From assembly GCA_963843575.1 (NCBI GenBank), contig CAWJKZ010000014.1:128001-192000 (forward strand): a DNA stretch of 64,000 nucleotides, written 5' to 3'. Both the position numbers and the translations under genes were made by a program. The stretch comes from an uncultured Acidobacteriota bacterium. GTDB taxonomy: Bacteria > Acidobacteriota > UBA6911. Shown here one piece after another: positions 1-64,000 of the stretch; position 1 is the stretch's first letter, and the number at the start of each line of letters is the position of its first letter. The notes beneath the pieces are model-generated. The model worked only from the letters and a program-made list of their open reading frames with translations, did no database searches and was not told the DNA's origin.

Positions 1-375
1 CCGGGGGAAATCGTCGACGGCAACGACGTGCTGGCCGTTTACGATGCGACGCGGCGCGCCGTGGAACGCGCCCGCGCCGGGTACGGACCGACACTCCTGG
101 AGTGCAAGACCTTCCGCATGACCGGGCACTCCGCGCACGACGATGCGGGATACGTACCGAAGGTGAAGTTCGAAGAATGGGAGAAGCGGGATCCAATCTA
201 CCGGTACCAGGAAACCCTCGTCGACGGGGAAATCATGACCCTGGACGAAATCGGTGAGATGCACCGCGCCGTGGTTGAAGAGGTCGATCGCGCCGTCGAC
301 TGGGCTTCGGCCGACCCCTATCCCGAACCGGAGGACTGTCTCACCGGCGTGTATCATGAACAGCGGGCCGGCTGA
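1..375 (+). CDS. 2-oxoacid dehydrogenase E1 alpha subunit, C-terminal part (runs off the 5' window edge)
   Basis: Frame reads VDGNDVLAVY...GPTLLECKTFRMTGHSAHDD...DPI, typical of the TPP-dependent E1 alpha C-terminus; followed by E1 beta. Confidence 0.9.
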   Translation, partial: PGEIVDGNDVLAVYDATRRAVERARAGYGPTLLECKTFRMTGHSAHDDAGYVPKVKFEEWEKRDPIYRYQETLVDGEIMTLDEIGEMHRAVVEEVDRAVDWASADPYPEPEDCLTGVYHEQRAG

Positions 376-426
376 GATTTCGCTGCCCGGCTGCCATCCG
401 GACCAGAAAAGCAGAGGGAACTTGCG

Positions 427-1402
427 TTGAGCCAGACGACATACCTGGAGGCCATCCGGCAGGGAATCTGGGAAGAAATGGAACGCGACGAGCGCGTTTT
501 CCTCCTCGGCGAGGACGTCGGAACCTACGGGGGGGCGTTCAAGGTGACCCAGGGGATGCTGGAGCGCTTCGGCCCGGACCGCGTCCTCGACACACCGATC
601 TGCGAGTCCGCCATCGTCGGCGCGGCGATCGGGGCGTCCTACATGGGGATGCGACCGGTCGCGGAGATGCAGTTCATCGACTTCATCTCCTGCGCCTTCG
701 ACCAGATCACGAACTTTGCCGCCAAGTCGCGTTACCGCTGGGGCGCCGGCGTGCCGATCGTCATCCGCGGACCTTCCGGCGGCGGCGTGCACGGCGGCCC
801 CTTCCACTCGCAGAACCCGGAGATGTACTACGTGCACACGCCCGGCCTGAAGGTCGTGGCGCCGTCGACCGCCTACGATGCCAAGGGGCTGATCAAGTCG
901 GCGATCCGAGACGACGACCCGGTGATCTTCCTCGAACACAAGTTCCTGTATCGCCGAATCAAGGAAGAACTTCCCTCGGCCGAGTTCACGGTGCCGATCG
1001 GGCAAGGCGGCCGTGCGCCGCAAGGGGAAGGACCTCACGGTCCTGACCTACGGGGCCATGGTGTACGTGGCGCTGGAGGCCGCGGCCGAACTCGCGCGCG
1101 AGGGCATCGAACTCGAGGTCATCGATCTGCGCAGCCTGCTGCCGCTCGACAAGGAGACGATCCTCGATTCGGTCAAGCGCAACAGCAAGGTCTTCATCCT
1201 GCACGAAGACACCCGGACCGGCGGCATCGCCGGCGAGATCACGTCCATCATCTGCGAAGAAGTGTTCGAGTACCTGGATGCCCCCGTCCTGAGGGTCACC
1301 GCTCCGGATACTCCGGTGCCTTACAGTCCGCCTCTGGAGGAGTTCTTTCTTCCAAAGGTTTCCGATGTGTTGAACACGGCTCGAAGGCTCGCCGCGTACT
1401 GA
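427..1402 (+). CDS. 2-oxoacid dehydrogenase E1 beta subunit (frameshift near 1005-1012)
   Basis: ORF 427 has LGEDVG..GGAF, DTPICE, EMQFIDF and GGPFHSQ. The C-terminal domain (EVIDLRSLLPLD, LDAPVLRV) continues in ORF 1013-1402. GGGVHGGPFHSQ resembles the branched-chain type, but substrate is uncertain. Confidence 0.9.
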
Positions 1403-1447
1403 AAGGCGGGCATTCCGGCCACAGCCAGCGAGGAGATCCACGAACTC

Positions 1448-2990
1448 ATGCCGACCAATGTGATCATGCCCCAGATGGGGGAGTCCATATTCGAAGGCAC
1501 CATTACGAAATGGTTGAAGAAGGTGGGTGACAGGGTAGCCCGCGACGAGCCGCTCTTCGAGATCTCCACGGACAAGGTGGACTCGGAAATTCCTTCGCCT
1601 GCAGCCGGCGTCCTGAGCGAGATCCTGGTCCAGGAAGGCAAGACCGTTCAGATCAACACCGTCGTCGCGGTCATCGACGGCGAGCGGGCCGAGACAATTC
1701 CGGCGGCCCCGCCGGCAGCCGGAGCCGCCGAGCCGGCCATCCCCGCCGAGCCCGCTGTACCCGAGCCGGCGCCTCCCCCGCCCGAGCCGGCGCCTCCCCC
1801 GCCCGCGCCGGAGACGGCGGAGCCCGCGGCGGCCATCCCCGTCGACCAGCGCACCGTCGAAACCAAACCGCTTCTCGAAGCAGGAGCAGCAGGCCACCGT
1901 CGCGCAGGAAGGCCCTCGGAGGCGGGAGGAGCCGCCTGTGCGGGTGGAGGCTGCACCGCCGGCAGCCGAGCGTGCTGCTGCCCCGGCGGCTCCGGGGCTC
2001 GAGCCCCACGACGTCCGCACTTCGCCCTTGGTGCGGCGGCTGGCCCGTGAGCACGGCGTGGATCTCACTCAGGTGCGTGGCACGGGGGCCGAAGGGCGCA
2101 TCACTCGGCAGGACATGGAGGACTACATCCGGCACAGGGAGGGACCGGCCCCGACGGCCGCACCCGCCGTGGAAATTCCGGGCCGCCCGGCCGCGGAGGG
2201 ATTGCGCCCCGTTCCTCCGCCTCGCCCCGCGCCTCCGGCCCCCGCCGCCCCACCCCCGGCGCCCGCCCCGACCGGCGCGGAAATGCCGCGTTTCCTGGGG
2301 GACGCCGAGACGGTGCCGATGACAGCGATGCGCAAAGCCATCGCAGAGCACATGGTGTTCAGCAAGCGCACCTCGGCCCATGTCAACACGATTTTCGAAG
2401 TGGATATGACCCCCGTGGTGGGCCTGAGGGAAATGCACAAGGTTGAGTTCGAAAAGCGGGAAGGGGTGAAGCTGACATACACCCCGTTTTTCGTGAAAGC
2501 GCTGGTCGACACGGTCCGTGAGTTCCCGGTGGTGAACTCGTCCGTGTCGGGCGACAACGTCGTATTCAAGAAGCCGGTGAATGTCGGAATCGCCGTTGCG
2601 CTCGACACCGGGCTCATTGTCCCGGTGGTGCGGGACGCGCACCTGAAATCGTTCACCGGGCTCGCGCTGGCCATCCACGATGTGGCGGAGAAGGCACGCA
2701 GCAAGCGGCTGCGGCCCGACGACGTGCAGAACGGGACGATCACGATCACAAACCCCGGGATCTACGGGTCCCTGTTCGGCACGCCCGTGATCAATCAGCC
2801 GCAGGTCGCCATTCTCGGAGTCGGCGGGATCGAGAAGCGGCCCGTCGTGATCAACGACGCCATCGCGATACGGTCGATGGTCTACCTGTCGCTTTCGTTC
2901 GACCACCGGGTCATCGACGGCGCCGTCGCCGATCAGTTCATGTCCCGCCTGAAGCAGCGCATGGAGACCTGGAGCAGCTGGGTCGACTAG
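1448..2990 (+). CDS. dihydrolipoamide acyltransferase E2 (frameshift near 1860-1940)
   Basis: Lipoyl domain [13 protein letters not shown], Pro/Ala linker, E3-binding [15 protein letters not shown], and catalytic FDHRVIDGA in ORF 1938-2990. Confidence 0.92.
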
Positions 2991-3010
2991 TCCTCTCGAA
3001 ATCGCTGAGA

Positions 3011-3044
3011 CCCGGGAGGCGAGTCCAGCAGCTCGCCTCCCGGG
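3011..3044. terminator. GC-rich hairpin between convergent genes
   Basis: Perfect 13-bp stem CCCGGGAGGCGAG / CTCGCCTCCCGGG with an 8-nt loop; no U-tract. Confidence 0.5.
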
Positions 3045-3107
3045 CGAGCAGCACCCGGTACTCGCCGGCACCGAAGGATCGGGAAACACCGGCGCCCGGT
3101 TGCACGA

Positions 3108-5121
3108 TCAGGCGTCGATAGCGTCTGCCAGGATTTCAGCCACATCCCGGACCTGCACCGATTCCTCGGCGTCTTTGGCCTTGACGCCGTCGGTCATCAT
3201 CGTCATGCAAAACGGGCACGCCGTGGCGATCGTTCGAGGGGCCAGCCGCGAGCGCTTCCTCCGTGCGCTCGACGTTGACGCGCTTCCCGACGGTCTCTTC
3301 CATGAACATCCTGGCGCCGCCGGCGCCGCAGCAGAAACCGCGGTCGCGCGAGCGAGGCATCTCGACGAGGTCCGCACCGGTGGTCAGCGAGCAGCGCGCG
3401 GGCGCGTCGTAGATGCCGTTGTAGCGGCCGATGTAGCAGGAATCGTGGAAGGTCGCCTTTTCCCGGGCCTCCTTGTTCGATCTTCAGCTTTCCCGAACGC
3501 ACCAGTTCGCTCGAGCAGGACGGTAGTGGTGCACGACCTCGTAGTTGCCGCCGAACTGGGGATATTCGTTCTTGAGAGTGTTGTAGCAGTGCGGGCAGGC
3601 GGTGACGATTTTCGCCACCTTGTATCGGTTCAGGGTCTCGACGTTCTCCGCGATGAGCATCTGGGCCAGGTACTCGTTTCCCGCGCGCCGGGCCGGGTCG
3701 CCGTTGCACTTCTCCTCTGTGCCGAGGATCGCGAAGCTTACGCCGGCGGCGTTGAGCAGCTTCACCATGGCGCGGCGAGACCTTCTCGTAGCGCTTGTCG
3801 TAGGAACCTGCGCAGCCGACCCAGATACAAAATGTCTACCTTGCCGTCCGACCTCGGCCATGGTCTTGACGTCCAGTCCCTTGGCCCAGTCTGCGCGGGA
3901 TTCGTGGCTGAATGCCCAGGGGGTGAAGTTTGTTTCGAGGTTTTTGAAGGTGTTGGTCAGTTCCGGGGGGAAGCGGGATTCGTTCAGAACCAGGAAGCGG
4001 CGCATGTCCATGATCGCGGGGACATGTTCGATCATGACCGGGCATTCCTGCATGCAGGCCCGGCAGGTCGTGCAGGCCCAGAGTTCCTGCTTCGGTGACG
4101 AAGTTGTCGAGCAGCCGGTGCTCGGCGCGTCTCCTTTTGCTGTTCCTGCGGACCCGGCCAGCACGATCGGGCGCGACTTCGGCCGTCCGCTGGCGGATGT
4201 TCATGATGATCTTGCGCGGGCTGAGCAGCCTTGCCGGTGTTGTTCGCCGGGCATGCGGCCGTACACCGGCCGCAGTCCGTGCAGGTGAATCCGTCCAGAA
4301 GCTGCTTCCAGGTGAGGTCCGTCACGTCGTCTGCGCCGAACTTCACGGCGTTTTCATCCTCGAGGTTGAGTTTCGAGAGCCGCGCCCCGCGGCTGCAGGG
4401 ACGCGAAGTAGACGTTGGGAAGCGAGGTGAGTACGTGCAGGTGCTTCGAGTAGCGGGAGGTAGTTCAGAAAGCCGAGCACCACCAGTATGTGGACCCACC
4501 AGAAGATCTCGAACCAGACACCGACGTTTCCGGTGCCCGACGAACAGTCCGGCCAGCGGCACGACGAGACGAAGCGGACGTGCTGCACTTCGCCGTCGAG
4601 CAGCATGCGGGTGGCGTTGGCGCCAAACATCGATACAATGACCGTCAGGATCAGGGAGAGGATCAGGGTGGCGTCGCAGCCGCACGTGCCCCGTGATCTC
4701 CGGGTCCGAAGTATCTGCGCGGGCGGAACGACGTACCAGCGGACACAGGGCGACGACGCAGGACAGGACGACCAGGATCCCGATCGTCTCCTGCAGGAGC
4801 GGCGAGGGGCGGAAAGACGGTCCGAGCGCCGCCAGCGTGAAACCGGGAACGAGACCCTCGACGATCGCCTCCAGGACGGCGCTCAGAAGGATGACGAAGC
4901 CCCAGAAAATGAAAAAATGCATCAGCGCCGGCAAGCGGCTCGCGCAGGAGTTTGGACTGGCCGAAGGCGACCACCAGCACGTTCTTCAGTCCGTCGGCCG
5001 ACCTGGTCAGAGCGGTTGTCCCGTTTCCCGATGGACAGGGACTTGACAGCCGTATGGAGCTGAAGACAAAAAAGCCGAGAGCCGCGAGGAGCACGGCTCC
5101 GAATAGAGCGGCACGAATCAT
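3108..5121 (-). CDS. FadF/HdrD-like membrane Fe-S oxidoreductase with CCG domains (multiple frameshifts)
   Basis: Fragments give TM helices ([14 protein letters not shown]), [43 protein letters not shown] and TACPFC across several frames. Confidence 0.85.
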
Positions 5122-5184
5122 AGAATCAGCCTCTGATCGGATTGAGGGTTGATGCGAGCTGCGGCTGTTGTACAGCAGCTGCGT

Positions 5185-6224
5185 TCAGTCGCAGACGGTC
5201 AGGACCACCTTCCCGAAGTGCTGCCGGGTTTCCAGCAGGGTCTGGGCCTGCGCCGCTTCGCGCAGGGGAGTACGCTCGATACGACAGGCCGGAGGTGCCC
5301 CTCGGTCGACCAGGGCGAGCACTTTCAGCAACTCGTGTTTGGATCCCATGTACGACCCCAGGATCGAGATCTGCTTGGCGAAAAGGTGCCGGAGATCGAT
5401 GCGCGCCGTCGTGGCCGGTGGTTGCGCCGCAGGTGACCAGGCGTCCATGCGGCGCAAGGCTGCTGACGCTGTCGTCCCAGGTCGCGCTCGCCGACGTGCT
5501 CGAACACAATGTCGACCCCGCGGCGCTGCGTGATCCTTTTCACCTCGTCGCGGATCTTCTGCCGCGAATGGTCGATCACGAAGTCCGCCCCTAGGGAGAG
5601 CGCCTTCTCGAGTTTCGCTTCCGATCCTGCAGTCGCGATCACGCGGGCGTGGAAGTACTTCGCGATCTGAATCGCCGCGCTGCCGACGCCGCTCCCTGCT
5701 CCCAGGATCAGGACATCGTCGCCCGGCCCTGATCCGGCACCGCGTCACCAGCATGTGCCAGGCGGTCGTGAACACCAGCGGGATGGCCGCGGCCTCGTGA
5801 AAATCCAGCCCCTCGGGAAACGGCAGTGCATTCACGTCCGGGCACCTTGACCAGTTCGGCATAACCCCCGTCGGAGAGGTAGCCGAGCACGGAGTAGCGC
5901 GGGCAGGAGTTGTCGTCGCCCTTCGTAGCAGGCCGCGCAATGCATGCAGCTGATCCCGGGATTGACCAGGGTCCGGTCGCCCGGTTTGACGGCGGTCACC
6001 CCGGGCCCCACGCTTTCTACGATGCCGGCGACATCGCTGCCGGAAATGTGCGGCAGCGGGAACTTCACGATGGGCAGCCCGCGGCGTTCCCAGATGTCGA
6101 GGAAGTTGAGCGCGCACGCCTTCACCCTGACGACGATCTCCCCTGGGCCGGGAGCGGGGTCGGGCGCGTCTTCGAAGCGAAGCTGATCTGTCCCGCCATG
6201 CTGGTGAAATCGGATCGCTTTCAT
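5185..6224 (-). CDS. zinc-binding (MDR family) dehydrogenase / quinone oxidoreductase-like (frameshifted)
   Basis: MKAIRFHQHGG..., PHISGSD, structural Zn cluster CMHCAAC...C, AAAIPLVFTTAWHML, C-terminal HFGKVVL; split over several ORFs. Confidence 0.85.
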
Positions 6225-6511
6225 AGTACACTATAATACAAGAGAGTCTCGGGTTTCAGCCACGATCTTGGCTGGTCCTAATGCGAAAAGCCTCGGGTCG
6301 GGACCCGCGCGTCCGGCGGGCCGGAAGCACGCGCAACCCTTGACCGGGCGCTCGATCGTAGGTATTCTGTTTCTTGCACTTACGCCCAAAAGCCGCCCGA
6401 ACCTGCCTTCTAGAATTGCTTTGCAAAAAAGCCGTTTGATAGGTAAGGTAGCACGGATTCAGAGCTTTGCGGCTTCCGGCCAGGCCGGTTTCGGTCAAGG
6501 AGAGTGTGCCT

Positions 6512-6964
6512 ATGGAGTCGAACTTTGCGAGCGTCCTGCTCTTCATGCTGGTTGCCCTCGCGTTTGTCGTCATCGGCCTCCTGCTTTCCAAGCTGATCCG
6601 GCCCAAGGGGACGCCCTCGCCGGACAAGCTCAGCACGTACGAGTGCGGCGAGACCCCCGTCGGGATAGCGTGGATCCAGTTCAATATACGGTTCTACGTC
6701 TTCGCCCTGATTTTCATCATTTTCGACGTGGAAATCATGTTCCTGCTGCCCTGGGCCGTCGTGTTCAAGACGCTGGGCATGTTCGCGTTCGTCGAGGGGC
6801 TGATTTTCATCGGGATCCTCGTCGTGGGGCTCGCGTACGTGTGGCGCAAGGGCGACCTGGAGTGGGTCAGGCCGGAGGATCTGCAGGAGATGACCGTCTC
6901 CACCCCTGCGGAGCCGAAGAGCGAGAAGGACCTGGAGGAAGTATATGGGAGTGCTGGACGGTAA
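6512..6964 (+). CDS. nuoA: NADH-quinone oxidoreductase subunit A
   Basis: [33 protein letters not shown]; RBS AAGGAG upstream of ATG 6512. Confidence 0.95.
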
Positions 6965-7448
6965 GTTCGAGGAGAACGTGTTCATCACGTCCCTCGACTG
7001 GATATTGAACTGGGCGAGGTCCTCGTCGCCGTGGCCGATGTCTTTCGGTCTGGCCTGTTGCGCTATCGAGATGATGGCGACCGGAGCCTCGCGCTACGAC
7101 CTGGCCCGCTTCGGCGCCGAGGTGTTCCGGGGAAGCCCACGCCAGGCGGACATCATGATCGTTGCCGGCACCGTCACGTTGAAGATGGCGACTCGCATCA
7201 AGCGGCTGTACGAGCAGATGCCCGAACCGAAGTACGTGATCTCCATGGGGAGCTGCTCCAACAATGGCGGGCCTTACTGGCAGCACGGATACCATGTCCT
7301 CAAGGGCGTCGACGAGATTGTACCGGTGGACGTCTTCGTGCCGGGCTGCCCGCCCCGGCCCGAGTCTCTGCTGGAAGGCTTGATGCTGCTGCAGAAGAAG
7401 ATCCGCCGGGAGACGATCGCCAAGAAACGGGAGGGTGTCAAGCCATGA
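6945..7448 (+). CDS. nuoB: NADH-quinone oxidoreductase subunit B
   Basis: [30 protein letters not shown]. Confidence 0.97.
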
Positions 7449-7914
7449 ACCCGGCGGAGATCTCCACCCTGTTGAAGGAAACCTTCGGCGAGAAGATCCT
7501 CGACTCGAAGGCCGGATGGCGCAAACCCCTGGAGCGCCATCGCTCCCGGAGGCCATCGTCGAAGTCAGCCGTTTCGTCCGGGACGACGAGCGGTTGAAGA
7601 TGAACCACCTTGAACTGCTGGGCGGTGTCGACTACAAGGACCGCATCGAAGTGGTCTACGTCGTGACTTCCCTCGAACTCGGACACCGCTACACGCTGAA
7701 GTGCCGCCTGCCGCGGGAAAACCCCTCCTTGCCGACGGTGGAGTCGGTGTGGGCGGTTGCCAACTGGCACGAACGCGAGACGTACGACATGTTCGGCGTC
7801 GTGTTCGCGGGGCACAGTGACCACCGCCGCATCCTGCTCCCCGACGACTGGGAGGGGTATCCGCTGCGGAAAGACTACAAGGCCCCCAAGACCTACCGCG
7901 ACATGCCGGTGTAG
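7445..7914 (+). CDS. nuoC: NADH-quinone oxidoreductase subunit C (frameshift near 7510-7545)
   Basis: Starts MNPAEIS; continues in another frame with [13 protein letters not shown]...GH...RRILLP...GYPLRKDY. Confidence 0.92.
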
Positions 7915-7936
7915 CACGGCGGATCTGGAGTGGAAA

Positions 7937-9058
7937 ATGCAAGTTGAGTACAGCGGCGAAACGATGACCCTCAACATGGGCCCGCAGCACCCGTCCACCC
8001 ATGGGGTCCTGCGGCTGGAACTTAAGACCGACGGCGAGGTGGTCGCGGAAGCGGTGCCGCACATCGGCTACCTGCACCGCTGCTTCGAGAAGCACGCCGA
8101 GAACGTCGAATATCCCGGGGTGATCCCCTTCACGGACCGCCTCGATTACATCGCCGCGATGAACATGGAGCTCGGCTACGTCCTGACGGTCGAGAAGCTC
8201 ATGGGTATCCAGGTGAACAACCGGGTGCGCTGCCTGCGCATCATCATGGCGGAGCTGAACCGGATCGCCAGCCACCTGCTGGCCGCGGGGACGTACGGCA
8301 ACGACATGGGCTCGTTCACGCCCTTCCTGCACTGCTTCCGCGACCGCGAGACGATCCTGGACATCTTCGAGGAGACCTGCGGGGCGCGGCTGCTGTACAA
8401 CTACAACTGGATCGGCGGCCTGATGTACGACGTCAAGCCCGGCTTCGAAACGAAGGTCATGGACTTCGTCGACTATTTCGAGCCGCAGGTCGACAGCCTC
8501 AACCGGCTCCTGTCCTACAACCACATCTTCGTCAAGCGCACGGCCTCCGTGGGGATCCTTCCCGCCGAGAGGGCGATCAGTTACGGCGTCACTGGCCCGA
8601 ACCTGCGTGGCAGCGGCGTCAAGTACGACGTGCGGAGGAACGAGCCGTACCTGGGATACGACGAGATCGACTTCGACATTCCTGTCGGCCGCGGCGAGTT
8701 CGGCCCCGTGGGATCGTGTTTCGACCGCTACATCGTGCGGATCCTCGAGGTAAAGGAATGCTGCAAGATCATCCGGCAGGCGGTCAGGATGCTCACCCCG
8801 GGAGACGTGCACGAGGCCATCCCGAAGCGCATAAAGCCTCCGGCCGGCGAAGTCTACATGCGCACCGAGTGCCCCCGCGGCGAACTGGGTTACTACATCG
8901 TCAGCGACGGAGGGCTCAAGCCGTACCGTGTCAAGGTGAAGTCCCCGTGCTTCACCGTTATGAGCGCCTTCAAGGAGATGAGCCGCGGCGCCATGATCTC
9001 CGACATCGTCGCCCTGGTCGGCAGCGTCGACATCGTCCTGGGTGAGATTGACCGTTAG
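7937..9058 (+). CDS. nuoD: NADH-quinone oxidoreductase subunit D
   Basis: NMGPQHPSTHGVLRL, GYLHR, DRLDY, C-terminal DIVLGEIDR; no NiFe-binding CxxC pairs. Confidence 0.96.
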   Translation: MQVEYSGETMTLNMGPQHPSTHGVLRLELKTDGEVVAEAVPHIGYLHRCFEKHAENVEYPGVIPFTDRLDYIAAMNMELGYVLTVEKLMGIQVNNRVRCLRIIMAELNRIASHLLAAGTYGNDMGSFTPFLHCFRDRETILDIFEETCGARLLYNYNWIGGLMYDVKPGFETKVMDFVDYFEPQVDSLNRLLSYNHIFVKRTASVGILPAERAISYGVTGPNLRGSGVKYDVRRNEPYLGYDEIDFDIPVGRGEFGPVGSCFDRYIVRILEVKECCKIIRQAVRMLTPGDVHEAIPKRIKPPAGEVYMRTECPRGELGYYIVSDGGLKPYRVKVKSPCFTVMSAFKEMSRGAMISDIVALVGSVDIVLGEIDR

Positions 9059-9074
9059 CAGAGGACCGATCCCG

Positions 9075-10130
9075 ATGGAATCCATCAATCAGCTGCTGCA
9101 ACTCCTACCGAACTACGGCGCCGTCCCGCGGGTGCTGCAGACGTTTATCGTACAGCTCGTCAGCGCCGTCCTGGTCCTGGCGCTGGTCGCGATCCTCGTC
9201 ATGTTCCTCGTCTGGCTCGAGCGGAAGGTGTCGGCGCACATGCAGGACCGGCTCGGCCCCATGTATGTGGGAGGGTGGCATGGGTGGGCACAGTCGCTGG
9301 CGGACGGCCTCAAACTGCTGTTCAAGGAAGACATCATCCCCGCCGCCGCCGACCCGGTCCTTTTCCGGATAGCGCCCGCGCTGGTGTTCACGGCTTCCTT
9401 CTCGTCCCTGGTCGTCATCCCGTTCGGGGCGGCCTCGATCGTCGAGGACCTGAACATCGGGATACTCTACGTGGTCGCGGTGACGAGCCTCTCGGTGGTC
9501 GGGATCATCATGGCGGGGTGGGCGTCCAACAACAAGTACGCGCTCTACGGCGGGATGCGCGGCGCCGCCCAGATCGTCAGTTACGAGATCCCAGCCGCAC
9601 TGGCCATCATGGCGGTTGTCATACCCGTGGGCAGCCTCTCGATGCAGGATATCGTGCGGGCGCAGGCGGGTGGGATACACCACTGGTTCCTGTTCCGCAA
9701 CCCGTTCACCTTCGTGGCCTTCTTCGTCTACTTCATCTGCTCGCTCGCCGAAGTGAACCGGACGCCGTTTGACATCCCCGAGGCGGAGTCGGAGTTGGTT
9801 GCGGGCTATCACACCGAGTACTCCGGCATGCGCTTCGCGTTCTTCTTCCTCGCCGAGTACGCCAACATGTTCGTCGTGGCGGGCATCGCGACGACCCTCT
9901 TCCTCGGCGGCTGGAGTCAGGTCCTGCCGGCGGCCTGGGTGCCGCGGCAGCTCATCCCCGGCCCGGTGCTGTTCACTCTCAAGGCGATGGCGTTGATTTT
10001 TGTGCAGATGTGGCTGAGATGGTCGCTCCCGCGGCTGCGGGTCGACCAGCTCATGTATATGTGCTGGAAGGTGATGATCCCGCTCGGTTTCATTCTGGTC
10101 CTCGGGGTGGGATTGATCGCGGTTTGGTGA
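9075..10130 (+). CDS. nuoH: NADH-quinone oxidoreductase subunit H
   Basis: ERKVSAHMQDRLGP, ADGLKLLFKE, NRTPFDIPEAESELVAGYHTEYSG, PRLRVDQLM. Confidence 0.97.
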   Translation: MESINQLLQLLPNYGAVPRVLQTFIVQLVSAVLVLALVAILVMFLVWLERKVSAHMQDRLGPMYVGGWHGWAQSLADGLKLLFKEDIIPAAADPVLFRIAPALVFTASFSSLVVIPFGAASIVEDLNIGILYVVAVTSLSVVGIIMAGWASNNKYALYGGMRGAAQIVSYEIPAALAIMAVVIPVGSLSMQDIVRAQAGGIHHWFLFRNPFTFVAFFVYFICSLAEVNRTPFDIPEAESELVAGYHTEYSGMRFAFFFLAEYANMFVVAGIATTLFLGGWSQVLPAAWVPRQLIPGPVLFTLKAMALIFVQMWLRWSLPRLRVDQLMYMCWKVMIPLGFILVLGVGLIAVW

Positions 10131-10191
10131 AGGGCCGGGCGCGGCGCGACCGTCGGGGTCGCAACGCCACGGCGCATTTGCAGGGAAGATC

Positions 10192-10674
10192 ATGGCTGAA
10201 TATTTCAGAGACGTCTGGTTGGGGCTCGCGACCGCTTTCCGGTCCATGGCGGTGACGTGGAAGCACCTTTTCACAAAGTCGGTGACGCTGCAGTACCCGA
10301 CGGTCAAGTGGAACCTTCCCGAGCGGGCCCGGGCGCGGCTGTTCAACAAAATCGAGGACTGCATCGGCTGCGGGCAGTGCGCACGTGTCTGCCCGACCGA
10401 CTGCATCGACATCCAGACGGAGAAGCGCGGGAAGGACGAACCGGGGATTTTCGCCTCGGACGGCACCGCCATCAAGTTGCGGACGTATGTGTTCGACATC
10501 GACATGACGCTCTGCTGTTACTGCGCGCTGTGCACCTTTCCGTGCCCCACGCACTGCCTGGTGATGACGCGGGAGTACGAGTACTCCGTCTACGACAAAA
10601 AGGACCACGTGTATCACTTCGCCGTCGACCGGCCGCTGTACACAACCTCCAAGGAACACGCCTCCAAAGCGTGA
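10192..10674 (+). CDS. nuoI: NADH-quinone oxidoreductase subunit I (2x[4Fe-4S])
   Basis: VTLQYP, CIGCGQCARVCP, CCYCALCTFPCP. Confidence 0.95.
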   Translation: MAEYFRDVWLGLATAFRSMAVTWKHLFTKSVTLQYPTVKWNLPERARARLFNKIEDCIGCGQCARVCPTDCIDIQTEKRGKDEPGIFASDGTAIKLRTYVFDIDMTLCCYCALCTFPCPTHCLVMTREYEYSVYDKKDHVYHFAVDRPLYTTSKEHASKA

Positions 10675-10676
10675 CG

Positions 10677-11193
10677 ATGCACCTTATGGACACATCGCTC
10701 GTAAGCCAGATCGTGTTTTATGCCTTTGCCACGATCACGGTCGCCTCGGCGGCTGTGGTGGTTTTCTCGCGCAACCTGATCTACTCCGCCTTTGGCCTGC
10801 TGTTTACCTTCTTCGGTGTGGCCGTTCTGTACGTATATCTCGGAGCGGATTTCCTGGCCGCGGCCCAGATGGTCATCTACGTGGGCGGCATCCTCGTGCT
10901 GCTGCTGTTCGGGGTGATGCTCACCCACAAGCTGTACAGCCTCGACCTGAAATCCGACACCTTTCAGTTCGTTCCCGGCACTCCTGCTCGCCCTCGCGGT
11001 GTTCACGACGCTGATGGGCGTCATGTGGCGCACGACGTGGGCCGGCCACGGCGAACGAGTGCCCAATCCCACGACCGCGCACATCGGCGAGTTGTTCATG
11101 AAGGAATACATACTGCCCTTTGAGGTTGCGTCGGTCTTTCTGCTGGTCGCGCTGATCGGCGCCGCCATGATCGTCAGGAGGAGACAGGGATGA
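10677..11193 (+). CDS. nuoJ: NADH-quinone oxidoreductase subunit J (frameshift near 10980)
   Basis: NLIYSAFGL, ADFLAAAQMVIYVGGI; C-terminal YILPFEVASVFLLVALIGA in ORF 10999-11193. Confidence 0.92.
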
Positions 11194-11495
11194 TCGGACT
11201 CGGCAATTATCTTTTCATCAGCGCGGCCCTCTTCTCTCTGGGCCTCATGTGCGTGCTCACCCGCAAGAACGCCGTCCACGTGCTGATGGGGGTTGAGCTG
11301 ATCCTGAACTCGGCCAACATAAACCTGGTCGCGTTCTCGAAATTCTCGTCGGGGAACCTCGACGGGCAGGTGTTCGCGATCTTCGTGATCGTGGTCGCCG
11401 CGGCCGAGGCCGCCGTCGGGCTCGCCATCGTGCTGGCGATGTACCGGCTGGTGCGAACCGTCAACCTCGACCGCGCGGATACGCTCAAGGGGTAA
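11190..11495 (+). CDS. nuoK: NADH-quinone oxidoreductase subunit K
   Basis: RKNAV..LMGVELILNS, GQVFAIFVIVVAAAEAAVGLAI. Confidence 0.96.
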   Translation: MIGLGNYLFISAALFSLGLMCVLTRKNAVHVLMGVELILNSANINLVAFSKFSSGNLDGQVFAIFVIVVAAAEAAVGLAIVLAMYRLVRTVNLDRADTLKG

Positions 11496-11498
11496 TCC

Positions 11499-12986
11499 AT
11501 GAATCCTCAGCTCCTGCATGACCTCCGGCTGTTCTACCCCGAGATGGCCATCACCGCCGCGTTTCTCGTCGTCGTGATCGTGGACATCTCCCCCGCGAGC
11601 ATCCGCAGGGTCGGCACGTTCCTGGTCGCGGCCATCGGGCTGGCCGCCGCCTTCGCGCTCACCATTCCACTGTTCGGCGCGCCCGCCGGGACGTTGTTCT
11701 ACGGCATGGTAGCCCTGGACGGCATGGCGGTCTTCTTCAAAGCTTTCCTGATCCTGACCTCCTTCCTGATCCTGCTGTCGGCGCCGGGATCCCGTGAGCT
11801 CGCCAGGTCGAGCCGCGGCGAGTTCTACGCGCTGCTGCTCGGGGTGACCCTGGGGATGATGCTGCTGGTGTCGGCGGCGGACTTGCTGATGCTCTTCCTG
11901 GCGCTCGAAATGGTGTCGCTCACCAGCTACATCATGGTGGGCTACCTGCGCAACGAACGCCTCTCCAACGAGGCAGCCCTGAAGTACCTCCTGTTTGGCG
12001 TCGTTTGCACCGGCTCCATGCTCTACGGCATCACTCTCCTGTTCGGCTTGACGGGGAGCACCCACATGGCGGCGATCCGGCAGTTCCTGGCCGGAGGCGC
12101 TGGCGCGGGGGGCAACTCGATGATGCTCCTGGTGGCCACGGTCCTGATCCTCGCCGGCTTTGGCTTCAAGACGGCGGCCGTGCCGTTCCACTTCTGGTGC
12201 CCGGACGTCTACAGCGGCGCCCCCACCCCGGTGACCGCCTTCCTGAGCGTGGCCCCGAAGGCGGCCGGGTTCGCGGCCTTGATCCGCTTCTTTTTCACGG
12301 GGCTCCCCCACTCCGCCGATGCCACGAGCCAGATTGCTCAGGGCTCGGTCGACTGGGCCTTCCTCCTCCTGCTGCTGTCGGTTGTCAGCATGACGTTCGG
12401 TAACATCGCGGCCCTGCGCCAGGAGAACATGAAGCGTCTGCTGGCCTACTCGTCGATCGCGCACGCCGGATACATCTTCATGGGCGCCGTGGTGATGTCG
12501 CCCGACGGCCTGCAGTCGATTCTGATCTACCTGGTCACCTACCTGTTCATGAACCTTGGGGCTTTCCTGGTGGTCATCGAAATCTTCAACCGGACCGGCA
12601 GCTTCGAGCTCAGCGCATATCGCGGCTTCTACCGCCGTTCGCCGTTCCTGACGATCGCGATGACCGTCTTCATGCTGTCGCTCATGGGCATCCCGCCCTT
12701 CGCGGGTTTCTTCGGAAAGCTGTTCGTGTTCGCAGCCGCGGTGAACGGCGGCATGGCCTGGTACGCCGTGGTAGGTGCACTGAACAGCGTGGTAGCCGTC
12801 TATTACTATGCACGGGTCATCAAGACCATGATCATCGACGGGGCCGAGGACGAAAGTCGAGTGCAGCTGTCCTGGGCGAACGAAGTCCTGGTGTGGCTCA
12901 TGCTGCTTCCCACGGCGGGGCTGATGATCTTCTGGGACCGCGTCCAGAAGCTGACCGGCGACTCGATGCGCCTCTTCCTCGGGTGA
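11499..12986 (+). CDS. nuoN: NADH-quinone oxidoreductase subunit N
   Basis: EAALKYLLFG, FKTAAVPFHFWCPDVYSGAPTPVTAFLS, KRLLAYSSIAHAGY, LMGIPP..GFFGK. Confidence 0.95.
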   Translation: MNPQLLHDLRLFYPEMAITAAFLVVVIVDISPASIRRVGTFLVAAIGLAAAFALTIPLFGAPAGTLFYGMVALDGMAVFFKAFLILTSFLILLSAPGSRELARSSRGEFYALLLGVTLGMMLLVSAADLLMLFLALEMVSLTSYIMVGYLRNERLSNEAALKYLLFGVVCTGSMLYGITLLFGLTGSTHMAAIRQFLAGGAGAGGNSMMLLVATVLILAGFGFKTAAVPFHFWCPDVYSGAPTPVTAFLSVAPKAAGFAALIRFFFTGLPHSADATSQIAQGSVDWAFLLLLLSVVSMTFGNIAALRQENMKRLLAYSSIAHAGYIFMGAVVMSPDGLQSILIYLVTYLFMNLGAFLVVIEIFNRTGSFELSAYRGFYRRSPFLTIAMTVFMLSLMGIPPFAGFFGKLFVFAAAVNGGMAWYAVVGALNSVVAVYYYARVIKTMIIDGAEDESRVQLSWANEVLVWLMLLPTAGLMIFWDRVQKLTGDSMRLFLG

Positions 12987-13053
12987 TTCCACCGGGTCAA
13001 CGAAACCCGGTTCTGGCGGACCGTACCCCGGCGGCACTGAAGGCGGGCGGGCG

Positions 13054-14418
13054 ATGAAGCCACTGAAATTCGGCATTTCGTGGGTGAGGGGCGTGGTCGG
13101 GGAGACCCTCACGCCGGAGCTGGTGGTCGACTTCGCCTGTGCCTTCGGGACGTTCGTCGAGGGTGCGACGGTGGCGGTCGGCTACGATTCGCGGCCATCG
13201 GCCCCGATGGTGCACGCGGCGGTGCTTGCCGGCCTGCAGTCGTGCGGCTGCCAGGTGATCGACCTCGGGCTGCTTCCCACCCCCGTCATCCAGTTCGTGG
13301 TGCGCTCCCGGCGGCTGGCCGGGGGGATTTCCATCACGGCCAGCCACAACGGCGCCCGCTGGAACGCACTGAAGTTCATCGGGCGCGACGGCATCCTGCT
13401 CAATCCTTTCCAGAGCGAAGAGGTGATGGACATCTACCACCTCGGCGAGTTCCGGAAGTGCGGGTGGGACCGGCTCGGCGGCATCGGGAGCCTCCCCGAC
13501 GCCAGCCGGCGCTACTTTCGCGATCTCGTGGCCAGGCTCGACGCCGGGGCGATCCGGAAGGCCTCTTTTCGAGTGGTGACCGACGCGTGCGCGGGCGCGG
13601 GTGCCGGGCTGGTCAGCACCTTCCTCGAAGAGTTGGGTTGCAGGGTCACGGCCCTGAACGACGTCCCCGACGGGGATTTTCCCCACTCCCCGGAGCCCAA
13701 CCTGCGCAACATGAAGGGGCTCGCCTCGGTGGTCAGGAGCGTCGGGGCCGACATCGGTTTCCTCGTCAACGCCGACGCCGACCGGGTCGGCGTCGTGGCC
13801 GAGGGGGGCGTGGCGCTGAGCGAGGAGTACGTTTTCCCGCTCGTCGCGGATTACCTGCTCGAAACCACGCCGGGTCCGGTCGTCTCGACGCTCTCCACCT
13901 CCCGGATGGTGGAAAGCGCCGCCCGCAGGCACGGACGGCCCGTGGTGCGGGCACGCATCGGTGAAGGCTACGTGGTGCAGCGGGCGTTGCTCGAACGCGC
14001 CGCCGTCGGCGGGGAGGGAAGCGGCGGAGTCCTGGTGCCGCGCTGGAGGCGGTGGTTCGACGGTTTTGCGGTCATCGGCCTCCTCCTGGAATGCCTGGCC
14101 CGCAAGGGCGTTCGGGTTTCCGAACTCGCCGCCCGGCTTCCGCGCCTGCACATGTTGAAGGGGACGGTGCCTAGCTCCGCGGAGCGCGTGTATCCCATCA
14201 TCGAGTCGTTCCGGGCGAAATATCGCGACTGCGCCCCAAATCTCGAGGACGGTGTTCGGGTGGACTGGGAGGACGCCTGGCTCCACGTGCGCGCCAGCAA
14301 CACCGAACCCTTGATCCGGGTGATCGTGGAGGCGGAGGCCGCTGGGCGCGCGCAGGAGCTCTACGAGGGGTGCCTGGACGAGATCCGCCGGATGCAGTCC
14401 GGCCGGGGCAGTGCATGA
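13054..14418 (+). CDS. alpha-D-phosphohexomutase (PGM/PMM/GlmM family), paralog 1
   Basis: ITASHN phosphoserine loop, NADADR metal loop, GGEGSGG, VRASNTEPLIRV. Confidence 0.9.
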   Translation: MKPLKFGISWVRGVVGETLTPELVVDFACAFGTFVEGATVAVGYDSRPSAPMVHAAVLAGLQSCGCQVIDLGLLPTPVIQFVVRSRRLAGGISITASHNGARWNALKFIGRDGILLNPFQSEEVMDIYHLGEFRKCGWDRLGGIGSLPDASRRYFRDLVARLDAGAIRKASFRVVTDACAGAGAGLVSTFLEELGCRVTALNDVPDGDFPHSPEPNLRNMKGLASVVRSVGADIGFLVNADADRVGVVAEGGVALSEEYVFPLVADYLLETTPGPVVSTLSTSRMVESAARRHGRPVVRARIGEGYVVQRALLERAAVGGEGSGGVLVPRWRRWFDGFAVIGLLLECLARKGVRVSELAARLPRLHMLKGTVPSSAERVYPIIESFRAKYRDCAPNLEDGVRVDWEDAWLHVRASNTEPLIRVIVEAEAAGRAQELYEGCLDEIRRMQSGRGSA

Positions 14419-15770
14419 CGCGCATACAGTCGTTAAAGATCAGCATCTCCGGGGTCCGAGGCATCGTGGGAGAAACCCTGACCCCGCAGCTCCTCACCGC
14501 GTTCGCGGGGGCGTTCGGCACTTATCTGGGTCGCGGCCCGATCCTGGTCGGGCGCGATACCCGGAAATCCGGGGAGATGGTGCGCAACGCCGTGTACGCC
14601 GGCCTGCTGTCGGCCGGGTGCGAGCCCGTCGACCTGGGCGTCTGCCCGGTACCGTCCATACAGATTCGCACTGCGGCCGTGCGGGCCCGCGGTGCCATCG
14701 CGATCACCGCCAGCCACAACCCCGTCGAGTGGAACGCGCTGAAGTTCGTCGGCTCCCGGGGTCTCTTCCTCAACGCACACCAGGCGGAGGAGCTCCTGGA
14801 CATCTACCACCAGCGGGACTTCACCCAGGTCCCTTCAGGCGAAATCAGGCGCGCCCGCACCGACGATCGGGCCGTCGCAACCCACCTGGAACGGTTGATG
14901 GCGTCCCTGGACGCCCGTGCCATCCGCCGTGCCGGCTTGAAGGTGGCGCTCGATTCGTGCAACGGGGCGGGGAGCGTGGCGGCGCCCCGTTTTCTCCGCG
15001 ACCTGGGATGCCGCCTTTTCCCCATCCACACCGACCCCGACGGCGGTTTCCCGCGCAACCCGGAGCCCGTGCCGGAAAACCTGGGCGATCTGGCGGCGGC
15101 GGTGCGCCGGCACCACGCGGACATCGGGTTTGCGCAGGACGCGGACGCCGACCGGCTCGCCGTCGTCGACGCTGGGGGCAACCCCATCGGCGAAGACTAC
15201 ACGCTCGCCCTCGCCTGCCTGTTTGTCCTGCGCCGCACCCCCGGCACCGTCGTCACCAATCTGTCGACCACACGTGCGGTCGACGACATAGCGGCCGCGC
15301 ACCATTGTCCCGTGATCCGCACCAGGATCGGCGAGATCAACGTCGTCGAGGAGATGATACAAACCGACGCCGTCGTCGGCGGCGAAGGGAACGGAGGCGT
15401 CATACTGCCGCGTGTGCACCATTGCCGGGACAGCATGGGCGGCATGGGCACGATCCTCCAGCTGATGGCGGAAACCCGGAAATCCCTGCGCCAGATACTC
15501 GACGACCTGCCCAGGTACGTCATGGTGAAGGAAAAGACGGCATTCCCGCCCGAGCAGGTGCCTCTGCTGCTCGACCGTCTGCGGCGTGAGTTCCCCGGTG
15601 CCCAGGCCAACACCCTGGACGGGCTGAAGCTCTCCTGGGCCGGGGAATGGCTTCACGTCCGCTCGTCGAACACCGAACCCGTGCTGCGCATCGTGGCCGA
15701 AGCGCGCTCGGCCCGGCGCGCCCGGGCGCTGGTGCACCGCACCCAGGCGCTCGTCACGGAGCTCAAATGA
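14415..15770 (+). CDS. alpha-D-phosphohexomutase (PGM/PMM/GlmM family), paralog 2
   Basis: SISGVRG, ITASHNP, DADADR, GGEGNGG, VRSSNTEPVLR; ATGA overlap with paralog 1. Confidence 0.93.
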   Translation: MTRIQSLKISISGVRGIVGETLTPQLLTAFAGAFGTYLGRGPILVGRDTRKSGEMVRNAVYAGLLSAGCEPVDLGVCPVPSIQIRTAAVRARGAIAITASHNPVEWNALKFVGSRGLFLNAHQAEELLDIYHQRDFTQVPSGEIRRARTDDRAVATHLERLMASLDARAIRRAGLKVALDSCNGAGSVAAPRFLRDLGCRLFPIHTDPDGGFPRNPEPVPENLGDLAAAVRRHHADIGFAQDADADRLAVVDAGGNPIGEDYTLALACLFVLRRTPGTVVTNLSTTRAVDDIAAAHHCPVIRTRIGEINVVEEMIQTDAVVGGEGNGGVILPRVHHCRDSMGGMGTILQLMAETRKSLRQILDDLPRYVMVKEKTAFPPEQVPLLLDRLRREFPGAQANTLDGLKLSWAGEWLHVRSSNTEPVLRIVAEARSARRARALVHRTQALVTELK

Positions 15771-18394
15771 CGATCCGGCGGCCGGTGCGTCTGCTGGCGA
15801 CGGCAGTCATGGCGGCCCTGCTGGGATGCGCGTGCACGGTCGCCGCCCGCGCTCAGGCCCAGGCGTCTCCCGCACCCCCGCCTCCTCCGGACGTCCCCAG
15901 GTTTTCGGTTCTCGAGAGCCCCATCGAACTCTCCCGCGCCGTGCGGCGCGGAAAATACCTGGACTCGGCTGGGCGCCGCGCCGTCCTCATGGCGCGCGAG
16001 GAGGGCACGTTCGAATCGTGGGTTTACCCGATGAAGATCGTCCGCGACATGCGGATGACGTTCAATGTGGAGGGTTACTCCTACCCGCTCGATGCCCGGG
16101 ACCTGGCCGAGTGGGTGACGGTGCGGCCGGAGTGTTCGACCATCACCTATGCCCACCCAGCATTCGTGGTCCGGGCCAACCTGTTGACTCCCGTCGAAGA
16201 GCCCGGCAGCCTCATCCTCCTCGAGGTGGACGCAAACCGCAAACTGTCCATCACGGTGAGTTTTGTAATCGACCTGGTCCCCATGTGGCCCGCCGGGCTG
16301 GGAGGCCAGTACAGTTACTGGGATGAAGGCGCCCGGGCCTTCGTCCTCAGTGAGAGCACGCGCAGGCACTCGGCGCTCGTGGGCTCGCCTGCGGCAACCC
16401 GCTATTCGGCGCAGCCGGCCCACAATCTCCCGGACTCGCCGACGCAGTTTCACATCGACGTCGACCCCGGTTACGCCCGCCGCAACTTCATCCCGATCGC
16501 CATCGCCGCGGGCCTGGACAACGCGGCGAAAGTGCGTGAGAGCTATGTCGGACTGCTTGCGCGGGCTGGAGCACTTTATCGCGCAAACGTCGAACATTTC
16601 TCCCGCCTGAGGGAGGATCGCCTCACGCTGCGCTCGGGGGATCCCGACCTGGACCGGGCCGTGCAGTGGGCCAAGGTGTCGCTCGACACCGGCTTCGTCT
16701 GCAATCCGCAGCTCGGGTGCGGGCAGATCGCCGGCCTCGGCCCCTCGGGCACGAGCGCCCGTCCGGGTTTCGGATGGTTCTTCGGCGGGGACACCTTCAT
16801 CAACTCCTTCGCCGTCGCCTCGCTCGGCGATTTTGCGACCCTGCGCCAGGAACTGGTATTCCTAAGGGGTAACCAGCGCGCGGACGGCAAGATGATGCAC
16901 GAGCTGTCGCAGGCCGGGGCGATGATCCCGTGGTTCACTCAATTCCCATATGCGTACTATCACGGCGATACCACCCCCCTTTACCTGGTGGCGGTGGAGA
17001 ACTACCTGGAACACTCCGGCGATCTCGGATTCGTCCGCGAGTCCTGGGATTCCCTCCGGAGGGCCTACCAGTTTTGCCTTTCCACCGACGGCGACGGCGA
17101 CGGGCTGATGGAGAACGCAAAGGCCGGCCTGGCGGCCGTCGAAACCGGCGCTCTGCTCGACCGCACCTCGATCGATGTCTACCTCGCGGGCCTGAGCGCC
17201 GCCGCCCACCAGGCGATGTCGCGCCTGGCGTCGGCTATCGGCGACACAGACCTTGCTGGCCGCGCGGGGACAGCTCACGAGAAGGCCCGGGCAAGCCTGA
17301 ACGGCAAATTCTGGAATCCTGCGCGTGAAGTCCTGTCCTTCGCCCTTACGGAAAAGGGGGGGCGCAGCGACGAGGTCACGATCTGGCCCGCCATCCCGAT
17401 CGCCCTCGGGCAGATCCAGCCCGACACCGCCAGATCCATGCTGGAAAAGCTGGCGGATGCTTCGGTGAGCACCGACTGGGGTGGCCGTATGCTGAGCAGC
17501 CAAAGCCAGGTTTACGACCCGATCAGCTATAACAACGGTTCCGTCTGGCCGTTTCTGACGGGACTGCTCGGTTGGGCCGAGTACCGGATGCACCGCCCCG
17601 CCGCTGGTTTCAGCCGATGGATGCAAAACGCCAGGTTGACGTACGCACACGCCCTCGGGTTCCTACCGGAACTTCTCTCCGGCGATTTCTTCCAGGCGCT
17701 CGATACCGCGGTGCCCCACCAACTCTTCTCGTCCGGTGGCGTGATCACCCCGCTGGTCAAGGGCATGCTCGGCTACTACCCTTCGGTCCCGCAAAAGATC
17801 ATTCGCCTGGAACCGCATTTCCCGGCCCGCTGGAAGGAGGCGGAGGTGCGCAACCTGAGGGCAGGGGACGGCACACTGGCGCTTTCGGTGAGCCGTGGAG
17901 CCGGCGAAGCGACCTTCCGGCTGCACTCCGAGGGACTCTCGGGCTTCCGCCTGGAGTTCGCGCCTGGATTCGAGTCGGGGGCGGCGGTCCGGCGCGTGAT
18001 CGTGAACGGGAAAGCCGCGGCCTGCAAAGTCACTTCAGCGGAAGACGTGCACTGCCCCGTTATCCTCGACCTCACCGGGCACGATGAGGTGCGCTACGAA
18101 CTCGTTCCCGGATTGCGGCTGGAGGAGCCGTCCGCTGCCCCGGCTCCGGGGGACCGAACCTCGGCCGTGAAGATCATCCGGGTGAGTTATGAGTCGGGCT
18201 CAGGCCTGTACTCGCTCGTCCTGCAAGGTCGGGGTGGGCGCACCTACAAACTGCGGGTAGCGACACCCGGCAAGCCTGTCTCCGTCCAGGGCGCGGCCTG
18301 GAGCGGCACCGAAAACGACGGGACCCTCGCCGTCGAGTTTCCCCCGGCCGCGACCGAATACGTGTCGCGCACAGTCAACATCCGGATGCGCTGA
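15767..18394 (+). CDS. secreted (alpha/alpha)6 glycoside hydrolase, glycogen-debranching / amylo-1,6-glucosidase C-terminal-like
   Basis: N-terminal signal peptide; WFFGGD, DTTPLY, DGDGDGL, YNNGSVWP, PELLSG motifs; ATGA overlap with the upstream gene. Confidence 0.75.
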   Translation: MTIRRPVRLLATAVMAALLGCACTVAARAQAQASPAPPPPPDVPRFSVLESPIELSRAVRRGKYLDSAGRRAVLMAREEGTFESWVYPMKIVRDMRMTFNVEGYSYPLDARDLAEWVTVRPECSTITYAHPAFVVRANLLTPVEEPGSLILLEVDANRKLSITVSFVIDLVPMWPAGLGGQYSYWDEGARAFVLSESTRRHSALVGSPAATRYSAQPAHNLPDSPTQFHIDVDPGYARRNFIPIAIAAGLDNAAKVRESYVGLLARAGALYRANVEHFSRLREDRLTLRSGDPDLDRAVQWAKVSLDTGFVCNPQLGCGQIAGLGPSGTSARPGFGWFFGGDTFINSFAVASLGDFATLRQELVFLRGNQRADGKMMHELSQAGAMIPWFTQFPYAYYHGDTTPLYLVAVENYLEHSGDLGFVRESWDSLRRAYQFCLSTDGDGDGLMENAKAGLAAVETGALLDRTSIDVYLAGLSAAAHQAMSRLASAIGDTDLAGRAGTAHEKARASLNGKFWNPAREVLSFALTEKGGRSDEVTIWPAIPIALGQIQPDTARSMLEKLADASVSTDWGGRMLSSQSQVYDPISYNNGSVWPFLTGLLGWAEYRMHRPAAGFSRWMQNARLTYAHALGFLPELLSGDFFQALDTAVPHQLFSSGGVITPLVKGMLGYYPSVPQKIIRLEPHFPARWKEAEVRNLRAGDGTLALSVSRGAGEATFRLHSEGLSGFRLEFAPGFESGAAVRRVIVNGKAAACKVTSAEDVHCPVILDLTGHDEVRYELVPGLRLEEPSAAPAPGDRTSAVKIIRVSYESGSGLYSLVLQGRGGRTYKLRVATPGKPVSVQGAAWSGTENDGTLAVEFPPAATEYVSRTVNIRMR

Positions 18395-18396
18395 AG

Positions 18397-19443
18397 TCAA
18401 TCGGGTATGTAGCGGCCGGTGTGCAGGTAGTTCATCACCACCGTCGTGCCGAGGGCAGTGACCGAGGCGAGGCGATAGGACTCCTCCTCCACCGGCAGGT
18501 TCAGCTGCAGTTCGCGGCAGCGCTGGAAAAACTTCAAGATGACGGGGGCCACCACCTTCTCCCGCGCCCCGGTCCATGCCGAAATCGTTTCGATCAGGAA
18601 GCGGCGGTTCTTGCGGATGAGATCCTTGGCCGCGACGTACCTCCTGTGGCCGTTGGAAGTCAGGGGGAAGATCGTGCGCAGGTCGTGGTCATAGATGCCG
18701 AGCGCCTTGTCCTTGAAATTGTCGATGTCTTCGCCGTAGTACTCAATGAGGGTGTAAGTCTTGCCGCTGTACGGCGAATCCAGGGGGCCCGTGACGACGT
18801 GGGGCTTTTTGCCGCGCAGCTGGCGCATGACGCTATCGACGTATTCCAGTTTCTTGAGCGACGGCCAGTTGCGGTAGGCGACCCGCCAGTTGGAGCGGGG
18901 TGTCAGCCAGACCGCGAAAGTCTCGGCGAAGTCCTCGTCGGGATGAGCCTGCGCGTAGTACTTCGGCTCACCCTGGCTCCGGACGTAGTTGCGGCTAAAC
19001 GGATTAAACTTAAACTTGAAGTTTGCCGGATAAGTCTTCTCAAAATCGCCAAAATATTCCTTCCATTCCGGTGCGGCAAACAGTTCGTAGGCGTAGTTGA
19101 TCGCGTGCCCCGTTTCGTGCCGCAGAAGGAACATCAGGTCCCGGCGGTCGTAGGTCGTATAGCCCATCTCGCGCTCGATGCGGACCAGCCGGTTGTCGGC
19201 CAGGTGGAACGGGATGCCCATGATCGGGACGCGGTTGGGGCAACCCCACTCGTCGCCGCCGCAGGTAAAGTAATAGCGGGGTCGAAACTGGAGCTTCTTA
19301 GAGGCCAGTTCGCTATAAAGCTTCTGGATGCAGCGATTTAATAGGGTATCATCGAACTTGAGCTGGAGGTTGCAGATCGGAGTGTTCAGCAGCGCGTAGC
19401 GCTCTGTCTCCCAGTTGTCGGCATACTGAAGCAGCGCTTCCAT
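18397..19443 (-). CDS. putative zinc-binding metallopeptidase
   Basis: HExxH motif (LRHETGH) plus YAQAHPDEDFAETFAVW. Confidence 0.8.
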   Translation of the reverse strand: MEALLQYADNWETERYALLNTPICNLQLKFDDTLLNRCIQKLYSELASKKLQFRPRYYFTCGGDEWGCPNRVPIMGIPFHLADNRLVRIEREMGYTTYDRRDLMFLLRHETGHAINYAYELFAAPEWKEYFGDFEKTYPANFKFKFNPFSRNYVRSQGEPKYYAQAHPDEDFAETFAVWLTPRSNWRVAYRNWPSLKKLEYVDSVMRQLRGKKPHVVTGPLDSPYSGKTYTLIEYYGEDIDNFKDKALGIYDHDLRTIFPLTSNGHRRYVAAKDLIRKNRRFLIETISAWTGAREKVVAPVILKFFQRCRELQLNLPVEEESYRLASVTALGTTVVMNYLHTGRYIPD

Positions 19444-19655
19444 AATTTCTGCCCGGCAGAGCACACCAAACCGTCTCTAAGTAATTAATAAATAAAGACT
19501 TGCTTCCATGCTGGAGCTGGGGCCCTGCCAGGCCGAAGAAATTATAGAGAAAACCGCTCCCCATTTCCACCCTTTGACGCAGCACCTAGGGCGGCCCTTG
19601 AAGGGCGGCCCGGGGAAGGTCCTGCAAACCTGCGTCTTGCGCAGCCGACTCTGTC

Positions 19656-20018
19656 TCACGGGGTGCCGCTGATTTTTGGTGGTTCCGGGGAAACGGGGGG
19701 GTTTTCAGGGCTTGCGATGCGGATTTCAGTGGCGTTGCCGTCGATATCGATGCCCATCTTGGCGGTCTTCTTTGCGTCGAATTTGACATTGATGACGCTG
19801 TACTGGGAGAGAGAGGAAAATTCCGCTGGTTTGCCATCGACGGTGATCTTGGCGGTTGCCGCGTCGAGCACGAATTTCGTCTTGTCGGGTATCTGGGAAA
19901 TGAGGATGAGTTTGCTGGTGCCGGAGACGGACAGTAGCCGGTACTTTCCCGCTTCGACTGCGGTCGCGGGACCGCGGGCAAGGGCAATCATGACGAGTAC
20001 GAGGGCGACCTTTTTCAT
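19656..20018 (-). CDS. small exported hypothetical protein
   Basis: MKKVALVLVMIALA signal peptide followed by about 100 aa of beta-rich sequence; fills the intergenic gap. Confidence 0.65.
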   Translation of the reverse strand: MKKVALVLVMIALARGPATAVEAGKYRLLSVSGTSKLILISQIPDKTKFVLDAATAKITVDGKPAEFSSLSQYSVINVKFDAKKTAKMGIDIDGNATEIRIASPENPPVSPEPPKISGTP

Positions 20019-20148
20019 CCGCATACATTTTATGCACGCTGTGACGTCTTTAACAAGGCGAAAACTGGGTGCGGCGGAAGGCGCATCATATTCTCTGAAC
20101 GATCCGCGCGTAACACTCGTACTAGGAACCAAACAGGGGAGGGACCGC

Positions 20149-21072
20149 TTGATCATCGATCTCGAGAACATCACGGTCCGGTTCGGCCGCCAGCGCGTCC
20201 TCGAGGGTGTGGGGATGCAGTTTGGCGGGGGCTCGATGGGGCTTCTGGGGCCGAACGGCGCGGGCAAGAGCACGCTGCTGAAGACCCTGCTCGGGTTCAT
20301 CACGCCCGTGACCGGGCGGGGCAGAGTCCTCGGGCACGATCTACGCACCGAGCAGCTTGCGATACGCCAGAAGGTCGGATACATGCCGGAGAACGACTGT
20401 CACATCCCCGGGATGAACGCGGTGTCGTTCGTCTCGTATGCCGGGCAGCTGTCGGGGATGAGGTCGAAGGATGCCATGCAGAGAGCCCACGAGATCCTCT
20501 ACTACGTGGGGCTCGGGGAGGCACGCTACCGGAATGTGGAAACCTATTCGACGGGCATGAAGCAGAGGATCAAGCTCGCCCAGGCGCTGGTTCACGACCC
20601 GGAACTGCTGTTGCTGGACGAGCCGACCAACGGTCTGGATCCCAAGGGTCGGATCGAGATGCTCGAACTCGTGCGCGACATCTCCACGTCAAAGGGGATC
20701 CATGTAGTGCTTTCCTCGCACCTCCTCCCCGACGTCGAGTGGGTGTGCCGTGAGGCCATGGTCCTGCATCAGGGGAAACGACTGGCCTCGGGCGCAATCG
20801 AAGAGCTGAAGCTCGGTGCGGGCGCGGTCTTCGAATGCAGGGTGAAGGGAAACGTGCAGTCCTTTGTGGATGAGCTGACGATGCTCGGCTGCAAGTGCAC
20901 ACCGGGCGAAGATGGCATGCTTCACGTGGGGATGGTGGATGGACTCGGCAGCCAGAGTCTGCTGCGCGTCGCGCGCGACCACCACGTCCAGATCCGCCAC
21001 CTGGTTCCGTTAAGGCAGTCGCTCGAAGACGTTTTCCTGCAGGTGATCGGAGAATCCAATGCCCATTCATGA
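20149..21072 (+). CDS. ABC exporter ATP-binding protein
   Basis: TTG start after GGGAGG; GPNGAGKST, YSTGMKQR, LLLDEP, SSH. Confidence 0.93.
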   Translation: MIIDLENITVRFGRQRVLEGVGMQFGGGSMGLLGPNGAGKSTLLKTLLGFITPVTGRGRVLGHDLRTEQLAIRQKVGYMPENDCHIPGMNAVSFVSYAGQLSGMRSKDAMQRAHEILYYVGLGEARYRNVETYSTGMKQRIKLAQALVHDPELLLLDEPTNGLDPKGRIEMLELVRDISTSKGIHVVLSSHLLPDVEWVCREAMVLHQGKRLASGAIEELKLGAGAVFECRVKGNVQSFVDELTMLGCKCTPGEDGMLHVGMVDGLGSQSLLRVARDHHVQIRHLVPLRQSLEDVFLQVIGESNAHS

Positions 21073-21904
21073 TCTCGGCTACCGGCACTGGGCCGGGGAG
21101 TGGACCTCGCATCCATATCGCTGGTGGGTGATCACGCGGCAGGGGATCCAGTCACTGGTCAGGAAGAAACGGTTTTCGGTGCTGTTGTTCCTCTCCCTGA
21201 TCCCCTTTGTCGTGCGCTCCGTTCTGATCTATATCTCGACGATGGTTCCGCAGAATGCGCCGTTCCTGAAAATCGGACCACAGTTCTTCCAGGACTTCCT
21301 GTCGCAGCAGATGTGGTTTTTCACCTTTGTGATCGCCATTTACGCCGGTGCCGGGCTGATTGCGAACGATCTGAAGGTAAACGCCCTGCAGATCTATCTC
21401 TCCAAACCGATCACGCGCCGCGATTACATCTTGGGGAAACTCGGCGTTTTGGTTTTTTTCCTCTCGCTCCCGACGCTGGTCCCGGGGCTGCTGCTGTTTC
21501 TGCTGGCGGTGCTCTTCAAGGCGGATGCGGCGTTCGTTCGCGCGAACTACTGGGTGGCAGGTTCGATTGCGGCCTACGCGCTGCTGATCATCTTCACGTA
21601 CGCCCTGGTGGTGCTCGCACTGTCCTCCCTGAGCCGTTCCAGCAGGGTGGCGGGGGTCAATTTCGCGGCGGTCCTGTTCTTCAGCCAGATCGTCTACATC
21701 ATCCTGCGTCAGATGCTGCGCACGGAGCGCGTCGGTTGGGTTTCGCTCTCCAACAACGTGACCCGCGTCGGGGATCTGCTGTTCGGCGCGTCCTCGAGGT
21801 TGCCGTCGAGCCCGATGGTCTCGCTGCTTGTACTGCTGCTGGTGCTCATCGGCTGCGCGTGGGTGGTGTATCGGCGCGTCCAGGCCGTGGAGGTGGTGAA
21901 GTGA
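21059..21904 (+). CDS. ABC-2 type permease
   Basis: About 6 TM segments; YLSKPITRRDYILGK motif. Confidence 0.88.
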   Translation: MPIHDLGYRHWAGEWTSHPYRWWVITRQGIQSLVRKKRFSVLLFLSLIPFVVRSVLIYISTMVPQNAPFLKIGPQFFQDFLSQQMWFFTFVIAIYAGAGLIANDLKVNALQIYLSKPITRRDYILGKLGVLVFFLSLPTLVPGLLLFLLAVLFKADAAFVRANYWVAGSIAAYALLIIFTYALVVLALSSLSRSSRVAGVNFAAVLFFSQIVYIILRQMLRTERVGWVSLSNNVTRVGDLLFGASSRLPSSPMVSLLVLLLVLIGCAWVVYRRVQAVEVVK

Positions 21905-22824
21905 CGGCCATAGTGCAGGCTCAGAACCTGTCGAAGTGGTACGGCCAGGTGATCGCCGTCAGCAAGGTGTCTTTCTCGCTGGCACCCGGCGTGACCGGGC
22001 TGCTGGGCCCCAATGGCGCCGGGAAGTCGACGCTCATGAAGCTCATGATGGGTCAGCTCCGTCCGAGCCAGGGGGAGATACGGGTCTTCGGGCAAACGGT
22101 CTGGAACAACTACGCGCTGTTCAAGCGCGTGGGGTTCTGCCCCGAGCAGGACAGCTTCTACGAACGGATGACCGGTGCCCAGTTCCTGTCGTCGCTCCTG
22201 CGCATGCACGGCTACGCCGAGCCGGAGGTCGCGCGGCGCACCGAGGCGGCGCTCGAGGAGGTGCACCTCACGCCGGCGCGGGACAAGAAGATCGCGGCCT
22301 ATTCCAAGGGGATGCGGCAGCGCATCAAGATGGCTCAGGCAATTGCCCACGACCCGGATGTCCTGGTCCTGGATGAGCCGCTTGCGGGCATGGACCCGGT
22401 GGCGCGCCGGGAGACGATCAACGCGATCCGCGAATGGGGCAAGGCGGGGAGATGCGTGGTGGTCTCCAGTCACATCCTGCACGAGATCGAGGCGATGACC
22501 AGCACGATTCTCCTGATGCACAACGGGCAGGTTCTCGCCGAGGGGGACGTGCACCACATTCGGGGCCTGATCGACCAGCACCCGCACAACATCTTCATCC
22601 GCTGCTCGAATCCCCGGAAGCTCGCCGAAGCGCTGGTCGGTTTCCCGGACCTGCTCAGCATCCGGTTTCACCCGAACGGCGACGCGCTGACCATCGAATC
22701 TTCGAAACCCGACGAGTTCTACGACAGGTTACCCGATCTCTTCCTCCGTCTGGACATCGAACTGAACGAGATCACGTCGCCGGACGACAACCTCCAGGCA
22801 GTGTTCCACTACCTGGTGAAATAG
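21901..22824 (+). CDS. ABC exporter ATP-binding protein
   Basis: GTG start overlapping the upstream stop; GPNGAGKST, YSKGMRQR, VLDEP, SSH. Confidence 0.93.
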   Translation: MTAIVQAQNLSKWYGQVIAVSKVSFSLAPGVTGLLGPNGAGKSTLMKLMMGQLRPSQGEIRVFGQTVWNNYALFKRVGFCPEQDSFYERMTGAQFLSSLLRMHGYAEPEVARRTEAALEEVHLTPARDKKIAAYSKGMRQRIKMAQAIAHDPDVLVLDEPLAGMDPVARRETINAIREWGKAGRCVVVSSHILHEIEAMTSTILLMHNGQVLAEGDVHHIRGLIDQHPHNIFIRCSNPRKLAEALVGFPDLLSIRFHPNGDALTIESSKPDEFYDRLPDLFLRLDIELNEITSPDDNLQAVFHYLVK

Positions 22825-22833
22825 GAGGACGCG

Positions 22834-23646
22834 GTGTCGGACATTCCCCGGATCATCAAAGGCTGGCGCGACGCGCGCACCATCGCCTTCCTGACGCTGG
22901 ACACTCTGTTCTGGAGCAAGAAGACGGTCTTCGTCGCACTCGTTTCCATGCTTGTGCTGGGACTTTCCGTCCTGGGCCGGCTGGTGATGACCTATCACTG
23001 GATCCGGGTCCCGTTTACCTCGGCGCAGGTCTTCGGAACGCTGATGTCCACGGCGGTGATTCACTTCCTCGTCGTTTTCGTCACCCTGTTCTACGGCACG
23101 GCGCTGATCTCGGACGAGGTGGAAGGGAAAACCCTGACCTACCTGTTCGTCCGTCCCATACCGAAGCCGACGGTGATGTTTGGCAAGTTCCTCGCCCTGG
23201 CGTGGATCAGTTCGGTCCTGGTGATACCGACCGTTTTCCTGAGCTATCTGACTCTCTATCTGCGCGCCGACCTCGGTCCGTTCTGGGAAGATATGCCGAC
23301 GCTCGGCAGGGACGTCGGGGTGATCTTCCTGGCCCTGCTTGCTTATGGATCGCTCTTCTCGCTTTTGGGAGCGTGGCTGAAGCACTCGCTGCTGTTCGGG
23401 CTCTTCTATGCTTTCGGCTGGGAGGCCATCATTTCCTATCTGCCGGGATTCACGCGCAAGCTGACCATCACGCACTACATTCAGTCGATTTTCCCGCACA
23501 ACGACACGTCGACCGCCCTGGCCATGCTGATCGGGGACCGCACTCCCCCGCTGGAATCCCTGGTCACGCTCGTACTCCTGTCGGCCTTCATGCTGTTGAC
23601 GGCCAGCATCGTGGTCCGGGAGAAGGAGTACGTGCTGGAACAGTGA
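22834..23646 (+). CDS. ABC-2 type permease
   Basis: RBS AGGAGG; TM segments; DEVEGKTLTYLFVRPIPK...GKF. Confidence 0.88.
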   Translation: MSDIPRIIKGWRDARTIAFLTLDTLFWSKKTVFVALVSMLVLGLSVLGRLVMTYHWIRVPFTSAQVFGTLMSTAVIHFLVVFVTLFYGTALISDEVEGKTLTYLFVRPIPKPTVMFGKFLALAWISSVLVIPTVFLSYLTLYLRADLGPFWEDMPTLGRDVGVIFLALLAYGSLFSLLGAWLKHSLLFGLFYAFGWEAIISYLPGFTRKLTITHYIQSIFPHNDTSTALAMLIGDRTPPLESLVTLVLLSAFMLLTASIVVREKEYVLEQ

Positions 23647-23718
23647 CGCGGCGCGCCGCGGCCCCCGCCGAGGTGTTGAGCGGGGGCGCTCGGAGTGGTA
23701 ACTTAATCCATCCAGGAG

Positions 23719-24930
23719 TTGTGCTTGCGTTTTTATTACATCCTTCTGTCTGGCTTGATCTTTGGGCCACTGGCGGGAGCCGCCGCCCAGGAAACCGCAG
23801 GCGAGGTGTCGGTTCTGATGTTCCCGCCCGAAGGGCCGGGAGACCGGCCCCTGCTGGCGTGGGTTGGAGAGGGGATTTCGCACTCGATCTCGGAGCAGTT
23901 GCAGTCGCCCGGCCTGAAAGTCTTCAGCCGGGAGGAGCGCAACAACTTCCTGGAGGGGGCCGACCTGCCCCCGGACGTTCCGCTCAGCCGCGCCAGCATG
24001 ATCCAGGTTGCGCGGGCCGCAGGCGCCCGCAAGCTCGTGACGGGGTCCTGGTCTGGAACCGAGAAAGAGATGCGGATCGCCCTGCGCATCCTCGACGTGA
24101 AAGCCATCAAACTCGGCGGGGAACTTTCGGCCAACGGGCCCCTCGGCGCGCTGCCGGAGATGGAGAACGAGCTCGCCTGGCTCATCCTGGGCGAAACCGG
24201 GATCGGAAGGTTGGAGGCGCGCAATAAGTTCGGCGAGCGGCGGCGCACGGTGCCGAACGCGGCATACGCTTCGCTGATCCAGGGTCTGACCGTCACCGAG
24301 GACAACGAGCAGCTCACGCTGCTGCAGCGCGCACTCGAACTCTACCCGGACATCCCTGAAGCGTCCTACCTGGCCGGGAGGCATTACTACCGGCACGGCA
24401 ACTACGACGCGGCCCTGCGCTACCTGGAATCGGGCCAGAAATGGCGGCCTGGCTATCTCGATGCGGCCTTCATGCTGGGAACCTGCTACGTGAAGAACAA
24501 CTCGCTCGAAGCCGCGGTCCGCTCGTTCAACAACGTCCTGGCGTTCACCCGGTCCGCCGAAGCCCTGAACAATCTCGGTGTCGCCTACCTCCGCAAGGGG
24601 GATTATCCCCTCGCGGTCGAGCACCTGGTCGAGGCCCGCGACGTGGCCAGGCAGCAACCCACCATCGCCCTGAACCTGGCGATCGCGCGGCACCTCGCGG
24701 GCGACGACGCCATGGCGGAAACCCTGTTGCAGCAGACGGCGAAATCGGACACGGTCCGGGGGGTCGCCCAGTACGTGCTGAGCCTCGTGCTCGAGCGGCA
24801 ATCCAGGAAAGAGGCCGCGGAAGCGGCCCTGGCCGCGGCGGTCGGCGCCGGGATCGATCCCGACAAGATGAAGTCGGACGGGCCCCGGGGCTGGAGCCGC
24901 CTGATCACCGCTTGGGAAGCCAGGCCTTAG
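23719..24930 (+). CDS. exported TPR-repeat protein with TolB-N/CsgG-like N-terminal domain
   Basis: Signal-like N-terminus; TPR motifs such as AEALNNLGVAYLRKGDY and AAFMLGTCY. Start codon uncertain. Confidence 0.75.
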   Translation: MCLRFYYILLSGLIFGPLAGAAAQETAGEVSVLMFPPEGPGDRPLLAWVGEGISHSISEQLQSPGLKVFSREERNNFLEGADLPPDVPLSRASMIQVARAAGARKLVTGSWSGTEKEMRIALRILDVKAIKLGGELSANGPLGALPEMENELAWLILGETGIGRLEARNKFGERRRTVPNAAYASLIQGLTVTEDNEQLTLLQRALELYPDIPEASYLAGRHYYRHGNYDAALRYLESGQKWRPGYLDAAFMLGTCYVKNNSLEAAVRSFNNVLAFTRSAEALNNLGVAYLRKGDYPLAVEHLVEARDVARQQPTIALNLAIARHLAGDDAMAETLLQQTAKSDTVRGVAQYVLSLVLERQSRKEAAEAALAAAVGAGIDPDKMKSDGPRGWSRLITAWEARP

Positions 24931-25138
24931 TGCAAGACCCTGACGCTCGAGCCAACAGATCCACGATAGGAATTGCTGTCGGAGCGTCAGCCCTGGGCGG
25001 CCGGGCGGCATCTGCGGCGTTGCCGCTCCGACGACAATCGCCTGCGTCCGACGCTTGCATTGGCGCTTTCGCAGGGAACATTCTGCGGACTGGCGGTCGG
25101 TTGCGGGCCGTGTCCGCGGCACGCCGCAGCGGCTTGCC

Positions 25139-25167
25139 TTGACAAGCCGCCTGGACGACCTTAAGAT
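25139..25167 (+). promoter_or_regulatory. sigma70 promoter of tRNA-Leu
   Basis: TTGACA (25139-25144), 17-nt spacer, TAAGAT (25162-25167), 16 nt before the tRNA. Confidence 0.8.
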
Positions 25168-25183
25168 ACCCATCTTGCCTCGT

Positions 25184-25270
25184 GCCGAAGTGGCGGAATT
25201 GGCAGACGCGCTAGGTTCAGGGTCTAGTGGGCTTAAGCTCGTGGGGGTTCGAGTCCCCCCTTCGGCACCA
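25184..25270 (+). tRNA. tRNA-Leu (anticodon CAG)
   Basis: Acceptor stem GCCGAAG/CTTCGGC, D-arm GGAATTGGCAGAC, anticodon arm CTAGG-TTCAGGG-TCTAG, long variable arm, GTTCGAGTC T-loop, encoded CCA. Confidence 0.97.
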
Positions 25271-25400
25271 TCGTTCCAGCCATCCTGCAATCCCGACTGT
25301 ATCCCCTGCGCGGCAGGTTTCATTTCCCGATGAATCCAGGGAGTGAGGCGTGGTCGCGGGGCGGCCCGGTCTGCCGCCCCGCCGATGCTATCGGACCGCT

Positions 25401-28377
25401 TCAGGGAGCGGGTTGGGCCGGTACCGCCGAAAGAACGGACAGGTCGTGTGTCCCGAAAAGTGCGAAGGCAGCCACCGGATTGTCGGAAGTCATCCGGACA
25501 TATCCCGAGTTACGGTTCTGGCCGGCGAGGGCAGGGAAGTGTTCGGTCAGAAGTTTTGACACCCTGTGGCGGGCCTGAATGGTTTCGGTGACGGTCCCCT
25601 CGAGGGTGCCGTCGGAGCTATAGACCTCCAGGGTCACTGCGGCTGGGTTGTCGGACGGGTTGAGGATGGCGAGCCCGGTGAAAAAGGTCTCGTTTGACGC
25701 GACCTGGCCGAAGACGGCTTCGTCCTGGAGAGTGGACGCGAGGGGGAGGGCCGCCGCGAAGACGCGCCTCTCGGGATCGCCGAACACGACGCTCCCGGTG
25801 AGGTTCACGTCGGCCGTTATCTTGACGTAGCCCTGGACGATCTCCCCGGCCGTCGACACGAAAAACGACTGATCCTTGAGGTAGATCTTTCCGTGGGCGG
25901 CGATTGGCCGCACCCGGGTCGGCCCGATCTGAGCCCCGTCGTCGCCTACCAGCCTGAATGTGACGGTACCAGGCGCGGAGTCGAGGTTTATCACCGACAG
26001 GGTCGACCGCCAGGGGCCTCCCACGGCATATTGCGGCGAATAAAGCACGGTTGCCCCGGCTGTGGTGTCCTGGCCGTTGAGGCCCTCGAGGTACTGCGCG
26101 GCTTTGCCGAGCATCTGGAACGGGTATTACCCCCTTGCCGGACAGGATGCGCACGTAGTCGCTCGCATCCACGGGAGTATCCGGAAACAGCTCCGTCAGG
26201 TATTCCGCTATGACGCCATTGCCATTGACGGTTCGGTCGGCGGAAGCGCGCGCCGTGCCGTCCTGCCGGACGAGATCGATCCGGACCGGGACCTGCTCTT
26301 CGTTGGGGTTGGCGATGTGAATCTGGGTGAATCCCTCGTCCTCGACCTCCGACAGGAGGGACGAGACGAACGGCATGAGAAATACCGGTGCGCCGTCGAG
26401 CACGCTCAGGCTGCTGTTGAACATGAGGGTGAATCCGGTGACCCCCGGGGCGCTGCTGTCGAGCTTGATCCATCCGATACGCCCGTTGCTGGTCATACCG
26501 CTCCCGAACAGCTCGACGTCGACGACGGGCAGCTGGGTGCCGGGCGGCAGGCTTATCTCCGCGGGATTGACGATGTCGTCGCCGCTGATTTCCGCGCCCT
26601 GTGTGTCGTAGGCCGTGAACGTGAGGATGGCGTCGATGCTGCCGAGGTTTACCACGGCGATACCCGTGTACTCACTGCCGTCGAGGCCGGTGGCCAGCCC
26701 GTCCTGGCTGACGAGCCGGGGATAGTACATGCTGACCGCCGCGCTGGAAGCGGTGGTGGTCTTGAAGGAGTACGTGTCGGAGACCGCGAGATTACCGGAC
26801 GCGTCGCGGGATTTGACGCGGAACTTGTATTCGGTGTTCGGCTTCAGGCCGGAGACGCTGGAGAAATGGGATACCACCAGCGATCTGTTCAGTTTCGATG
26901 CTTTCCCAAAGCTAGCGGTGGCGCCGTACTCGGCCTGCGAGTCCGATGCCTCGTTGGTTACCCAGTTGATGACGGCGTTTCGCGCGCCGGCGGTGGTGCC
27001 GATGCTGATGATCTCGGGCGGGGTGGTGTCGTTCGGGCCCGTGCTGAAGGTCAGATCGGCTGACGCCGCGCTGTTGCCGGCGGCGTCTTTCGACCTCGCC
27101 CTATAGTGGTAAGTCGTCGAACCGCGCAGCCCGGTCAATACCACCGAGTGCGACGTCACCTGTGCGGTGGCGACGGGCGTGCGGCCGTCGTTGACCGAAG
27201 TCGCGCCATACTCCACCTGCGAATCCGCTGCCTCGTTCGTGGTCCAGACGATGGTGGCGCCCGTGGAGGTGATGGAGGCCGCGGCCACTCCCGATATTAC
27301 CGGTGCAGTGGTGTCCGGTGCGGAGATAGTGGTAAACGTGTAATCTCCCGAGACCGACGGGTTGCCCGATGCGTCACGGCAGCGTACGCGGTAGTGATAC
27401 GTAGTACTGGCGGTGAGGCCTGTCAGGGACACGGCGTGCGACGTGACTTTCGTCGCGTCGAGGACAGTCGAATTCCCGTAGGAAGCCGTCGTGCCGTAGT
27501 CGACCTGGGAATCGGCCCCTTCGTCCGTTGTCCAGGTCACGGTCGCCCCGGTCGAGGTGTTGCTGGTGGCGAGGATGTTCGAGAGCACCGGGGGCGTGGA
27601 ATCCGAGGGAGGCGCCGTCGAGAAGGTCAGGTCGGTGGATACGGCCCGGTTGCCTGCCGCATCCCTCGACATCACGCGATAGTGATACAGGGTGCCCGGC
27701 GCGAGACCGGTCAGGGTTTGAGAGTGCGCCGTGACCTTCGTCTCATTGAGTGTGGTCGTCGTTCCGTATGTACTCGACAAGCCATACTGCAGCTGCGTGT
27801 CGGAGGCCTCGTTCGTCGTCCAGGAGATAGTTGCCGAGGTGCTGTCGATGGAACTGGCTGCGATCGCGGACAGTACCGGTGGGGTGGTGTCGCCTGTGGC
27901 CAGCACGGTGACGCTTCCGCTGACCGCGGCAGCCGTCAGCGGGTTGCCGTTCGGATCGGAAACAACCACGGAGGAAATGGTCAGCGGCAGCTGACCCGGG
28001 GCTGTTCCCGCCGCCACCGTGGTGTGCAACACCGCCACGCTGCCGGATCCCAGCGAGTTCGCGTTCAGGCCGAACACCAGAAAGCGAACGGCGCCGGCGA
28101 CTGCGGTGTTGCTTATGACATCTTTGCCTGCCGCTGCTGCCGCGGCCCCCGTCGAGACCGAGCCGACGGTGAGTGCGGCCGGAAGCACAATGTCGACCTG
28201 CATGGTGCCGACCCCGGAGGATCCTGCCACGAAGTTGACGGGCACGTCCACCGTGGTGGCGGGGAAACCCATTCCTGTCCCGACCGTGACGGTGCCTGCG
28301 GTTTGAGATAAACCGGCCACCGCTCCGGTCGACAGGACGACAGACAGGACGAACAGTAATCTCGCGGTTCGGGACAT
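25401..28377 (-). CDS. large exported protein: cohesin-like domain + 4 Fn3-like repeats + about 440 aa C-terminal beta region (frameshift near 26115)
   Basis: Signal peptide MSRTARLLFVL; cohesin-like TVDVPVNF...MQVDIVLP...VRFLVFGLN...SDPNGNP; four DTTxPxI...WTTNE...Y.YRV.SRD..GN repeats; C-terminus in ORF 25401-26114 is homologous to the paralog. Confidence 0.85.
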
Positions 28378-28525
28378 AGGGCGCTCCTGAGGCTTTCGAC
28401 GGAACTCATCGGGTGCAGGCGGCGGGAGCCGTATGCCGCAGGTCACAAAAGCGGCGAATTGCCTGTGAGTGCGGGAACTGGCGGGAGGGCGTTTTGGGGG
28501 GCAGTCCGCCCTCCCGGTGTGACGG

Positions 28526-31500
28526 CTATGGCACGATCTGCGGTGGGATGGCCGAGAGCACGGACAGGTCGTTGCTGCCGAAAAGGGCAAACGCCGCGAT
28601 GTCTTTGTCCGCGGTCACCTTGACATAGCCCGACGTGCGGGTCTGGCCGGCAAGCCCCGGGAAGAACTCGGTCAGCACCATCGAGGTGCGCTGCTTGCCG
28701 GGGATCGTTATTACCGTCGATGCCTCTATACGCCCGTCGGTTCCGTACAGGTCGAGGGTTGCGGTGGCATTGTTCGTGTTCGGATTGAGGATCGCGATCC
28801 CGGTGAAGTACGTCTGGCTGACGGCCACCTGGCTGAACAAGACCGAACGCTGCAGCTGGTCGACCAGCGGTAGCGCCGCCGAAAACACGCCGCATTCGGG
28901 GTCACCGAAAACGACGCTTCCGGTGAGCCGGATGCCGCTGCTGATGATCTCGACGTACCCTTGGGTGACGACGTTGCTCGGGTTGACGAACAGGCTCTGG
29001 AAAAACGCCGGGTCGTCGATGCGGATCTTGCCGTGCGGCTCGATGGGCAGCACCTTCGTCGCGCCGATCTGGGTGGAATCGTCGTGGATGAAGCGGAAGG
29101 TCACGGTCCCTGCGGTGCTGTCGAGGTTAACGACGGACAACGCCGACCGCCACGGTCCCCCCACCGCATACTGGGGCGAATAGAGGATTGCGGATCCCGC
29201 AGTCGAGTCCTGCCCGTTGAGACCCTGGACGTACCGCGACGCCTTCCCGAGCAGCTCGAATGCCAGCATGCCCGTTGGAGCGCTGACGCGGACGTAGTCG
29301 GAGGACGCCGGAGTCGAGTCCGGGAACAGGTCGGTCCAAAGGTCGGCCACCACGGCCCCGCTGCCGGGGACCGTGCGGGTCATGGACGCGGCCGTCGTCC
29401 CGTCGGCGCGAACAAGCTGGAACTTGAGTTCGGCCGGGTCGGCCGAGGGGTTCGCAATGTCCACGCGCGTGAATCCCCGGTCCTCGATTTCGGGAAGAAC
29501 AAACGAGGTCATCGGATGCGACGAGATATTCGCACCGTCCAGGACGCTCATGCGCGAGTCGAATATGAGGAAGAATCCCGCCACCTTGGCGACGGTGCTC
29601 TCGACTTTGATCCAGCCAATGGTGCCGTGGGACTGAATCGCGTCGCCGAAAAGCTGGGTGTCCACCACGGGCAACTGTTCGGTCGGGTTCAGAACCCGGG
29701 TCACGGGGTTGCTGATCGACGGCCCGGAAATCTCCACGCCCGACGGGCCGTAGGCCGTAAACGTGAGGGTGGCAGGGGCCGTGTCGAGGTTGGCGATCGC
29801 GACGCCTACATACTGCTCCTCCACCTCTCCGGATTGACTGACCCCGCCACTTCCGGGCATGAGAGGATAGAAGAGCGTAGCGGCGGCGTCTCCCGTCGGT
29901 TTCTCGGTCGTCGTAAAGGTGAGATCAGCGGACATGGCTATGTTGCCTTCGGCGTCCTTGGACTTGACCCGGAAATGATAGGTGGTCTTGGGGATCAGCC
30001 CTCGCAACACTTCCGTGTGCGCTTCCAGCAGGGTTGGGCGCAGGGCCGTGACGAGGCCGTAAGATTCCACGGTGCCGTACTCGACCTGGCCGTCTGCCGC
30101 TTCGTTGGTGGACCACGTGACGGTGGCGCGGGAATAGCCGACACCGGAAACGGTCACTGCGGATATGACCGGAGGGGTGGTGTCCGGTTCGGAGGAAGTC
30201 GTGAAGGTGTAATCGCCGGAGATGGCCAGGTTGCCGGCGGCGTCGCGCGAACGGACCCTGTAATGGTATTTCCTCGCGGCCGTCAGGGCGCTCAGCAGCT
30301 GTGCGTGGGAGGTCGCGGCGGCGGTGTTGAGCGGCGTGGCGTTTCCGTAGGAGTCGGTACCGCCGAAGTCGACCTGGGAGTCCGAGCTCTCGTCGGTCGA
30401 CCAGAGAATCAGGGCCGTCGTCTTTGTGACGGCCGTGGCCGACACGTTGTTGATGACCGGTGCCGTGGTGTCGTCTGAGCCCGCGGTCGTGAAGGTCTGA
30501 TCCCCGGAAACGGCTTGGTTGCCGGAAGTGTCGCGGGATTTCACGCGGTAGTGATACTGGGTGGTGGATTTGAGGCCCGACAATGCTACCGAGTGCGATG
30601 TGCCTTGCAGGCTCGACCCGGCGGTCGAGCCGTAGTCCATGGCAGTTCCGTACTCGACGGTCGAGTCCGAGGGTTCGCTGGTCGTCCAGGAGATCAGTGC
30701 CCCGCTCTGGGTGATATTGGAACTGGTCACGCCCGAGATGGTGGGCGCGGCAGTGTCGGAGGTCGTAAAGGTGTAGTCGCCCGAGACTGCGGTGTTGCCG
30801 GCGTCGTCGCGCGACTTGACCCGATAATGGTAACGCGTGGCCGGCGCCAGGCCTGCAAGGGACTGCGAGTGGCTGGTCACCATAGTCGTGTTCAATCCGC
30901 TGGTGCTCCCGTAACCCGAAGTCAGTCCGTATTCGACCTGCGAGCTGGAGGCCTCGTTGGTCGTCCATGTGATGAGGGCTCCGGTACCGGTGACCGACGA
31001 CGAGGCGATCGCCGTTATCACCGGCGGCGCGGTGTCTTCCGGGGCTGCGGTGGTGAACGTGAAGTCGGCGGACGTCCCCAGGTTCCCTGCGCCGTCGCGG
31101 GACAGGACGCGGTAATGATAGAGGGCGGAAGGAGAAAGCCCGGTAAGGCTCTGGGAATGGCTCGTGGCGAGGGCGGCGACCAGCGGAGTCGAGTTGCCGT
31201 AGGCCGCTGTAGTGCCGAATTCGACCTGGGTGTTGGATGGCTCGTTTGTCGTCCAGGAGACCGTGGCGCTGCTCTGGGTGATGTTGGAACTGGTCACGCC
31301 CGAAATGGTGGGCGCGGCAGTGTCGGAGGTCGTAAAGGTGTAGTCGCCCGAGACTGCGGTGTTGCCGGCGTCGTCGCGCGATTTGACCCGATAATGGTAA
31401 CGCGTGGCCGGCGCCAGGCCTGCAAGGGAGAGCGAGTGGCTGGTCACCATGGTCGTGTTCAACCCGCTGGTGCTCCCGTAACCCGAAGTCAGTCCGTACT

Positions 31501-32380
31501 CGACCTGCGAGCTGGAGGCCTCGTTGGTCGTCCATGTGATGAGGGCTCCGGAACCGGTGACCGACGACGAGGCGATCGCCGTTATCACCGGCGGCGCGGT
31601 GTCTTCCGGGGCTGCGGTGGTGAACGTGAAGTCGGCGGACGTCCCCAGGTTCCCTGCGCCGTCGCGGGACAGGACGCGGTAATGATAGAGGGTGGAAGAA
31701 GCAAGCCCGGCAAGGCTCTGGGAATGGCTCGTGACGAGACCGCCGACCAACGGAGTCGAGTTGCCGTAGGCCGCTGTCGTGCCGAATTCGACCTGGGTGT
31801 TGGATGGCTCGTTTGTCGTCCAGAAGACCGTGGCCCCTGTGCTGGTTATCGCCGAAGCCGAGACCGCGCCGATGACGGGCGGCGTGGTATCGGCCGAGCC
31901 GATGATCGTGACGGTGCCGCCGCTCCCGGATACGCCGGGCACCCTGATGCCGGCCGGATCTGAGGCGTCGACGCTGGCGATGGACACGGACACCGGGGCC
32001 GGTGCCGCCCCTGGAGAGATGCCCAGTGTGACTACCGCGATGATTCCGGACCCGATGGCGCTCTGGTTGAAACCGAACACCACGACGCGCATGCCGCCGG
32101 CGACCGCCGCACCCGACACGCTCTTGCCGGCCGCATTTGCCGCCGCCCCCGGGTTGACCCTCGTGTAGGTGAGTGAGGACGGGAACGTGAGGTCGAACTG
32201 GAGTGAACTGACGGGGGTGGCCCCGGGCGCGAAACTGACGGCCAAGTCCACTGAAGCACCGGGAAGTCCGGAGCCGTTGCCCACCGAAATCGTTTGCGCC
32301 TCAACGGGTGGCGGAATCAGGAAGGCTGCGAGAGTGCACAGGAGAAGGACAACTAGAGTCTGACGCCGTAGGGGGATCAT
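28526..32380 (-). CDS. large exported protein: cohesin-like domain + 7 Fn3-like repeats + about 450 aa C-terminal beta region
   Basis: Signal peptide MIPLRRQTLVVLLL..VEA; cohesin-like PGASVDLAVSF...SSLQFDLTFP...MRVVVFGFN...ASDPAG; seven Fn3/purple-acid-phosphatase-N-like repeats; paralog of 25401-28377. Confidence 0.88.
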   Translation of the reverse strand: MIPLRRQTLVVLLLCTLAAFLIPPPVEAQTISVGNGSGLPGASVDLAVSFAPGATPVSSLQFDLTFPSSLTYTRVNPGAAANAAGKSVSGAAVAGGMRVVVFGFNQSAIGSGIIAVVTLGISPGAAPAPVSVSIASVDASDPAGIRVPGVSGSGGTVTIIGSADTTPPVIGAVSASAITSTGATVFWTTNEPSNTQVEFGTTAAYGNSTPLVGGLVTSHSQSLAGLASSTLYHYRVLSRDGAGNLGTSADFTFTTAAPEDTAPPVITAIASSSVTGSGALITWTTNEASSSQVEYGLTSGYGSTSGLNTTMVTSHSLSLAGLAPATRYHYRVKSRDDAGNTAVSGDYTFTTSDTAAPTISGVTSSNITQSSATVSWTTNEPSNTQVEFGTTAAYGNSTPLVAALATSHSQSLTGLSPSALYHYRVLSRDGAGNLGTSADFTFTTAAPEDTAPPVITAIASSSVTGTGALITWTTNEASSSQVEYGLTSGYGSTSGLNTTMVTSHSQSLAGLAPATRYHYRVKSRDDAGNTAVSGDYTFTTSDTAAPTISGVTSSNITQSGALISWTTSEPSDSTVEYGTAMDYGSTAGSSLQGTSHSVALSGLKSTTQYHYRVKSRDTSGNQAVSGDQTFTTAGSDDTTAPVINNVSATAVTKTTALILWSTDESSDSQVDFGGTDSYGNATPLNTAAATSHAQLLSALTAARKYHYRVRSRDAAGNLAISGDYTFTTSSEPDTTPPVISAVTVSGVGYSRATVTWSTNEAADGQVEYGTVESYGLVTALRPTLLEAHTEVLRGLIPKTTYHFRVKSKDAEGNIAMSADLTFTTTEKPTGDAAATLFYPLMPGSGGVSQSGEVEEQYVGVAIANLDTAPATLTFTAYGPSGVEISGPSISNPVTRVLNPTEQLPVVDTQLFGDAIQSHGTIGWIKVESTVAKVAGFFLIFDSRMSVLDGANISSHPMTSFVLPEIEDRGFTRVDIANPSADPAELKFQLVRADGTTAASMTRTVPGSGAVVADLWTDLFPDSTPASSDYVRVSAPTGMLAFELLGKASRYVQGLNGQDSTAGSAILYSPQYAVGGPWRSALSVVNLDSTAGTVTFRFIHDDSTQIGATKVLPIEPHGKIRIDDPAFFQSLFVNPSNVVTQGYVEIISSGIRLTGSVVFGDPECGVFSAALPLVDQLQRSVLFSQVAVSQTYFTGIAILNPNTNNATATLDLYGTDGRIEASTVITIPGKQRTSMVLTEFFPGLAGQTRTSGYVKVTADKDIAAFALFGSNDLSVLSAIPPQIVP
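30704..31827 (-). repeat. near-identical intragenic tandem duplication, 567-bp period (2 Fn3 units)
   Basis: AACTGGTCACGCCCGA occurs at 30721 and 31288; AGGCCGCTGT occurs at 31201 and 31768. Both offsets are 567 bp. Confidence 0.9.
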
Positions 32381-32400
32381 GACAGCGGCTCCACAGGGTA

Positions 32401-32895
32401 TTATTCCGGACAGGTTCTTGTGCCGAGCACGACGTTGCCTAGGACTTGGAGATCCAGGACGTCGGTGCGGGTATCTTTGTTGATATCGCACGACCCCGGA
32501 CAGGTTCGGGTCCCCAGGATGACGTTGATCAGGATCTGGAGATCGAGCACGTTCGAGATGGTGTCGCTGTTGATGTCGCATCCCGTCGAACCGGTGACGG
32601 TGGCGGTGACTTCATTGGAATAGCCGCTTTCCTGCCCCCCTCCGTTCCAAGCCGTAACGCTGAAATAGTAGGTGCCGGGGGCGAGGCCGGTAACCGTGTA
32701 AGTCGTCGTTGTTCCGATCGTTATCGGTGTTCCGTAGGTGCGTGAAGCGGTTCCGAAGTACACCTTGTAGCCGGCGAGATCGGGCTCTGCGTTGGCATCC
32801 CAGGCGAGGGTGACATCGGCCGCGAGCAGGGGCGGCGCGGTGACGGAGACTATCAAGAGTGACAGCGCCAGTGCGGTCGTCTTTTTAAGTTGCAT
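32401..32895 (-). CDS. small exported Fn3 + dockerin-like protein
   Basis: Signal peptide; Fn3 (VTLAWDAN..DLAGYKVYFG...YYFSVTAWN..ESGYSNEV); duplicated Ca-loop motif CDINSDTISNVLDLQILIN.ILG / CDINKDTRTDVLDLQVLGN.VLG. Confidence 0.88.
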   Translation of the reverse strand: MQLKKTTALALSLLIVSVTAPPLLAADVTLAWDANAEPDLAGYKVYFGTASRTYGTPITIGTTTTYTVTGLAPGTYYFSVTAWNGGGQESGYSNEVTATVTGSTGCDINSDTISNVLDLQILINVILGTRTCPGSCDINKDTRTDVLDLQVLGNVVLGTRTCPE

Positions 32896-33015
32896 GAGCT
32901 TGCCATACCTCGTTCTTGGGGACTGAATGGGTAGGTTTGGGCGTGCAGGTTCGTCTTCTCATAGGCAAAGTCGGATCGATTCTGAGGGCGTATCGGCAGA
33001 GGGGCAGGCGGGAAT

Positions 33016-33031
33016 TGTGGTGTCAATCACA
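33016..33031. promoter_or_regulatory. palindromic TGTGG-N6-TCACA site (CRP/FNR-like or enhancer-like TGT-N10-ACA)
   Basis: TGTGGTGTCAATCACA about 120 bp upstream of the dockerin gene start; 9/10 match to the CRP consensus half-sites. Confidence 0.4.
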
Positions 33032-33141
33032 CGGCGGCGGTGAGGTGAAAGTGGAGGTGGTGGCCAGAACAGGCGGGTTTTTCGGATTATGCGTTCCGGT
33101 TCCCACGGGCGGTCGGGAAACGCCTTCGGCCGTGCCCCGGG

Positions 33142-34494
33142 CTAGAGCTGGTAGCGGGACATCAGTTCGTAGAGGGTGGGACGGCTGATTCCCAGCGATC
33201 GGGCAGCCCTGGAGATGTTGCCGTTGTTGTCGCGCAGCGCCCTGGAGATCACGCCGCGCTCCACTTCCTGGCGGGCCTCCCTCAGCGACGCCGTCGACCC
33301 CGCAGGGGCGGGGGGGGCCTGCTCGAGCTCCAGGTCGGCCGGGACGATCAGCTGACCCTCTGCGAGCACGAGGGCGCGTTTGACTCGGTTCTGCAGCTCG
33401 CGTACGTTCCCCGGCCACGCGTGGCCGAGGAGCGCAGCGTGCGCGGCCCTCGAGAGCCTTTTGGGCGGCCTTTTCATCTCTCTGGAGAAGGCGGCGATCA
33501 TGTGATCCGCGAGGTGGATGATATCGTCGCCGCGCTCCCTAAGCGGTGGAAGGACGATTTTGACCACCGCGATCCGGAAATACAGATCTTCCCGGAAGGA
33601 ACCCTCTCGGACGGCGGCTTCGAGATCGCGGTGGGTCGCGGCGATGATGCGGCTGTCGACGCAGATAGGGGTGCGGCCGCCGAGACGTTCGATCACTTTT
33701 TCCTGGAGGAATCGGAGGATCTTGACCTGCATCTCGGGGGCGAGGTCGCCGATTTCGTCCAGGAAGAGCGTGCCGTGGTGTGCGTATTCCACCTTGCCGC
33801 GCCGCTGGCTGGCGGCACCGGTGAAGGAGCCCTTCTCGAAACCGAAGAGCTCGCTCTCCAGCAGGTTTTCCGGGATCGCGGAGCAGTTGATGGCCACGAA
33901 GGGGCCGTCCTTGCGCGGACCGAGCCTGTGGATCGCCTGCGCGATCAGCTCTTTACCGGTCCCGCTCTCTCCCCGGATCAGAACGGGCACGTCGGCTGCG
34001 GCCACCTTGCGGACCGACGCGAAAACGGACTTCATCACTTCGCTCGAGCCAACCATCTCGTCCAACGGCAGCGACGCGGAGAGCGCCCTATCGTCGAGGC
34101 CCTGCTGCTCGAGTTCGACCCGCTTGAGCACGCGGCGCAGCACGACCCTCAGTTCGTCCACGTCCACGGGTTTGGGGAAGATGTCGTGCGCTCCTCGAGC
34201 GACGGCCTGAAGGGCGTTCTGGCGCTCGGAGTTGCCCGACACGACGACGACCTTGACCAGCGGATTGTGAGCGATCAGCTCCTCCAGGGCGAGGAGACCC
34301 TCGGTCGCTTCGCGGGGACGGGGCGGAAGCCCGAGGTCCAGCAGTGCTATCGAGATCTCCTCTCTCTTGAACAGGTCGAGCGCCGAGGTCCGGTCCATCG
34401 CCGGGCGGACCTGGTATTCGTCGGAGAAGGCCCACTGGATCTGCTTGAGGATCTGCTCGTCGTCGTCGACGACAAGCAGTCGGGGTAACGACAT
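33142..34494 (-). CDS. prsR: sigma54-dependent response regulator, PEP-CTERM-system PrsR-like
   Basis: REC domain (LLDLGLPP...EG), AAA+ GESGTGKE, GSFTGA, LFLDEIG, WPGNVRELQN, Fis HTH; directly downstream of a PrsK-like kinase. Confidence 0.8.
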   Translation of the reverse strand: MSLPRLLVVDDDEQILKQIQWAFSDEYQVRPAMDRTSALDLFKREEISIALLDLGLPPRPREATEGLLALEELIAHNPLVKVVVVSGNSERQNALQAVARGAHDIFPKPVDVDELRVVLRRVLKRVELEQQGLDDRALSASLPLDEMVGSSEVMKSVFASVRKVAAADVPVLIRGESGTGKELIAQAIHRLGPRKDGPFVAINCSAIPENLLESELFGFEKGSFTGAASQRRGKVEYAHHGTLFLDEIGDLAPEMQVKILRFLQEKVIERLGGRTPICVDSRIIAATHRDLEAAVREGSFREDLYFRIAVVKIVLPPLRERGDDIIHLADHMIAAFSREMKRPPKRLSRAAHAALLGHAWPGNVRELQNRVKRALVLAEGQLIVPADLELEQAPPAPAGSTASLREARQEVERGVISRALRDNNGNISRAARSLGISRPTLYELMSRYQL

Positions 34495-34632
34495 CGGGAT
34501 GCCTCCGGGCAGGCCGTCACGGTTGCGAACCGCCAGCGCAGGGGTGGAACCCGGGCGCCCCCGGGTCTGGTACCGGCCCGACCTTACTTTTCGGCGTCGG
34601 CGGCGAATTCGTTGCCGGAATTCGACGGCGGA

Positions 34633-36735
34633 TCAGGGTGCGGACCGGCCGACCGAGGCAGTGGAAACGGATTCGGAGGCGCAGGGCAGGACGACGCGCA
34701 CCGACGTTCCGACTCCGCTCTTGCTTTCGACGCTGATGGTGCCGCCGTGCGCCTCGACGATCTTCCTGCACTGGAACAGCCCGATGCCGAGGCCGTCGCT
34801 CTTGGTTGTGTGGAAGGGGTGGAACAACATGTTTTCCAGGAACTCGGCACTGATGCCGCTCCCGTTGTCCTCGACGACCATTTCGGCCTTCCCGTCGGCC
34901 GCCGCCGTTACCACGCGTATCTCGCCGGTCGACGGGGTGGCCTCGCGCGCGTTGAGCAGGAGGTTCTGCAGCACCCTTGCCATCTCCTCTGCATCGACGA
35001 ACACCGGGAGCGGGGCGGCGAGTTCGAGCCGGACTGCCTGGTCGCAGCCGTTCAACGTGGTAGCAACCCCGGTGCGCACGATCTCGTTTAGGTCCTCTGC
35101 CTTGCGGTGGGCCGCCAGGTTGCCCGAGAAGGTTTTCAGGCTGTTGCAGAGACGCTTCATCTTCTCGGCCGTCTCGTGGACGGAGGCAAAGGCGTCCTTT
35201 TGAAAATCGGGATTATCTTGGTGCCGCACCGCGTTCTTGGCGATCATGGACAGGGTGGAAGCGAAGTTTTTCAGATCGTGCAGGAGAAATGTCGAGAAGC
35301 TGCGGAACGCTTCGGTTTCCTTGGCCTCCATGAGTGTGGCCAGGAGTTCGGACTTGTGCAGCTCGCCCGCGGCGTGGCCTCCGAGCACCCGCAGGAAATC
35401 CCGGGTCTCCTGTTGATAGTGCTGCCCGCTGCGGTCGGGCCCCACCGTGAGGACGCCCACGACGCGATCGCTGGAGACGAGCGGCACGAGCAGCGCGGCG
35501 TGTGTCTGCCGTATGAAGGTGCGCAGTCCATCCGCTGCGGGTTCGAGCTCCTTGGCGGCCGTCACCTCGGTGCACTCGAGCAGTGACTCCACGATGCCGT
35601 GCACAACCCTTTCCGGGGTCTCAGGTTCGGTGCCGAGAAAGGCGGCGAGAGTGAGACGGTTGGGATTGCGTTCGCGGATCCACACGCCGACGTCGATGGT
35701 TCCCAGGGCGCTTTGCGTCACCTCTGCGAGCGCGCGCGCCGTGACTTCGGGCGGATCCACGGAGCGCACCTTCTCGGCCGCTTCCATCCAGTATTGCCTG
35801 TAATCGTAGTGGCCCGCAAAAATGTTGCGCCGCAGCCAGACTCGAAGGCGATGGCGGAACGCAGGCCACAGCAGTATGCCGCCCATGGCCAGCGCCGACA
35901 GAAGGAACACGACGGCTTCGACCTGGACAGGGCTCCCGCCGAGCTGGCTCGCCCAGCGGGCCAGGACGCCCGACACGATGAGATAGACCGCGACGCCGAG
36001 AAGCGTGAACGAGCTGTAGACGAGGCTGTGCGACACCCTGACCGCCTCCCGGCTGGAGGAGGTTCGCCGCCACGAGATCAGGATCAGGGCCGCCGCCAGA
36101 AGCGAAATCAACGGGTAAACGTGCAAGGCGCCGACCGGCAGGAGCGCGAGCGCGAACGAGTAGAGGAGCACCTTCGAGGCGATATAAAGCATGCTGGCGA
36201 ACGAAACCGCCAGGCCGAGCAGGAGGAACTTGATCTCGCGGAGCGCGCGCTCCCCGGATGTCCTGAGCGTCTGCTCGATCCTGGCAAGCCCCGCCACCGA
36301 GAGGGTCAGCAGGTAGAGGGACGCGCAATACCCGCCCGGACCCAGCGCAACGAACTGGACGCTGAGTTCGGCGGCACGCTCGAGGGCCGGCGGGCGCATC
36401 AGGATCCAGGCCGCCAGCACTGGGGCGGGAGCGACAAAAACGGCTGCGCAGGCCGCTCTTTTCCAAGCGTGCCGCGGCAGGCGCGGCCGATCCAGCCGCC
36501 AGAGAAAGGCCACCGCCGCCGGGATCGCCGGCAGAAGGGCGACAAAGGCCAGCCGCGCGGCCCACTCGGCCGGCAGCCGGTCGCTCGCGATCGGGTGGAG
36601 CACAAACCCCAGTGCCGGCAAGCCGAGGAACAGGGAGAGCAGCCCGGAGGCCCGCCCGAAACGCGGCGCTGCGGCGACCAGGATGCCGACCACCACGCCG
36701 AACAGTCCGGGGAGCAGATAGAGGATTTCGTTCAT
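34633..36735 (-). CDS. prsK: membrane sensor histidine kinase, PEP-CTERM-system PrsK-like
   Basis: Multi-TM N-terminus, YDYRQYW, GAF domain, H-box STFLLHDLKN, N-box, TTKSDGLGIGLFQC; about 700 aa. Confidence 0.82.
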   Translation of the reverse strand: MNEILYLLPGLFGVVVGILVAAAPRFGRASGLLSLFLGLPALGFVLHPIASDRLPAEWAARLAFVALLPAIPAAVAFLWRLDRPRLPRHAWKRAACAAVFVAPAPVLAAWILMRPPALERAAELSVQFVALGPGGYCASLYLLTLSVAGLARIEQTLRTSGERALREIKFLLLGLAVSFASMLYIASKVLLYSFALALLPVGALHVYPLISLLAAALILISWRRTSSSREAVRVSHSLVYSSFTLLGVAVYLIVSGVLARWASQLGGSPVQVEAVVFLLSALAMGGILLWPAFRHRLRVWLRRNIFAGHYDYRQYWMEAAEKVRSVDPPEVTARALAEVTQSALGTIDVGVWIRERNPNRLTLAAFLGTEPETPERVVHGIVESLLECTEVTAAKELEPAADGLRTFIRQTHAALLVPLVSSDRVVGVLTVGPDRSGQHYQQETRDFLRVLGGHAAGELHKSELLATLMEAKETEAFRSFSTFLLHDLKNFASTLSMIAKNAVRHQDNPDFQKDAFASVHETAEKMKRLCNSLKTFSGNLAAHRKAEDLNEIVRTGVATTLNGCDQAVRLELAAPLPVFVDAEEMARVLQNLLLNAREATPSTGEIRVVTAAADGKAEMVVEDNGSGISAEFLENMLFHPFHTTKSDGLGIGLFQCRKIVEAHGGTISVESKSGVGTSVRVVLPCASESVSTASVGRSAP

Positions 36736-36931
36736 ATTTCAGTGTGGAATGTGGCGACGACGTCCGCTAGTCTAGCACGGACAAGCCGAGTTGCGGACGG
36801 GAGCATGCCGGGCATTGTGCCGGCAGCGCTGCACCCCTCTGCCGGCAACGGCCGGATTGGGTGAGGCGCCGGCGCCCATCCCGGCGGCCGGCTGACCCCG
36901 GACGCCAGGTCCGCCGCTGGAGAGACGTCTG

Positions 36932-37906
36932 ATGCCGCAGAACTTTGCACTGATAGGGACCGCGGGATACATCGCGCCGCGTCACATGGGAGCGATTCGA
37001 GCTACCGGCAACCGCCTGGTGGCCGCGGCCGATCCTCACGACTCCGTCGGGATACTGGACCAGTATGACTTCGGCGTCCGTTTTTTTACCGAGATCGAGC
37101 GGTTTGACCGGCACCTCGAAAAACTGCGCCGCGGCCACGAAGAAGGGCGCGTCCATTACGTGTCGATCTGTTCCCCGAACTACCTCCACGACGCGCACTG
37201 CCGGCTGGCCCTGCGGGTGGGCGCCCACGCCATCTGTGAGAAACCGCTCGTCATTAATCCGTGGAACCTCGACCCGCTGCGGGAACTCGAGTCCGAAACG
37301 GGGAAACGCATCCACACGGTCCTGCAGCTGCGCAACCACCCGAGGGTGTTGCGGCTGAGAGACGATCTGGCACGCTCGGCCGCGCAACCCCCTCACGAGG
37401 TGGTCCTGACCTACATCACCGCGCGCGGCAGCTGGTATCACACCTCGTGGAAGGGTTCCGAGGAAAAATCCGGCGGCGTGGCGATGAACATCGGCGTCCA
37501 TTTTTTCGACATGCTGCTTTGGCTGTTTGGAGCGGTGGGGGAAACACGCGTCTATTACGCCGACAAACGACGCCTGTGCGGTTTTCTCGAGCTCGAGCGC
37601 GCCCGCGTGCGCTGGTTCCTCTCCGTCGATCCCTCCGACCTGCCGTATGACGCGCAACCCGGCAAGCGCAGTACCTTCCGCTCGATCACGGTCGATGGAC
37701 AGGATATCGATTTCACCGAAGGATTCACGGACCTGCACACGAAGGTATACGAGGAAATCCTGGCCGGCAGGGGGTATGGCGTCGAGGACGCGCGCCCCTC
37801 CATAGACTTGGTGCACCAGATCCGCCATGCTCCGGTCGCCCGGCAGGACGGCATGCTCCACCCACTCTTCGCCGGGCGTTCGGCCCGGTACGCACAGGGG
37901 GCGTAG
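36932..37906 (+). CDS. wbpB: Gfo/Idh/MocA oxidoreductase, WbpB/WlbA-like UDP-GlcNAcA 3-dehydrogenase
   Basis: NFALIGTAGYIAPRH, DSVGILD, SPNYLHDAH, CEKPLV, SGGVAMNIGVHFFD. Confidence 0.85.
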   Translation: MPQNFALIGTAGYIAPRHMGAIRATGNRLVAAADPHDSVGILDQYDFGVRFFTEIERFDRHLEKLRRGHEEGRVHYVSICSPNYLHDAHCRLALRVGAHAICEKPLVINPWNLDPLRELESETGKRIHTVLQLRNHPRVLRLRDDLARSAAQPPHEVVLTYITARGSWYHTSWKGSEEKSGGVAMNIGVHFFDMLLWLFGAVGETRVYYADKRRLCGFLELERARVRWFLSVDPSDLPYDAQPGKRSTFRSITVDGQDIDFTEGFTDLHTKVYEEILAGRGYGVEDARPSIDLVHQIRHAPVARQDGMLHPLFAGRSARYAQGA

Positions 37907-38530
37907 ATGGCCGATTCGAACGTGTTCATCCATCCGACGGCCTGCGTCGACCAGCCCTGCGTCATAGGGGACGGAACAAAGGTCTGGCACTTCTGTCACG
38001 TCATGGCGGGCGCGGTGATCGGGGAACGCTGCATCCTGGGCCAGAACGTTTTCGTCGCCAACGGCGTGACGATCGGCAACAACGTCAAAATCCAGAACAA
38101 CGTGTCTCTCTACACCGGCGTCGACCTGGAGGACGATGTGTTCTGCGGCCCCTCCTGCGTTTTCACAAACGTCATCAACCCGCGTTCCCAAATCGTGCGA
38201 CACGAGCAGTACTTGCACACGCTTGTGCGCCGCGGCGCGACCATAGGCGCCAACGCCACGATCGTCTGCGGCGCTACCGTGGGTCGCTATGCATTCGTGG
38301 CTGCCGGCGCACTGGTCCGCCACAGCGTGCCGGACTACGCCCTGGTGGCCGGAGTGCCAGCCGTCCGCAAGGGCTGGATGAGCCGCCACGGTCACCGCCT
38401 GTCGCGGCTCGATGCCGACGGAAACCTCGTCTGTGCGGAAAGTGGCTGGCGCTACCGCTCGATCGACGCCGATACGCTGCGCTGCCTTGATTGGCCCGAA
38501 GATCAACCGCTGGCCGCCGCGAACCGCTAG
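37907..38530 (+). CDS. wbpD: hexapeptide-repeat N-acetyltransferase, WbpD/WlbB-like
   Basis: KVWHFCHV, LGQNV, KIQNNVS, FCGPSCVFTNVINPRS. Confidence 0.85.
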   Translation: MADSNVFIHPTACVDQPCVIGDGTKVWHFCHVMAGAVIGERCILGQNVFVANGVTIGNNVKIQNNVSLYTGVDLEDDVFCGPSCVFTNVINPRSQIVRHEQYLHTLVRRGATIGANATIVCGATVGRYAFVAAGALVRHSVPDYALVAGVPAVRKGWMSRHGHRLSRLDADGNLVCAESGWRYRSIDADTLRCLDWPEDQPLAAANR

Positions 38531-38593
38531 CGGCAGAAGAACCGCCGGCGCCTTAAGGGCGGTGCCGGACCGCTCTCGCAGGGTATAGCAACC

Positions 38594-39808
38594 ATGACAA
38601 CAAGCTCCATGCCGTTCACGGATCTGCAGGCCCAGTATCGATTAATCCAGGGCGATGTCGAACGGAGAATCCAGGCCGTACTGAACCACGGACAATACAT
38701 CCTGGGGCCCGAGGTGGCGGAACTGGAACGCCTGCTGGCCGAATACGTCGGGTCGAAACATGCCATCGCCTGCTCGTCGGGCACCGACGCCCTCCTGGTG
38801 GCGCTGATGGCCCTCGGGGTGCGTCCGGGCGATGTCGTCCTGACGACTCCGTTCACGTTTTTCGCCACCGCCGAAGTGATCGCCCTCCTGAACGCGGTGC
38901 CGGTTTTCGTAGACGTGCTGCCGAACACGTTCAACATCGACCCGAGCGCGCTGGCGCGCTCCCTCGAGGCAGTCCGGACCAAAAACCCGCGTCTCCACGC
39001 GCTGCCCCGGAGCGTCGACCTGGGCGCACGAAGGGTGCGCGGCGTCATCGCCGTGGACTTGTTCGGGCTTGTCGCCGACTACGAGGCGCTCTCGCCCTTG
39101 TGCCGGGACGCGGGCATCTTCCTCGTCGAAGACGCGGCGCAGTCGTTCGGCGCCCAGACCGCCGGTGGCAGGGCTTGTAGGTTCGGCGATGTCGCAGCGA
39201 CGAGCTTCTTCCCGGCCAAGCCGCTCGGTTGCTACGGTGACGGCGGAATGGTGTTCACCGAACGCGAAGACGTCGCCGGACTCCTCCGGTCGCTGGTCGT
39301 GCACGGAAAGGGCACCGACAAGTACGACAACCTCAGGATCGGGCTGAACGGCAGGCTGGACACGCTGCAGGCGGCGATCCTCCTCGCAAAGTTTTCGGTC
39401 TTCCCCCAGGAGTGCGACCGCCGCCGCGCGATCGCGGCCGAATACGGCCGCCTGATCGAGGGATGCTGCGGCCACGAGGTGCTCGTGCCTCGAGAGCCGG
39501 ACGGATCCCGATCCATCTGGGCACAGTACACGGTCCGGTTGCGGAATCGTTCCAATGGGGAGGTGCAAAAGCACCTGCAGCGGAAGGGAATCCCGACCGC
39601 AATCTACTACCCGCGCCCGCTCCATCTGCAAAGCGCCTTTCGGTATCTCGGGTACAGGGAGGGGGACTTTCCGGTTTCCGAGGAATTGAGCCGCGAAGTG
39701 CTCAGCCTCCCCTTCAGCCCGTATCTCCAACCCGCGCAGCTGGAACAGGTCGTTGGAGCGCTGGGAGACGCCCTGGCGGCCTCTCCGCCGCAGACCGCTC
39801 CGGCCTAA
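38594..39808 (+). CDS. wbpE: DegT/DnrJ/EryC1 aminotransferase, WbpE/WlbC-like
   Basis: YILGPEV, SGTDAL, EDAAQS, SFFPAKPLGCYGDGG, NGRLDTLQAA. Confidence 0.85.
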   Translation: MTTSSMPFTDLQAQYRLIQGDVERRIQAVLNHGQYILGPEVAELERLLAEYVGSKHAIACSSGTDALLVALMALGVRPGDVVLTTPFTFFATAEVIALLNAVPVFVDVLPNTFNIDPSALARSLEAVRTKNPRLHALPRSVDLGARRVRGVIAVDLFGLVADYEALSPLCRDAGIFLVEDAAQSFGAQTAGGRACRFGDVAATSFFPAKPLGCYGDGGMVFTEREDVAGLLRSLVVHGKGTDKYDNLRIGLNGRLDTLQAAILLAKFSVFPQECDRRRAIAAEYGRLIEGCCGHEVLVPREPDGSRSIWAQYTVRLRNRSNGEVQKHLQRKGIPTAIYYPRPLHLQSAFRYLGYREGDFPVSEELSREVLSLPFSPYLQPAQLEQVVGALGDALAASPPQTAPA

Positions 39809-39837
39809 CCACCCTCAACGGGGAGGTCCGCAGCGAA

Positions 39838-41031
39838 ATGCACAAAATCCTGGCGGTCGTCGGAGCCCGTCCCCAGTTTGTGAAGGCAGCCGCGGTGTCC
39901 CGCGCCTTCGCCCGGCACAACTCTTCCCGCGGAGGCGATGAACTCCTGCAGCACCTCATCGTGCATACCGGCCAGCACTATGACGACAACCTTTCCCAGG
40001 TCTTCTTCGACGAACTCGAGATCCCCCCGCCCGCCTGCAACTTGGGTATCGGCTCGCAATCGCACGGAGCCCAGACCGGTGCGATGCTGAAGGAAATCGA
40101 GGCGCTGCTCTCGTCCCAGAAGCCCCGGGTGGTCCTCACCTACGGGGACACCAACTCGACCCTCGCCGCCACGTTGGCCGCCGTCAAGCTGCACATCCCG
40201 GCGGCCCACGTGGAGGCGGGGCTGAGGAGCTTCAACCGCGACATGCCGGAGGAAATCAATCGCGTCGTGGCCGACGAGCTCTCAAGCCTGCTCTTCTGCC
40301 CCACGCCGGCCGCAGTCGCCAACCTGAAGGCGGAGGGGATACCTCCGCGCCGTCAGGTGCCCGCGGGCCCGCTCGGCCTTCAGGGCCAGCAGGTTTTTCT
40401 CGTCGGCGACGTGATGTACGACGCGCTCCTGTTCTATCGTTCACTCTCGGAACGTCGATCCACGATCCTCGGCGCGCTCGGTCTCGAACCGGCCCGGTAC
40501 TGTCTCGCGACGCTGCACCGGGCGGAGAACACCGACGATCCCACCCGGCTTTACACCATCTTGCACACGCTCGGCACCATCGCAGCTACGAGACTCCCCG
40601 TGGTGCTTCCCCTGCACCCGCGCACCCGGAAATTCCTGCACGGGCTCAGCCTCCAACCCGGAGCCCAGGCCTTCGAGGCGATCCGGTTCATCGACCCGGT
40701 GGGCTACCTCGACATGATCCAGCTCGAAAATGCCGCCCGCGTGATCTTGACTGACTCGGGGGGTGTGCAGAAAGAGTCTCACCTGCTCGGCGTGCCCTGC
40801 ATCACCCTGCGGGAAGAGACCGAATGGGTTGAGAGCGTCGAGACCGGATGGAACACCCTTGCCGGTGCGAACCACGAGAGGATCATGGCGGCCTTTAACG
40901 CCGCTACCGCCTGGCGCGGGGAGGGCGTGCCGTTCCCCACGGGCGCCACCGGTGCGGCGACGGTCGCGGGATTGTACGGCGACGGGAAAGCTGCATCGAA
41001 AATCGTTTCCATCATCTCCGAATGTATCTAA
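39838..41031 (+). CDS. UDP-N-acetylglucosamine 2-epimerase family (WbpI/WecB-like)
   Basis: VVGARPQFVK, HTGQHYD, YGDTNST, HVEAGLRS, TDSGGVQKE, ETEWVE. Confidence 0.9.
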   Translation: MHKILAVVGARPQFVKAAAVSRAFARHNSSRGGDELLQHLIVHTGQHYDDNLSQVFFDELEIPPPACNLGIGSQSHGAQTGAMLKEIEALLSSQKPRVVLTYGDTNSTLAATLAAVKLHIPAAHVEAGLRSFNRDMPEEINRVVADELSSLLFCPTPAAVANLKAEGIPPRRQVPAGPLGLQGQQVFLVGDVMYDALLFYRSLSERRSTILGALGLEPARYCLATLHRAENTDDPTRLYTILHTLGTIAATRLPVVLPLHPRTRKFLHGLSLQPGAQAFEAIRFIDPVGYLDMIQLENAARVILTDSGGVQKESHLLGVPCITLREETEWVESVETGWNTLAGANHERIMAAFNAATAWRGEGVPFPTGATGAATVAGLYGDGKAASKIVSIISECI

Positions 41032-41228
41032 TCGGCGGAAGAAAACGTGCGGTGAAGCCGGGGGTGACGGGGCGGGCCCAGATCAAGTACGGGTACGGCA
41101 ATTCCGTGCGCGACGCCGTCGAGAAACTCCAGTACGCCCTCTCTTACATCAAGCACATGCCGGCGTTTCTCGACTTCCTGGTCGCCTTCGAAATCATCAA
41201 GACCGTGCTGTTCCGCCGGGGGTCCTGA
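41022..41228 (+). pseudogene. C-terminal remnant of a polyprenyl glycosylphosphotransferase (bacterial sugar transferase)
   Basis: VKPGVTG.AQIKYGYGNSV.DAVEKLQY.LSYIKH...LDF...IKTVLF matches only the last ~55 aa of the family. Conserved W and D appear replaced, and there is no room for the N-terminus. Confidence 0.75.
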
Positions 41229-41265
41229 CGGGTCACCCCGCTTTCGGAGGCGACACCGGGAACCG

Positions 41266-43338
41266 CTAGGGTTTGAACTGCCGCATCAGGGCGCGGGCAC
41301 CGTCGGAAGTCGCGCTCAGGACCGCCTCCGTCAGGGCGGCCGTCGGGTTGGCGGATCCGCGGCTCTTTGCCTGGCCGCTGCCCGTGGCCGCAACCGCGCC
41401 GTCGGACATCCTCACAAGTTCGAAGGTCACCTCGGCCCGTCCGGCGGTAAAGGTGTTGCCATAGGCGTTCTGGGACTCGAGCGAGCCGTGTGCCGTTCCC
41501 ATGATCACGTAGCCTATGCCGCTGCGACGGATTTCGGCGAAATCGCGGCGATCGAGCGCGGAACGGACGTTGGCAGTCACCATGCCGGACGAAACCACCT
41601 GCAACCCGTTTTCGCGGACGATGTCGGCGACCCTTGCCTGGGCTGCGCCCAGGGGCAGGCGTTCGCCGGCCTGATCGGAGTCCAGGAAAATGAGGACCCC
41701 TTCCGGTGCGGTCGGCTCGGCTTGCACGGGGGTGCCTGCGCCTTTTGCCGCTGCCAATGTTCTGGGGTTGGCGGCAGATGGCCGCAGCTGAACCGCCGCG
41801 GCAGGTTCACCGGGCCGGCTGCGGGGAGCCGCCGGCAGTCTTGCGCCGAGCGCCTGGCCCGGAGCTTGCTGGGGTGAAACCCTGCCGGGAGCCGCGGGCG
41901 AGTTCGGCAGCGCCGCGGGGACTCCTCTCGCCCCTGACGGCGCAGGCTCTGCCGTCGCCTGCGGGGGCTGAGCAGTCGTGGCCGCCGGCGTCAAGGTGGC
42001 CGCCGGTTCGGCGGGAGGGGAGCCGGCTTCCGCGGGTTGCCCGGTCGGGGCAGCTATCCCCTGTGTGGTGGGCTCGGACGGGAAGGCCGTCCCGGCCGCG
42101 GCCTGCATCGGTTCAGAAGCGGCGGCGGGTTCGGCGACCGATGCGGTTTCGGGGGCCTTGTGCATGCGGTTCAGGACGAGATACGCTCCGAGTGCCCCGA
42201 TGAGCACCACCGCGAGGATAGCCCCGATGAATACGAGTCCCTTTCGGGCCGGCGCCGGCGTGCCCTGTGCGGCCAGCTGGCGCCGAAACTCCGTCGGTAT
42301 CGGCGGCGTCGCCGTAAAGGCCTGGGTTGCGGCTGGCACAGGAGTCGCGACCGCAGCGGGCGGAGAAGCCGGGCCCGGAGGACTCAACGGCGCGATGGCC
42401 GGAGCGGTCTGGCGATCCAGCACCGTCGCTTTTTCGGGGGTGGGTAGAATCTGTGCGCCCGCGGGCGCCGCCAGCCACTGGGCCAGCACTTTTCGGGTGT
42501 AGAGCTGACCGCGGCCGGCGGCTCGTTCCTGCTCCTCGAAAGCATCCATGGCGGCCAGGACTTCGTCCGCCGTTTGATACCGTTCCGCCGCGTCCTTGGA
42601 CAGGCAACGGAGGACAATCTGCTCGAGGGCCAACGGGATGTTGGGAAGGAGCTGCGTTGGCGGTATCGGGGGAGTCTGGACGTGGTGAATCATGATCTGG
42701 AAATCACTCTCGTCCTTGAATGGCACCCGGCCGGTCAGCAGTTCGAACAGAATGACCCCGAAAGAGTACAGATCCGAACGAGCGTCGACCGTCTCTCCTC
42801 GCACCTGCTCGGGGGACATGTAGAAGACAGTACCGACCAACGCGCCGGTCGCGGTGAGGCTTTTGGCCCCGTGGACCTTGGCGATGCCGAAGTCCATCAC
42901 CTTCGCAAGCCCGTCGGGGGTCAGCATGATGTTGGAGGGCTTAAGATCGCGATGCACGATGCCCCTGCGGTGGGCGGCGGAGAGGCCGTCGAGGACCTGC
43001 TTCGCGATGCCGACCACGACGTGGGGGGCCAGCGCCCCGGTGGAGCGCACCAAGTCCGCAATGGTTCTCCCATCCACGTATTCCATGACCATGTAGTAGG
43101 AGTTACCGATGGGTTCGAACTTGAAAAGGGAGACGATGTTGGGGTGGTTCAAGCTGGCCTGGACCTTGGCTTCCGCTTCGAACCGCTCGAGTTCCTTTCC
43201 CCCGGTGAGAGAGGGATTGAGGACCTTGATCGCCACCTTGCGTCCCAGCGTCGTGTCCTCGGCCTCGTAGACGGTGCCCATGCCGCCCTGGCCGAGCTTC
43301 CCAGTGATCCTGTGATTACCGATCGTCTCGCCGATCAT
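41266..43338 (-). CDS. Hanks-type Ser/Thr protein kinase with TM helix, Pro/Ala linker and C-terminal alpha/beta periplasmic domain
   Basis: GQGGMGTVY, VAIK, HRDLKPSN, DFGIAK, YMSPEQ, DLYSFG; TM LVFIGAILAVVLIGALGAYL. Confidence 0.92.
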   Translation of the reverse strand: MIGETIGNHRITGKLGQGGMGTVYEAEDTTLGRKVAIKVLNPSLTGGKELERFEAEAKVQASLNHPNIVSLFKFEPIGNSYYMVMEYVDGRTIADLVRSTGALAPHVVVGIAKQVLDGLSAAHRRGIVHRDLKPSNIMLTPDGLAKVMDFGIAKVHGAKSLTATGALVGTVFYMSPEQVRGETVDARSDLYSFGVILFELLTGRVPFKDESDFQIMIHHVQTPPIPPTQLLPNIPLALEQIVLRCLSKDAAERYQTADEVLAAMDAFEEQERAAGRGQLYTRKVLAQWLAAPAGAQILPTPEKATVLDRQTAPAIAPLSPPGPASPPAAVATPVPAATQAFTATPPIPTEFRRQLAAQGTPAPARKGLVFIGAILAVVLIGALGAYLVLNRMHKAPETASVAEPAAASEPMQAAAGTAFPSEPTTQGIAAPTGQPAEAGSPPAEPAATLTPAATTAQPPQATAEPAPSGARGVPAALPNSPAAPGRVSPQQAPGQALGARLPAAPRSRPGEPAAAVQLRPSAANPRTLAAAKGAGTPVQAEPTAPEGVLIFLDSDQAGERLPLGAAQARVADIVRENGLQVVSSGMVTANVRSALDRRDFAEIRRSGIGYVIMGTAHGSLESQNAYGNTFTAGRAEVTFELVRMSDGAVAATGSGQAKSRGSANPTAALTEAVLSATSDGARALMRQFKP

Positions 43339-43500
43339 CGTCTCGCCCCCTCGATGTGTGTGGTATCGGCTGCAGTTTAGCAGAACCGTATGCAAAATGC
43401 TGTTCACCTGCGCGCCTTCGCGGCCATTCCGCGTTGCTGGTTACCGTCGGTAATCCCTGGGACACACAAGGAGCGATGCCGGTCCGGGTGGTGCGAGCAG

Positions 43501-44823
43501 TTAGAAGCTGTATTCGATTCCGATCAGGGGGGTGGCCCGGTCGCGCAGCCCCGCATCGTTGAGTTTGAAAAGAAGGTTGAAGTTGACGAGAAGCTTGCCG
43601 CCGATGTTTGTTTTTATGCCCGCGGCGCCGCTGAACTGGTTGAACGACCCGCGCACGAAAGCAAGATCAGGAAAACTTACGGTCCCGTTCGGCACGGCCT
43701 GCGTGAAGGTGCGCGCCACGACCCGCGGCGAATCAAAACTCCTTTGCCCGAGCACGTCGAGGGCGAGGGTTAGGCGTTCCGAGATGCCCACGTCGGCCCC
43801 CGCGACCCAGAGGAACAGGTTGGGCAGGTCCCCCTTTCGCCCGGTCGCCACATCTCCGGCCAGCACGCTCTTGCCGTTCCACTGATAGGAGCAATTGAAG
43901 TGGGGAGCAATGTGGCCGGCGAGCACCGAGAGAGCGGCAAACGGCTTCACCCCTGGCGCGCCCGAGCCGAGAAGATCCTCCGCATCGCCCGTGGGCGCCC
44001 GTGCGTCGACGCCGAGGGCGAGTCCGACCGGGCCGCGTTTCAGGGCGGTTGCCTTGGCCCGCACGATCACGTCACCCATCCCACTCGCACTGCCGGAGGC
44101 GAAAAACTGGCGCTGCGTACCGTATTGCCCCGGTGCTGCGGGATCCCTGAAGAAATGGATTCGCGGATCTTCGGCCGTCCCGAAGCGCTGAATGACGGCG
44201 TTGGACACCACACTGAGGCTGCTCCGGACGACGGGCACCGCTACCGAGATATCGAGGCGGTCGAGTACTCCGTAGGTGAGAAAGGCCGTGGTCTGGCCCA
44301 CGCTGGCGTTGATCGTGTTCTGGGTCGTGACCACGTCGACGCGGCCGCCCCCGAGTTGGTAGTCGTCGTGCCGGAAAACCGCCGGTATGCGGGACAATTC
44401 GAATCCCTCGATGGAGTCGAACGAGAAGTGCTGATAGTTCAGGCCAAATGAAATCCGTCCCTTGCCGATGGTCTCGGCGCGTTCGGCCAGGATGGGTCCG
44501 AAACTCTGGGTCGAACGCTTGAACGTGCCGGTCGACGTGTCGAAAACGTAGGTGAATCCCGAGGCCGGGGAGGGGAGCGGCAGAGACGTCAACTGCCCCA
44601 CCATGGCGACGTTGAATTGAAGGAATTCGGACTGAAATCCGCTGTTGAAGTGGCCCGAGTGGGTGGAGCCGTCGGGCAAAACCGCCTCGCTGTCCACCAC
44701 GAGCCCGTTGGGGCCGTACATGTCGCGGAAGAGGCGCGACAGTTTGGCCGTCCTCTGGGCGTAGGCGGGCGGATAGCCCGCCAGCAGGAACAAGACGAGC
44801 GTCAACAGCAGCCTCTGCGACAT
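43501..44823 (-). CDS. outer-membrane beta-barrel protein (MetA-pathway/'transporter'-like)
   Basis: Signal peptide, AERAETIGKG, GMGDVIVRAK, PTGD..DLLGSG, amphipathic strands, C-terminal IGIEYSF. Confidence 0.75.
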   Translation of the reverse strand: MSQRLLLTLVLFLLAGYPPAYAQRTAKLSRLFRDMYGPNGLVVDSEAVLPDGSTHSGHFNSGFQSEFLQFNVAMVGQLTSLPLPSPASGFTYVFDTSTGTFKRSTQSFGPILAERAETIGKGRISFGLNYQHFSFDSIEGFELSRIPAVFRHDDYQLGGGRVDVVTTQNTINASVGQTTAFLTYGVLDRLDISVAVPVVRSSLSVVSNAVIQRFGTAEDPRIHFFRDPAAPGQYGTQRQFFASGSASGMGDVIVRAKATALKRGPVGLALGVDARAPTGDAEDLLGSGAPGVKPFAALSVLAGHIAPHFNCSYQWNGKSVLAGDVATGRKGDLPNLFLWVAGADVGISERLTLALDVLGQRSFDSPRVVARTFTQAVPNGTVSFPDLAFVRGSFNQFSGAAGIKTNIGGKLLVNFNLLFKLNDAGLRDRATPLIGIEYSF

Positions 44824-44866
44824 GAACTGCCTCCGTGGTCAATGGTTGCGCCGCTTCCGTTCCTGC

Positions 44867-47226
44867 TCAGCGCAACGGATCAAAGCGTATTTTGTCCAGC
44901 AGCCAGGTGCCTGCGCCCTTGTGCATCGTGATAAAGGCCCGGTTGGCGGTTTCGAGTTTCTGACCGTCGAGCGTTTGGATCACATACACACGCCGTGCGG
45001 ACACGGTTGCGGAATCGCCCGAAATCCTGATGTCGGGTTCGACGAGCTGCACGCGGATCTCTCGGGCGTTCATGAACTCACTGCGCAGCGCTTCTTCCTG
45101 CTTGCCGCTCAATGTCGGCCATACGGTCTTCAGGGCAGCCATGTCTCTGGCCTGCAAGGCCGCGGCGTACTGCTGCAGCGAGGAGGATATGGCTTCGTGC
45201 TCCGACGTGGCGGACACAGGGGCCGGGGCGACCTCGGGGACAGCGGCGGGAGGTTTCGGCGCGTTCGCGAGGGCGGCGGAGACGGCCCGCTGCATCGACG
45301 CCGCGGCGGCGCCGAACTGGTCCTTCGCGGTGGTGTAGTCCTGGCGCTCGAAGGCAGCCTGGGCCTGCATCCCCAGGTTGAGCGCTTCCTGGAACTTCTG
45401 GGGTGCGCGCGCCGCCGCGTCGGCGTTTACCGCGCCCTGGCGCGCCTGGTCGAACGAGCGGCGGCCGAGCTCCGCCTCGGTGCGCAGCACGGCCGTCTGC
45501 CTGTCCTGTTCGGCTTGCCGCGCCCGTGCCTCGTTGCGGGCGTCTGCCTCCAGGGATGCACTCGTGTACAGGCCGCTCGTTTCGTACAGCTTAGCGGCCG
45601 CCTGCTCGAATTCGCGCCTCTCATAAAGACCGCGGGCTTCGAGCTCGGTCTTCTGCGCCGCCTCGTAAGATTTTACGGCCAGCTGGGGAGCCCCGGCTGC
45701 CTCTGCCCGCGACCTTGACTGAACCATCTGACGGAGCGCGTCCCCGGCAGCTTTCGCGGATGTTTCCTGATCGGGCGGCCTTGACGGTGCGTCGCCCGCT
45801 CGGGGACGGGATGACGTCCGGCCCCGGGCCACGGGCCGCGGCCTGGCTGGTCGTCGTACCGGGGTGTCGCGGTGAGGGCTGTGCGCCCGTCGATTCGGAA
45901 TCGGCAAAGGACGAGCGGGGCTGTACTTCTCCCGGCGCAGGGGCGGTGATCCCTCCGCTCCCGGGCTCCGGTTCCGGCCGCGGGGTGCCGGGGGGAGTCC
46001 GTGACGCACGGCGGTAGCGTTCGGGTGAACGGCTGTGGGAGAGGCGGCCGGCGACGGCAGGCTTGATCCCTGACCGCCCTGACTTTCCGCGGGCCCCCGG
46101 CGCAGCCACCAGATCGAGGACAGGGAAAGGACCAAGATCAGCGAGGCCCCTGCATACAGGATGGCCCTGCGCGGCGTGAGGGCCCTGGGACCCGTTCCCG
46201 ACACCTGGGCGTGGGAAGGCGATTCCGGCGCCTTGGAGCGCTCCAGCACGGGGGTGGGGGTAGTCGGCATCGTCCAGGCGGAATTGGCCCCATGCGTTTG
46301 CCCGGCGGGTGGTTCCTCCACCGGCTGTGGTTGGGGGATGGTCGGGGCTTCGAGCCAGGTGCCGTTCAACGACCACCCCGAGACCGCCGGACGCTCGCTC
46401 CCGCCGGCCCGGCCGCGGGAAGCGACGCGGCGACGCTCTCGAGGTCGCTCAGGAGTTCGTCGACGGTCTGGTAACGGTCTTGCACCTCCTTGGCCAGCGC
46501 GCGCATGACGATCGCGGCCAGACGGGGATCGATCGAGGCATCAAGTCGTTCCGGCGACTCAGGATCGGCTTGGAGTATTTTCATGATGGTCGCCGGAATC
46601 GAGTTCTCGTCGAAGGGACGGCGCAGCGTCAGCAGCTCGTAGGACAGGGCACCCACCGAAAATATGTCCCCCCGGTGATCGACGCGCTCGCCCCGCACCT
46701 GCTCCGGAGACATGTAGTTGGGTGTCCCGATCGGTGCGCCCGTGCGGGTGATGTCGCCGGCAACCAGGCGGGCCAGCCCGAAATCGAGGATCTTCACCTC
46801 CCCGGAGTTGGCCAGAAAGACATTGGCGGGTTTGATGTCCCGGTGTACGACCTGACGGCTGTGCGCGTGGCTCAGCCCCCGGCAGATGGCCTGCATGATT
46901 CGGAGCTTGCTGCCGAGCGACAAGGGTACCCGTTGCGTGATTTTCGCCTTGAGATCAGCGCCTTCCAGGTATTCCATCGCGAGGTAGGCTACGCCGTTGT
47001 CCTCGCCGATGTCGTAGATTGTGATGATGTTCGGATGGGACAAGCGCGCGGCCGAACGCCCCTCGCGAAAGAAGCGGGCCCTCAGTTCGGGTTCGGAGTC
47101 GAGGTGAGCGCTTATAGTCTTGAGAGCGACAACTCGTTCGAGCAGGGGATCCCGTGCCTTGTGGACGACTCCCATGCCACCCTGTCCCAGTTTCCCGAGG
47201 ATCAGGTATTTCCCTACCTTGTCCAA
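44867..47226 (-). CDS. Hanks-type Ser/Thr protein kinase with TM helix, helical region and NTF2-like C-terminus (frameshifts ~45700-46400)
   Basis: GQGGMGVV, VALK, HRDIKPAN, DFGLAR, YMSPEQ in ORF 46366-47295; TM and C-terminal domain in ORF 44867-46369. Confidence 0.85.
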
Positions 47227-47384
47227 GCGACCGCCCCGTTGCAGGCTTTCCGCGCCGCCACAGCCGGGACTTCGGAGCGAAACACCCCGAGGCACTCGTC
47301 GGACGCTGCTGCGAGTTTCGGTCTGATCTGCTGTTCGTGTCCCGAGCCGGGGTTTGGACCCGCCGACGCACTCAAGTGAGATCC

Positions 47385-47413
47385 ATTAAAGCACAAGCTC
47401 ATAAGGCGCTCAA
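47385..47413 (-). promoter_or_regulatory. putative sigma70 promoter for the kinase operon
   Basis: Minus strand TTGAGC, 17 nt, then TTTAAT preceded by TGn, in an AT-rich intergenic region. Confidence 0.45.
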
Positions 47414-47555
47414 TAGTCAATACTAGTGTTCTTGCGCTGGATCAAAGATGTACATCGACAGTGATATTGTCTTTCGATATTATAATGGCAAGACGCCAGC
47501 TGACGGCGAACCGCGAACACCGAACGCCGGCATCCCGGACGGAGGAGCCAACCGC

Positions 47556-48161
47556 ATGGCGGACCCCATAGGTATCCTGACAGGCGAGCACCGCATCATC
47601 GAGGACGTCCTTGGGGCGCTTGAGAACTTCATCGAGCACCTCGGCTCCCCGGGGGCGCAGGAACGGAGCGATGTCGCCGCCTTTGCCCGGTTCTTCCACG
47701 AATTCGTGGATCGGTGTCACCACGGGAAAGAGGAAAACTACCTCTTCGTGCGAATGAGTGCGTACGGTTTTTCCAGGGAGAACGGTCCGGTGTCGGCCAT
47801 GCTCTCGGAGAAGGACGAGGGGCGCGACCACCTCCTCGCGCTTGCGGCTATCGGCGCGGGCGAGGGGCCCTTGAGCGGGAGGGAGCAGTCCGACGTGCGC
47901 GGGCACGGGCTCGGGTATATCCTGCGGATCCGTCCACATGTGATGCGGGAGGAGGACATCCTCTTCCCGATGGTGGTGCACGCCCTGCCCAGGTTCGTTC
48001 TCGACGAACTCGGACGCGATTTCGAGACCTTCGACCGCTCTACGCTCCCGCCCGGGTTTCACGAAGAGCTGCGTCGTCTCTCGACGAGCCTGGTCGCCCG
48101 CTATTCCTCCAGACGCGGGGATTCCAGAGCCGAAAAGGACGCGACGCGGGCTCGGTTTTAG
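47556..48161 (+). CDS. hemerythrin/HHE-domain protein
   Basis: RBS GGAGG; EHRII, DRCHHGKEENYLF, GPV..ML, HVMREEDILFPM. Confidence 0.85.
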   Translation: MADPIGILTGEHRIIEDVLGALENFIEHLGSPGAQERSDVAAFARFFHEFVDRCHHGKEENYLFVRMSAYGFSRENGPVSAMLSEKDEGRDHLLALAAIGAGEGPLSGREQSDVRGHGLGYILRIRPHVMREEDILFPMVVHALPRFVLDELGRDFETFDRSTLPPGFHEELRRLSTSLVARYSSRRGDSRAEKDATRARF

Positions 48162-48313
48162 GCACCCGTCGGGAAGGGCCGCCAGGGGCTAGTTTTTTTG
48201 TTTCGCGGATTGCCGTTCATGGTATATTCCGCGCAAAGCCTCACGTATTGCGCCTGTTACAGGCGTGTTCCGATGGGGCTGAGGATCAACAGGTTCCAAG
48301 GAGAAGGATAAGA

Positions 48314-50266
48314 ATGCACAGACCGATCAAGTACGTGGAGAAGGCTTTGACCGTCACGGCTGGCATGGCGTTCGACACGATCCAGTTCTTCAACAAGCAC
48401 CGGCCGAATCCGTCATTCACGCCGAAATGGTCTGACAAGCCATTGCAGAAGTCCTGGCAGAAGACAAAGCCCCCACTTGGTTGGCCCCGCACCACGGACT
48501 CTCTGTGCCCGAGGTGCGTCATCGAGGCACGCAAGAAGATCCTCGACGGCGAAGAGGATTATCGAATCCTCATCAACGAGAAGGTCGGCGAGATCAAGGC
48601 CTCGATCGTTGATCGCGACGGCGAGATATGGATGGTCAAAGAGTGCCCGAAGCACGGCCGCTTCGAGGACCTCATGGCGGAGGACCGGAAGTTCCTGGAA
48701 CACGTCGAAGCCATGTACCCCGGGCGCGACATTGACGCGCACAACGACCAGGCCCTGCACAACCACGGCTCGAGCACCATCAAGTTCGGCCGCGGCGCCG
48801 TCCTGACCGTGGACCTGACCAACCGCTGCAACATGATGTGCGATCCGTGTTTCATGGATGCCAACCAGGTCGGCTTCGTCCACGAGCTGAGCTGGGAAGA
48901 GATCAAGGAAATTCTCGACAACGCGATAACCATCAAGCCGCGGCGCCAGATGTCGGTTCAGTTTTCCGGCGGCGAACCCACTTTGTCCCCGCATTTCTTC
49001 GACGCCATCGCCTATTCGCGCAAGGTGGGTTTCAACAGCGTTCAGGCGGCGACCAACGGCATCGAGTTCGCCAAGGACATCGCCTTCGCCCGGCGCGCCT
49101 ACGAGGCCGGGCTGCGTTACGTCTACCTGCAGTTTGACGGTGTCGGCAACGACGCGAACGGACACCGGAAGATCGGCAACCTCTTCGATGTGAAGCTGCG
49201 CGCCATAAACAACCTGCACGAGGCGGGCGTCGATATCGTGCTGGTCACGACGCTGGTCAACGGGATCAACAACGACCAGGTCGGTCCGATCATCCAGTTC
49301 GCGATGGACAATCCCAAGAAGATCTCGTTCATCTCCTTCCAGCCGGTGTCATTCACCGGCAGGGACGAGGAGGTCACCGACGAGCGCCGGCGCCAGCAGC
49401 GCTACACGCTGTGTCACATGGCGCATGACGTCAAGGACCAGCTCGGCATCTCGGAGCCGACGCGCGACTGGTTCCCGATCTCGACCATGAGCGTCTTCTC
49501 GGATTTCGCGGATCTCGTGCACGGGCCCCAGGCCGATTGGGGGCATCTCAGCTGCGGCTGCCACCCCAACTGCGGCGTGGGCACGGGGTTCATGATCAAC
49601 AAGGAGACCAAGGAACGGGCGATGGTGCCGGAGTTCATCAACGTCCCGCACCTGATCAAGGACACCCAGAAGGTCACCGATGCCGCTCGTAGCAAGGGTT
49701 TCTCGAACTTCATGATGGCGCTCGCGCTGCTGAAGAACTACGACCCGTTCAAGTCCCCGCGCAGCCTCAAGATGTCCGACATCCTCAAGAAGTTCGACAA
49801 GACCATGGGGGCCACCGGGCGCAGTTACGGCAAAGGCCTGGAGCGCCGGAAAGATCCGTGGAACTTCCTGTTCGTGGCGGGCATGTGGTTCCAGGACCTG
49901 TTCAACTACGATTTCCGGCGCACGGAGATGTGCATCATCCCTTACGGGACGCAGGAGGGAGAAATCTCCTTCTGCGCCTACAACACGGGGGTGGGTTGGC
50001 GGAATATCATCGAGAAGATGCACATGAACGCCACCGTCGCAGCCTGGTACAAGGAGTACGGCCGGCACAAGGTCTACGCCAACGGCAAGTCCGTCGAGCT
50101 CGACTCCTACGACCACAGCCTGGTGGTGGATCCGCTGGCCGCCGCGCGGGTCAGGGAGAAGCCCGCGGGTCCGCAGACCGCTCACGAAGAGGAACTGATG
50201 ATGCGGCGGATGTACGACGAGATGGTCCTCGGCAAGAAATCGGAGGACTTGGTTCAGCTCAAGTAG
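48314..50266 (+). CDS. radical SAM protein, tetraether synthase (Tes/GDGT-MAS, MJ0619-like) homolog
   Basis: N-terminal SLCPRC...KECPKHG metal site; DLTNRCNMMCDPCF; QFSGGEPT; YLQFDG; FQPVSFTGR; CHPNCG; C-terminal CII..G....SFCAYN. Confidence 0.8.
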   Translation: MHRPIKYVEKALTVTAGMAFDTIQFFNKHRPNPSFTPKWSDKPLQKSWQKTKPPLGWPRTTDSLCPRCVIEARKKILDGEEDYRILINEKVGEIKASIVDRDGEIWMVKECPKHGRFEDLMAEDRKFLEHVEAMYPGRDIDAHNDQALHNHGSSTIKFGRGAVLTVDLTNRCNMMCDPCFMDANQVGFVHELSWEEIKEILDNAITIKPRRQMSVQFSGGEPTLSPHFFDAIAYSRKVGFNSVQAATNGIEFAKDIAFARRAYEAGLRYVYLQFDGVGNDANGHRKIGNLFDVKLRAINNLHEAGVDIVLVTTLVNGINNDQVGPIIQFAMDNPKKISFISFQPVSFTGRDEEVTDERRRQQRYTLCHMAHDVKDQLGISEPTRDWFPISTMSVFSDFADLVHGPQADWGHLSCGCHPNCGVGTGFMINKETKERAMVPEFINVPHLIKDTQKVTDAARSKGFSNFMMALALLKNYDPFKSPRSLKMSDILKKFDKTMGATGRSYGKGLERRKDPWNFLFVAGMWFQDLFNYDFRRTEMCIIPYGTQEGEISFCAYNTGVGWRNIIEKMHMNATVAAWYKEYGRHKVYANGKSVELDSYDHSLVVDPLAAARVREKPAGPQTAHEEELMMRRMYDEMVLGKKSEDLVQLK

Positions 50267-50290
50267 CTGCCTTCACATTCCGATAGCAAG

Positions 50291-50328
50291 AACAGCGACG
50301 GGCGTGCGCGCTCGTCGCTGTTTTTTAT
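50291..50328 (+). terminator. rho-independent terminator
   Basis: AACAGCGACGGGCG-TGCG-CGCTCGTCGCTGTT stem followed by a T-run. Confidence 0.85.
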
Positions 50329-50345
50329 TAGGGGCGGGGCGACGC

Positions 50346-51692
50346 TCAGCCGCCCGCGCCCGGCAGGCCGCCGGGTCGATGCAGCGAGCGGACGTCACGG
50401 CCGAGGGTTCTCGCACCCCTGAACAGCACGGCCGACAGGAGCAGGGCGAGGATCGGGGAGAAGAGCATGACCTGGTGGAGCCCGACGGCCCGAAAACGGT
50501 CCGGGACCGGGCCGCCGGCGGCGAGGGCACCGGCCGCCGCCGCGGCGCGGAGCGCGAGTCGGTCGCTAGCCCAGCCAGCCAGCACGGGTCCGAGTGAAGC
50601 GCCCAGCACGTACATGGCCAGCAGGTAGATGGCCATCGCGGTGCCCCTGAGGGAGGGTTCGATCACGTCGTGGATCGTGGAGTAGACGGTTCCGTAGTAC
50701 GCGTACATCAGCATCAGGGCCGTGCCCTGAAACAGCATGAACGCCGCAATATTTCCCGGAGACTGAAGCGCCGCCAGGAGGGCGGCCGGCGCGCTGGCCA
50801 GGAGGGCTGCCGCCGGAACGATCATGCGGCCGTCCGGCCTGCGCCGGGCGAGGGCGTCGCCCGCCAGACCTCCGGCCAGCATACCGGCGCCGCCTAGGGC
50901 GCCGACGATGATACCCGACACGAACCCCGCGGTTTGTAGGCCGGCACCGTGGTAACGGATCAGGTAGGCGGGCAGGAACAGGGTTACCGCGTACAGGTTG
51001 AAGTTGTGGACGGCGCCCGAGACTATGATCCAGCGCATCGTCGGTATGCTCAACACGAGCCTCGCGGGGGAGCCGGGCCTCCTGACCGATCCCAGGTCCG
51101 GATCCGCGAGGCCGCGCCGGGGTTCCGGCAGCCAGAGGCACAGGGCGGCCAGCAGGAGCCCGGGCGTCCCGGCCACCCAAAAGGCCGCGCGCCAACCGAA
51201 ATGCTGCGCCACAGCCCCGCTGACCCCATAGCTCAGGGCCAGGCCCACAGGCAGGCCCAGCATGAAAACGGACATGGCCCGGGCACGGACGCGCGGGCCG
51301 AACAGGTCGCCGATGAGCGAGGTTGCCGCCGGAGCGCAAACGGCCTCCCCCGCTCCGACGCCGAGCCTCAGGGCGAAGAGGGAGGCGAAGCTCCGGCACA
51401 GGCCCGATGCGAAGGTGAGGGCGCTCCAAACCGAGAGACCCGTCGCAAGGAGCCATCTTCGCGGCCTCGTGTCGGCCAGGCGACCCAGTGGGATGCCCGC
51501 GAAGGCGTAGATCAGGGTGAAGGCAGTGCCGAGCCAGCCCAGCTGTGTGTCGGAAAGGCGCCATTCGAGCCGCAACGGCTCCGTCACTGCGCTCAGGACC
51601 TGGCGGTCGAAGAAATTGACCGTGTTGACGGCAAACAGCAGCCCGAGGGCGGCCAGGCGCCGTTGCCCCGGAGAACCGTCTGCCGGCTTCAC
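50346..51692 (-). CDS. MFS transporter (spinster-like)
   Basis: [27 protein letters not shown], about 12 TM segments; GTG start overlaps the leuD stop. Confidence 0.88.
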
Positions 51693-52285
51693 GACTGTCC
51701 GGCGCGTGCGGACTCGAACGCGGCGATGCGCTCGGAGAACTTCAGCAGATAACCGAGCTCGTCCAGACCCTCGAGCAGGCATTTCTTCGAGAACGGGTCG
51801 ATGGGAAACGCCACAACCTCCCCGTCGGGCAACGTCAGGGTCTGGGCCTGCAGGTCTACGACTGCTTCGGAGTCGGGATGCGCGGCGACGAGGCGGAAGA
51901 GTCTCTCGTGATGGACGCGGTCGACCCTGATGGGGAGGATCCCGTTCTTCAGACAGTTGTTGCCGAAAATGTCGGCGAACGAGGTGCTGATCAGAGCACG
52001 GAAGCCGAAGTCCGCGAGCGCCCAAGGGGCATGTTCGCGCGAGCTGCCGCACCCGAAGTTGTCGCCCGCCAGCAGGATGGACGCGCCGGCGCCGCTGGGC
52101 TGGTTCAGGATGAAGTCGGGGCGGGGGTTGCCGGAGGCATCGTACCGCCAGTCGTAGAACAGGATCTTGCCCAGGCCCGTCTTTTCCGTGGTCTTGAGAA
52201 ACCGGGCCGGTGTGATCTGGTCGGTGTCGACGTTCTCGCTGGGGAGGGGAACAAGACGGCTGCGCAGCTGGCGAAAGGGTTGCAT
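51689..52285 (-). CDS. leuD: 3-isopropylmalate dehydratase small subunit
   Basis: [40 protein letters not shown]. Confidence 0.95.
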
Positions 52286-52296
52286 CGGCGTATGTC

Positions 52297-53697
52297 CTAT
52301 AGAAACGCGCGGGCGTCGGCTACGGCGCCGGCGACCGCGGAGGCGGCGGCGGTGAGCGGGCTGGCCAGCAGCGTCCGGCCTCCCGGCCCCTGCCGCCCTT
52401 CAAAGTTGCGGTTGCTCGTGCTGATGCAGTACTCGCCGGGCCGCAGCTGGTCCCCGTTCATCGCGATGCACATGCTGCATCCCGGCTCGCGCCACTCGGC
52501 GCCTGCTTCCTCGAAAACACGCTGCAGGCCCTCGCGCTCGGCGGCGTCCTTGATGACCTTCGACCCGGGCACGACGAAGACACGGAGCCCCTCGCGCACC
52601 TTTCGCCCCCTGAGAATTCGTGCGGCGGCCCGCAGGTCCGCGATGCGCGAGTTCGTACAGCTCCCGATAAAAACCGTGTCGATGTGCTGTCCGAGAATCG
52701 GCTGCCCCGGTTTCAGCCCCATGTACTCAAGGGCCCTGGAAACGGCATTTCTCTCGGAGCCGTCCGCGATGCGGGCGGGATCGGGCACGCGTCCCGTGAC
52801 GGGGATCCCCATGCCCGGGTTGGTTCCGTAGGTGATCATCGGCTCGAGCGCCGCCGCGTCCAGGCGCACGGAACGGTCGAAGGCCGCGCCGTCATCGGTG
52901 CGGAGCTGGCGCCAGCGTGCGAGGGCCGCGTCCCACGCGGCGCCCTCGGGCGCAAACGGCCTTCCCGCCAGGTACTGGAACGTGGTGTCGTCCGGCGCGA
53001 TCATGCCGGCGCGAGCCCCGCCCTCGATCGACATGTTGCAGACCGTCATGCGCTCTTCCATGTCCATGGCCTGGACCGCGCTCCCGGTGTACTCGATGAC
53101 GTGGCCGGTCGCGCCCCCAACGCCGATCCGGGCGATGAGCGACAGTATGACGTCCTTGGCGCTCACGCCAAGCTGCAAGGTTCCGTCGACCCGGACCTCG
53201 AAGGTGCGCGGACGCCGCTGCAGGAGACACTGGGTGGCGAGCACATGCTCGACCTCGCTGGTGCCGATGCCAAAGGCCAGGGCCCCGAATGCCCCGTGCG
53301 TCGAGGTGTGGCTGTCGCCGCAGACGATCGTCTTGCCCGGCTGCGTCACGCCGAGCTCGGGCCCGATTACGTGCACGATCCCCATGCGGGCATCGCCCAT
53401 CCCGTAGAGGCGGATCCCGAATTCCGCGCAGTTGGCCTCGAGCTGCCGCACCAGCCGTTCGGCGAGCGGATCGGCGAGCGGGAGACCCTGCCCCCGTGTC
53501 GGTATGATGTGGTCCATCGTGGCCACGGTGCGTACCGGGACCCGCACCTTCATGCGGCGCTCCCTGAGGCCCTGGAACGCTTGAGGCGATGTCACCTCGT
53601 GCACCAGGTGCAGGTCGACGTAGAGCACCGCAGGACAGTCCGGTTCGGCGGCGATCACATGAGAGTCCCAGATTTTCTCGAACAGTGTTTTCGTCAT
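52297..53697 (-). CDS. leuC: 3-isopropylmalate dehydratase large subunit
   Basis: [49 protein letters not shown]. Confidence 0.96.
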
Positions 53698-53753
53698 AGC
53701 TCGGAATCCATCGGATGCAGGAAAAAAAAGTCATTTTGCCATCATGGCAGGCG

Positions 53754-55943
53754 CTACTCAAAGCGGAATCGCAGGCCGGCGTGAAAGCGGCGGGGCATGC
53801 CGACGGTCTGGACTGGTGTGCGCCCGACGGGATAGGTTTCGTCCGAGAGGTTCTCGCAGGCGGCAAAGAGCTGCGTGCGGCGGGTCAGTGACTTGCCTGC
53901 GGAAAGATCGACAACCCCGTAGCCGCCCAGGACGAGGCGGTTCTGGTCGTCGTCGTACTGCCTGGACGTGAGGCGGAGCGCCGCGCTGACGAAATAGCCC
54001 CGCCTCGCGAATTCGAGTTGCAGTACGGCCTGGTGTGTCGGGACCTGAGGCACGCGCAACCCGACAAGTTCGGAGACTGCCGGCGCCGAACGCACCGTGG
54101 CGTCCGACAGGAAATACCCGGCCGACACCAGCCAATCCGCCCCGAGCCGAACGGCGGCGTCGAGCTCCAGCCCCCGGCTCCTCGTCGCGCCGAGGTTCTG
54201 TCGCTGCCGGGTGATCAGGGCCGGGGTGGAGGAGAGAGTGACGTTGGCGATGTTCCCCTTGATCTGCGACGTGAAGAGGGTTCCGCGCAGCACGAGGGGG
54301 GCCGCCGGGGACCAGTCCACCCCGATTTCACTCGAGACCGCGGTTTCGGGAAGCAGGCCCGGGTTGGCTGCCGTGACGATGTTGCCGACCCGGAAGGATC
54401 GATAGAGTTCGTTGAGGGTGGGGGCCCGGAACGATCGGGAAACGGACGAGCGCACGGCCAGACCGCTGCCCAGCTGCAGGCGCGCCCCAACCTTCGGGCT
54501 CCACTCGGCGCCCCGCCAGATGCCGCCGTTGCGCCAGGCGTCGCGGCGCGCGCCCGCCACGATCTGCAGCCGGTCGCTGGCGCGGAAGAGCTCCTGCAGA
54601 TAGACCCCGACCCGATCCTGACGCCCCCCGGCCTCGGTTTGTGCGCCGGGCCGGCCGGCGGCATAAGGGACTTCCCGGCTGGCGCCCCTTACGGCGGAGT
54701 AGTCCGAACCCGCCAGCAGGAGGTGGCGCGGCCCGAGCGCGCGCCGCCACAGCGCCTGCGCTCCGGCGCCGCGCGCGGGCACGTGCTGCAGGCGGGTGAG
54801 CGTTTCCGACGTCCGGTCGAGGGCCACCGCAGAGAAGGCCGCGTCGAAACTCTCGTCCTGAAAGAATCCCAGCAGCGCCCACTCGTTCTTCGCCTGAGTG
54901 ACGAAGGCCGCGCCGGCGGAGGCGGCGCTCATCTGGGTGTCGTTGACCTGCAGCGGCGTCCCGTTGCCCCGCCTTTCCGTGAAGTGCGCGAGGCTCGCGA
55001 AGATCCGGCCGCCGTTTCGGAGCCGGAAGTCCCACGTTGCTTCGTATGCCTGGTGGCGGCTGCGGGCCTCGATGTCGACCGGGCCTCGCTCCGCCGGCGC
55101 GACCTGGTTGTATCCGTCGGTACGGAAAAGATCGGCGGCGAGCGACACGCCCTGGCGCCCGAGCCTGTGGGAGCCGTAGACGGCATAGTCTACGGTGCCG
55201 AATCCGCCGTAGTACCCCTCCGCCATTAGGGTGGAGGAGCGCGGCCGCTTCCGGAAAACCTGGATGACTCCGCCAAGCGCGTCGGTGCCGTAGAGTTCGG
55301 ACGCGCCGCCGCGCACGATTTCGATGCGGTCGACCGACAGCCGCGGAATGCGCCCCCAGTACACCCAGCCGCCGAAAGGGTCGTTCAGCGGCACGCCGTC
55401 GGCGAGCACCAGCGTTCGGCTCGCCCCGCTCGGGCCTGCGCCCCGGAGCGATACCCCCTGCGCGGTCGGGTGTGCGACCAGGCTTCCCGATCGCCTGAAA
55501 AGCGAAAATCCCGGAATCTTCCGGAGCTGGTCGTCCAGCGTGATCGCCGCGTTCCGCTCCAGGTCCTGGCTGGATACGGAGATCACGGCCTGGGTCGACT
55601 GAGACAGCGGAGTCTCGGCGCCTTCGGCCGTCACCGTAACGGAATCCGATGTCGCATGGCGCAGCAGCTGCACCAGCACCTCGGACTGGCCGGGCGGGAC
55701 CAGGTTTTGCGAGAATACGGCGAAGCCGGGCGCCAGGACCTGCAGGCGCACCGGGAAGCCCGACACCCCGACTGCGCACCTGCCGTCCGCGCCCGTGCGG
55801 ACCTGCATGGTGCGGCCTGCGGCATCCTCGGCGCTGACCAGAGCATAGGGAACAGGTGTGTCGCGCCCTTCGATCACCCGGATGAAGAGTTCCGCGCCCT
55901 GGGCCAGGATCGCCACGAGGAGCACGGAAATGAAAGGCATCAT
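53754..55943 (-). CDS. TonB-dependent receptor with N-terminal prealbumin-like domain
   Basis: SVTVTA TonB-box-like segment; plug motifs RTLVLADGVPLND and RIEIVRGG.S.LYG.DALGGVI; FRAPTLNELYR; ends GLRFRFE. Confidence 0.9.
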   Translation of the reverse strand: MMPFISVLLVAILAQGAELFIRVIEGRDTPVPYALVSAEDAAGRTMQVRTGADGRCAVGVSGFPVRLQVLAPGFAVFSQNLVPPGQSEVLVQLLRHATSDSVTVTAEGAETPLSQSTQAVISVSSQDLERNAAITLDDQLRKIPGFSLFRRSGSLVAHPTAQGVSLRGAGPSGASRTLVLADGVPLNDPFGGWVYWGRIPRLSVDRIEIVRGGASELYGTDALGGVIQVFRKRPRSSTLMAEGYYGGFGTVDYAVYGSHRLGRQGVSLAADLFRTDGYNQVAPAERGPVDIEARSRHQAYEATWDFRLRNGGRIFASLAHFTERRGNGTPLQVNDTQMSAASAGAAFVTQAKNEWALLGFFQDESFDAAFSAVALDRTSETLTRLQHVPARGAGAQALWRRALGPRHLLLAGSDYSAVRGASREVPYAAGRPGAQTEAGGRQDRVGVYLQELFRASDRLQIVAGARRDAWRNGGIWRGAEWSPKVGARLQLGSGLAVRSSVSRSFRAPTLNELYRSFRVGNIVTAANPGLLPETAVSSEIGVDWSPAAPLVLRGTLFTSQIKGNIANVTLSSTPALITRQRQNLGATRSRGLELDAAVRLGADWLVSAGYFLSDATVRSAPAVSELVGLRVPQVPTHQAVLQLEFARRGYFVSAALRLTSRQYDDDQNRLVLGGYGVVDLSAGKSLTRRTQLFAACENLSDETYPVGRTPVQTVGMPRRFHAGLRFRFE

Positions 55944-56121
55944 CGAAAATCACCTCGCCGCTTAGTTGCGGGAAAGCCGGACTGCACGGCGGTGCGGGCT
56001 TCAGCCCGGAACGCATGGATGCGCCCGTGAGCGAAAACCGGAACCCGTGTTATACTTCAAATTTTACGTTCGGTCAGGCCCCGAATTGGCCTTTGTTCCC
56101 AACCTTTGAGGATAATACCCG

Positions 56122-56727
56122 TTGCCAGCCAAAAGGAGAATTCCCCCGAAAACCTGCAAGCTGATCGACGAGGCGTTGAGCGCCATCATCGACCAGTGGT
56201 ATCTGAGCGTCAGTGACTACTACGTCACGGCCGAAAAGAAAGCGGAGAATCCCGCGCTCGAGCTCCCCGAAGAGCTCAAGCGTTTTCACGACGAGAACCG
56301 GCACCGCATCAAGTTCAACAAGGGTGACCTGGATTTCACCTACGGGTTGAGCCTGGAATCGACTCCGGACCGGACGGAGCTCGAAGTGAGTGTGAACAAC
56401 AAAGTCCCGAACTTCAACTACGGGGAGCTGGTACGGCGCCTCACCGCCTATTACGCGCAGGCCAGCGCCAAGCCCATCGAGGGTGTCAAGAAGCTCAAAC
56501 GGGTGCGGAACTGCGATGTCTTCACCTTGCCTGAGGACTTGAATTCCTGCATCGCCGTGGAACAGCGGGAGGGCAAGGCCGAAATCGTGCGCTTGACCTT
56601 CGGCGTGCACGAACAGTATCTGGACGAGATGATCGCGGACCCGCCCGGTTTCATGGATGCCATTCACCAGTACTGCGTCGCACCGCTGCGGCGCATCTAC
56701 GCCGACATTTACCGGATCCGCAAATAG
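56122..56727 (+). CDS. hypothetical protein
   Basis: 201-aa ORF with natural amino-acid composition and GC3-biased codons; no motif recognised. Confidence 0.7.
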   Translation: MPAKRRIPPKTCKLIDEALSAIIDQWYLSVSDYYVTAEKKAENPALELPEELKRFHDENRHRIKFNKGDLDFTYGLSLESTPDRTELEVSVNNKVPNFNYGELVRRLTAYYAQASAKPIEGVKKLKRVRNCDVFTLPEDLNSCIAVEQREGKAEIVRLTFGVHEQYLDEMIADPPGFMDAIHQYCVAPLRRIYADIYRIRK

Positions 56728-57007
56728 GATCATGGGCGGCCGGCCGCCGGCCCCCACCGCGATTCCGGCCAGTCCGGTGCCGGGAGTGCGCGACGCTGGT
56801 CTTTCAAGCACGGGCGCTCGCCGCGCTCAGGGCGGCATGCCGAACATCCCAGTCCGCCCGAGCGGTCACCACCCGCGGACGCCGTGGCCATGCGTGCACG
56901 GGCCGGTTACGGAGGGGGTGACTCTTCGGACCGGCATTCGGCGCAGTGGTAAACTCGAACCGGGCCATTGTCATTATCCAGTGCGTCAGATCTCTCGGGA
57001 GGACACA

Positions 57008-57969
57008 ATGCGCGCAATCACGATTCTGACCGGATGCTGCGTTCTGCTGCTCGTCTGCTGTTCGATCTCGGCCGATGCGTCGGAGGTCACGCTCCGTAAG
57101 GGCGACGGGCGAATCGACGTGTCGATCGACGGGAAGCCGTTCACGACCTACTACTACGCCGCCAGCCAGGCCAAGCCGTACTTCTATCCCCTGCGGGCCG
57201 CCGACGGCCTGGTGGTAACCCGGCATTTCCCGATGGACCCGGCGTTCGCCGGCGAGGAAAAGGACCGCGACCACCCGCACCAGCGCTCCTGCTGGTTTAC
57301 CTTCGGCGACGTCGACGGGGTGGACTACTGGGGCGAAACCTCCAAGATGCAGGGAAAGATCGTCCAGCGCAGCCTGGACAAGGTACAGGGCGGGGCGCCA
57401 AGGGAGTGATCGCCTCGACAATGGACTGGATCGACAACACCGGCCGGAAGGTGCTCGTGCAGAAACAACAGGTGACCCTGCACGGCGATGCGTCGCGGCG
57501 GTATCTGGACTTCACGGTGACGCTGACGCCCGTCGATCGGGAGGTGACCTTCCGCGACACCAAGGAAGGCATGTTCGGCGTGCGGCTCGCCACCCCGCTA
57601 AAGGAAGACATCGGCGGGTTGATCTCCAACTCGACCGGGGCGACCCGGGAGAAGAACTGCTGGGGCAAGAAGGCCGAATGGGTGGATTACTCCGGCGCCC
57701 TGACCGGCACCAAGGTCGGGGTCACGATAATGGACCATCCGAAAAACCTGCGCCACCCCACGACCTGGCACGTGCGCGCCTACGGGCTGTTTGCCGCGAA
57801 TCCTTTTGGCCTGAAAGATTTTACCGGAGACAAGTCCCAGGACGGCAGCTACCGGCTGGCCCCCGGCAAGGAGCTCACCTTTCGTTACCGGATCCTGATT
57901 CACCCCGGCGACGCGGCCCAGGCGGGTCTCGCGAAGGAATATGCGGAGTATGTTCGCGAGGTGAAATAG
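57008..57969 (+). CDS. exported PmoA/DUF6807-like protein (frameshift near 57400)
   Basis: Signal peptide, KPYFYPL, DHPHQRS.WF, DTKEGMFGVR, WVDYSG, DHP.N...PT.WHVR.YGLF.ANPFG. Confidence 0.75.
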
Positions 57970-57970
57970 C

Positions 57971-59566
57971 ATGCAGGTCCCGCTGACCCCGCTCCGTTTC
58001 AAGCGACGGGCGCTGGCACTGCACGGCGGCCGGCTCGGGGTTGTCTGCGGCGCCTTCCGCTATTCGTACCGCGAGTTCTTCGACCGGTGCGACCGGCTCT
58101 CCAGGGCGCTCGAGGGTCTCGGCGTGCGCCGGGGGGACCGGGTCGCGTTCCTGGCCTACAACTGTCACAGGCTGCTCGAGGCCTACTACGGCGTGGTCCA
58201 GATGGGCGCGATCCTGGTGCCGCTCAACGTCCGGCTCACGGGCGCCGACTTCGTGGCCATACTGGGCGACGCCGGGGCCCGGGTGCTTTTTTTTGACAGC
58301 GACTTCACCGACACCGTCGGGGGCATCCGGGCGGACCTGACCTCGATCGAGCAGCTGATCCCCCTGGACCTCCCCACGAGCGCAGGGTGGGATTCGAAGA
58401 AATCCTACGACGACCTCCTCGTGGATGCCGGGCCGGGGGCCTTTGATGCGGCCGAGCCCGCGGAAGAGGACGTCGCCGAGATCTTTTACACCAGCGGCAC
58501 GACGGGCAGCCCCAAGGGTGTAATGCTGACCCACCGGAATCTCTACCTGCACGCGCTGACGACCATCATCGGTCTCGGCCTCCAGGACACCGACGTTCAG
58601 CTGCACACGATCCCGCTGTTCCACGTCAACGGTTGGGGCTCCCCGCAGAGCCTGACGTGCGTCGGCGGGACGCACGTGATGCTGCGGCGGTTCGACCCGG
58701 CCGAAGTCCTACGCCTCCTCGAGTCCGAGGGGGTGACCCGGATGTCGCTCGTGCCCAGCATGGCGGGTGCCCTGCTGAGTCATCCGGATCTGGTGCGGCG
58801 CAAACACCCGCGGCTGCGCATGGTGAACCTGGGGGGCGCCGCGGCCTCAACCACCTTGGTCCGTCGCATGGAGGAGGCGTTCGGGTGCCCCTGTTTCTCC
58901 GGGTACGGCCTCACCGAGACTTCGCCCATCCTGACCCTCTCGTCGATCAGGGGCGTGCTCGCGGGGGCGTCCGCGGAAGAGAGGGTGCGCCGCGAGGCCA
59001 TGACGGGCTGGGCGCAGATCGGTGTGGAGGTCCGGGTGGTCGACGCGGAGGGCCGCGACGTGCCCCCGGACGGCAAGCAGGTCGGCGAGATCGCCGTGCG
59101 CGGCGACGGCGTCATGAAAGGGTACTGGCGCCAGCCGGAGGAAACTGCGCGCGTGCTCCGCGACGGCTGGTTCTACACCGGGGACCTGGCGACCATCGAT
59201 GCGGAAGGGTACGTCCTGATCGTGGACCGCAAGAAGGACATCATCATCAGCGGCGGCGAAAACATCTCGTCGCTGGAGATCGAGAAATGCCTGTACGGGC
59301 ACCCGGCGGTGTTCGAGTGCGCAGTCCTGGCCGTGCCGGACGAAAAATGGGGCGAGGTTCCGAAGGCTCTCGTCGTCCGCGCCCCGGGAGAAGCCGCCAC
59401 CGCCGAGCAGCTGCTCGAACACTGCCGCCGCAACCTGGCCCCCTTCAAGTGCCCCCACTCGGTCGAATTCGTCGAGAGCCTCCCCAAGGGAGGCACCGGC
59501 AAGATCCTCAAGAGGGCCCTGCGCGAAAAATACTGGGCCGGCCAAACCGGACGCGTGCGCGGCTGA
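57971..59566 (+). CDS. long-chain acyl-CoA synthetase / AMP-binding enzyme
   Basis: YTSGTTGSPKG, PLFHVNGW, GYGLTET, TGDLA, DRKKDIIISGGENI, PKGGTGKI. Confidence 0.92.
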   Translation: MQVPLTPLRFKRRALALHGGRLGVVCGAFRYSYREFFDRCDRLSRALEGLGVRRGDRVAFLAYNCHRLLEAYYGVVQMGAILVPLNVRLTGADFVAILGDAGARVLFFDSDFTDTVGGIRADLTSIEQLIPLDLPTSAGWDSKKSYDDLLVDAGPGAFDAAEPAEEDVAEIFYTSGTTGSPKGVMLTHRNLYLHALTTIIGLGLQDTDVQLHTIPLFHVNGWGSPQSLTCVGGTHVMLRRFDPAEVLRLLESEGVTRMSLVPSMAGALLSHPDLVRRKHPRLRMVNLGGAAASTTLVRRMEEAFGCPCFSGYGLTETSPILTLSSIRGVLAGASAEERVRREAMTGWAQIGVEVRVVDAEGRDVPPDGKQVGEIAVRGDGVMKGYWRQPEETARVLRDGWFYTGDLATIDAEGYVLIVDRKKDIIISGGENISSLEIEKCLYGHPAVFECAVLAVPDEKWGEVPKALVVRAPGEAATAEQLLEHCRRNLAPFKCPHSVEFVESLPKGGTGKILKRALREKYWAGQTGRVRG

Positions 59567-59651
59567 GGCGCTCCCACCGCTCGCGTTCAGCATTTACTAA
59601 GGCAAAATACCCTATAAGCCTTAATAAGTTAGTCAATACTGCACAATTCCC

Positions 59652-59680
59652 TTGACAGTGAGGCGCATGCCCCCTACATT
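59652..59680 (+). promoter_or_regulatory. sigma70 promoter of glnB, positioned for a leaderless mRNA
   Basis: TTGACA (59652-57), 17 nt, TACATT (59675-80), 6 nt, then ATG 59687; no Shine-Dalgarno sequence. Confidence 0.7.
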
Positions 59681-59686
59681 GTCGCG

Positions 59687-60025
59687 ATGAAAATGATCCA
59701 CGCGATTATCCGCCCGCACCGGCTGCAGGACGTGAAGGAGGCGCTGGCGGACGCAGGTGTCGTCGGCATGACGGTCACCGACGTCCGCGGCGCCGGCCGG
59801 CAGAAAGGCCAGGTCGAGCGCTACCGCGGTTCCGAGTACAGCATCGACCTGCTCGCCAAGGTCAAGGTCGAAGTAGCCGTGCTCGACGACCAGTGCGAGG
59901 AGGTCATCCAGGCCATCCGGAAGTCCGCCTACACGGGTGAAATCGGCGACGGCAAGATTTTCATCATGCCGCTCGAGGACTCCGTGCGGGTGCGCACGGG
60001 CGAGCGCGGCGAGGATTCCCTCTAG
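59687..60025 (+). CDS. glnB: nitrogen regulatory protein P-II
   Basis: 112 aa; T-loop GRQKGQVERYRGSEY (uridylylatable Tyr51), TGEIGDGKIF, RVRTGE. Confidence 0.95.
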   Translation: MKMIHAIIRPHRLQDVKEALADAGVVGMTVTDVRGAGRQKGQVERYRGSEYSIDLLAKVKVEVAVLDDQCEEVIQAIRKSAYTGEIGDGKIFIMPLEDSVRVRTGERGEDSL

Positions 60026-60061
60026 CATTTCCCCAGGATACGAACCAAGGAGGAGGAGCGG

Positions 60062-60388
60062 ATGGGACTCAGGGCTCGCACAAGAACAACTTCACATTTT
60101 GCTGACGGCTCCCGAGCCGCGCGAACCCTTAGCCCGAGCGACGTCGTCAAGCTGGACAAGAACCTTTACGACCTGCCGCCCGAGGCGAAGGCGCGGGTGA
60201 AATCGACCCCGTCGTCGCTGCCCGAAGCACTCGAGGCCCTGCAGAACGACCACGAGTTTCTTCTCAAAGAAGACGTGTTCACGCAGGACGTGATAGACAC
60301 CTCGGTCCACTGCAAGACCGCACACGAGGTCAACCCCGTCCGGCTGCGCCCCCATCCGTACGAGTACTTCCTGTACTACGATATCTAA
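60062..60388 (+). pseudogene. glnA: glutamine synthetase type I C-terminal remnant
   Basis: LDKNLYDLPPE...P.SL.EALEAL..DHEFL...VFT.DVI......E...VRLRPHPYEY.LYYDI is only the last ~80 aa of GSI-beta; a strong RBS remains upstream. Confidence 0.85.
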
Positions 60389-60443
60389 ACCGCACTCGGA
60401 AGGGTGGCGCGGCCGGCCGCGCCCCACCCCCAGGGCCGCATCG

Positions 60444-63020
60444 ATGCAAAACGAAGTCGGGCGCCTCCGGCGCAAATTCCGCGAGGGACGAGAGGGGCTC
60501 TTCACGCTCGCCGCCCGCCTGGCGCCCTGCCGGGAGTTGCTGGACCGCCACACGGCGCTCGTCGACGGCATCGTGCGCGAAATCTACGACGCCTCCTGCG
60601 CCTTCGCCGACGCCAGGACGGGCAGGACCGGGCGCTCCGGGCTGGCCATCGTCGCGACCGGCGGTTACGGCCGGTGCGAACTGAACCCTTACTCGGATAT
60701 CGATATCGCCTTCGTCCCCTCGGAAGAGGAGGATCCGTGGGTCGAGGCCGCCGTCCACATGGCCTTTCGCCTGCTCATGGACGTCTTCCTGTCGTTCCGG
60801 GAGGTGCACGTCGGCTACGCCTACCGGCCGGTCGGCGAGGGCTCGACGTGGGATCTGCCGACGAGGACCGCGCTGCTGGACGCGCGCTTCCTCTGCGGCG
60901 AGCCGCTCCTTGCCCAGGCGCTGAAGTGCCAGGTCCGGGAGGTGCTATCGTCGCTCGACCTCCTGTTGGAGACGCGTTCCCTGGGGGAGCGGTCGCGCGC
61001 GCACACGGTGCCCCCGACCTATTCGGTCGAGCCGAACCTGAAGGAGGGGAGGGGATCTCTGCGGGACCTGCATCGCGGCCGCTGGCTCTTCATGCTCCTT
61101 CTCGGTGTCGACCAAGACCAGCTCCCCGCGGCGCTCGAGCGGCACGAGATCCTGACCGGAGATGAGTTCGCGGCGGTGGAGGAGGCGGCGGCGTGGTTTT
61201 GGCGCGCGCGCAACTGGGTCCACCTCGTGGCGGGGAAGCGCTCCGACCTGATCATGAACAACCTGCAGGACCGCATCGCCCGCGAGCTGGGCGCCGCCTC
61301 CGCCCAGGCCTGGCTTGCCCAGCACTACGCGCGGGCCGAGACGCTGGCGCATTTCCGCGACGCCGCCGTGCGTAGCACCCTGCGCGGCCCGTTGCCGCTG
61401 GGGGGCCTCCAGCTGGAAAACGGCGCGTTTCACCTGCACGGCGCGGGAGGCACACGGGACTACGCTTCCGCCGTGCGCCTCTTCCACCTGGCGCAACGCC
61501 ACCGGATCCCAGTCGCCCTGGACGACGCGGCCGAGCTGGCGCACCGGCGGCTGGACTCGGGCCGGGCCGCGCCCGCCGCGGGCGAAGAGTGCTGGGCCTT
61601 TCTCGACGTGCTGCGCGAGGAGCGCGGCGTAGCCGCAACCCTGCGCACTCTCGCCAGCTTCGACCTGCTCGATCGTTTTGTCGACGGGTACTCGAACCTC
61701 ATGCGCTACGTGCCGCCGGATCCGGCGCACCGCTACACGGTAGGCGAGCATTCCTTCAGGATCGTGGAGGAACTGGAGTCGCTCCGCAGCGGCTCGGCGA
61801 CCGATGCGACCTCCCAGCGCTTCGCCGACCTCGTGGCGCAGTGTTCCCACTTCGACGTCCTGTGCCTGGCGGCGCTGCTGCACGATTCCGGCAAGATGCT
61901 GCAGGCCGCGGATCACAGCGAAGCCGGCCTGGCGCTGACACGCGCGGTCGCGAGGCGGCTGGGACTCGCGCCGGAAAAGTCCGATCTGCTGGAGCTTCTG
62001 GTGCGTCACCACCTTCTGCTGGTGCGCACGGGACGACTGGAGGACCTCAAGTCCCCCGGCGTCATCCAGGCGGTCGCGGAGAAGTTCCCCAATGTCGACG
62101 CCTTGCGACACCTCTACGTGTTCACGTATGCCGACACGAAGTCGGTGGGCGAGAAGAACTGGACGTCGATGGATTACCGGGACCTGGAAGACCTCTACCG
62201 CAAGGTGCAGGACGTTCTGGGCGGCCGCGCGGTCGAGAAGGGGGGCGAGGCGGCGCTCGAGGACCGGCGCGGCCAGGTGCGCCGGAAGCTCGCGGCCTCC
62301 GGCAAGGACGCCGACGAGCAAGCCGTGCGGCGGCACTGCGACGCGATGCCGGCCAGCTACATCCTGAACACCCCGCTGGACGAGATAGCGCTGCACCTGC
62401 AGCTGCTGACCCGGCTCGAGTCCGAGCGCGCCGTCCTGGACATTTACAACCGGCCGGGGGACGATTACTCCGAACTGACGATCTGCACCCACGACGATCC
62501 CCGGCCCGGAATGCTCGCCAAGATCACGGGGGTCCTCTACGGGTGCGACGTCGACATACACAAGGCCCAGGTCTTCACGATGGAGCGCGACCACCCCGTG
62601 GTGCTCGACACCCTCTGGATCCGCTCCAACGGACGGCAGGTCTCGGAATCGCGCGCCGCCCGCATCCGCTCGGCCCTGAAGGACGTGCTGACCCAAGTTC
62701 GGTCGCTGGAGCAATTCCTGTCCGGCGCCGGGAAACGGCCACCGGAAGGCATCCCCCTCGACAGCGTGCAGTTGCACAACGAACATTCCGAGGAGCACAC
62801 CGTCGTGCACGTCGTCGCCCGGGACCTGCAGGGCCTGCTGTACCTGATGACGCGTGCGCTGTCACGCTGCGGCCTGCACATACACTCCGCGAAGGTCGCG
62901 ACGTGGAACGCGCGGGCGGAGAACAACTTCTACGTTACCACCCTCGCGGGCGGCCAGATTCCCCAGCGAGACCTGCCGGAGTGGGAGAAAACGCTCACGC
63001 GCGCTTTTCTCGGATCGTGA
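60444..63020 (+). CDS. glnD: [protein-PII] uridylyltransferase / uridylyl-removing enzyme
   Basis: VATGGYGR.ELNPYSDID NTase, EPNLKEG.GSLRD, HRYTVGEH/LLHD.GK HD domain, two ACT domains; adjacent to glnB. Confidence 0.92.
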   Translation: MQNEVGRLRRKFREGREGLFTLAARLAPCRELLDRHTALVDGIVREIYDASCAFADARTGRTGRSGLAIVATGGYGRCELNPYSDIDIAFVPSEEEDPWVEAAVHMAFRLLMDVFLSFREVHVGYAYRPVGEGSTWDLPTRTALLDARFLCGEPLLAQALKCQVREVLSSLDLLLETRSLGERSRAHTVPPTYSVEPNLKEGRGSLRDLHRGRWLFMLLLGVDQDQLPAALERHEILTGDEFAAVEEAAAWFWRARNWVHLVAGKRSDLIMNNLQDRIARELGAASAQAWLAQHYARAETLAHFRDAAVRSTLRGPLPLGGLQLENGAFHLHGAGGTRDYASAVRLFHLAQRHRIPVALDDAAELAHRRLDSGRAAPAAGEECWAFLDVLREERGVAATLRTLASFDLLDRFVDGYSNLMRYVPPDPAHRYTVGEHSFRIVEELESLRSGSATDATSQRFADLVAQCSHFDVLCLAALLHDSGKMLQAADHSEAGLALTRAVARRLGLAPEKSDLLELLVRHHLLLVRTGRLEDLKSPGVIQAVAEKFPNVDALRHLYVFTYADTKSVGEKNWTSMDYRDLEDLYRKVQDVLGGRAVEKGGEAALEDRRGQVRRKLAASGKDADEQAVRRHCDAMPASYILNTPLDEIALHLQLLTRLESERAVLDIYNRPGDDYSELTICTHDDPRPGMLAKITGVLYGCDVDIHKAQVFTMERDHPVVLDTLWIRSNGRQVSESRAARIRSALKDVLTQVRSLEQFLSGAGKRPPEGIPLDSVQLHNEHSEEHTVVHVVARDLQGLLYLMTRALSRCGLHIHSAKVATWNARAENNFYVTTLAGGQIPQRDLPEWEKTLTRAFLGS

Positions 63021-63086
63021 GGTCGTGGCGCAAGCTGTTCGACCGATACTTCTCGTCCTGACGGCGGGGTGCAGTCGCTTTGCCGA

Positions 63087-63703
63087 TCAGGGTTTGTCCG
63101 GCTTTTCCTGCGAGTCCAGGAGGAGCTCGAACGGTCCGACATCCCGCCCGGTGCCCCTGTTGGTCAACCCGGGGATAGTCAGCTTGGCGCCGACAAAGAA
63201 ATCCTGAGTCGGGGTCGGCGTGAAGAAAAAAATCAAGCCCTGGACCGTCCCGCCAGGTTCGACCTGGCCGCTGTGCAATTCCCTCGCCGGTCAGGGTGTC
63301 CAGCAGCGAGGTTTGTCCCCCTTTCCCGTCGCCCTTCCCGCGACTTCGGCTTGGGCGTCCTGCTGAACCCATTCCCGCCGGTGACGTCCTCGACCACGAT
63401 GGCCGCAGGGGTCGTGTACAGGCTCTGCCCGGAACGGGTGGACAACATCACTTTCCGGGTGCTGATCGAGATGTAGTCGGATGTGTCGTTGCGAATGGCG
63501 ACGAAAACGGGGAAGTAGCCGCGTTTGAGGAGATCCCGCAGTCAAACGCCGAGGCGGATTTTTCGGCGCGTCCGTAAGGTTCGGCCGCTACCGTCACGCC
63601 CCCAACCGTCGCCCGCGCGGCGTAGGATTCCACCGGCGGGGCCTGGCCGCCCACGATGCCCCCTGCCCCCCAAGGTCAGAAGCAGCAAGGACTGTTTCGA
63701 CAT
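63087..63703 (-). CDS. hypothetical exported protein (frameshifted)
   Basis: Fragments MSKQSLLLL..., VTVAAEPY, GYFPVFVAIRND, VEPGGTVQGLIFF join across frames. Confidence 0.55.
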
Positions 63704-63753
63704 GGTTTTATAATAGCACAGGTAGGCGCAACCCGCACAGTCCCAGCGGGTAA

Positions 63754-64000
<247 letters not shown>

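Follow-up and report, generated by a model that had tools for sequence, protein, structure and literature searches.

A probable non-cellulosomal cohesin-dockerin operon with Fn3 stalks in an uncultured member of the Acidobacteriota

Three adjacent genes in a 64,000-nucleotide stretch of an uncultured acidobacterial genome (hereafter the window) encode a small secreted dockerin protein and two secreted proteins that each carry one cohesin, a rod of Fn3 modules and a large C-terminal module (CTM). We consider it fairly probable that genes 1-3 are a non-cellulosomal cohesin-dockerin operon, in which stalks resembling anchoring scaffoldins would capture dockerin proteins; the binding and the anchoring are the parts that we infer. 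The domain identities, the retained adjacency and co-occurrence of the genes, and the CTM family with its passengers are observed directly and are described below. Acidobacteriota is the phylum given in public records for the closest relatives.

Organization of the locus

All three genes are on the minus strand, and the close spacing and common orientation reported in the initial annotation are present, with intergenic gaps of 20 nt and 148 nt. Gene 1 (32401..32895; stop codon at 32401-32403) encodes a 164 aa secreted Fn3-dockerin protein. Gene 2 (28526..32380) encodes a 1284 aa protein with the order cohesin-(Fn3)7-CTM, starting with MIPLRR at 32380 and ending with a stop at 28526, and gene 3 (25401..28377), which starts at 28377, has the order cohesin-(Fn3)4-CTM. 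A Pfam scan found no catalytic families in the three proteins, as the first reading of their sequences had also concluded.

Gene 3 had been taken for a single open frame, but in the window an additional base at 26121, next to a CCC run of the coding strand, breaks it into two overlapping frames (25618-28377 and 25401-26114). Without base 26121 the gene encodes 991 aa with no stops. The base is absent from an independent and near-identical public DNA contig (run X3; one contig, 151 nt, depth 2), and an in-frame form of gene 3 thus exists. A programmed frameshift was considered and rejected, given that there is no slippery motif and that the in-frame DNA contig exists.

The dockerin protein

The gene 1 product begins with a signal peptide (32821-32895, about residues 1-25), followed by an Fn3 domain (32602-32820, residues 26-98) and a C-terminal domain (32404-32580, residues 106-164) that is, judged by its sequence, a true dockerin. 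The protein matches Pfam fn3 with 34.1 bits (cut-off 25), and its residues 107-155 match Dockerin_1 (PF00404) above cut-off (27.0 against 22.9 bits; 28.1 bits in the genome scan), bearing out the initial description of a signal peptide, an Fn3 domain and a duplicated Ca-loop motif with four Cys. Type I dockerins consist of two repeats of ~22 residues; in each, a helix follows a Ca-binding loop whose positions 1, 3, 5, 9 and 12 hold acidic or amide residues. Gene 1 has this two-repeat composition (DINSDTISNVLD and DINKDTRTDVLD), with 15 of 22 positions identical between the repeats, and the two DxNxD...D loops and four Cys all lie within 32404-32580. Alignment of 15 dockerin sequences shows the two Ca-loop/helix repeats with loop residues that are invariant or nearly so, together with invariant cysteines at C106 and C162, and the dockerin family profile matches the solved dockerins 1daq, 2mte, 4fl4 and 2vn5_B.

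The cohesin domains

The gene 2 signal peptide (about 32297-32380) precedes a cohesin at about 31886-32296 (31880-32299 as searched), and the corresponding domain of gene 3 is at 27880-28299. We conclude that both are true cohesins and not generic Ig or CBM folds, because gene 3 matches the Pfam family, a profile of the family matches solved cohesins, and a confident model has only cohesins among its listed fold matches. A search against Pfam Cohesin (PF00963), proposed with the initial annotation, places the gene 3 domain well above the cut-off (36.9 against 24.1 bits, profile positions 2-139 of 139), but the gene 2 domain alone gives no match at E<=1. The two domains are 44% identical (E 1e-28). 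A profile of 18 cohesins of the family, searched against PDB sequences, gives 11 matches at E<=1, which are named scaffoldin or cohesin modules and two chains that bear no title but 'cell-wall anchoring protein'; a full-length match to 1g1k is the strongest (9.6e-9). The profile was needed because a single-sequence phmmer search of PDB sequences with the gene 2 cohesin returned nothing significant, the top match being an oxidoreductase at E 0.033 and cohesins appearing at E 0.5-0.6. Modelled with AlphaFold, the gene 2 domain (pLDDT 94.9) fits the cohesin fold, a nine-stranded beta-sandwich (jelly-roll): its listed Foldseek matches in the PDB are all cohesins (best E 3e-11, TM 0.66-0.81). The assignment of a single N-terminal cohesin-like domain to each stalk protein is therefore retained, and the generic Ig or CBM fold against which it was to be checked is not among the matches listed.

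The Fn3 rods

The rods comprise seven Fn3 modules in gene 2 (about 29900-31891) and four in gene 3 (about 26743-27891), the numbers originally given, with agreement between Pfam stretches and module boundaries; those of gene 2 are detected as seven Pur_ac_phosph_N stretches. A two-Fn3 unit within gene 2 has been duplicated recently and in tandem (30629..31495, minus strand; period 567 nt, with 300-nt copies 89% identical), modules 2 and 4 being 98% identical and modules 1 and 3 80% identical. The duplication was detected with find_repeats, whereas Tandem Repeats Finder reported nothing here because the 567 nt period exceeds its limit. A joint in DNA run X3 that skips 636 nt (30092 to 30729) was considered as a repeat-number variant and was set aside as too weak, with a side of 21 nt.

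A widespread C-terminal module

The CTM lies at 28529-29830 in gene 2 and at about 25404-26676 in gene 3, where the CTM profile matches in two pieces. The shared C-terminal region noticed in the initial annotation is real, extends over 430 residues and matches Pfam DUF5719 (49.1 bits, cut-off 26.2), but its being a large and widespread module had been missed. Against a large protein library the CTM profile yields 2565 representative matches (412 at E<=1e-30), and the match stops no more than 11 residues from the C-terminus in 139 of the 150 matches listed. Among 40 scanned of these 150 the passengers include cohesins (4), Fn3 rods (18), S8 and M12B peptidases, and LRR, BACON, TIG and lectin domains. 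Its own genome contains 37 matches that resolve to at least 19 full-length CTM genes with the module at the end of exported proteins, and these carriers include two subtilases, an M10-like peptidase and an MtrC/MtrF-like multihaem cytochrome with nine CxxCH motifs. This distribution suggests that the CTM is a general retention module. A full-text literature search for DUF5719 found no paper.

The CTM of gene 2 is modelled as four beta-sandwiches (pLDDT 92.6, pTM 0.90). Only the last of these (residues 325-434) matches the eight-stranded ASRT-type beta-sandwich fold, with Z 14.9 and rmsd 2.0 over 105 residues to TM1070 (1nc7) and Z 11.2 to ASRT (2ii7); in sequence, the CTM reaches 13.5-17.1 bits against Pfam ASRT (PF07100), under the cut-off of 25. 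The other three domains have middling fold matches (Z up to 6.7). Domain 2 is tied to the last domain by an internal duplication, its own fold matches reaching only Z 6.7, and its fold neighbours include CBMs and galectins (Z 5-6.7). Foldseek matches of the whole CTM are limited to multi-domain beta-sandwich arrays (complement C3/C5, TEP1, Bap; TM about 0.13) and, on the model, show only 'tandem sandwiches'. ASRT and TM1070 belong to the ASRAH superfamily of De Souza, Iyer and Aravind (2009), which that paper predicts to bind sugars, including in an actinobacterial cell-surface lipoprotein (PMC2739507). Like that lipoprotein, the CTM is extracellular and is found with cell-surface proteins; it differs in being a four-domain C-terminal unit on many acidobacterial passengers that is not a lipoprotein and has no link to WhiB or a glycosyltransferase.

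Co-occurrence and partners in relatives

The genome containing the cluster (assembly 88% complete) has one dockerin (1 PF00404 match among 14 candidates) and two cohesins (2 matches among 26 candidates), both of which adjoin that sole dockerin. Cohesins are found in 16 of 37 genomes of the acidobacterial family, and all 16 also have a dockerin. Among the 15 other family genomes with both, no more than 200 nt separate the Fn3-dockerin gene from a cohesin gene in 12 and 2-5 kb do so in two, while in one the dockerin gene is unplaceable. The adjacent pair occurs in six genera of the family, so that co-conservation and synteny, proposed as a check of the locus, are found for the dockerin and cohesin genes, with the qualification that these counts overstate independence because the genomes are kin. 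Three further family genomes (G011, G022 and G027; 86-93% complete) have dockerins, and no cohesin was found in them.

In relatives, seven of 16 scanned dockerin-bearing proteins are peptidases (six M12B and one C25), and no glycoside-hydrolase catalytic family was found among the 16. Other dockerin-tagged cargo, which the stalks were suggested to capture, is thus present in relatives but was not found in the genome at hand, with its single dockerin. A role in enzyme display rests on the relatives, because this genome has one dockerin and no reprolysin/M12B peptidase was found in it at 88% completeness. Domains of the two sides are also found fused. The gene 1 type of Fn3 is joined directly to a CTM in paralogues (C19 in the same genome, L015 and L020), and a reprolysin-Fn3-CTM protein (P0062) exists beside reprolysin-Fn3-dockerin proteins. 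Complex prediction for the gene 2 cohesin with the gene 1 dockerin (residues 100-164) and two Ca gave 0.25 and 0.26 against a mark of 0.32, without controls, and speaks neither for nor against binding.

Comparison with known systems

A cellulosome combines a scaffoldin that bears several cohesins with a cellulose-binding module and with numerous carbohydrate-active enzymes that carry dockerins. We rejected this reading of the locus, as there is one cohesin per protein, the genome has two cohesins and one dockerin, and genes 1-3 contain no catalytic or CBM family. Cohesin and dockerin modules occur outside cellulosomes in all domains of life, and those non-cellulosomal modules were reportedly surveyed by Peer et al. 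in 2009.

The anchoring scaffoldins SdbA, OlpA and OlpC of Clostridium (Acetivibrio) thermocellum combine one cohesin with an SLH cell-surface module, and cohesins of such proteins (3ul4, 4dh2) are among the Foldseek matches of the gene 2 domain. The stalk proteins are likewise exported and consist of one cohesin, a spacer and, at the C-terminus, a module common to many surface proteins, and there is a partner with a two-repeat Ca-binding dockerin. Unlike the clostridial proteins, however, their base is an array of four beta-sandwiches (DUF5719/ASRAH) rather than SLH, their spacer is a long Fn3 rod of variable length, and the host is a diderm acidobacterium whose only partner protein is a small Fn3 protein and not a scaffoldin or glycoside hydrolase; the partners in relatives are mainly peptidases. 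The non-cellulosomal cohesin of Archaeoglobus fulgidus (2xdh) is both a fold match (rank 9, TM 0.78) and a sequence-profile match, and it too lies outside any cellulolytic context, but the conserved adjacent operon, the stalk-and-base architecture and the dockerin-tagged peptidases across the family set the acidobacterial system apart, and we know of no such operon or stalk context for the A. fulgidus cohesin. Fold matches also include 2jh2, 2vo8 and the cohesin-Fn3 double module 2w1n of Clostridium perfringens, a monoderm pathogen in which the enzymes themselves carry cohesins or dockerins. The glycosidase/toxin complexes of that organism similarly involve the non-cellulosomal joining of exported proteins and a cohesin directly beside an Fn3 module, whereas the cohesin carriers described here have no catalytic domain.

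Proposed role and alternatives

In the arrangement that we favour, the products of genes 2 and 3 would be exported by a Sec signal peptide and, as mature proteins, begin with one type-I-like cohesin, followed by the rod of seven or four Fn3 modules and a rigid 430-residue CTM. This CTM, of the DUF5719/ASRAH kind with four beta-sandwiches, most likely holds its proteins at the cell surface or in a polysaccharide layer through glycan binding, and would retain the stalks there; the cohesin would form the distal tip because the CTM is taken as the anchor. The dockerin of gene 1, in which both Ca-binding loops are canonical, the two helices are almost identical and a Cys pair is conserved, is predicted to bind the cohesins of genes 2 and 3, and by plugging into them would cap the stalks with its Fn3 domain. 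Since the base module of the stalks is common to about twenty other exported proteins, the three-gene system is probably one of surface display, unrelated to cellulose breakdown. In sister genera, M12B and C25 peptidases, among other proteins, carry a dockerin of this kind, and the family-wide system would therefore display exoenzymes there.

The same parts can be read differently if the CTM targets a substrate or matrix, like the CBM of a primary scaffoldin, so that released proteins bind external or biofilm polysaccharide and the cohesin-dockerin link cross-links or decorates the matrix or brings peptidases to the polymer. We regard this as rather unlikely, although it accords with the CBM and galectin neighbours of domain 2, with the lack of any visible lipobox, membrane helix or PEP-CTERM tail in the proteins of genes 1-3, and with the PrsK/PrsR and sugar-nucleotide genes alongside; the sugar binding predicted for the ASRAH superfamily is general and also accords with it (PMC2739507). 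The wide range of passengers resembles that of a localization module more than that of a substrate-specific CBM, and one passenger is the MtrC/MtrF-like cytochrome. MtrC-like multihaem cytochromes need to stay on the cell. An extension of the surface-display reading that we offer tentatively, and think possible rather than probable, is that the CTM is the address tag of an undescribed acidobacterial display pathway, equivalent in function to SLH domains or to the C-terminal domain of the T9SS, by which each cell would attach some twenty exoproteins (peptidases, a multihaem cytochrome and proteins with binding domains) to a glycan of its envelope; cohesin-tipped Fn3 stalks would then mount dockerin-tagged M12B and C25 peptidases at variable distances as a 'proteolosome' in a diderm, and the neighbouring TPR protein and ABC-2 transporter might assist assembly.

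It is improbable that the cohesins and the dockerin are not partners and lie side by side because unrelated surface proteins are regulated or exported together, with each module binding something else or nothing specific. The three relatives with dockerins and no cohesin found would fit such a situation, as would the statement of a review that the roles of non-cellulosomal cohesin and dockerin modules are unknown (PMC5244752), but all 16 cohesin-bearing family genomes have a dockerin, adjacency is immediate in 12 of 15 genomes and six genera, fusion proteins join partner domains of both sides, and both Ca loops of gene 1 are canonical. Equally doubtful is a decaying locus, a relic of the enzyme-display system of relatives with a real frameshift in gene 3 and a vestigial dockerin protein. 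The frameshift in the window, the single dockerin and lack of an M12B peptidase, and a further frameshift in the related locus of genome G003, about six codons from the gene 3 site in the same CTM hinge, are what such decay would leave. Against it are the independent DNA contig without base 26121, the two halves of gene 3, which both remain rich in GC at third positions and resemble gene 2 over their full length, the RNA-library contigs that map to gene 3, and the same-genus genome G001, in which both genes are intact. Moreover, the related loci in the few-contig assemblies G010 and G003 have several frameshifts in otherwise well-conserved genes, which indicates assembly indel errors.

The function of cohesin and dockerin modules outside cellulosomes is stated as not known in a review (PMC5244752), and the locus offers a minimal and conserved, and therefore testable, case, with one dockerin, two cohesins, one operon and a clear architecture; in relatives, peptidases carry a dockerin of this type. 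The locus also brings to light a large family of C-terminal modules without a name (2565 representative clusters), which marks some twenty exported proteins per genome in a phylum that is abundant but for the most part uncultured. Should the CTM be an anchor, this would account for the retention of exoenzymes and a cytochrome on the surface of these bacteria, and protein engineering would gain a further orthogonal cohesin-dockerin pair and a novel scaffold for display.

Expression and neighbouring genes

Contigs from two RNA libraries (>=99% alike) map to all three genes, and one of 419 nt crosses the gene 1/gene 2 junction. These are a weak hint of expression that cannot prove transcription or a single transcript, and stretches without read cover in this public-library comparison carry no evidential weight. 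A search for the sigma-54 promoter TGGCAC-N5-TTGC with up to two mismatches gave 38 matches where 59 are expected by chance; between prsR and gene 1 the sole candidate (33011-33025) is without the GG, no promoter was seen there by eye, and a sigma-70/terminator scan was at chance level.

Upstream on the minus strand are genes for a PrsR-type sigma-54 response regulator (33142-34494; TIGR02915, 570 bits, cut-off 502.6) and a PrsK-type histidine kinase (34633-36735; TIGR02916, 353 bits, cut-off 300), which, with sugar-nucleotide genes, lie alongside the cluster in this genome. PrsK/PrsR might control the three genes, but was rejected as a conserved partner, with no match in 12 related loci; of five relatives examined, only two have a PrsR above the cut-off, located 7 kb upstream in one and 72 kb away in the other. 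Because of prsK-prsR we considered whether the proteins are PEP-CTERM/exosortase cargo, and rejected this, as their tails (...RTCPE in gene 1, ...SAIPPQIVP in gene 2 and ...SAVPAQPAP in gene 3) have no hydrophobic helix. The best exosortase match in the genome (22.1) is below the cut-off of 25.7, and a PEP-CTERM family scan gave no match, with its controls equally silent. Convergent with the cluster, on the plus strand, are genes for an ABC ATPase (19663-21072), two ABC-2 permeases (21059-21904 and 22834-23646) and a TPR protein (23719-24930), and these neighbours are kept in most related loci, the TPR homologue being present in 7 of the 12 examined and the 270-aa permease in 6.

A dockerin protein and two cohesin-bearing stalk proteins

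The three genes of the locus are all transcribed on the minus strand of the window, in keeping with their description as co-oriented. Gene 1 (32401–32895) encodes a 164-residue protein with a signal peptide, an Fn3 domain and a dockerin; gene 2 (28526–32380; 1284 aa), whose product begins MIPLRR, is separated from the gene 1 stop by 20 nt, and a gap of 148 nt lies between the gene 2 stop and the start of gene 3 at 28377. Genes 2 and 3 share a ~430-residue C-terminal module (CTM) that follows an N-terminal cohesin and a rod of Fn3-like repeats, and the Pfam Pur_ac_phosph_N/fn3 stretches number seven in gene 2 and four in gene 3, as had been counted by eye. The Pfam scan of these two genes gave no catalytic family in either, which agrees with the initial annotation. 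RNA-library contigs of at least 99% identity, from two libraries, map to all three genes, and a 419-nt one bridges the gene 1/gene 2 junction, these contigs being proof of neither transcription nor a single transcript. A tRNA-Leu gene (anticodon CAG; 25184–25270, plus strand) lies between a TPR gene and the end of gene 3.

The Fn3 domain of gene 1 scores 34.1 bits against Pfam fn3 (cut-off 25) and residues 107–155 score 27.0 bits against Pfam Dockerin_1 (cut-off 22.9). The dockerin repeats are DINSDTISNVLD... and DINKDTRTDVLD..., and the duplicated calcium-loop motif with four cysteines is located at 32404–32580, exactly where it had been placed. A profile of the dockerin family (A1) matches the solved structures 1daq, 2mte, 4fl4 and 2vn5_B (E 4e-5 to 4e-4). 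Among 15 aligned sequences the loop aspartates and asparagines are invariant, as are C106 and C162; from this invariance, the two cysteines sitting at the two ends of the module, we infer a putative disulfide clasp of the dockerin. Of 22 repeat positions, 15 are identical between the two copies; in type I dockerins, repeats this similar are typical of a dual binding mode.

The cohesin of gene 3 (27880–28299) matches the whole Pfam Cohesin profile with 36.9 bits (cut-off 24.1), and a whole-genome scan with that profile found the same site. The gene 2 domain on its own has no match in a Pfam search and nothing significant in a single-sequence search of PDB sequences; it is 44% identical to the gene 3 domain (E 1e-28). 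A profile of 18 family members (A2) has 11 matches at E≤1 among PDB sequences, all of them named scaffoldin or cohesin modules apart from two chains titled only 'cell-wall anchoring protein', and the top match is to 1g1k over the full length (9.6e-9). The AlphaFold model of the gene 2 domain (pLDDT 94.9) has only cohesins among the Foldseek PDB matches listed (TM 0.66–0.81), including CaCohA2, cohesins of C. cellulolyticum and C. thermocellum, and the non-cellulosomal Archaeoglobus cohesin 2xdh. A generic Ig or CBM fold was the alternative against which the assignment had been set; this is not what modelling of the gene 2 domain gave, and we take both N-terminal domains to be cohesins on the Pfam match of gene 3, the A2 profile matches, the 44% identity and the cohesin fold matches.

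A widespread C-terminal module

The C-terminal 434 residues of gene 2 score 49.1 bits against Pfam DUF5719 (cut-off 26.2), a family for which a full-text literature search with 'DUF5719' found no paper. A search of 1.84 billion representative proteins with the CTM gives 2565 matches at E≤0.001, of which 1422 reach E≤1e-10 and 412 reach E≤1e-30, and in 139 of the 150 matches listed, in proteins of 347 to 2395 aa, the match ends at most 11 residues from the C-terminus. The N-terminal parts of 40 of these 150 were scanned with Pfam, and carry Fn3 rods (18/40), BACON (8/40), cohesin (4/40), TIG (4/40) and LRR (2/40) domains, as well as one subtilase, one reprolysin, one C-type lectin, beta-propellers and others; in four of the 40 nothing known was found. 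We regard this widespread CTM as the most interesting by-product of the analysis.

The window's own genome, an 88% complete assembly of 6.68 Mb in 27 contigs, has 37 matches to the CTM family profile (A3) among 88 candidates, and at least 19 genes, including genes 2 and 3, have a full-length copy. A domain scan of 19 other CTM-bearing frames in this genome shows two subtilases, an M10-like peptidase, an MtrC/MtrF-like cytochrome (9 CxxCH motifs), a glucose/sorbosone dehydrogenase-like domain, Kelch and lactonase-type propellers, DUF11/BACON and a lamin-tail domain, with no recognisable passenger in nine. Locus L141 (G000:C11:94600–98150, in this genome) encodes a 1087-residue exported protein with MtrC/MtrF-like and cytochrome c7-like domains, 9 CxxCH motifs and a CTM, which makes it a candidate for an acidobacterial multihaem cytochrome kept at the cell surface.

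The CTM is modelled as an all-beta structure of four sandwich domains (pLDDT 92.6, pTM 0.90), and its two halves (residues 5–196 and 228–416) are related to each other. Foldseek with the whole model returns only tandem-sandwich arrays (TM ~0.13). In a fold scan of 48,161 PDB representatives, residues 325–434 match Thermotoga TM1070 (1nc7; Z 14.9, rmsd 2.0 over 105 residues) and the Anabaena sensory rhodopsin transducer (2ii7; Z 11.2), and all other matches have Z≤6.7. De Souza, Iyer and Aravind defined the ASRAH superfamily, to which these two structures belong, predicted it to bind sugars and reported that a cell-surface lipoprotein of actinobacteria has an extracellular form of it (PMC2739507).

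Conservation and gene neighbourhood

The closest relatives are listed in public records as uncultured Acidobacteriota/Terriglobia genomes. Full-length matches to the Fn3-dockerin profile A1 are confined to Acidobacteriota/Terriglobia records (L025–L037) with two weaker and incomplete exceptions, a Patescibacteria-group record matching to residue 152 and a deltaproteobacterial one to residue 136; in other phyla the Fn3 part alone is matched. Gene 1 has a match in 44 of 61 related genomes, mostly through its Fn3 part, and the cohesin profile in 25 of 61, a tally that takes in one unpublished genome, G046, to which no claim is tied.

The window's family comprises 37 genomes, that of the window included, and since these are kin the counts overstate independence. 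Cohesins are present in 16, every one of which also has a match spanning the dockerin; in three (G011, G022 and G027) dockerins are present and a cohesin was not found, and neither module is shown in 18. The initial annotation suggested examining synteny across Acidobacteriota, and within the family the adjacency mostly holds: in 12 of the 15 other genomes with both modules, from six genera, the Fn3-dockerin gene is less than 200 nt from a cohesin gene. The order of the two is reversed in G003, the distance is 2–5 kb in two of the 15 (G014 and G017), and in one (G029) they are on separate small contigs. The usual layout is a dockerin gene, one or two cohesin-Fn3-CTM genes, then convergent TPR and ABC-2 permease genes, these last two being present in 7 and 6 respectively of 12 fetched loci.

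Stalks in related loci have from ~1 to ~13 Fn3 modules, as estimated from match spacing at 285 nt per module, and within gene 2 identity reaches 98% between modules 2 and 4 and 80% between modules 1 and 3, the repeat period being 567 nt. From this range and the near-identity of the gene 2 modules it follows that stalk length changes quickly.

Dockerin partners and a proposed mode of action

The idea that the stalks capture other dockerin-tagged cargo finds no candidate in this 88% complete genome, where PF00404 matches gene 1 alone among 14 candidates, genes 2 and 3 account for both cohesin matches, and a search for reprolysin found none. Relatives have more dockerins, with a dockerin-like segment in all 18 fetched stretches that had dockerin-only matches. 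We scanned 16 proteins from 15 of these, leaving out three stretches with N-terminal dockerins, where frames overran the stretch, and one further frame; Dockerin_1 is over its cut-off in all 16. Six, from five genera, have a reprolysin-type M12B peptidase (four of these with Fn3 and/or TIG), one of 1480 aa has a C25 peptidase, three from two other families have cohesin and dockerin in a single chain, and the remainder have TIG (in the same-genus genome G001), Ig, beta-helix, CHB_HEX_C_1, propeller and PcRGLX-like domains. Dockerins located N-terminally, right after the signal peptide, occur in proteins of ~385–1250 aa at L102 (G025:C9), L108 (G019:C18) and L109 (G017:C125). L115 (G042:C204) and L114 (G039:C35), from two other families of the class, encode single-chain proteins in which a propeller-like N-terminus is combined with both a cohesin and a dockerin, and such proteins could in principle chain head to tail.

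Two fusion patterns tie the dockerin side to the cohesin/CTM side. The gene 1-type Fn3 is found directly at the N-terminus of CTM proteins (contig C19 of the window's genome, L015 and L020), and reprolysin-Fn3-CTM occurs in one chain (P0062) alongside reprolysin-Fn3-dockerin proteins.

Judged by their signal peptides, all three proteins would be exported by Sec. The CTM would keep the gene 2 and gene 3 products at the surface or its polysaccharide layer, like other CTM proteins, and the Fn3 rod would set the N-terminal cohesin 7 or 4 modules away. The gene 1 dockerin is predicted to fold round two calcium ions and dock on the cohesin. In this genome the product would be a stalk whose cap is the gene 1 Fn3, and relatives would mount peptidases on the same socket. 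As read from sequence and models, genes 1–3 would resemble in their working an anchoring scaffoldin with its dockerin partner. They differ from a cellulosome in having one cohesin per chain, a single dockerin in the genome and no carbohydrate-active enzymes, and on these three counts we reject that reading. Full-text literature searches returned no paper whose entry or opening abstract text describes a cohesin-dockerin system in Acidobacteria. What such modules do beyond cellulosomes is stated to be unknown in PMC5244752, and PMC10066038 goes no further than suggesting adhesion.

A frameshift in gene 3

In the window, gene 3 is present as two overlapping frames (25618–28377 and 25401–26114) rather than one, and comparison with gene 2 reveals one extra base, within ...GTAATACCCGTTCC.... 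Near-identical pieces of the locus are present in public runs, and across four of these the sole indel reported in 7.5 kb is one base left out at 26121. Its source is one 151-nt contig of DNA run X3 (26054–26205; one other mismatch, depth 2). When base 26121 is omitted, the translation reads ...GKGVIPFQMLGK..., which is colinear with gene 2, and the product has 991 residues with no stop. The X3 contig, at this low depth, and the stop-free product therefore show that an in-frame form of gene 3 exists, and the extra base is either an assembly error or a strain variant.

G010 and G003, two relatives assembled in few contigs, also have frameshifts at their versions of the locus. That of G003 (L023, G003:C21, ~6140–6160), in an assembly independent of the window's, is a distinct event, a missing base, yet is located about six codons from the gene 3 site at the same hinge between the two CTM halves; the proximity may be coincidence, error-prone sequence or something else. 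One further X3 DNA contig joins 30092 to 30729, omitting 636 nt of the gene 2 Fn3 rod, with a shorter side of just 21 nt, and this joint may be a repeat-number variant or a mis-join.

PrsK/PrsR and other genes of the window

Directly upstream of gene 1 are genes for the sigma-54 response regulator PrsR and the histidine kinase PrsK (33142–36735, minus strand), both over their NCBIfam cut-offs. A search for a sigma-54 promoter found none, the best exosortase match in the 88% complete genome is 22.1 bits (cut-off 25.7), and the adjacency of PrsK/PrsR to genes 1–3 is not conserved in relatives; for these reasons we do not claim a regulatory link. A PEP-CTERM scan of the genome gave no match, the family's controls being equally silent. 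The pair may be orphaned or re-assigned in this genome.

Elsewhere in the window, 47714–50266 (plus strand) encodes a radical-SAM protein resembling the tetraether lipid synthase Tes, though its 326 bits fall short of the cut-off of 450, near two PknB-type kinase genes (41266–43407 and 46366–47295). Two tandem genes at 13054–15770 (plus strand), downstream of a nuo operon (6467–12986), match an archaeal-type phosphoglucosamine mutase model with 447 and 503 bits (cut-off 439).
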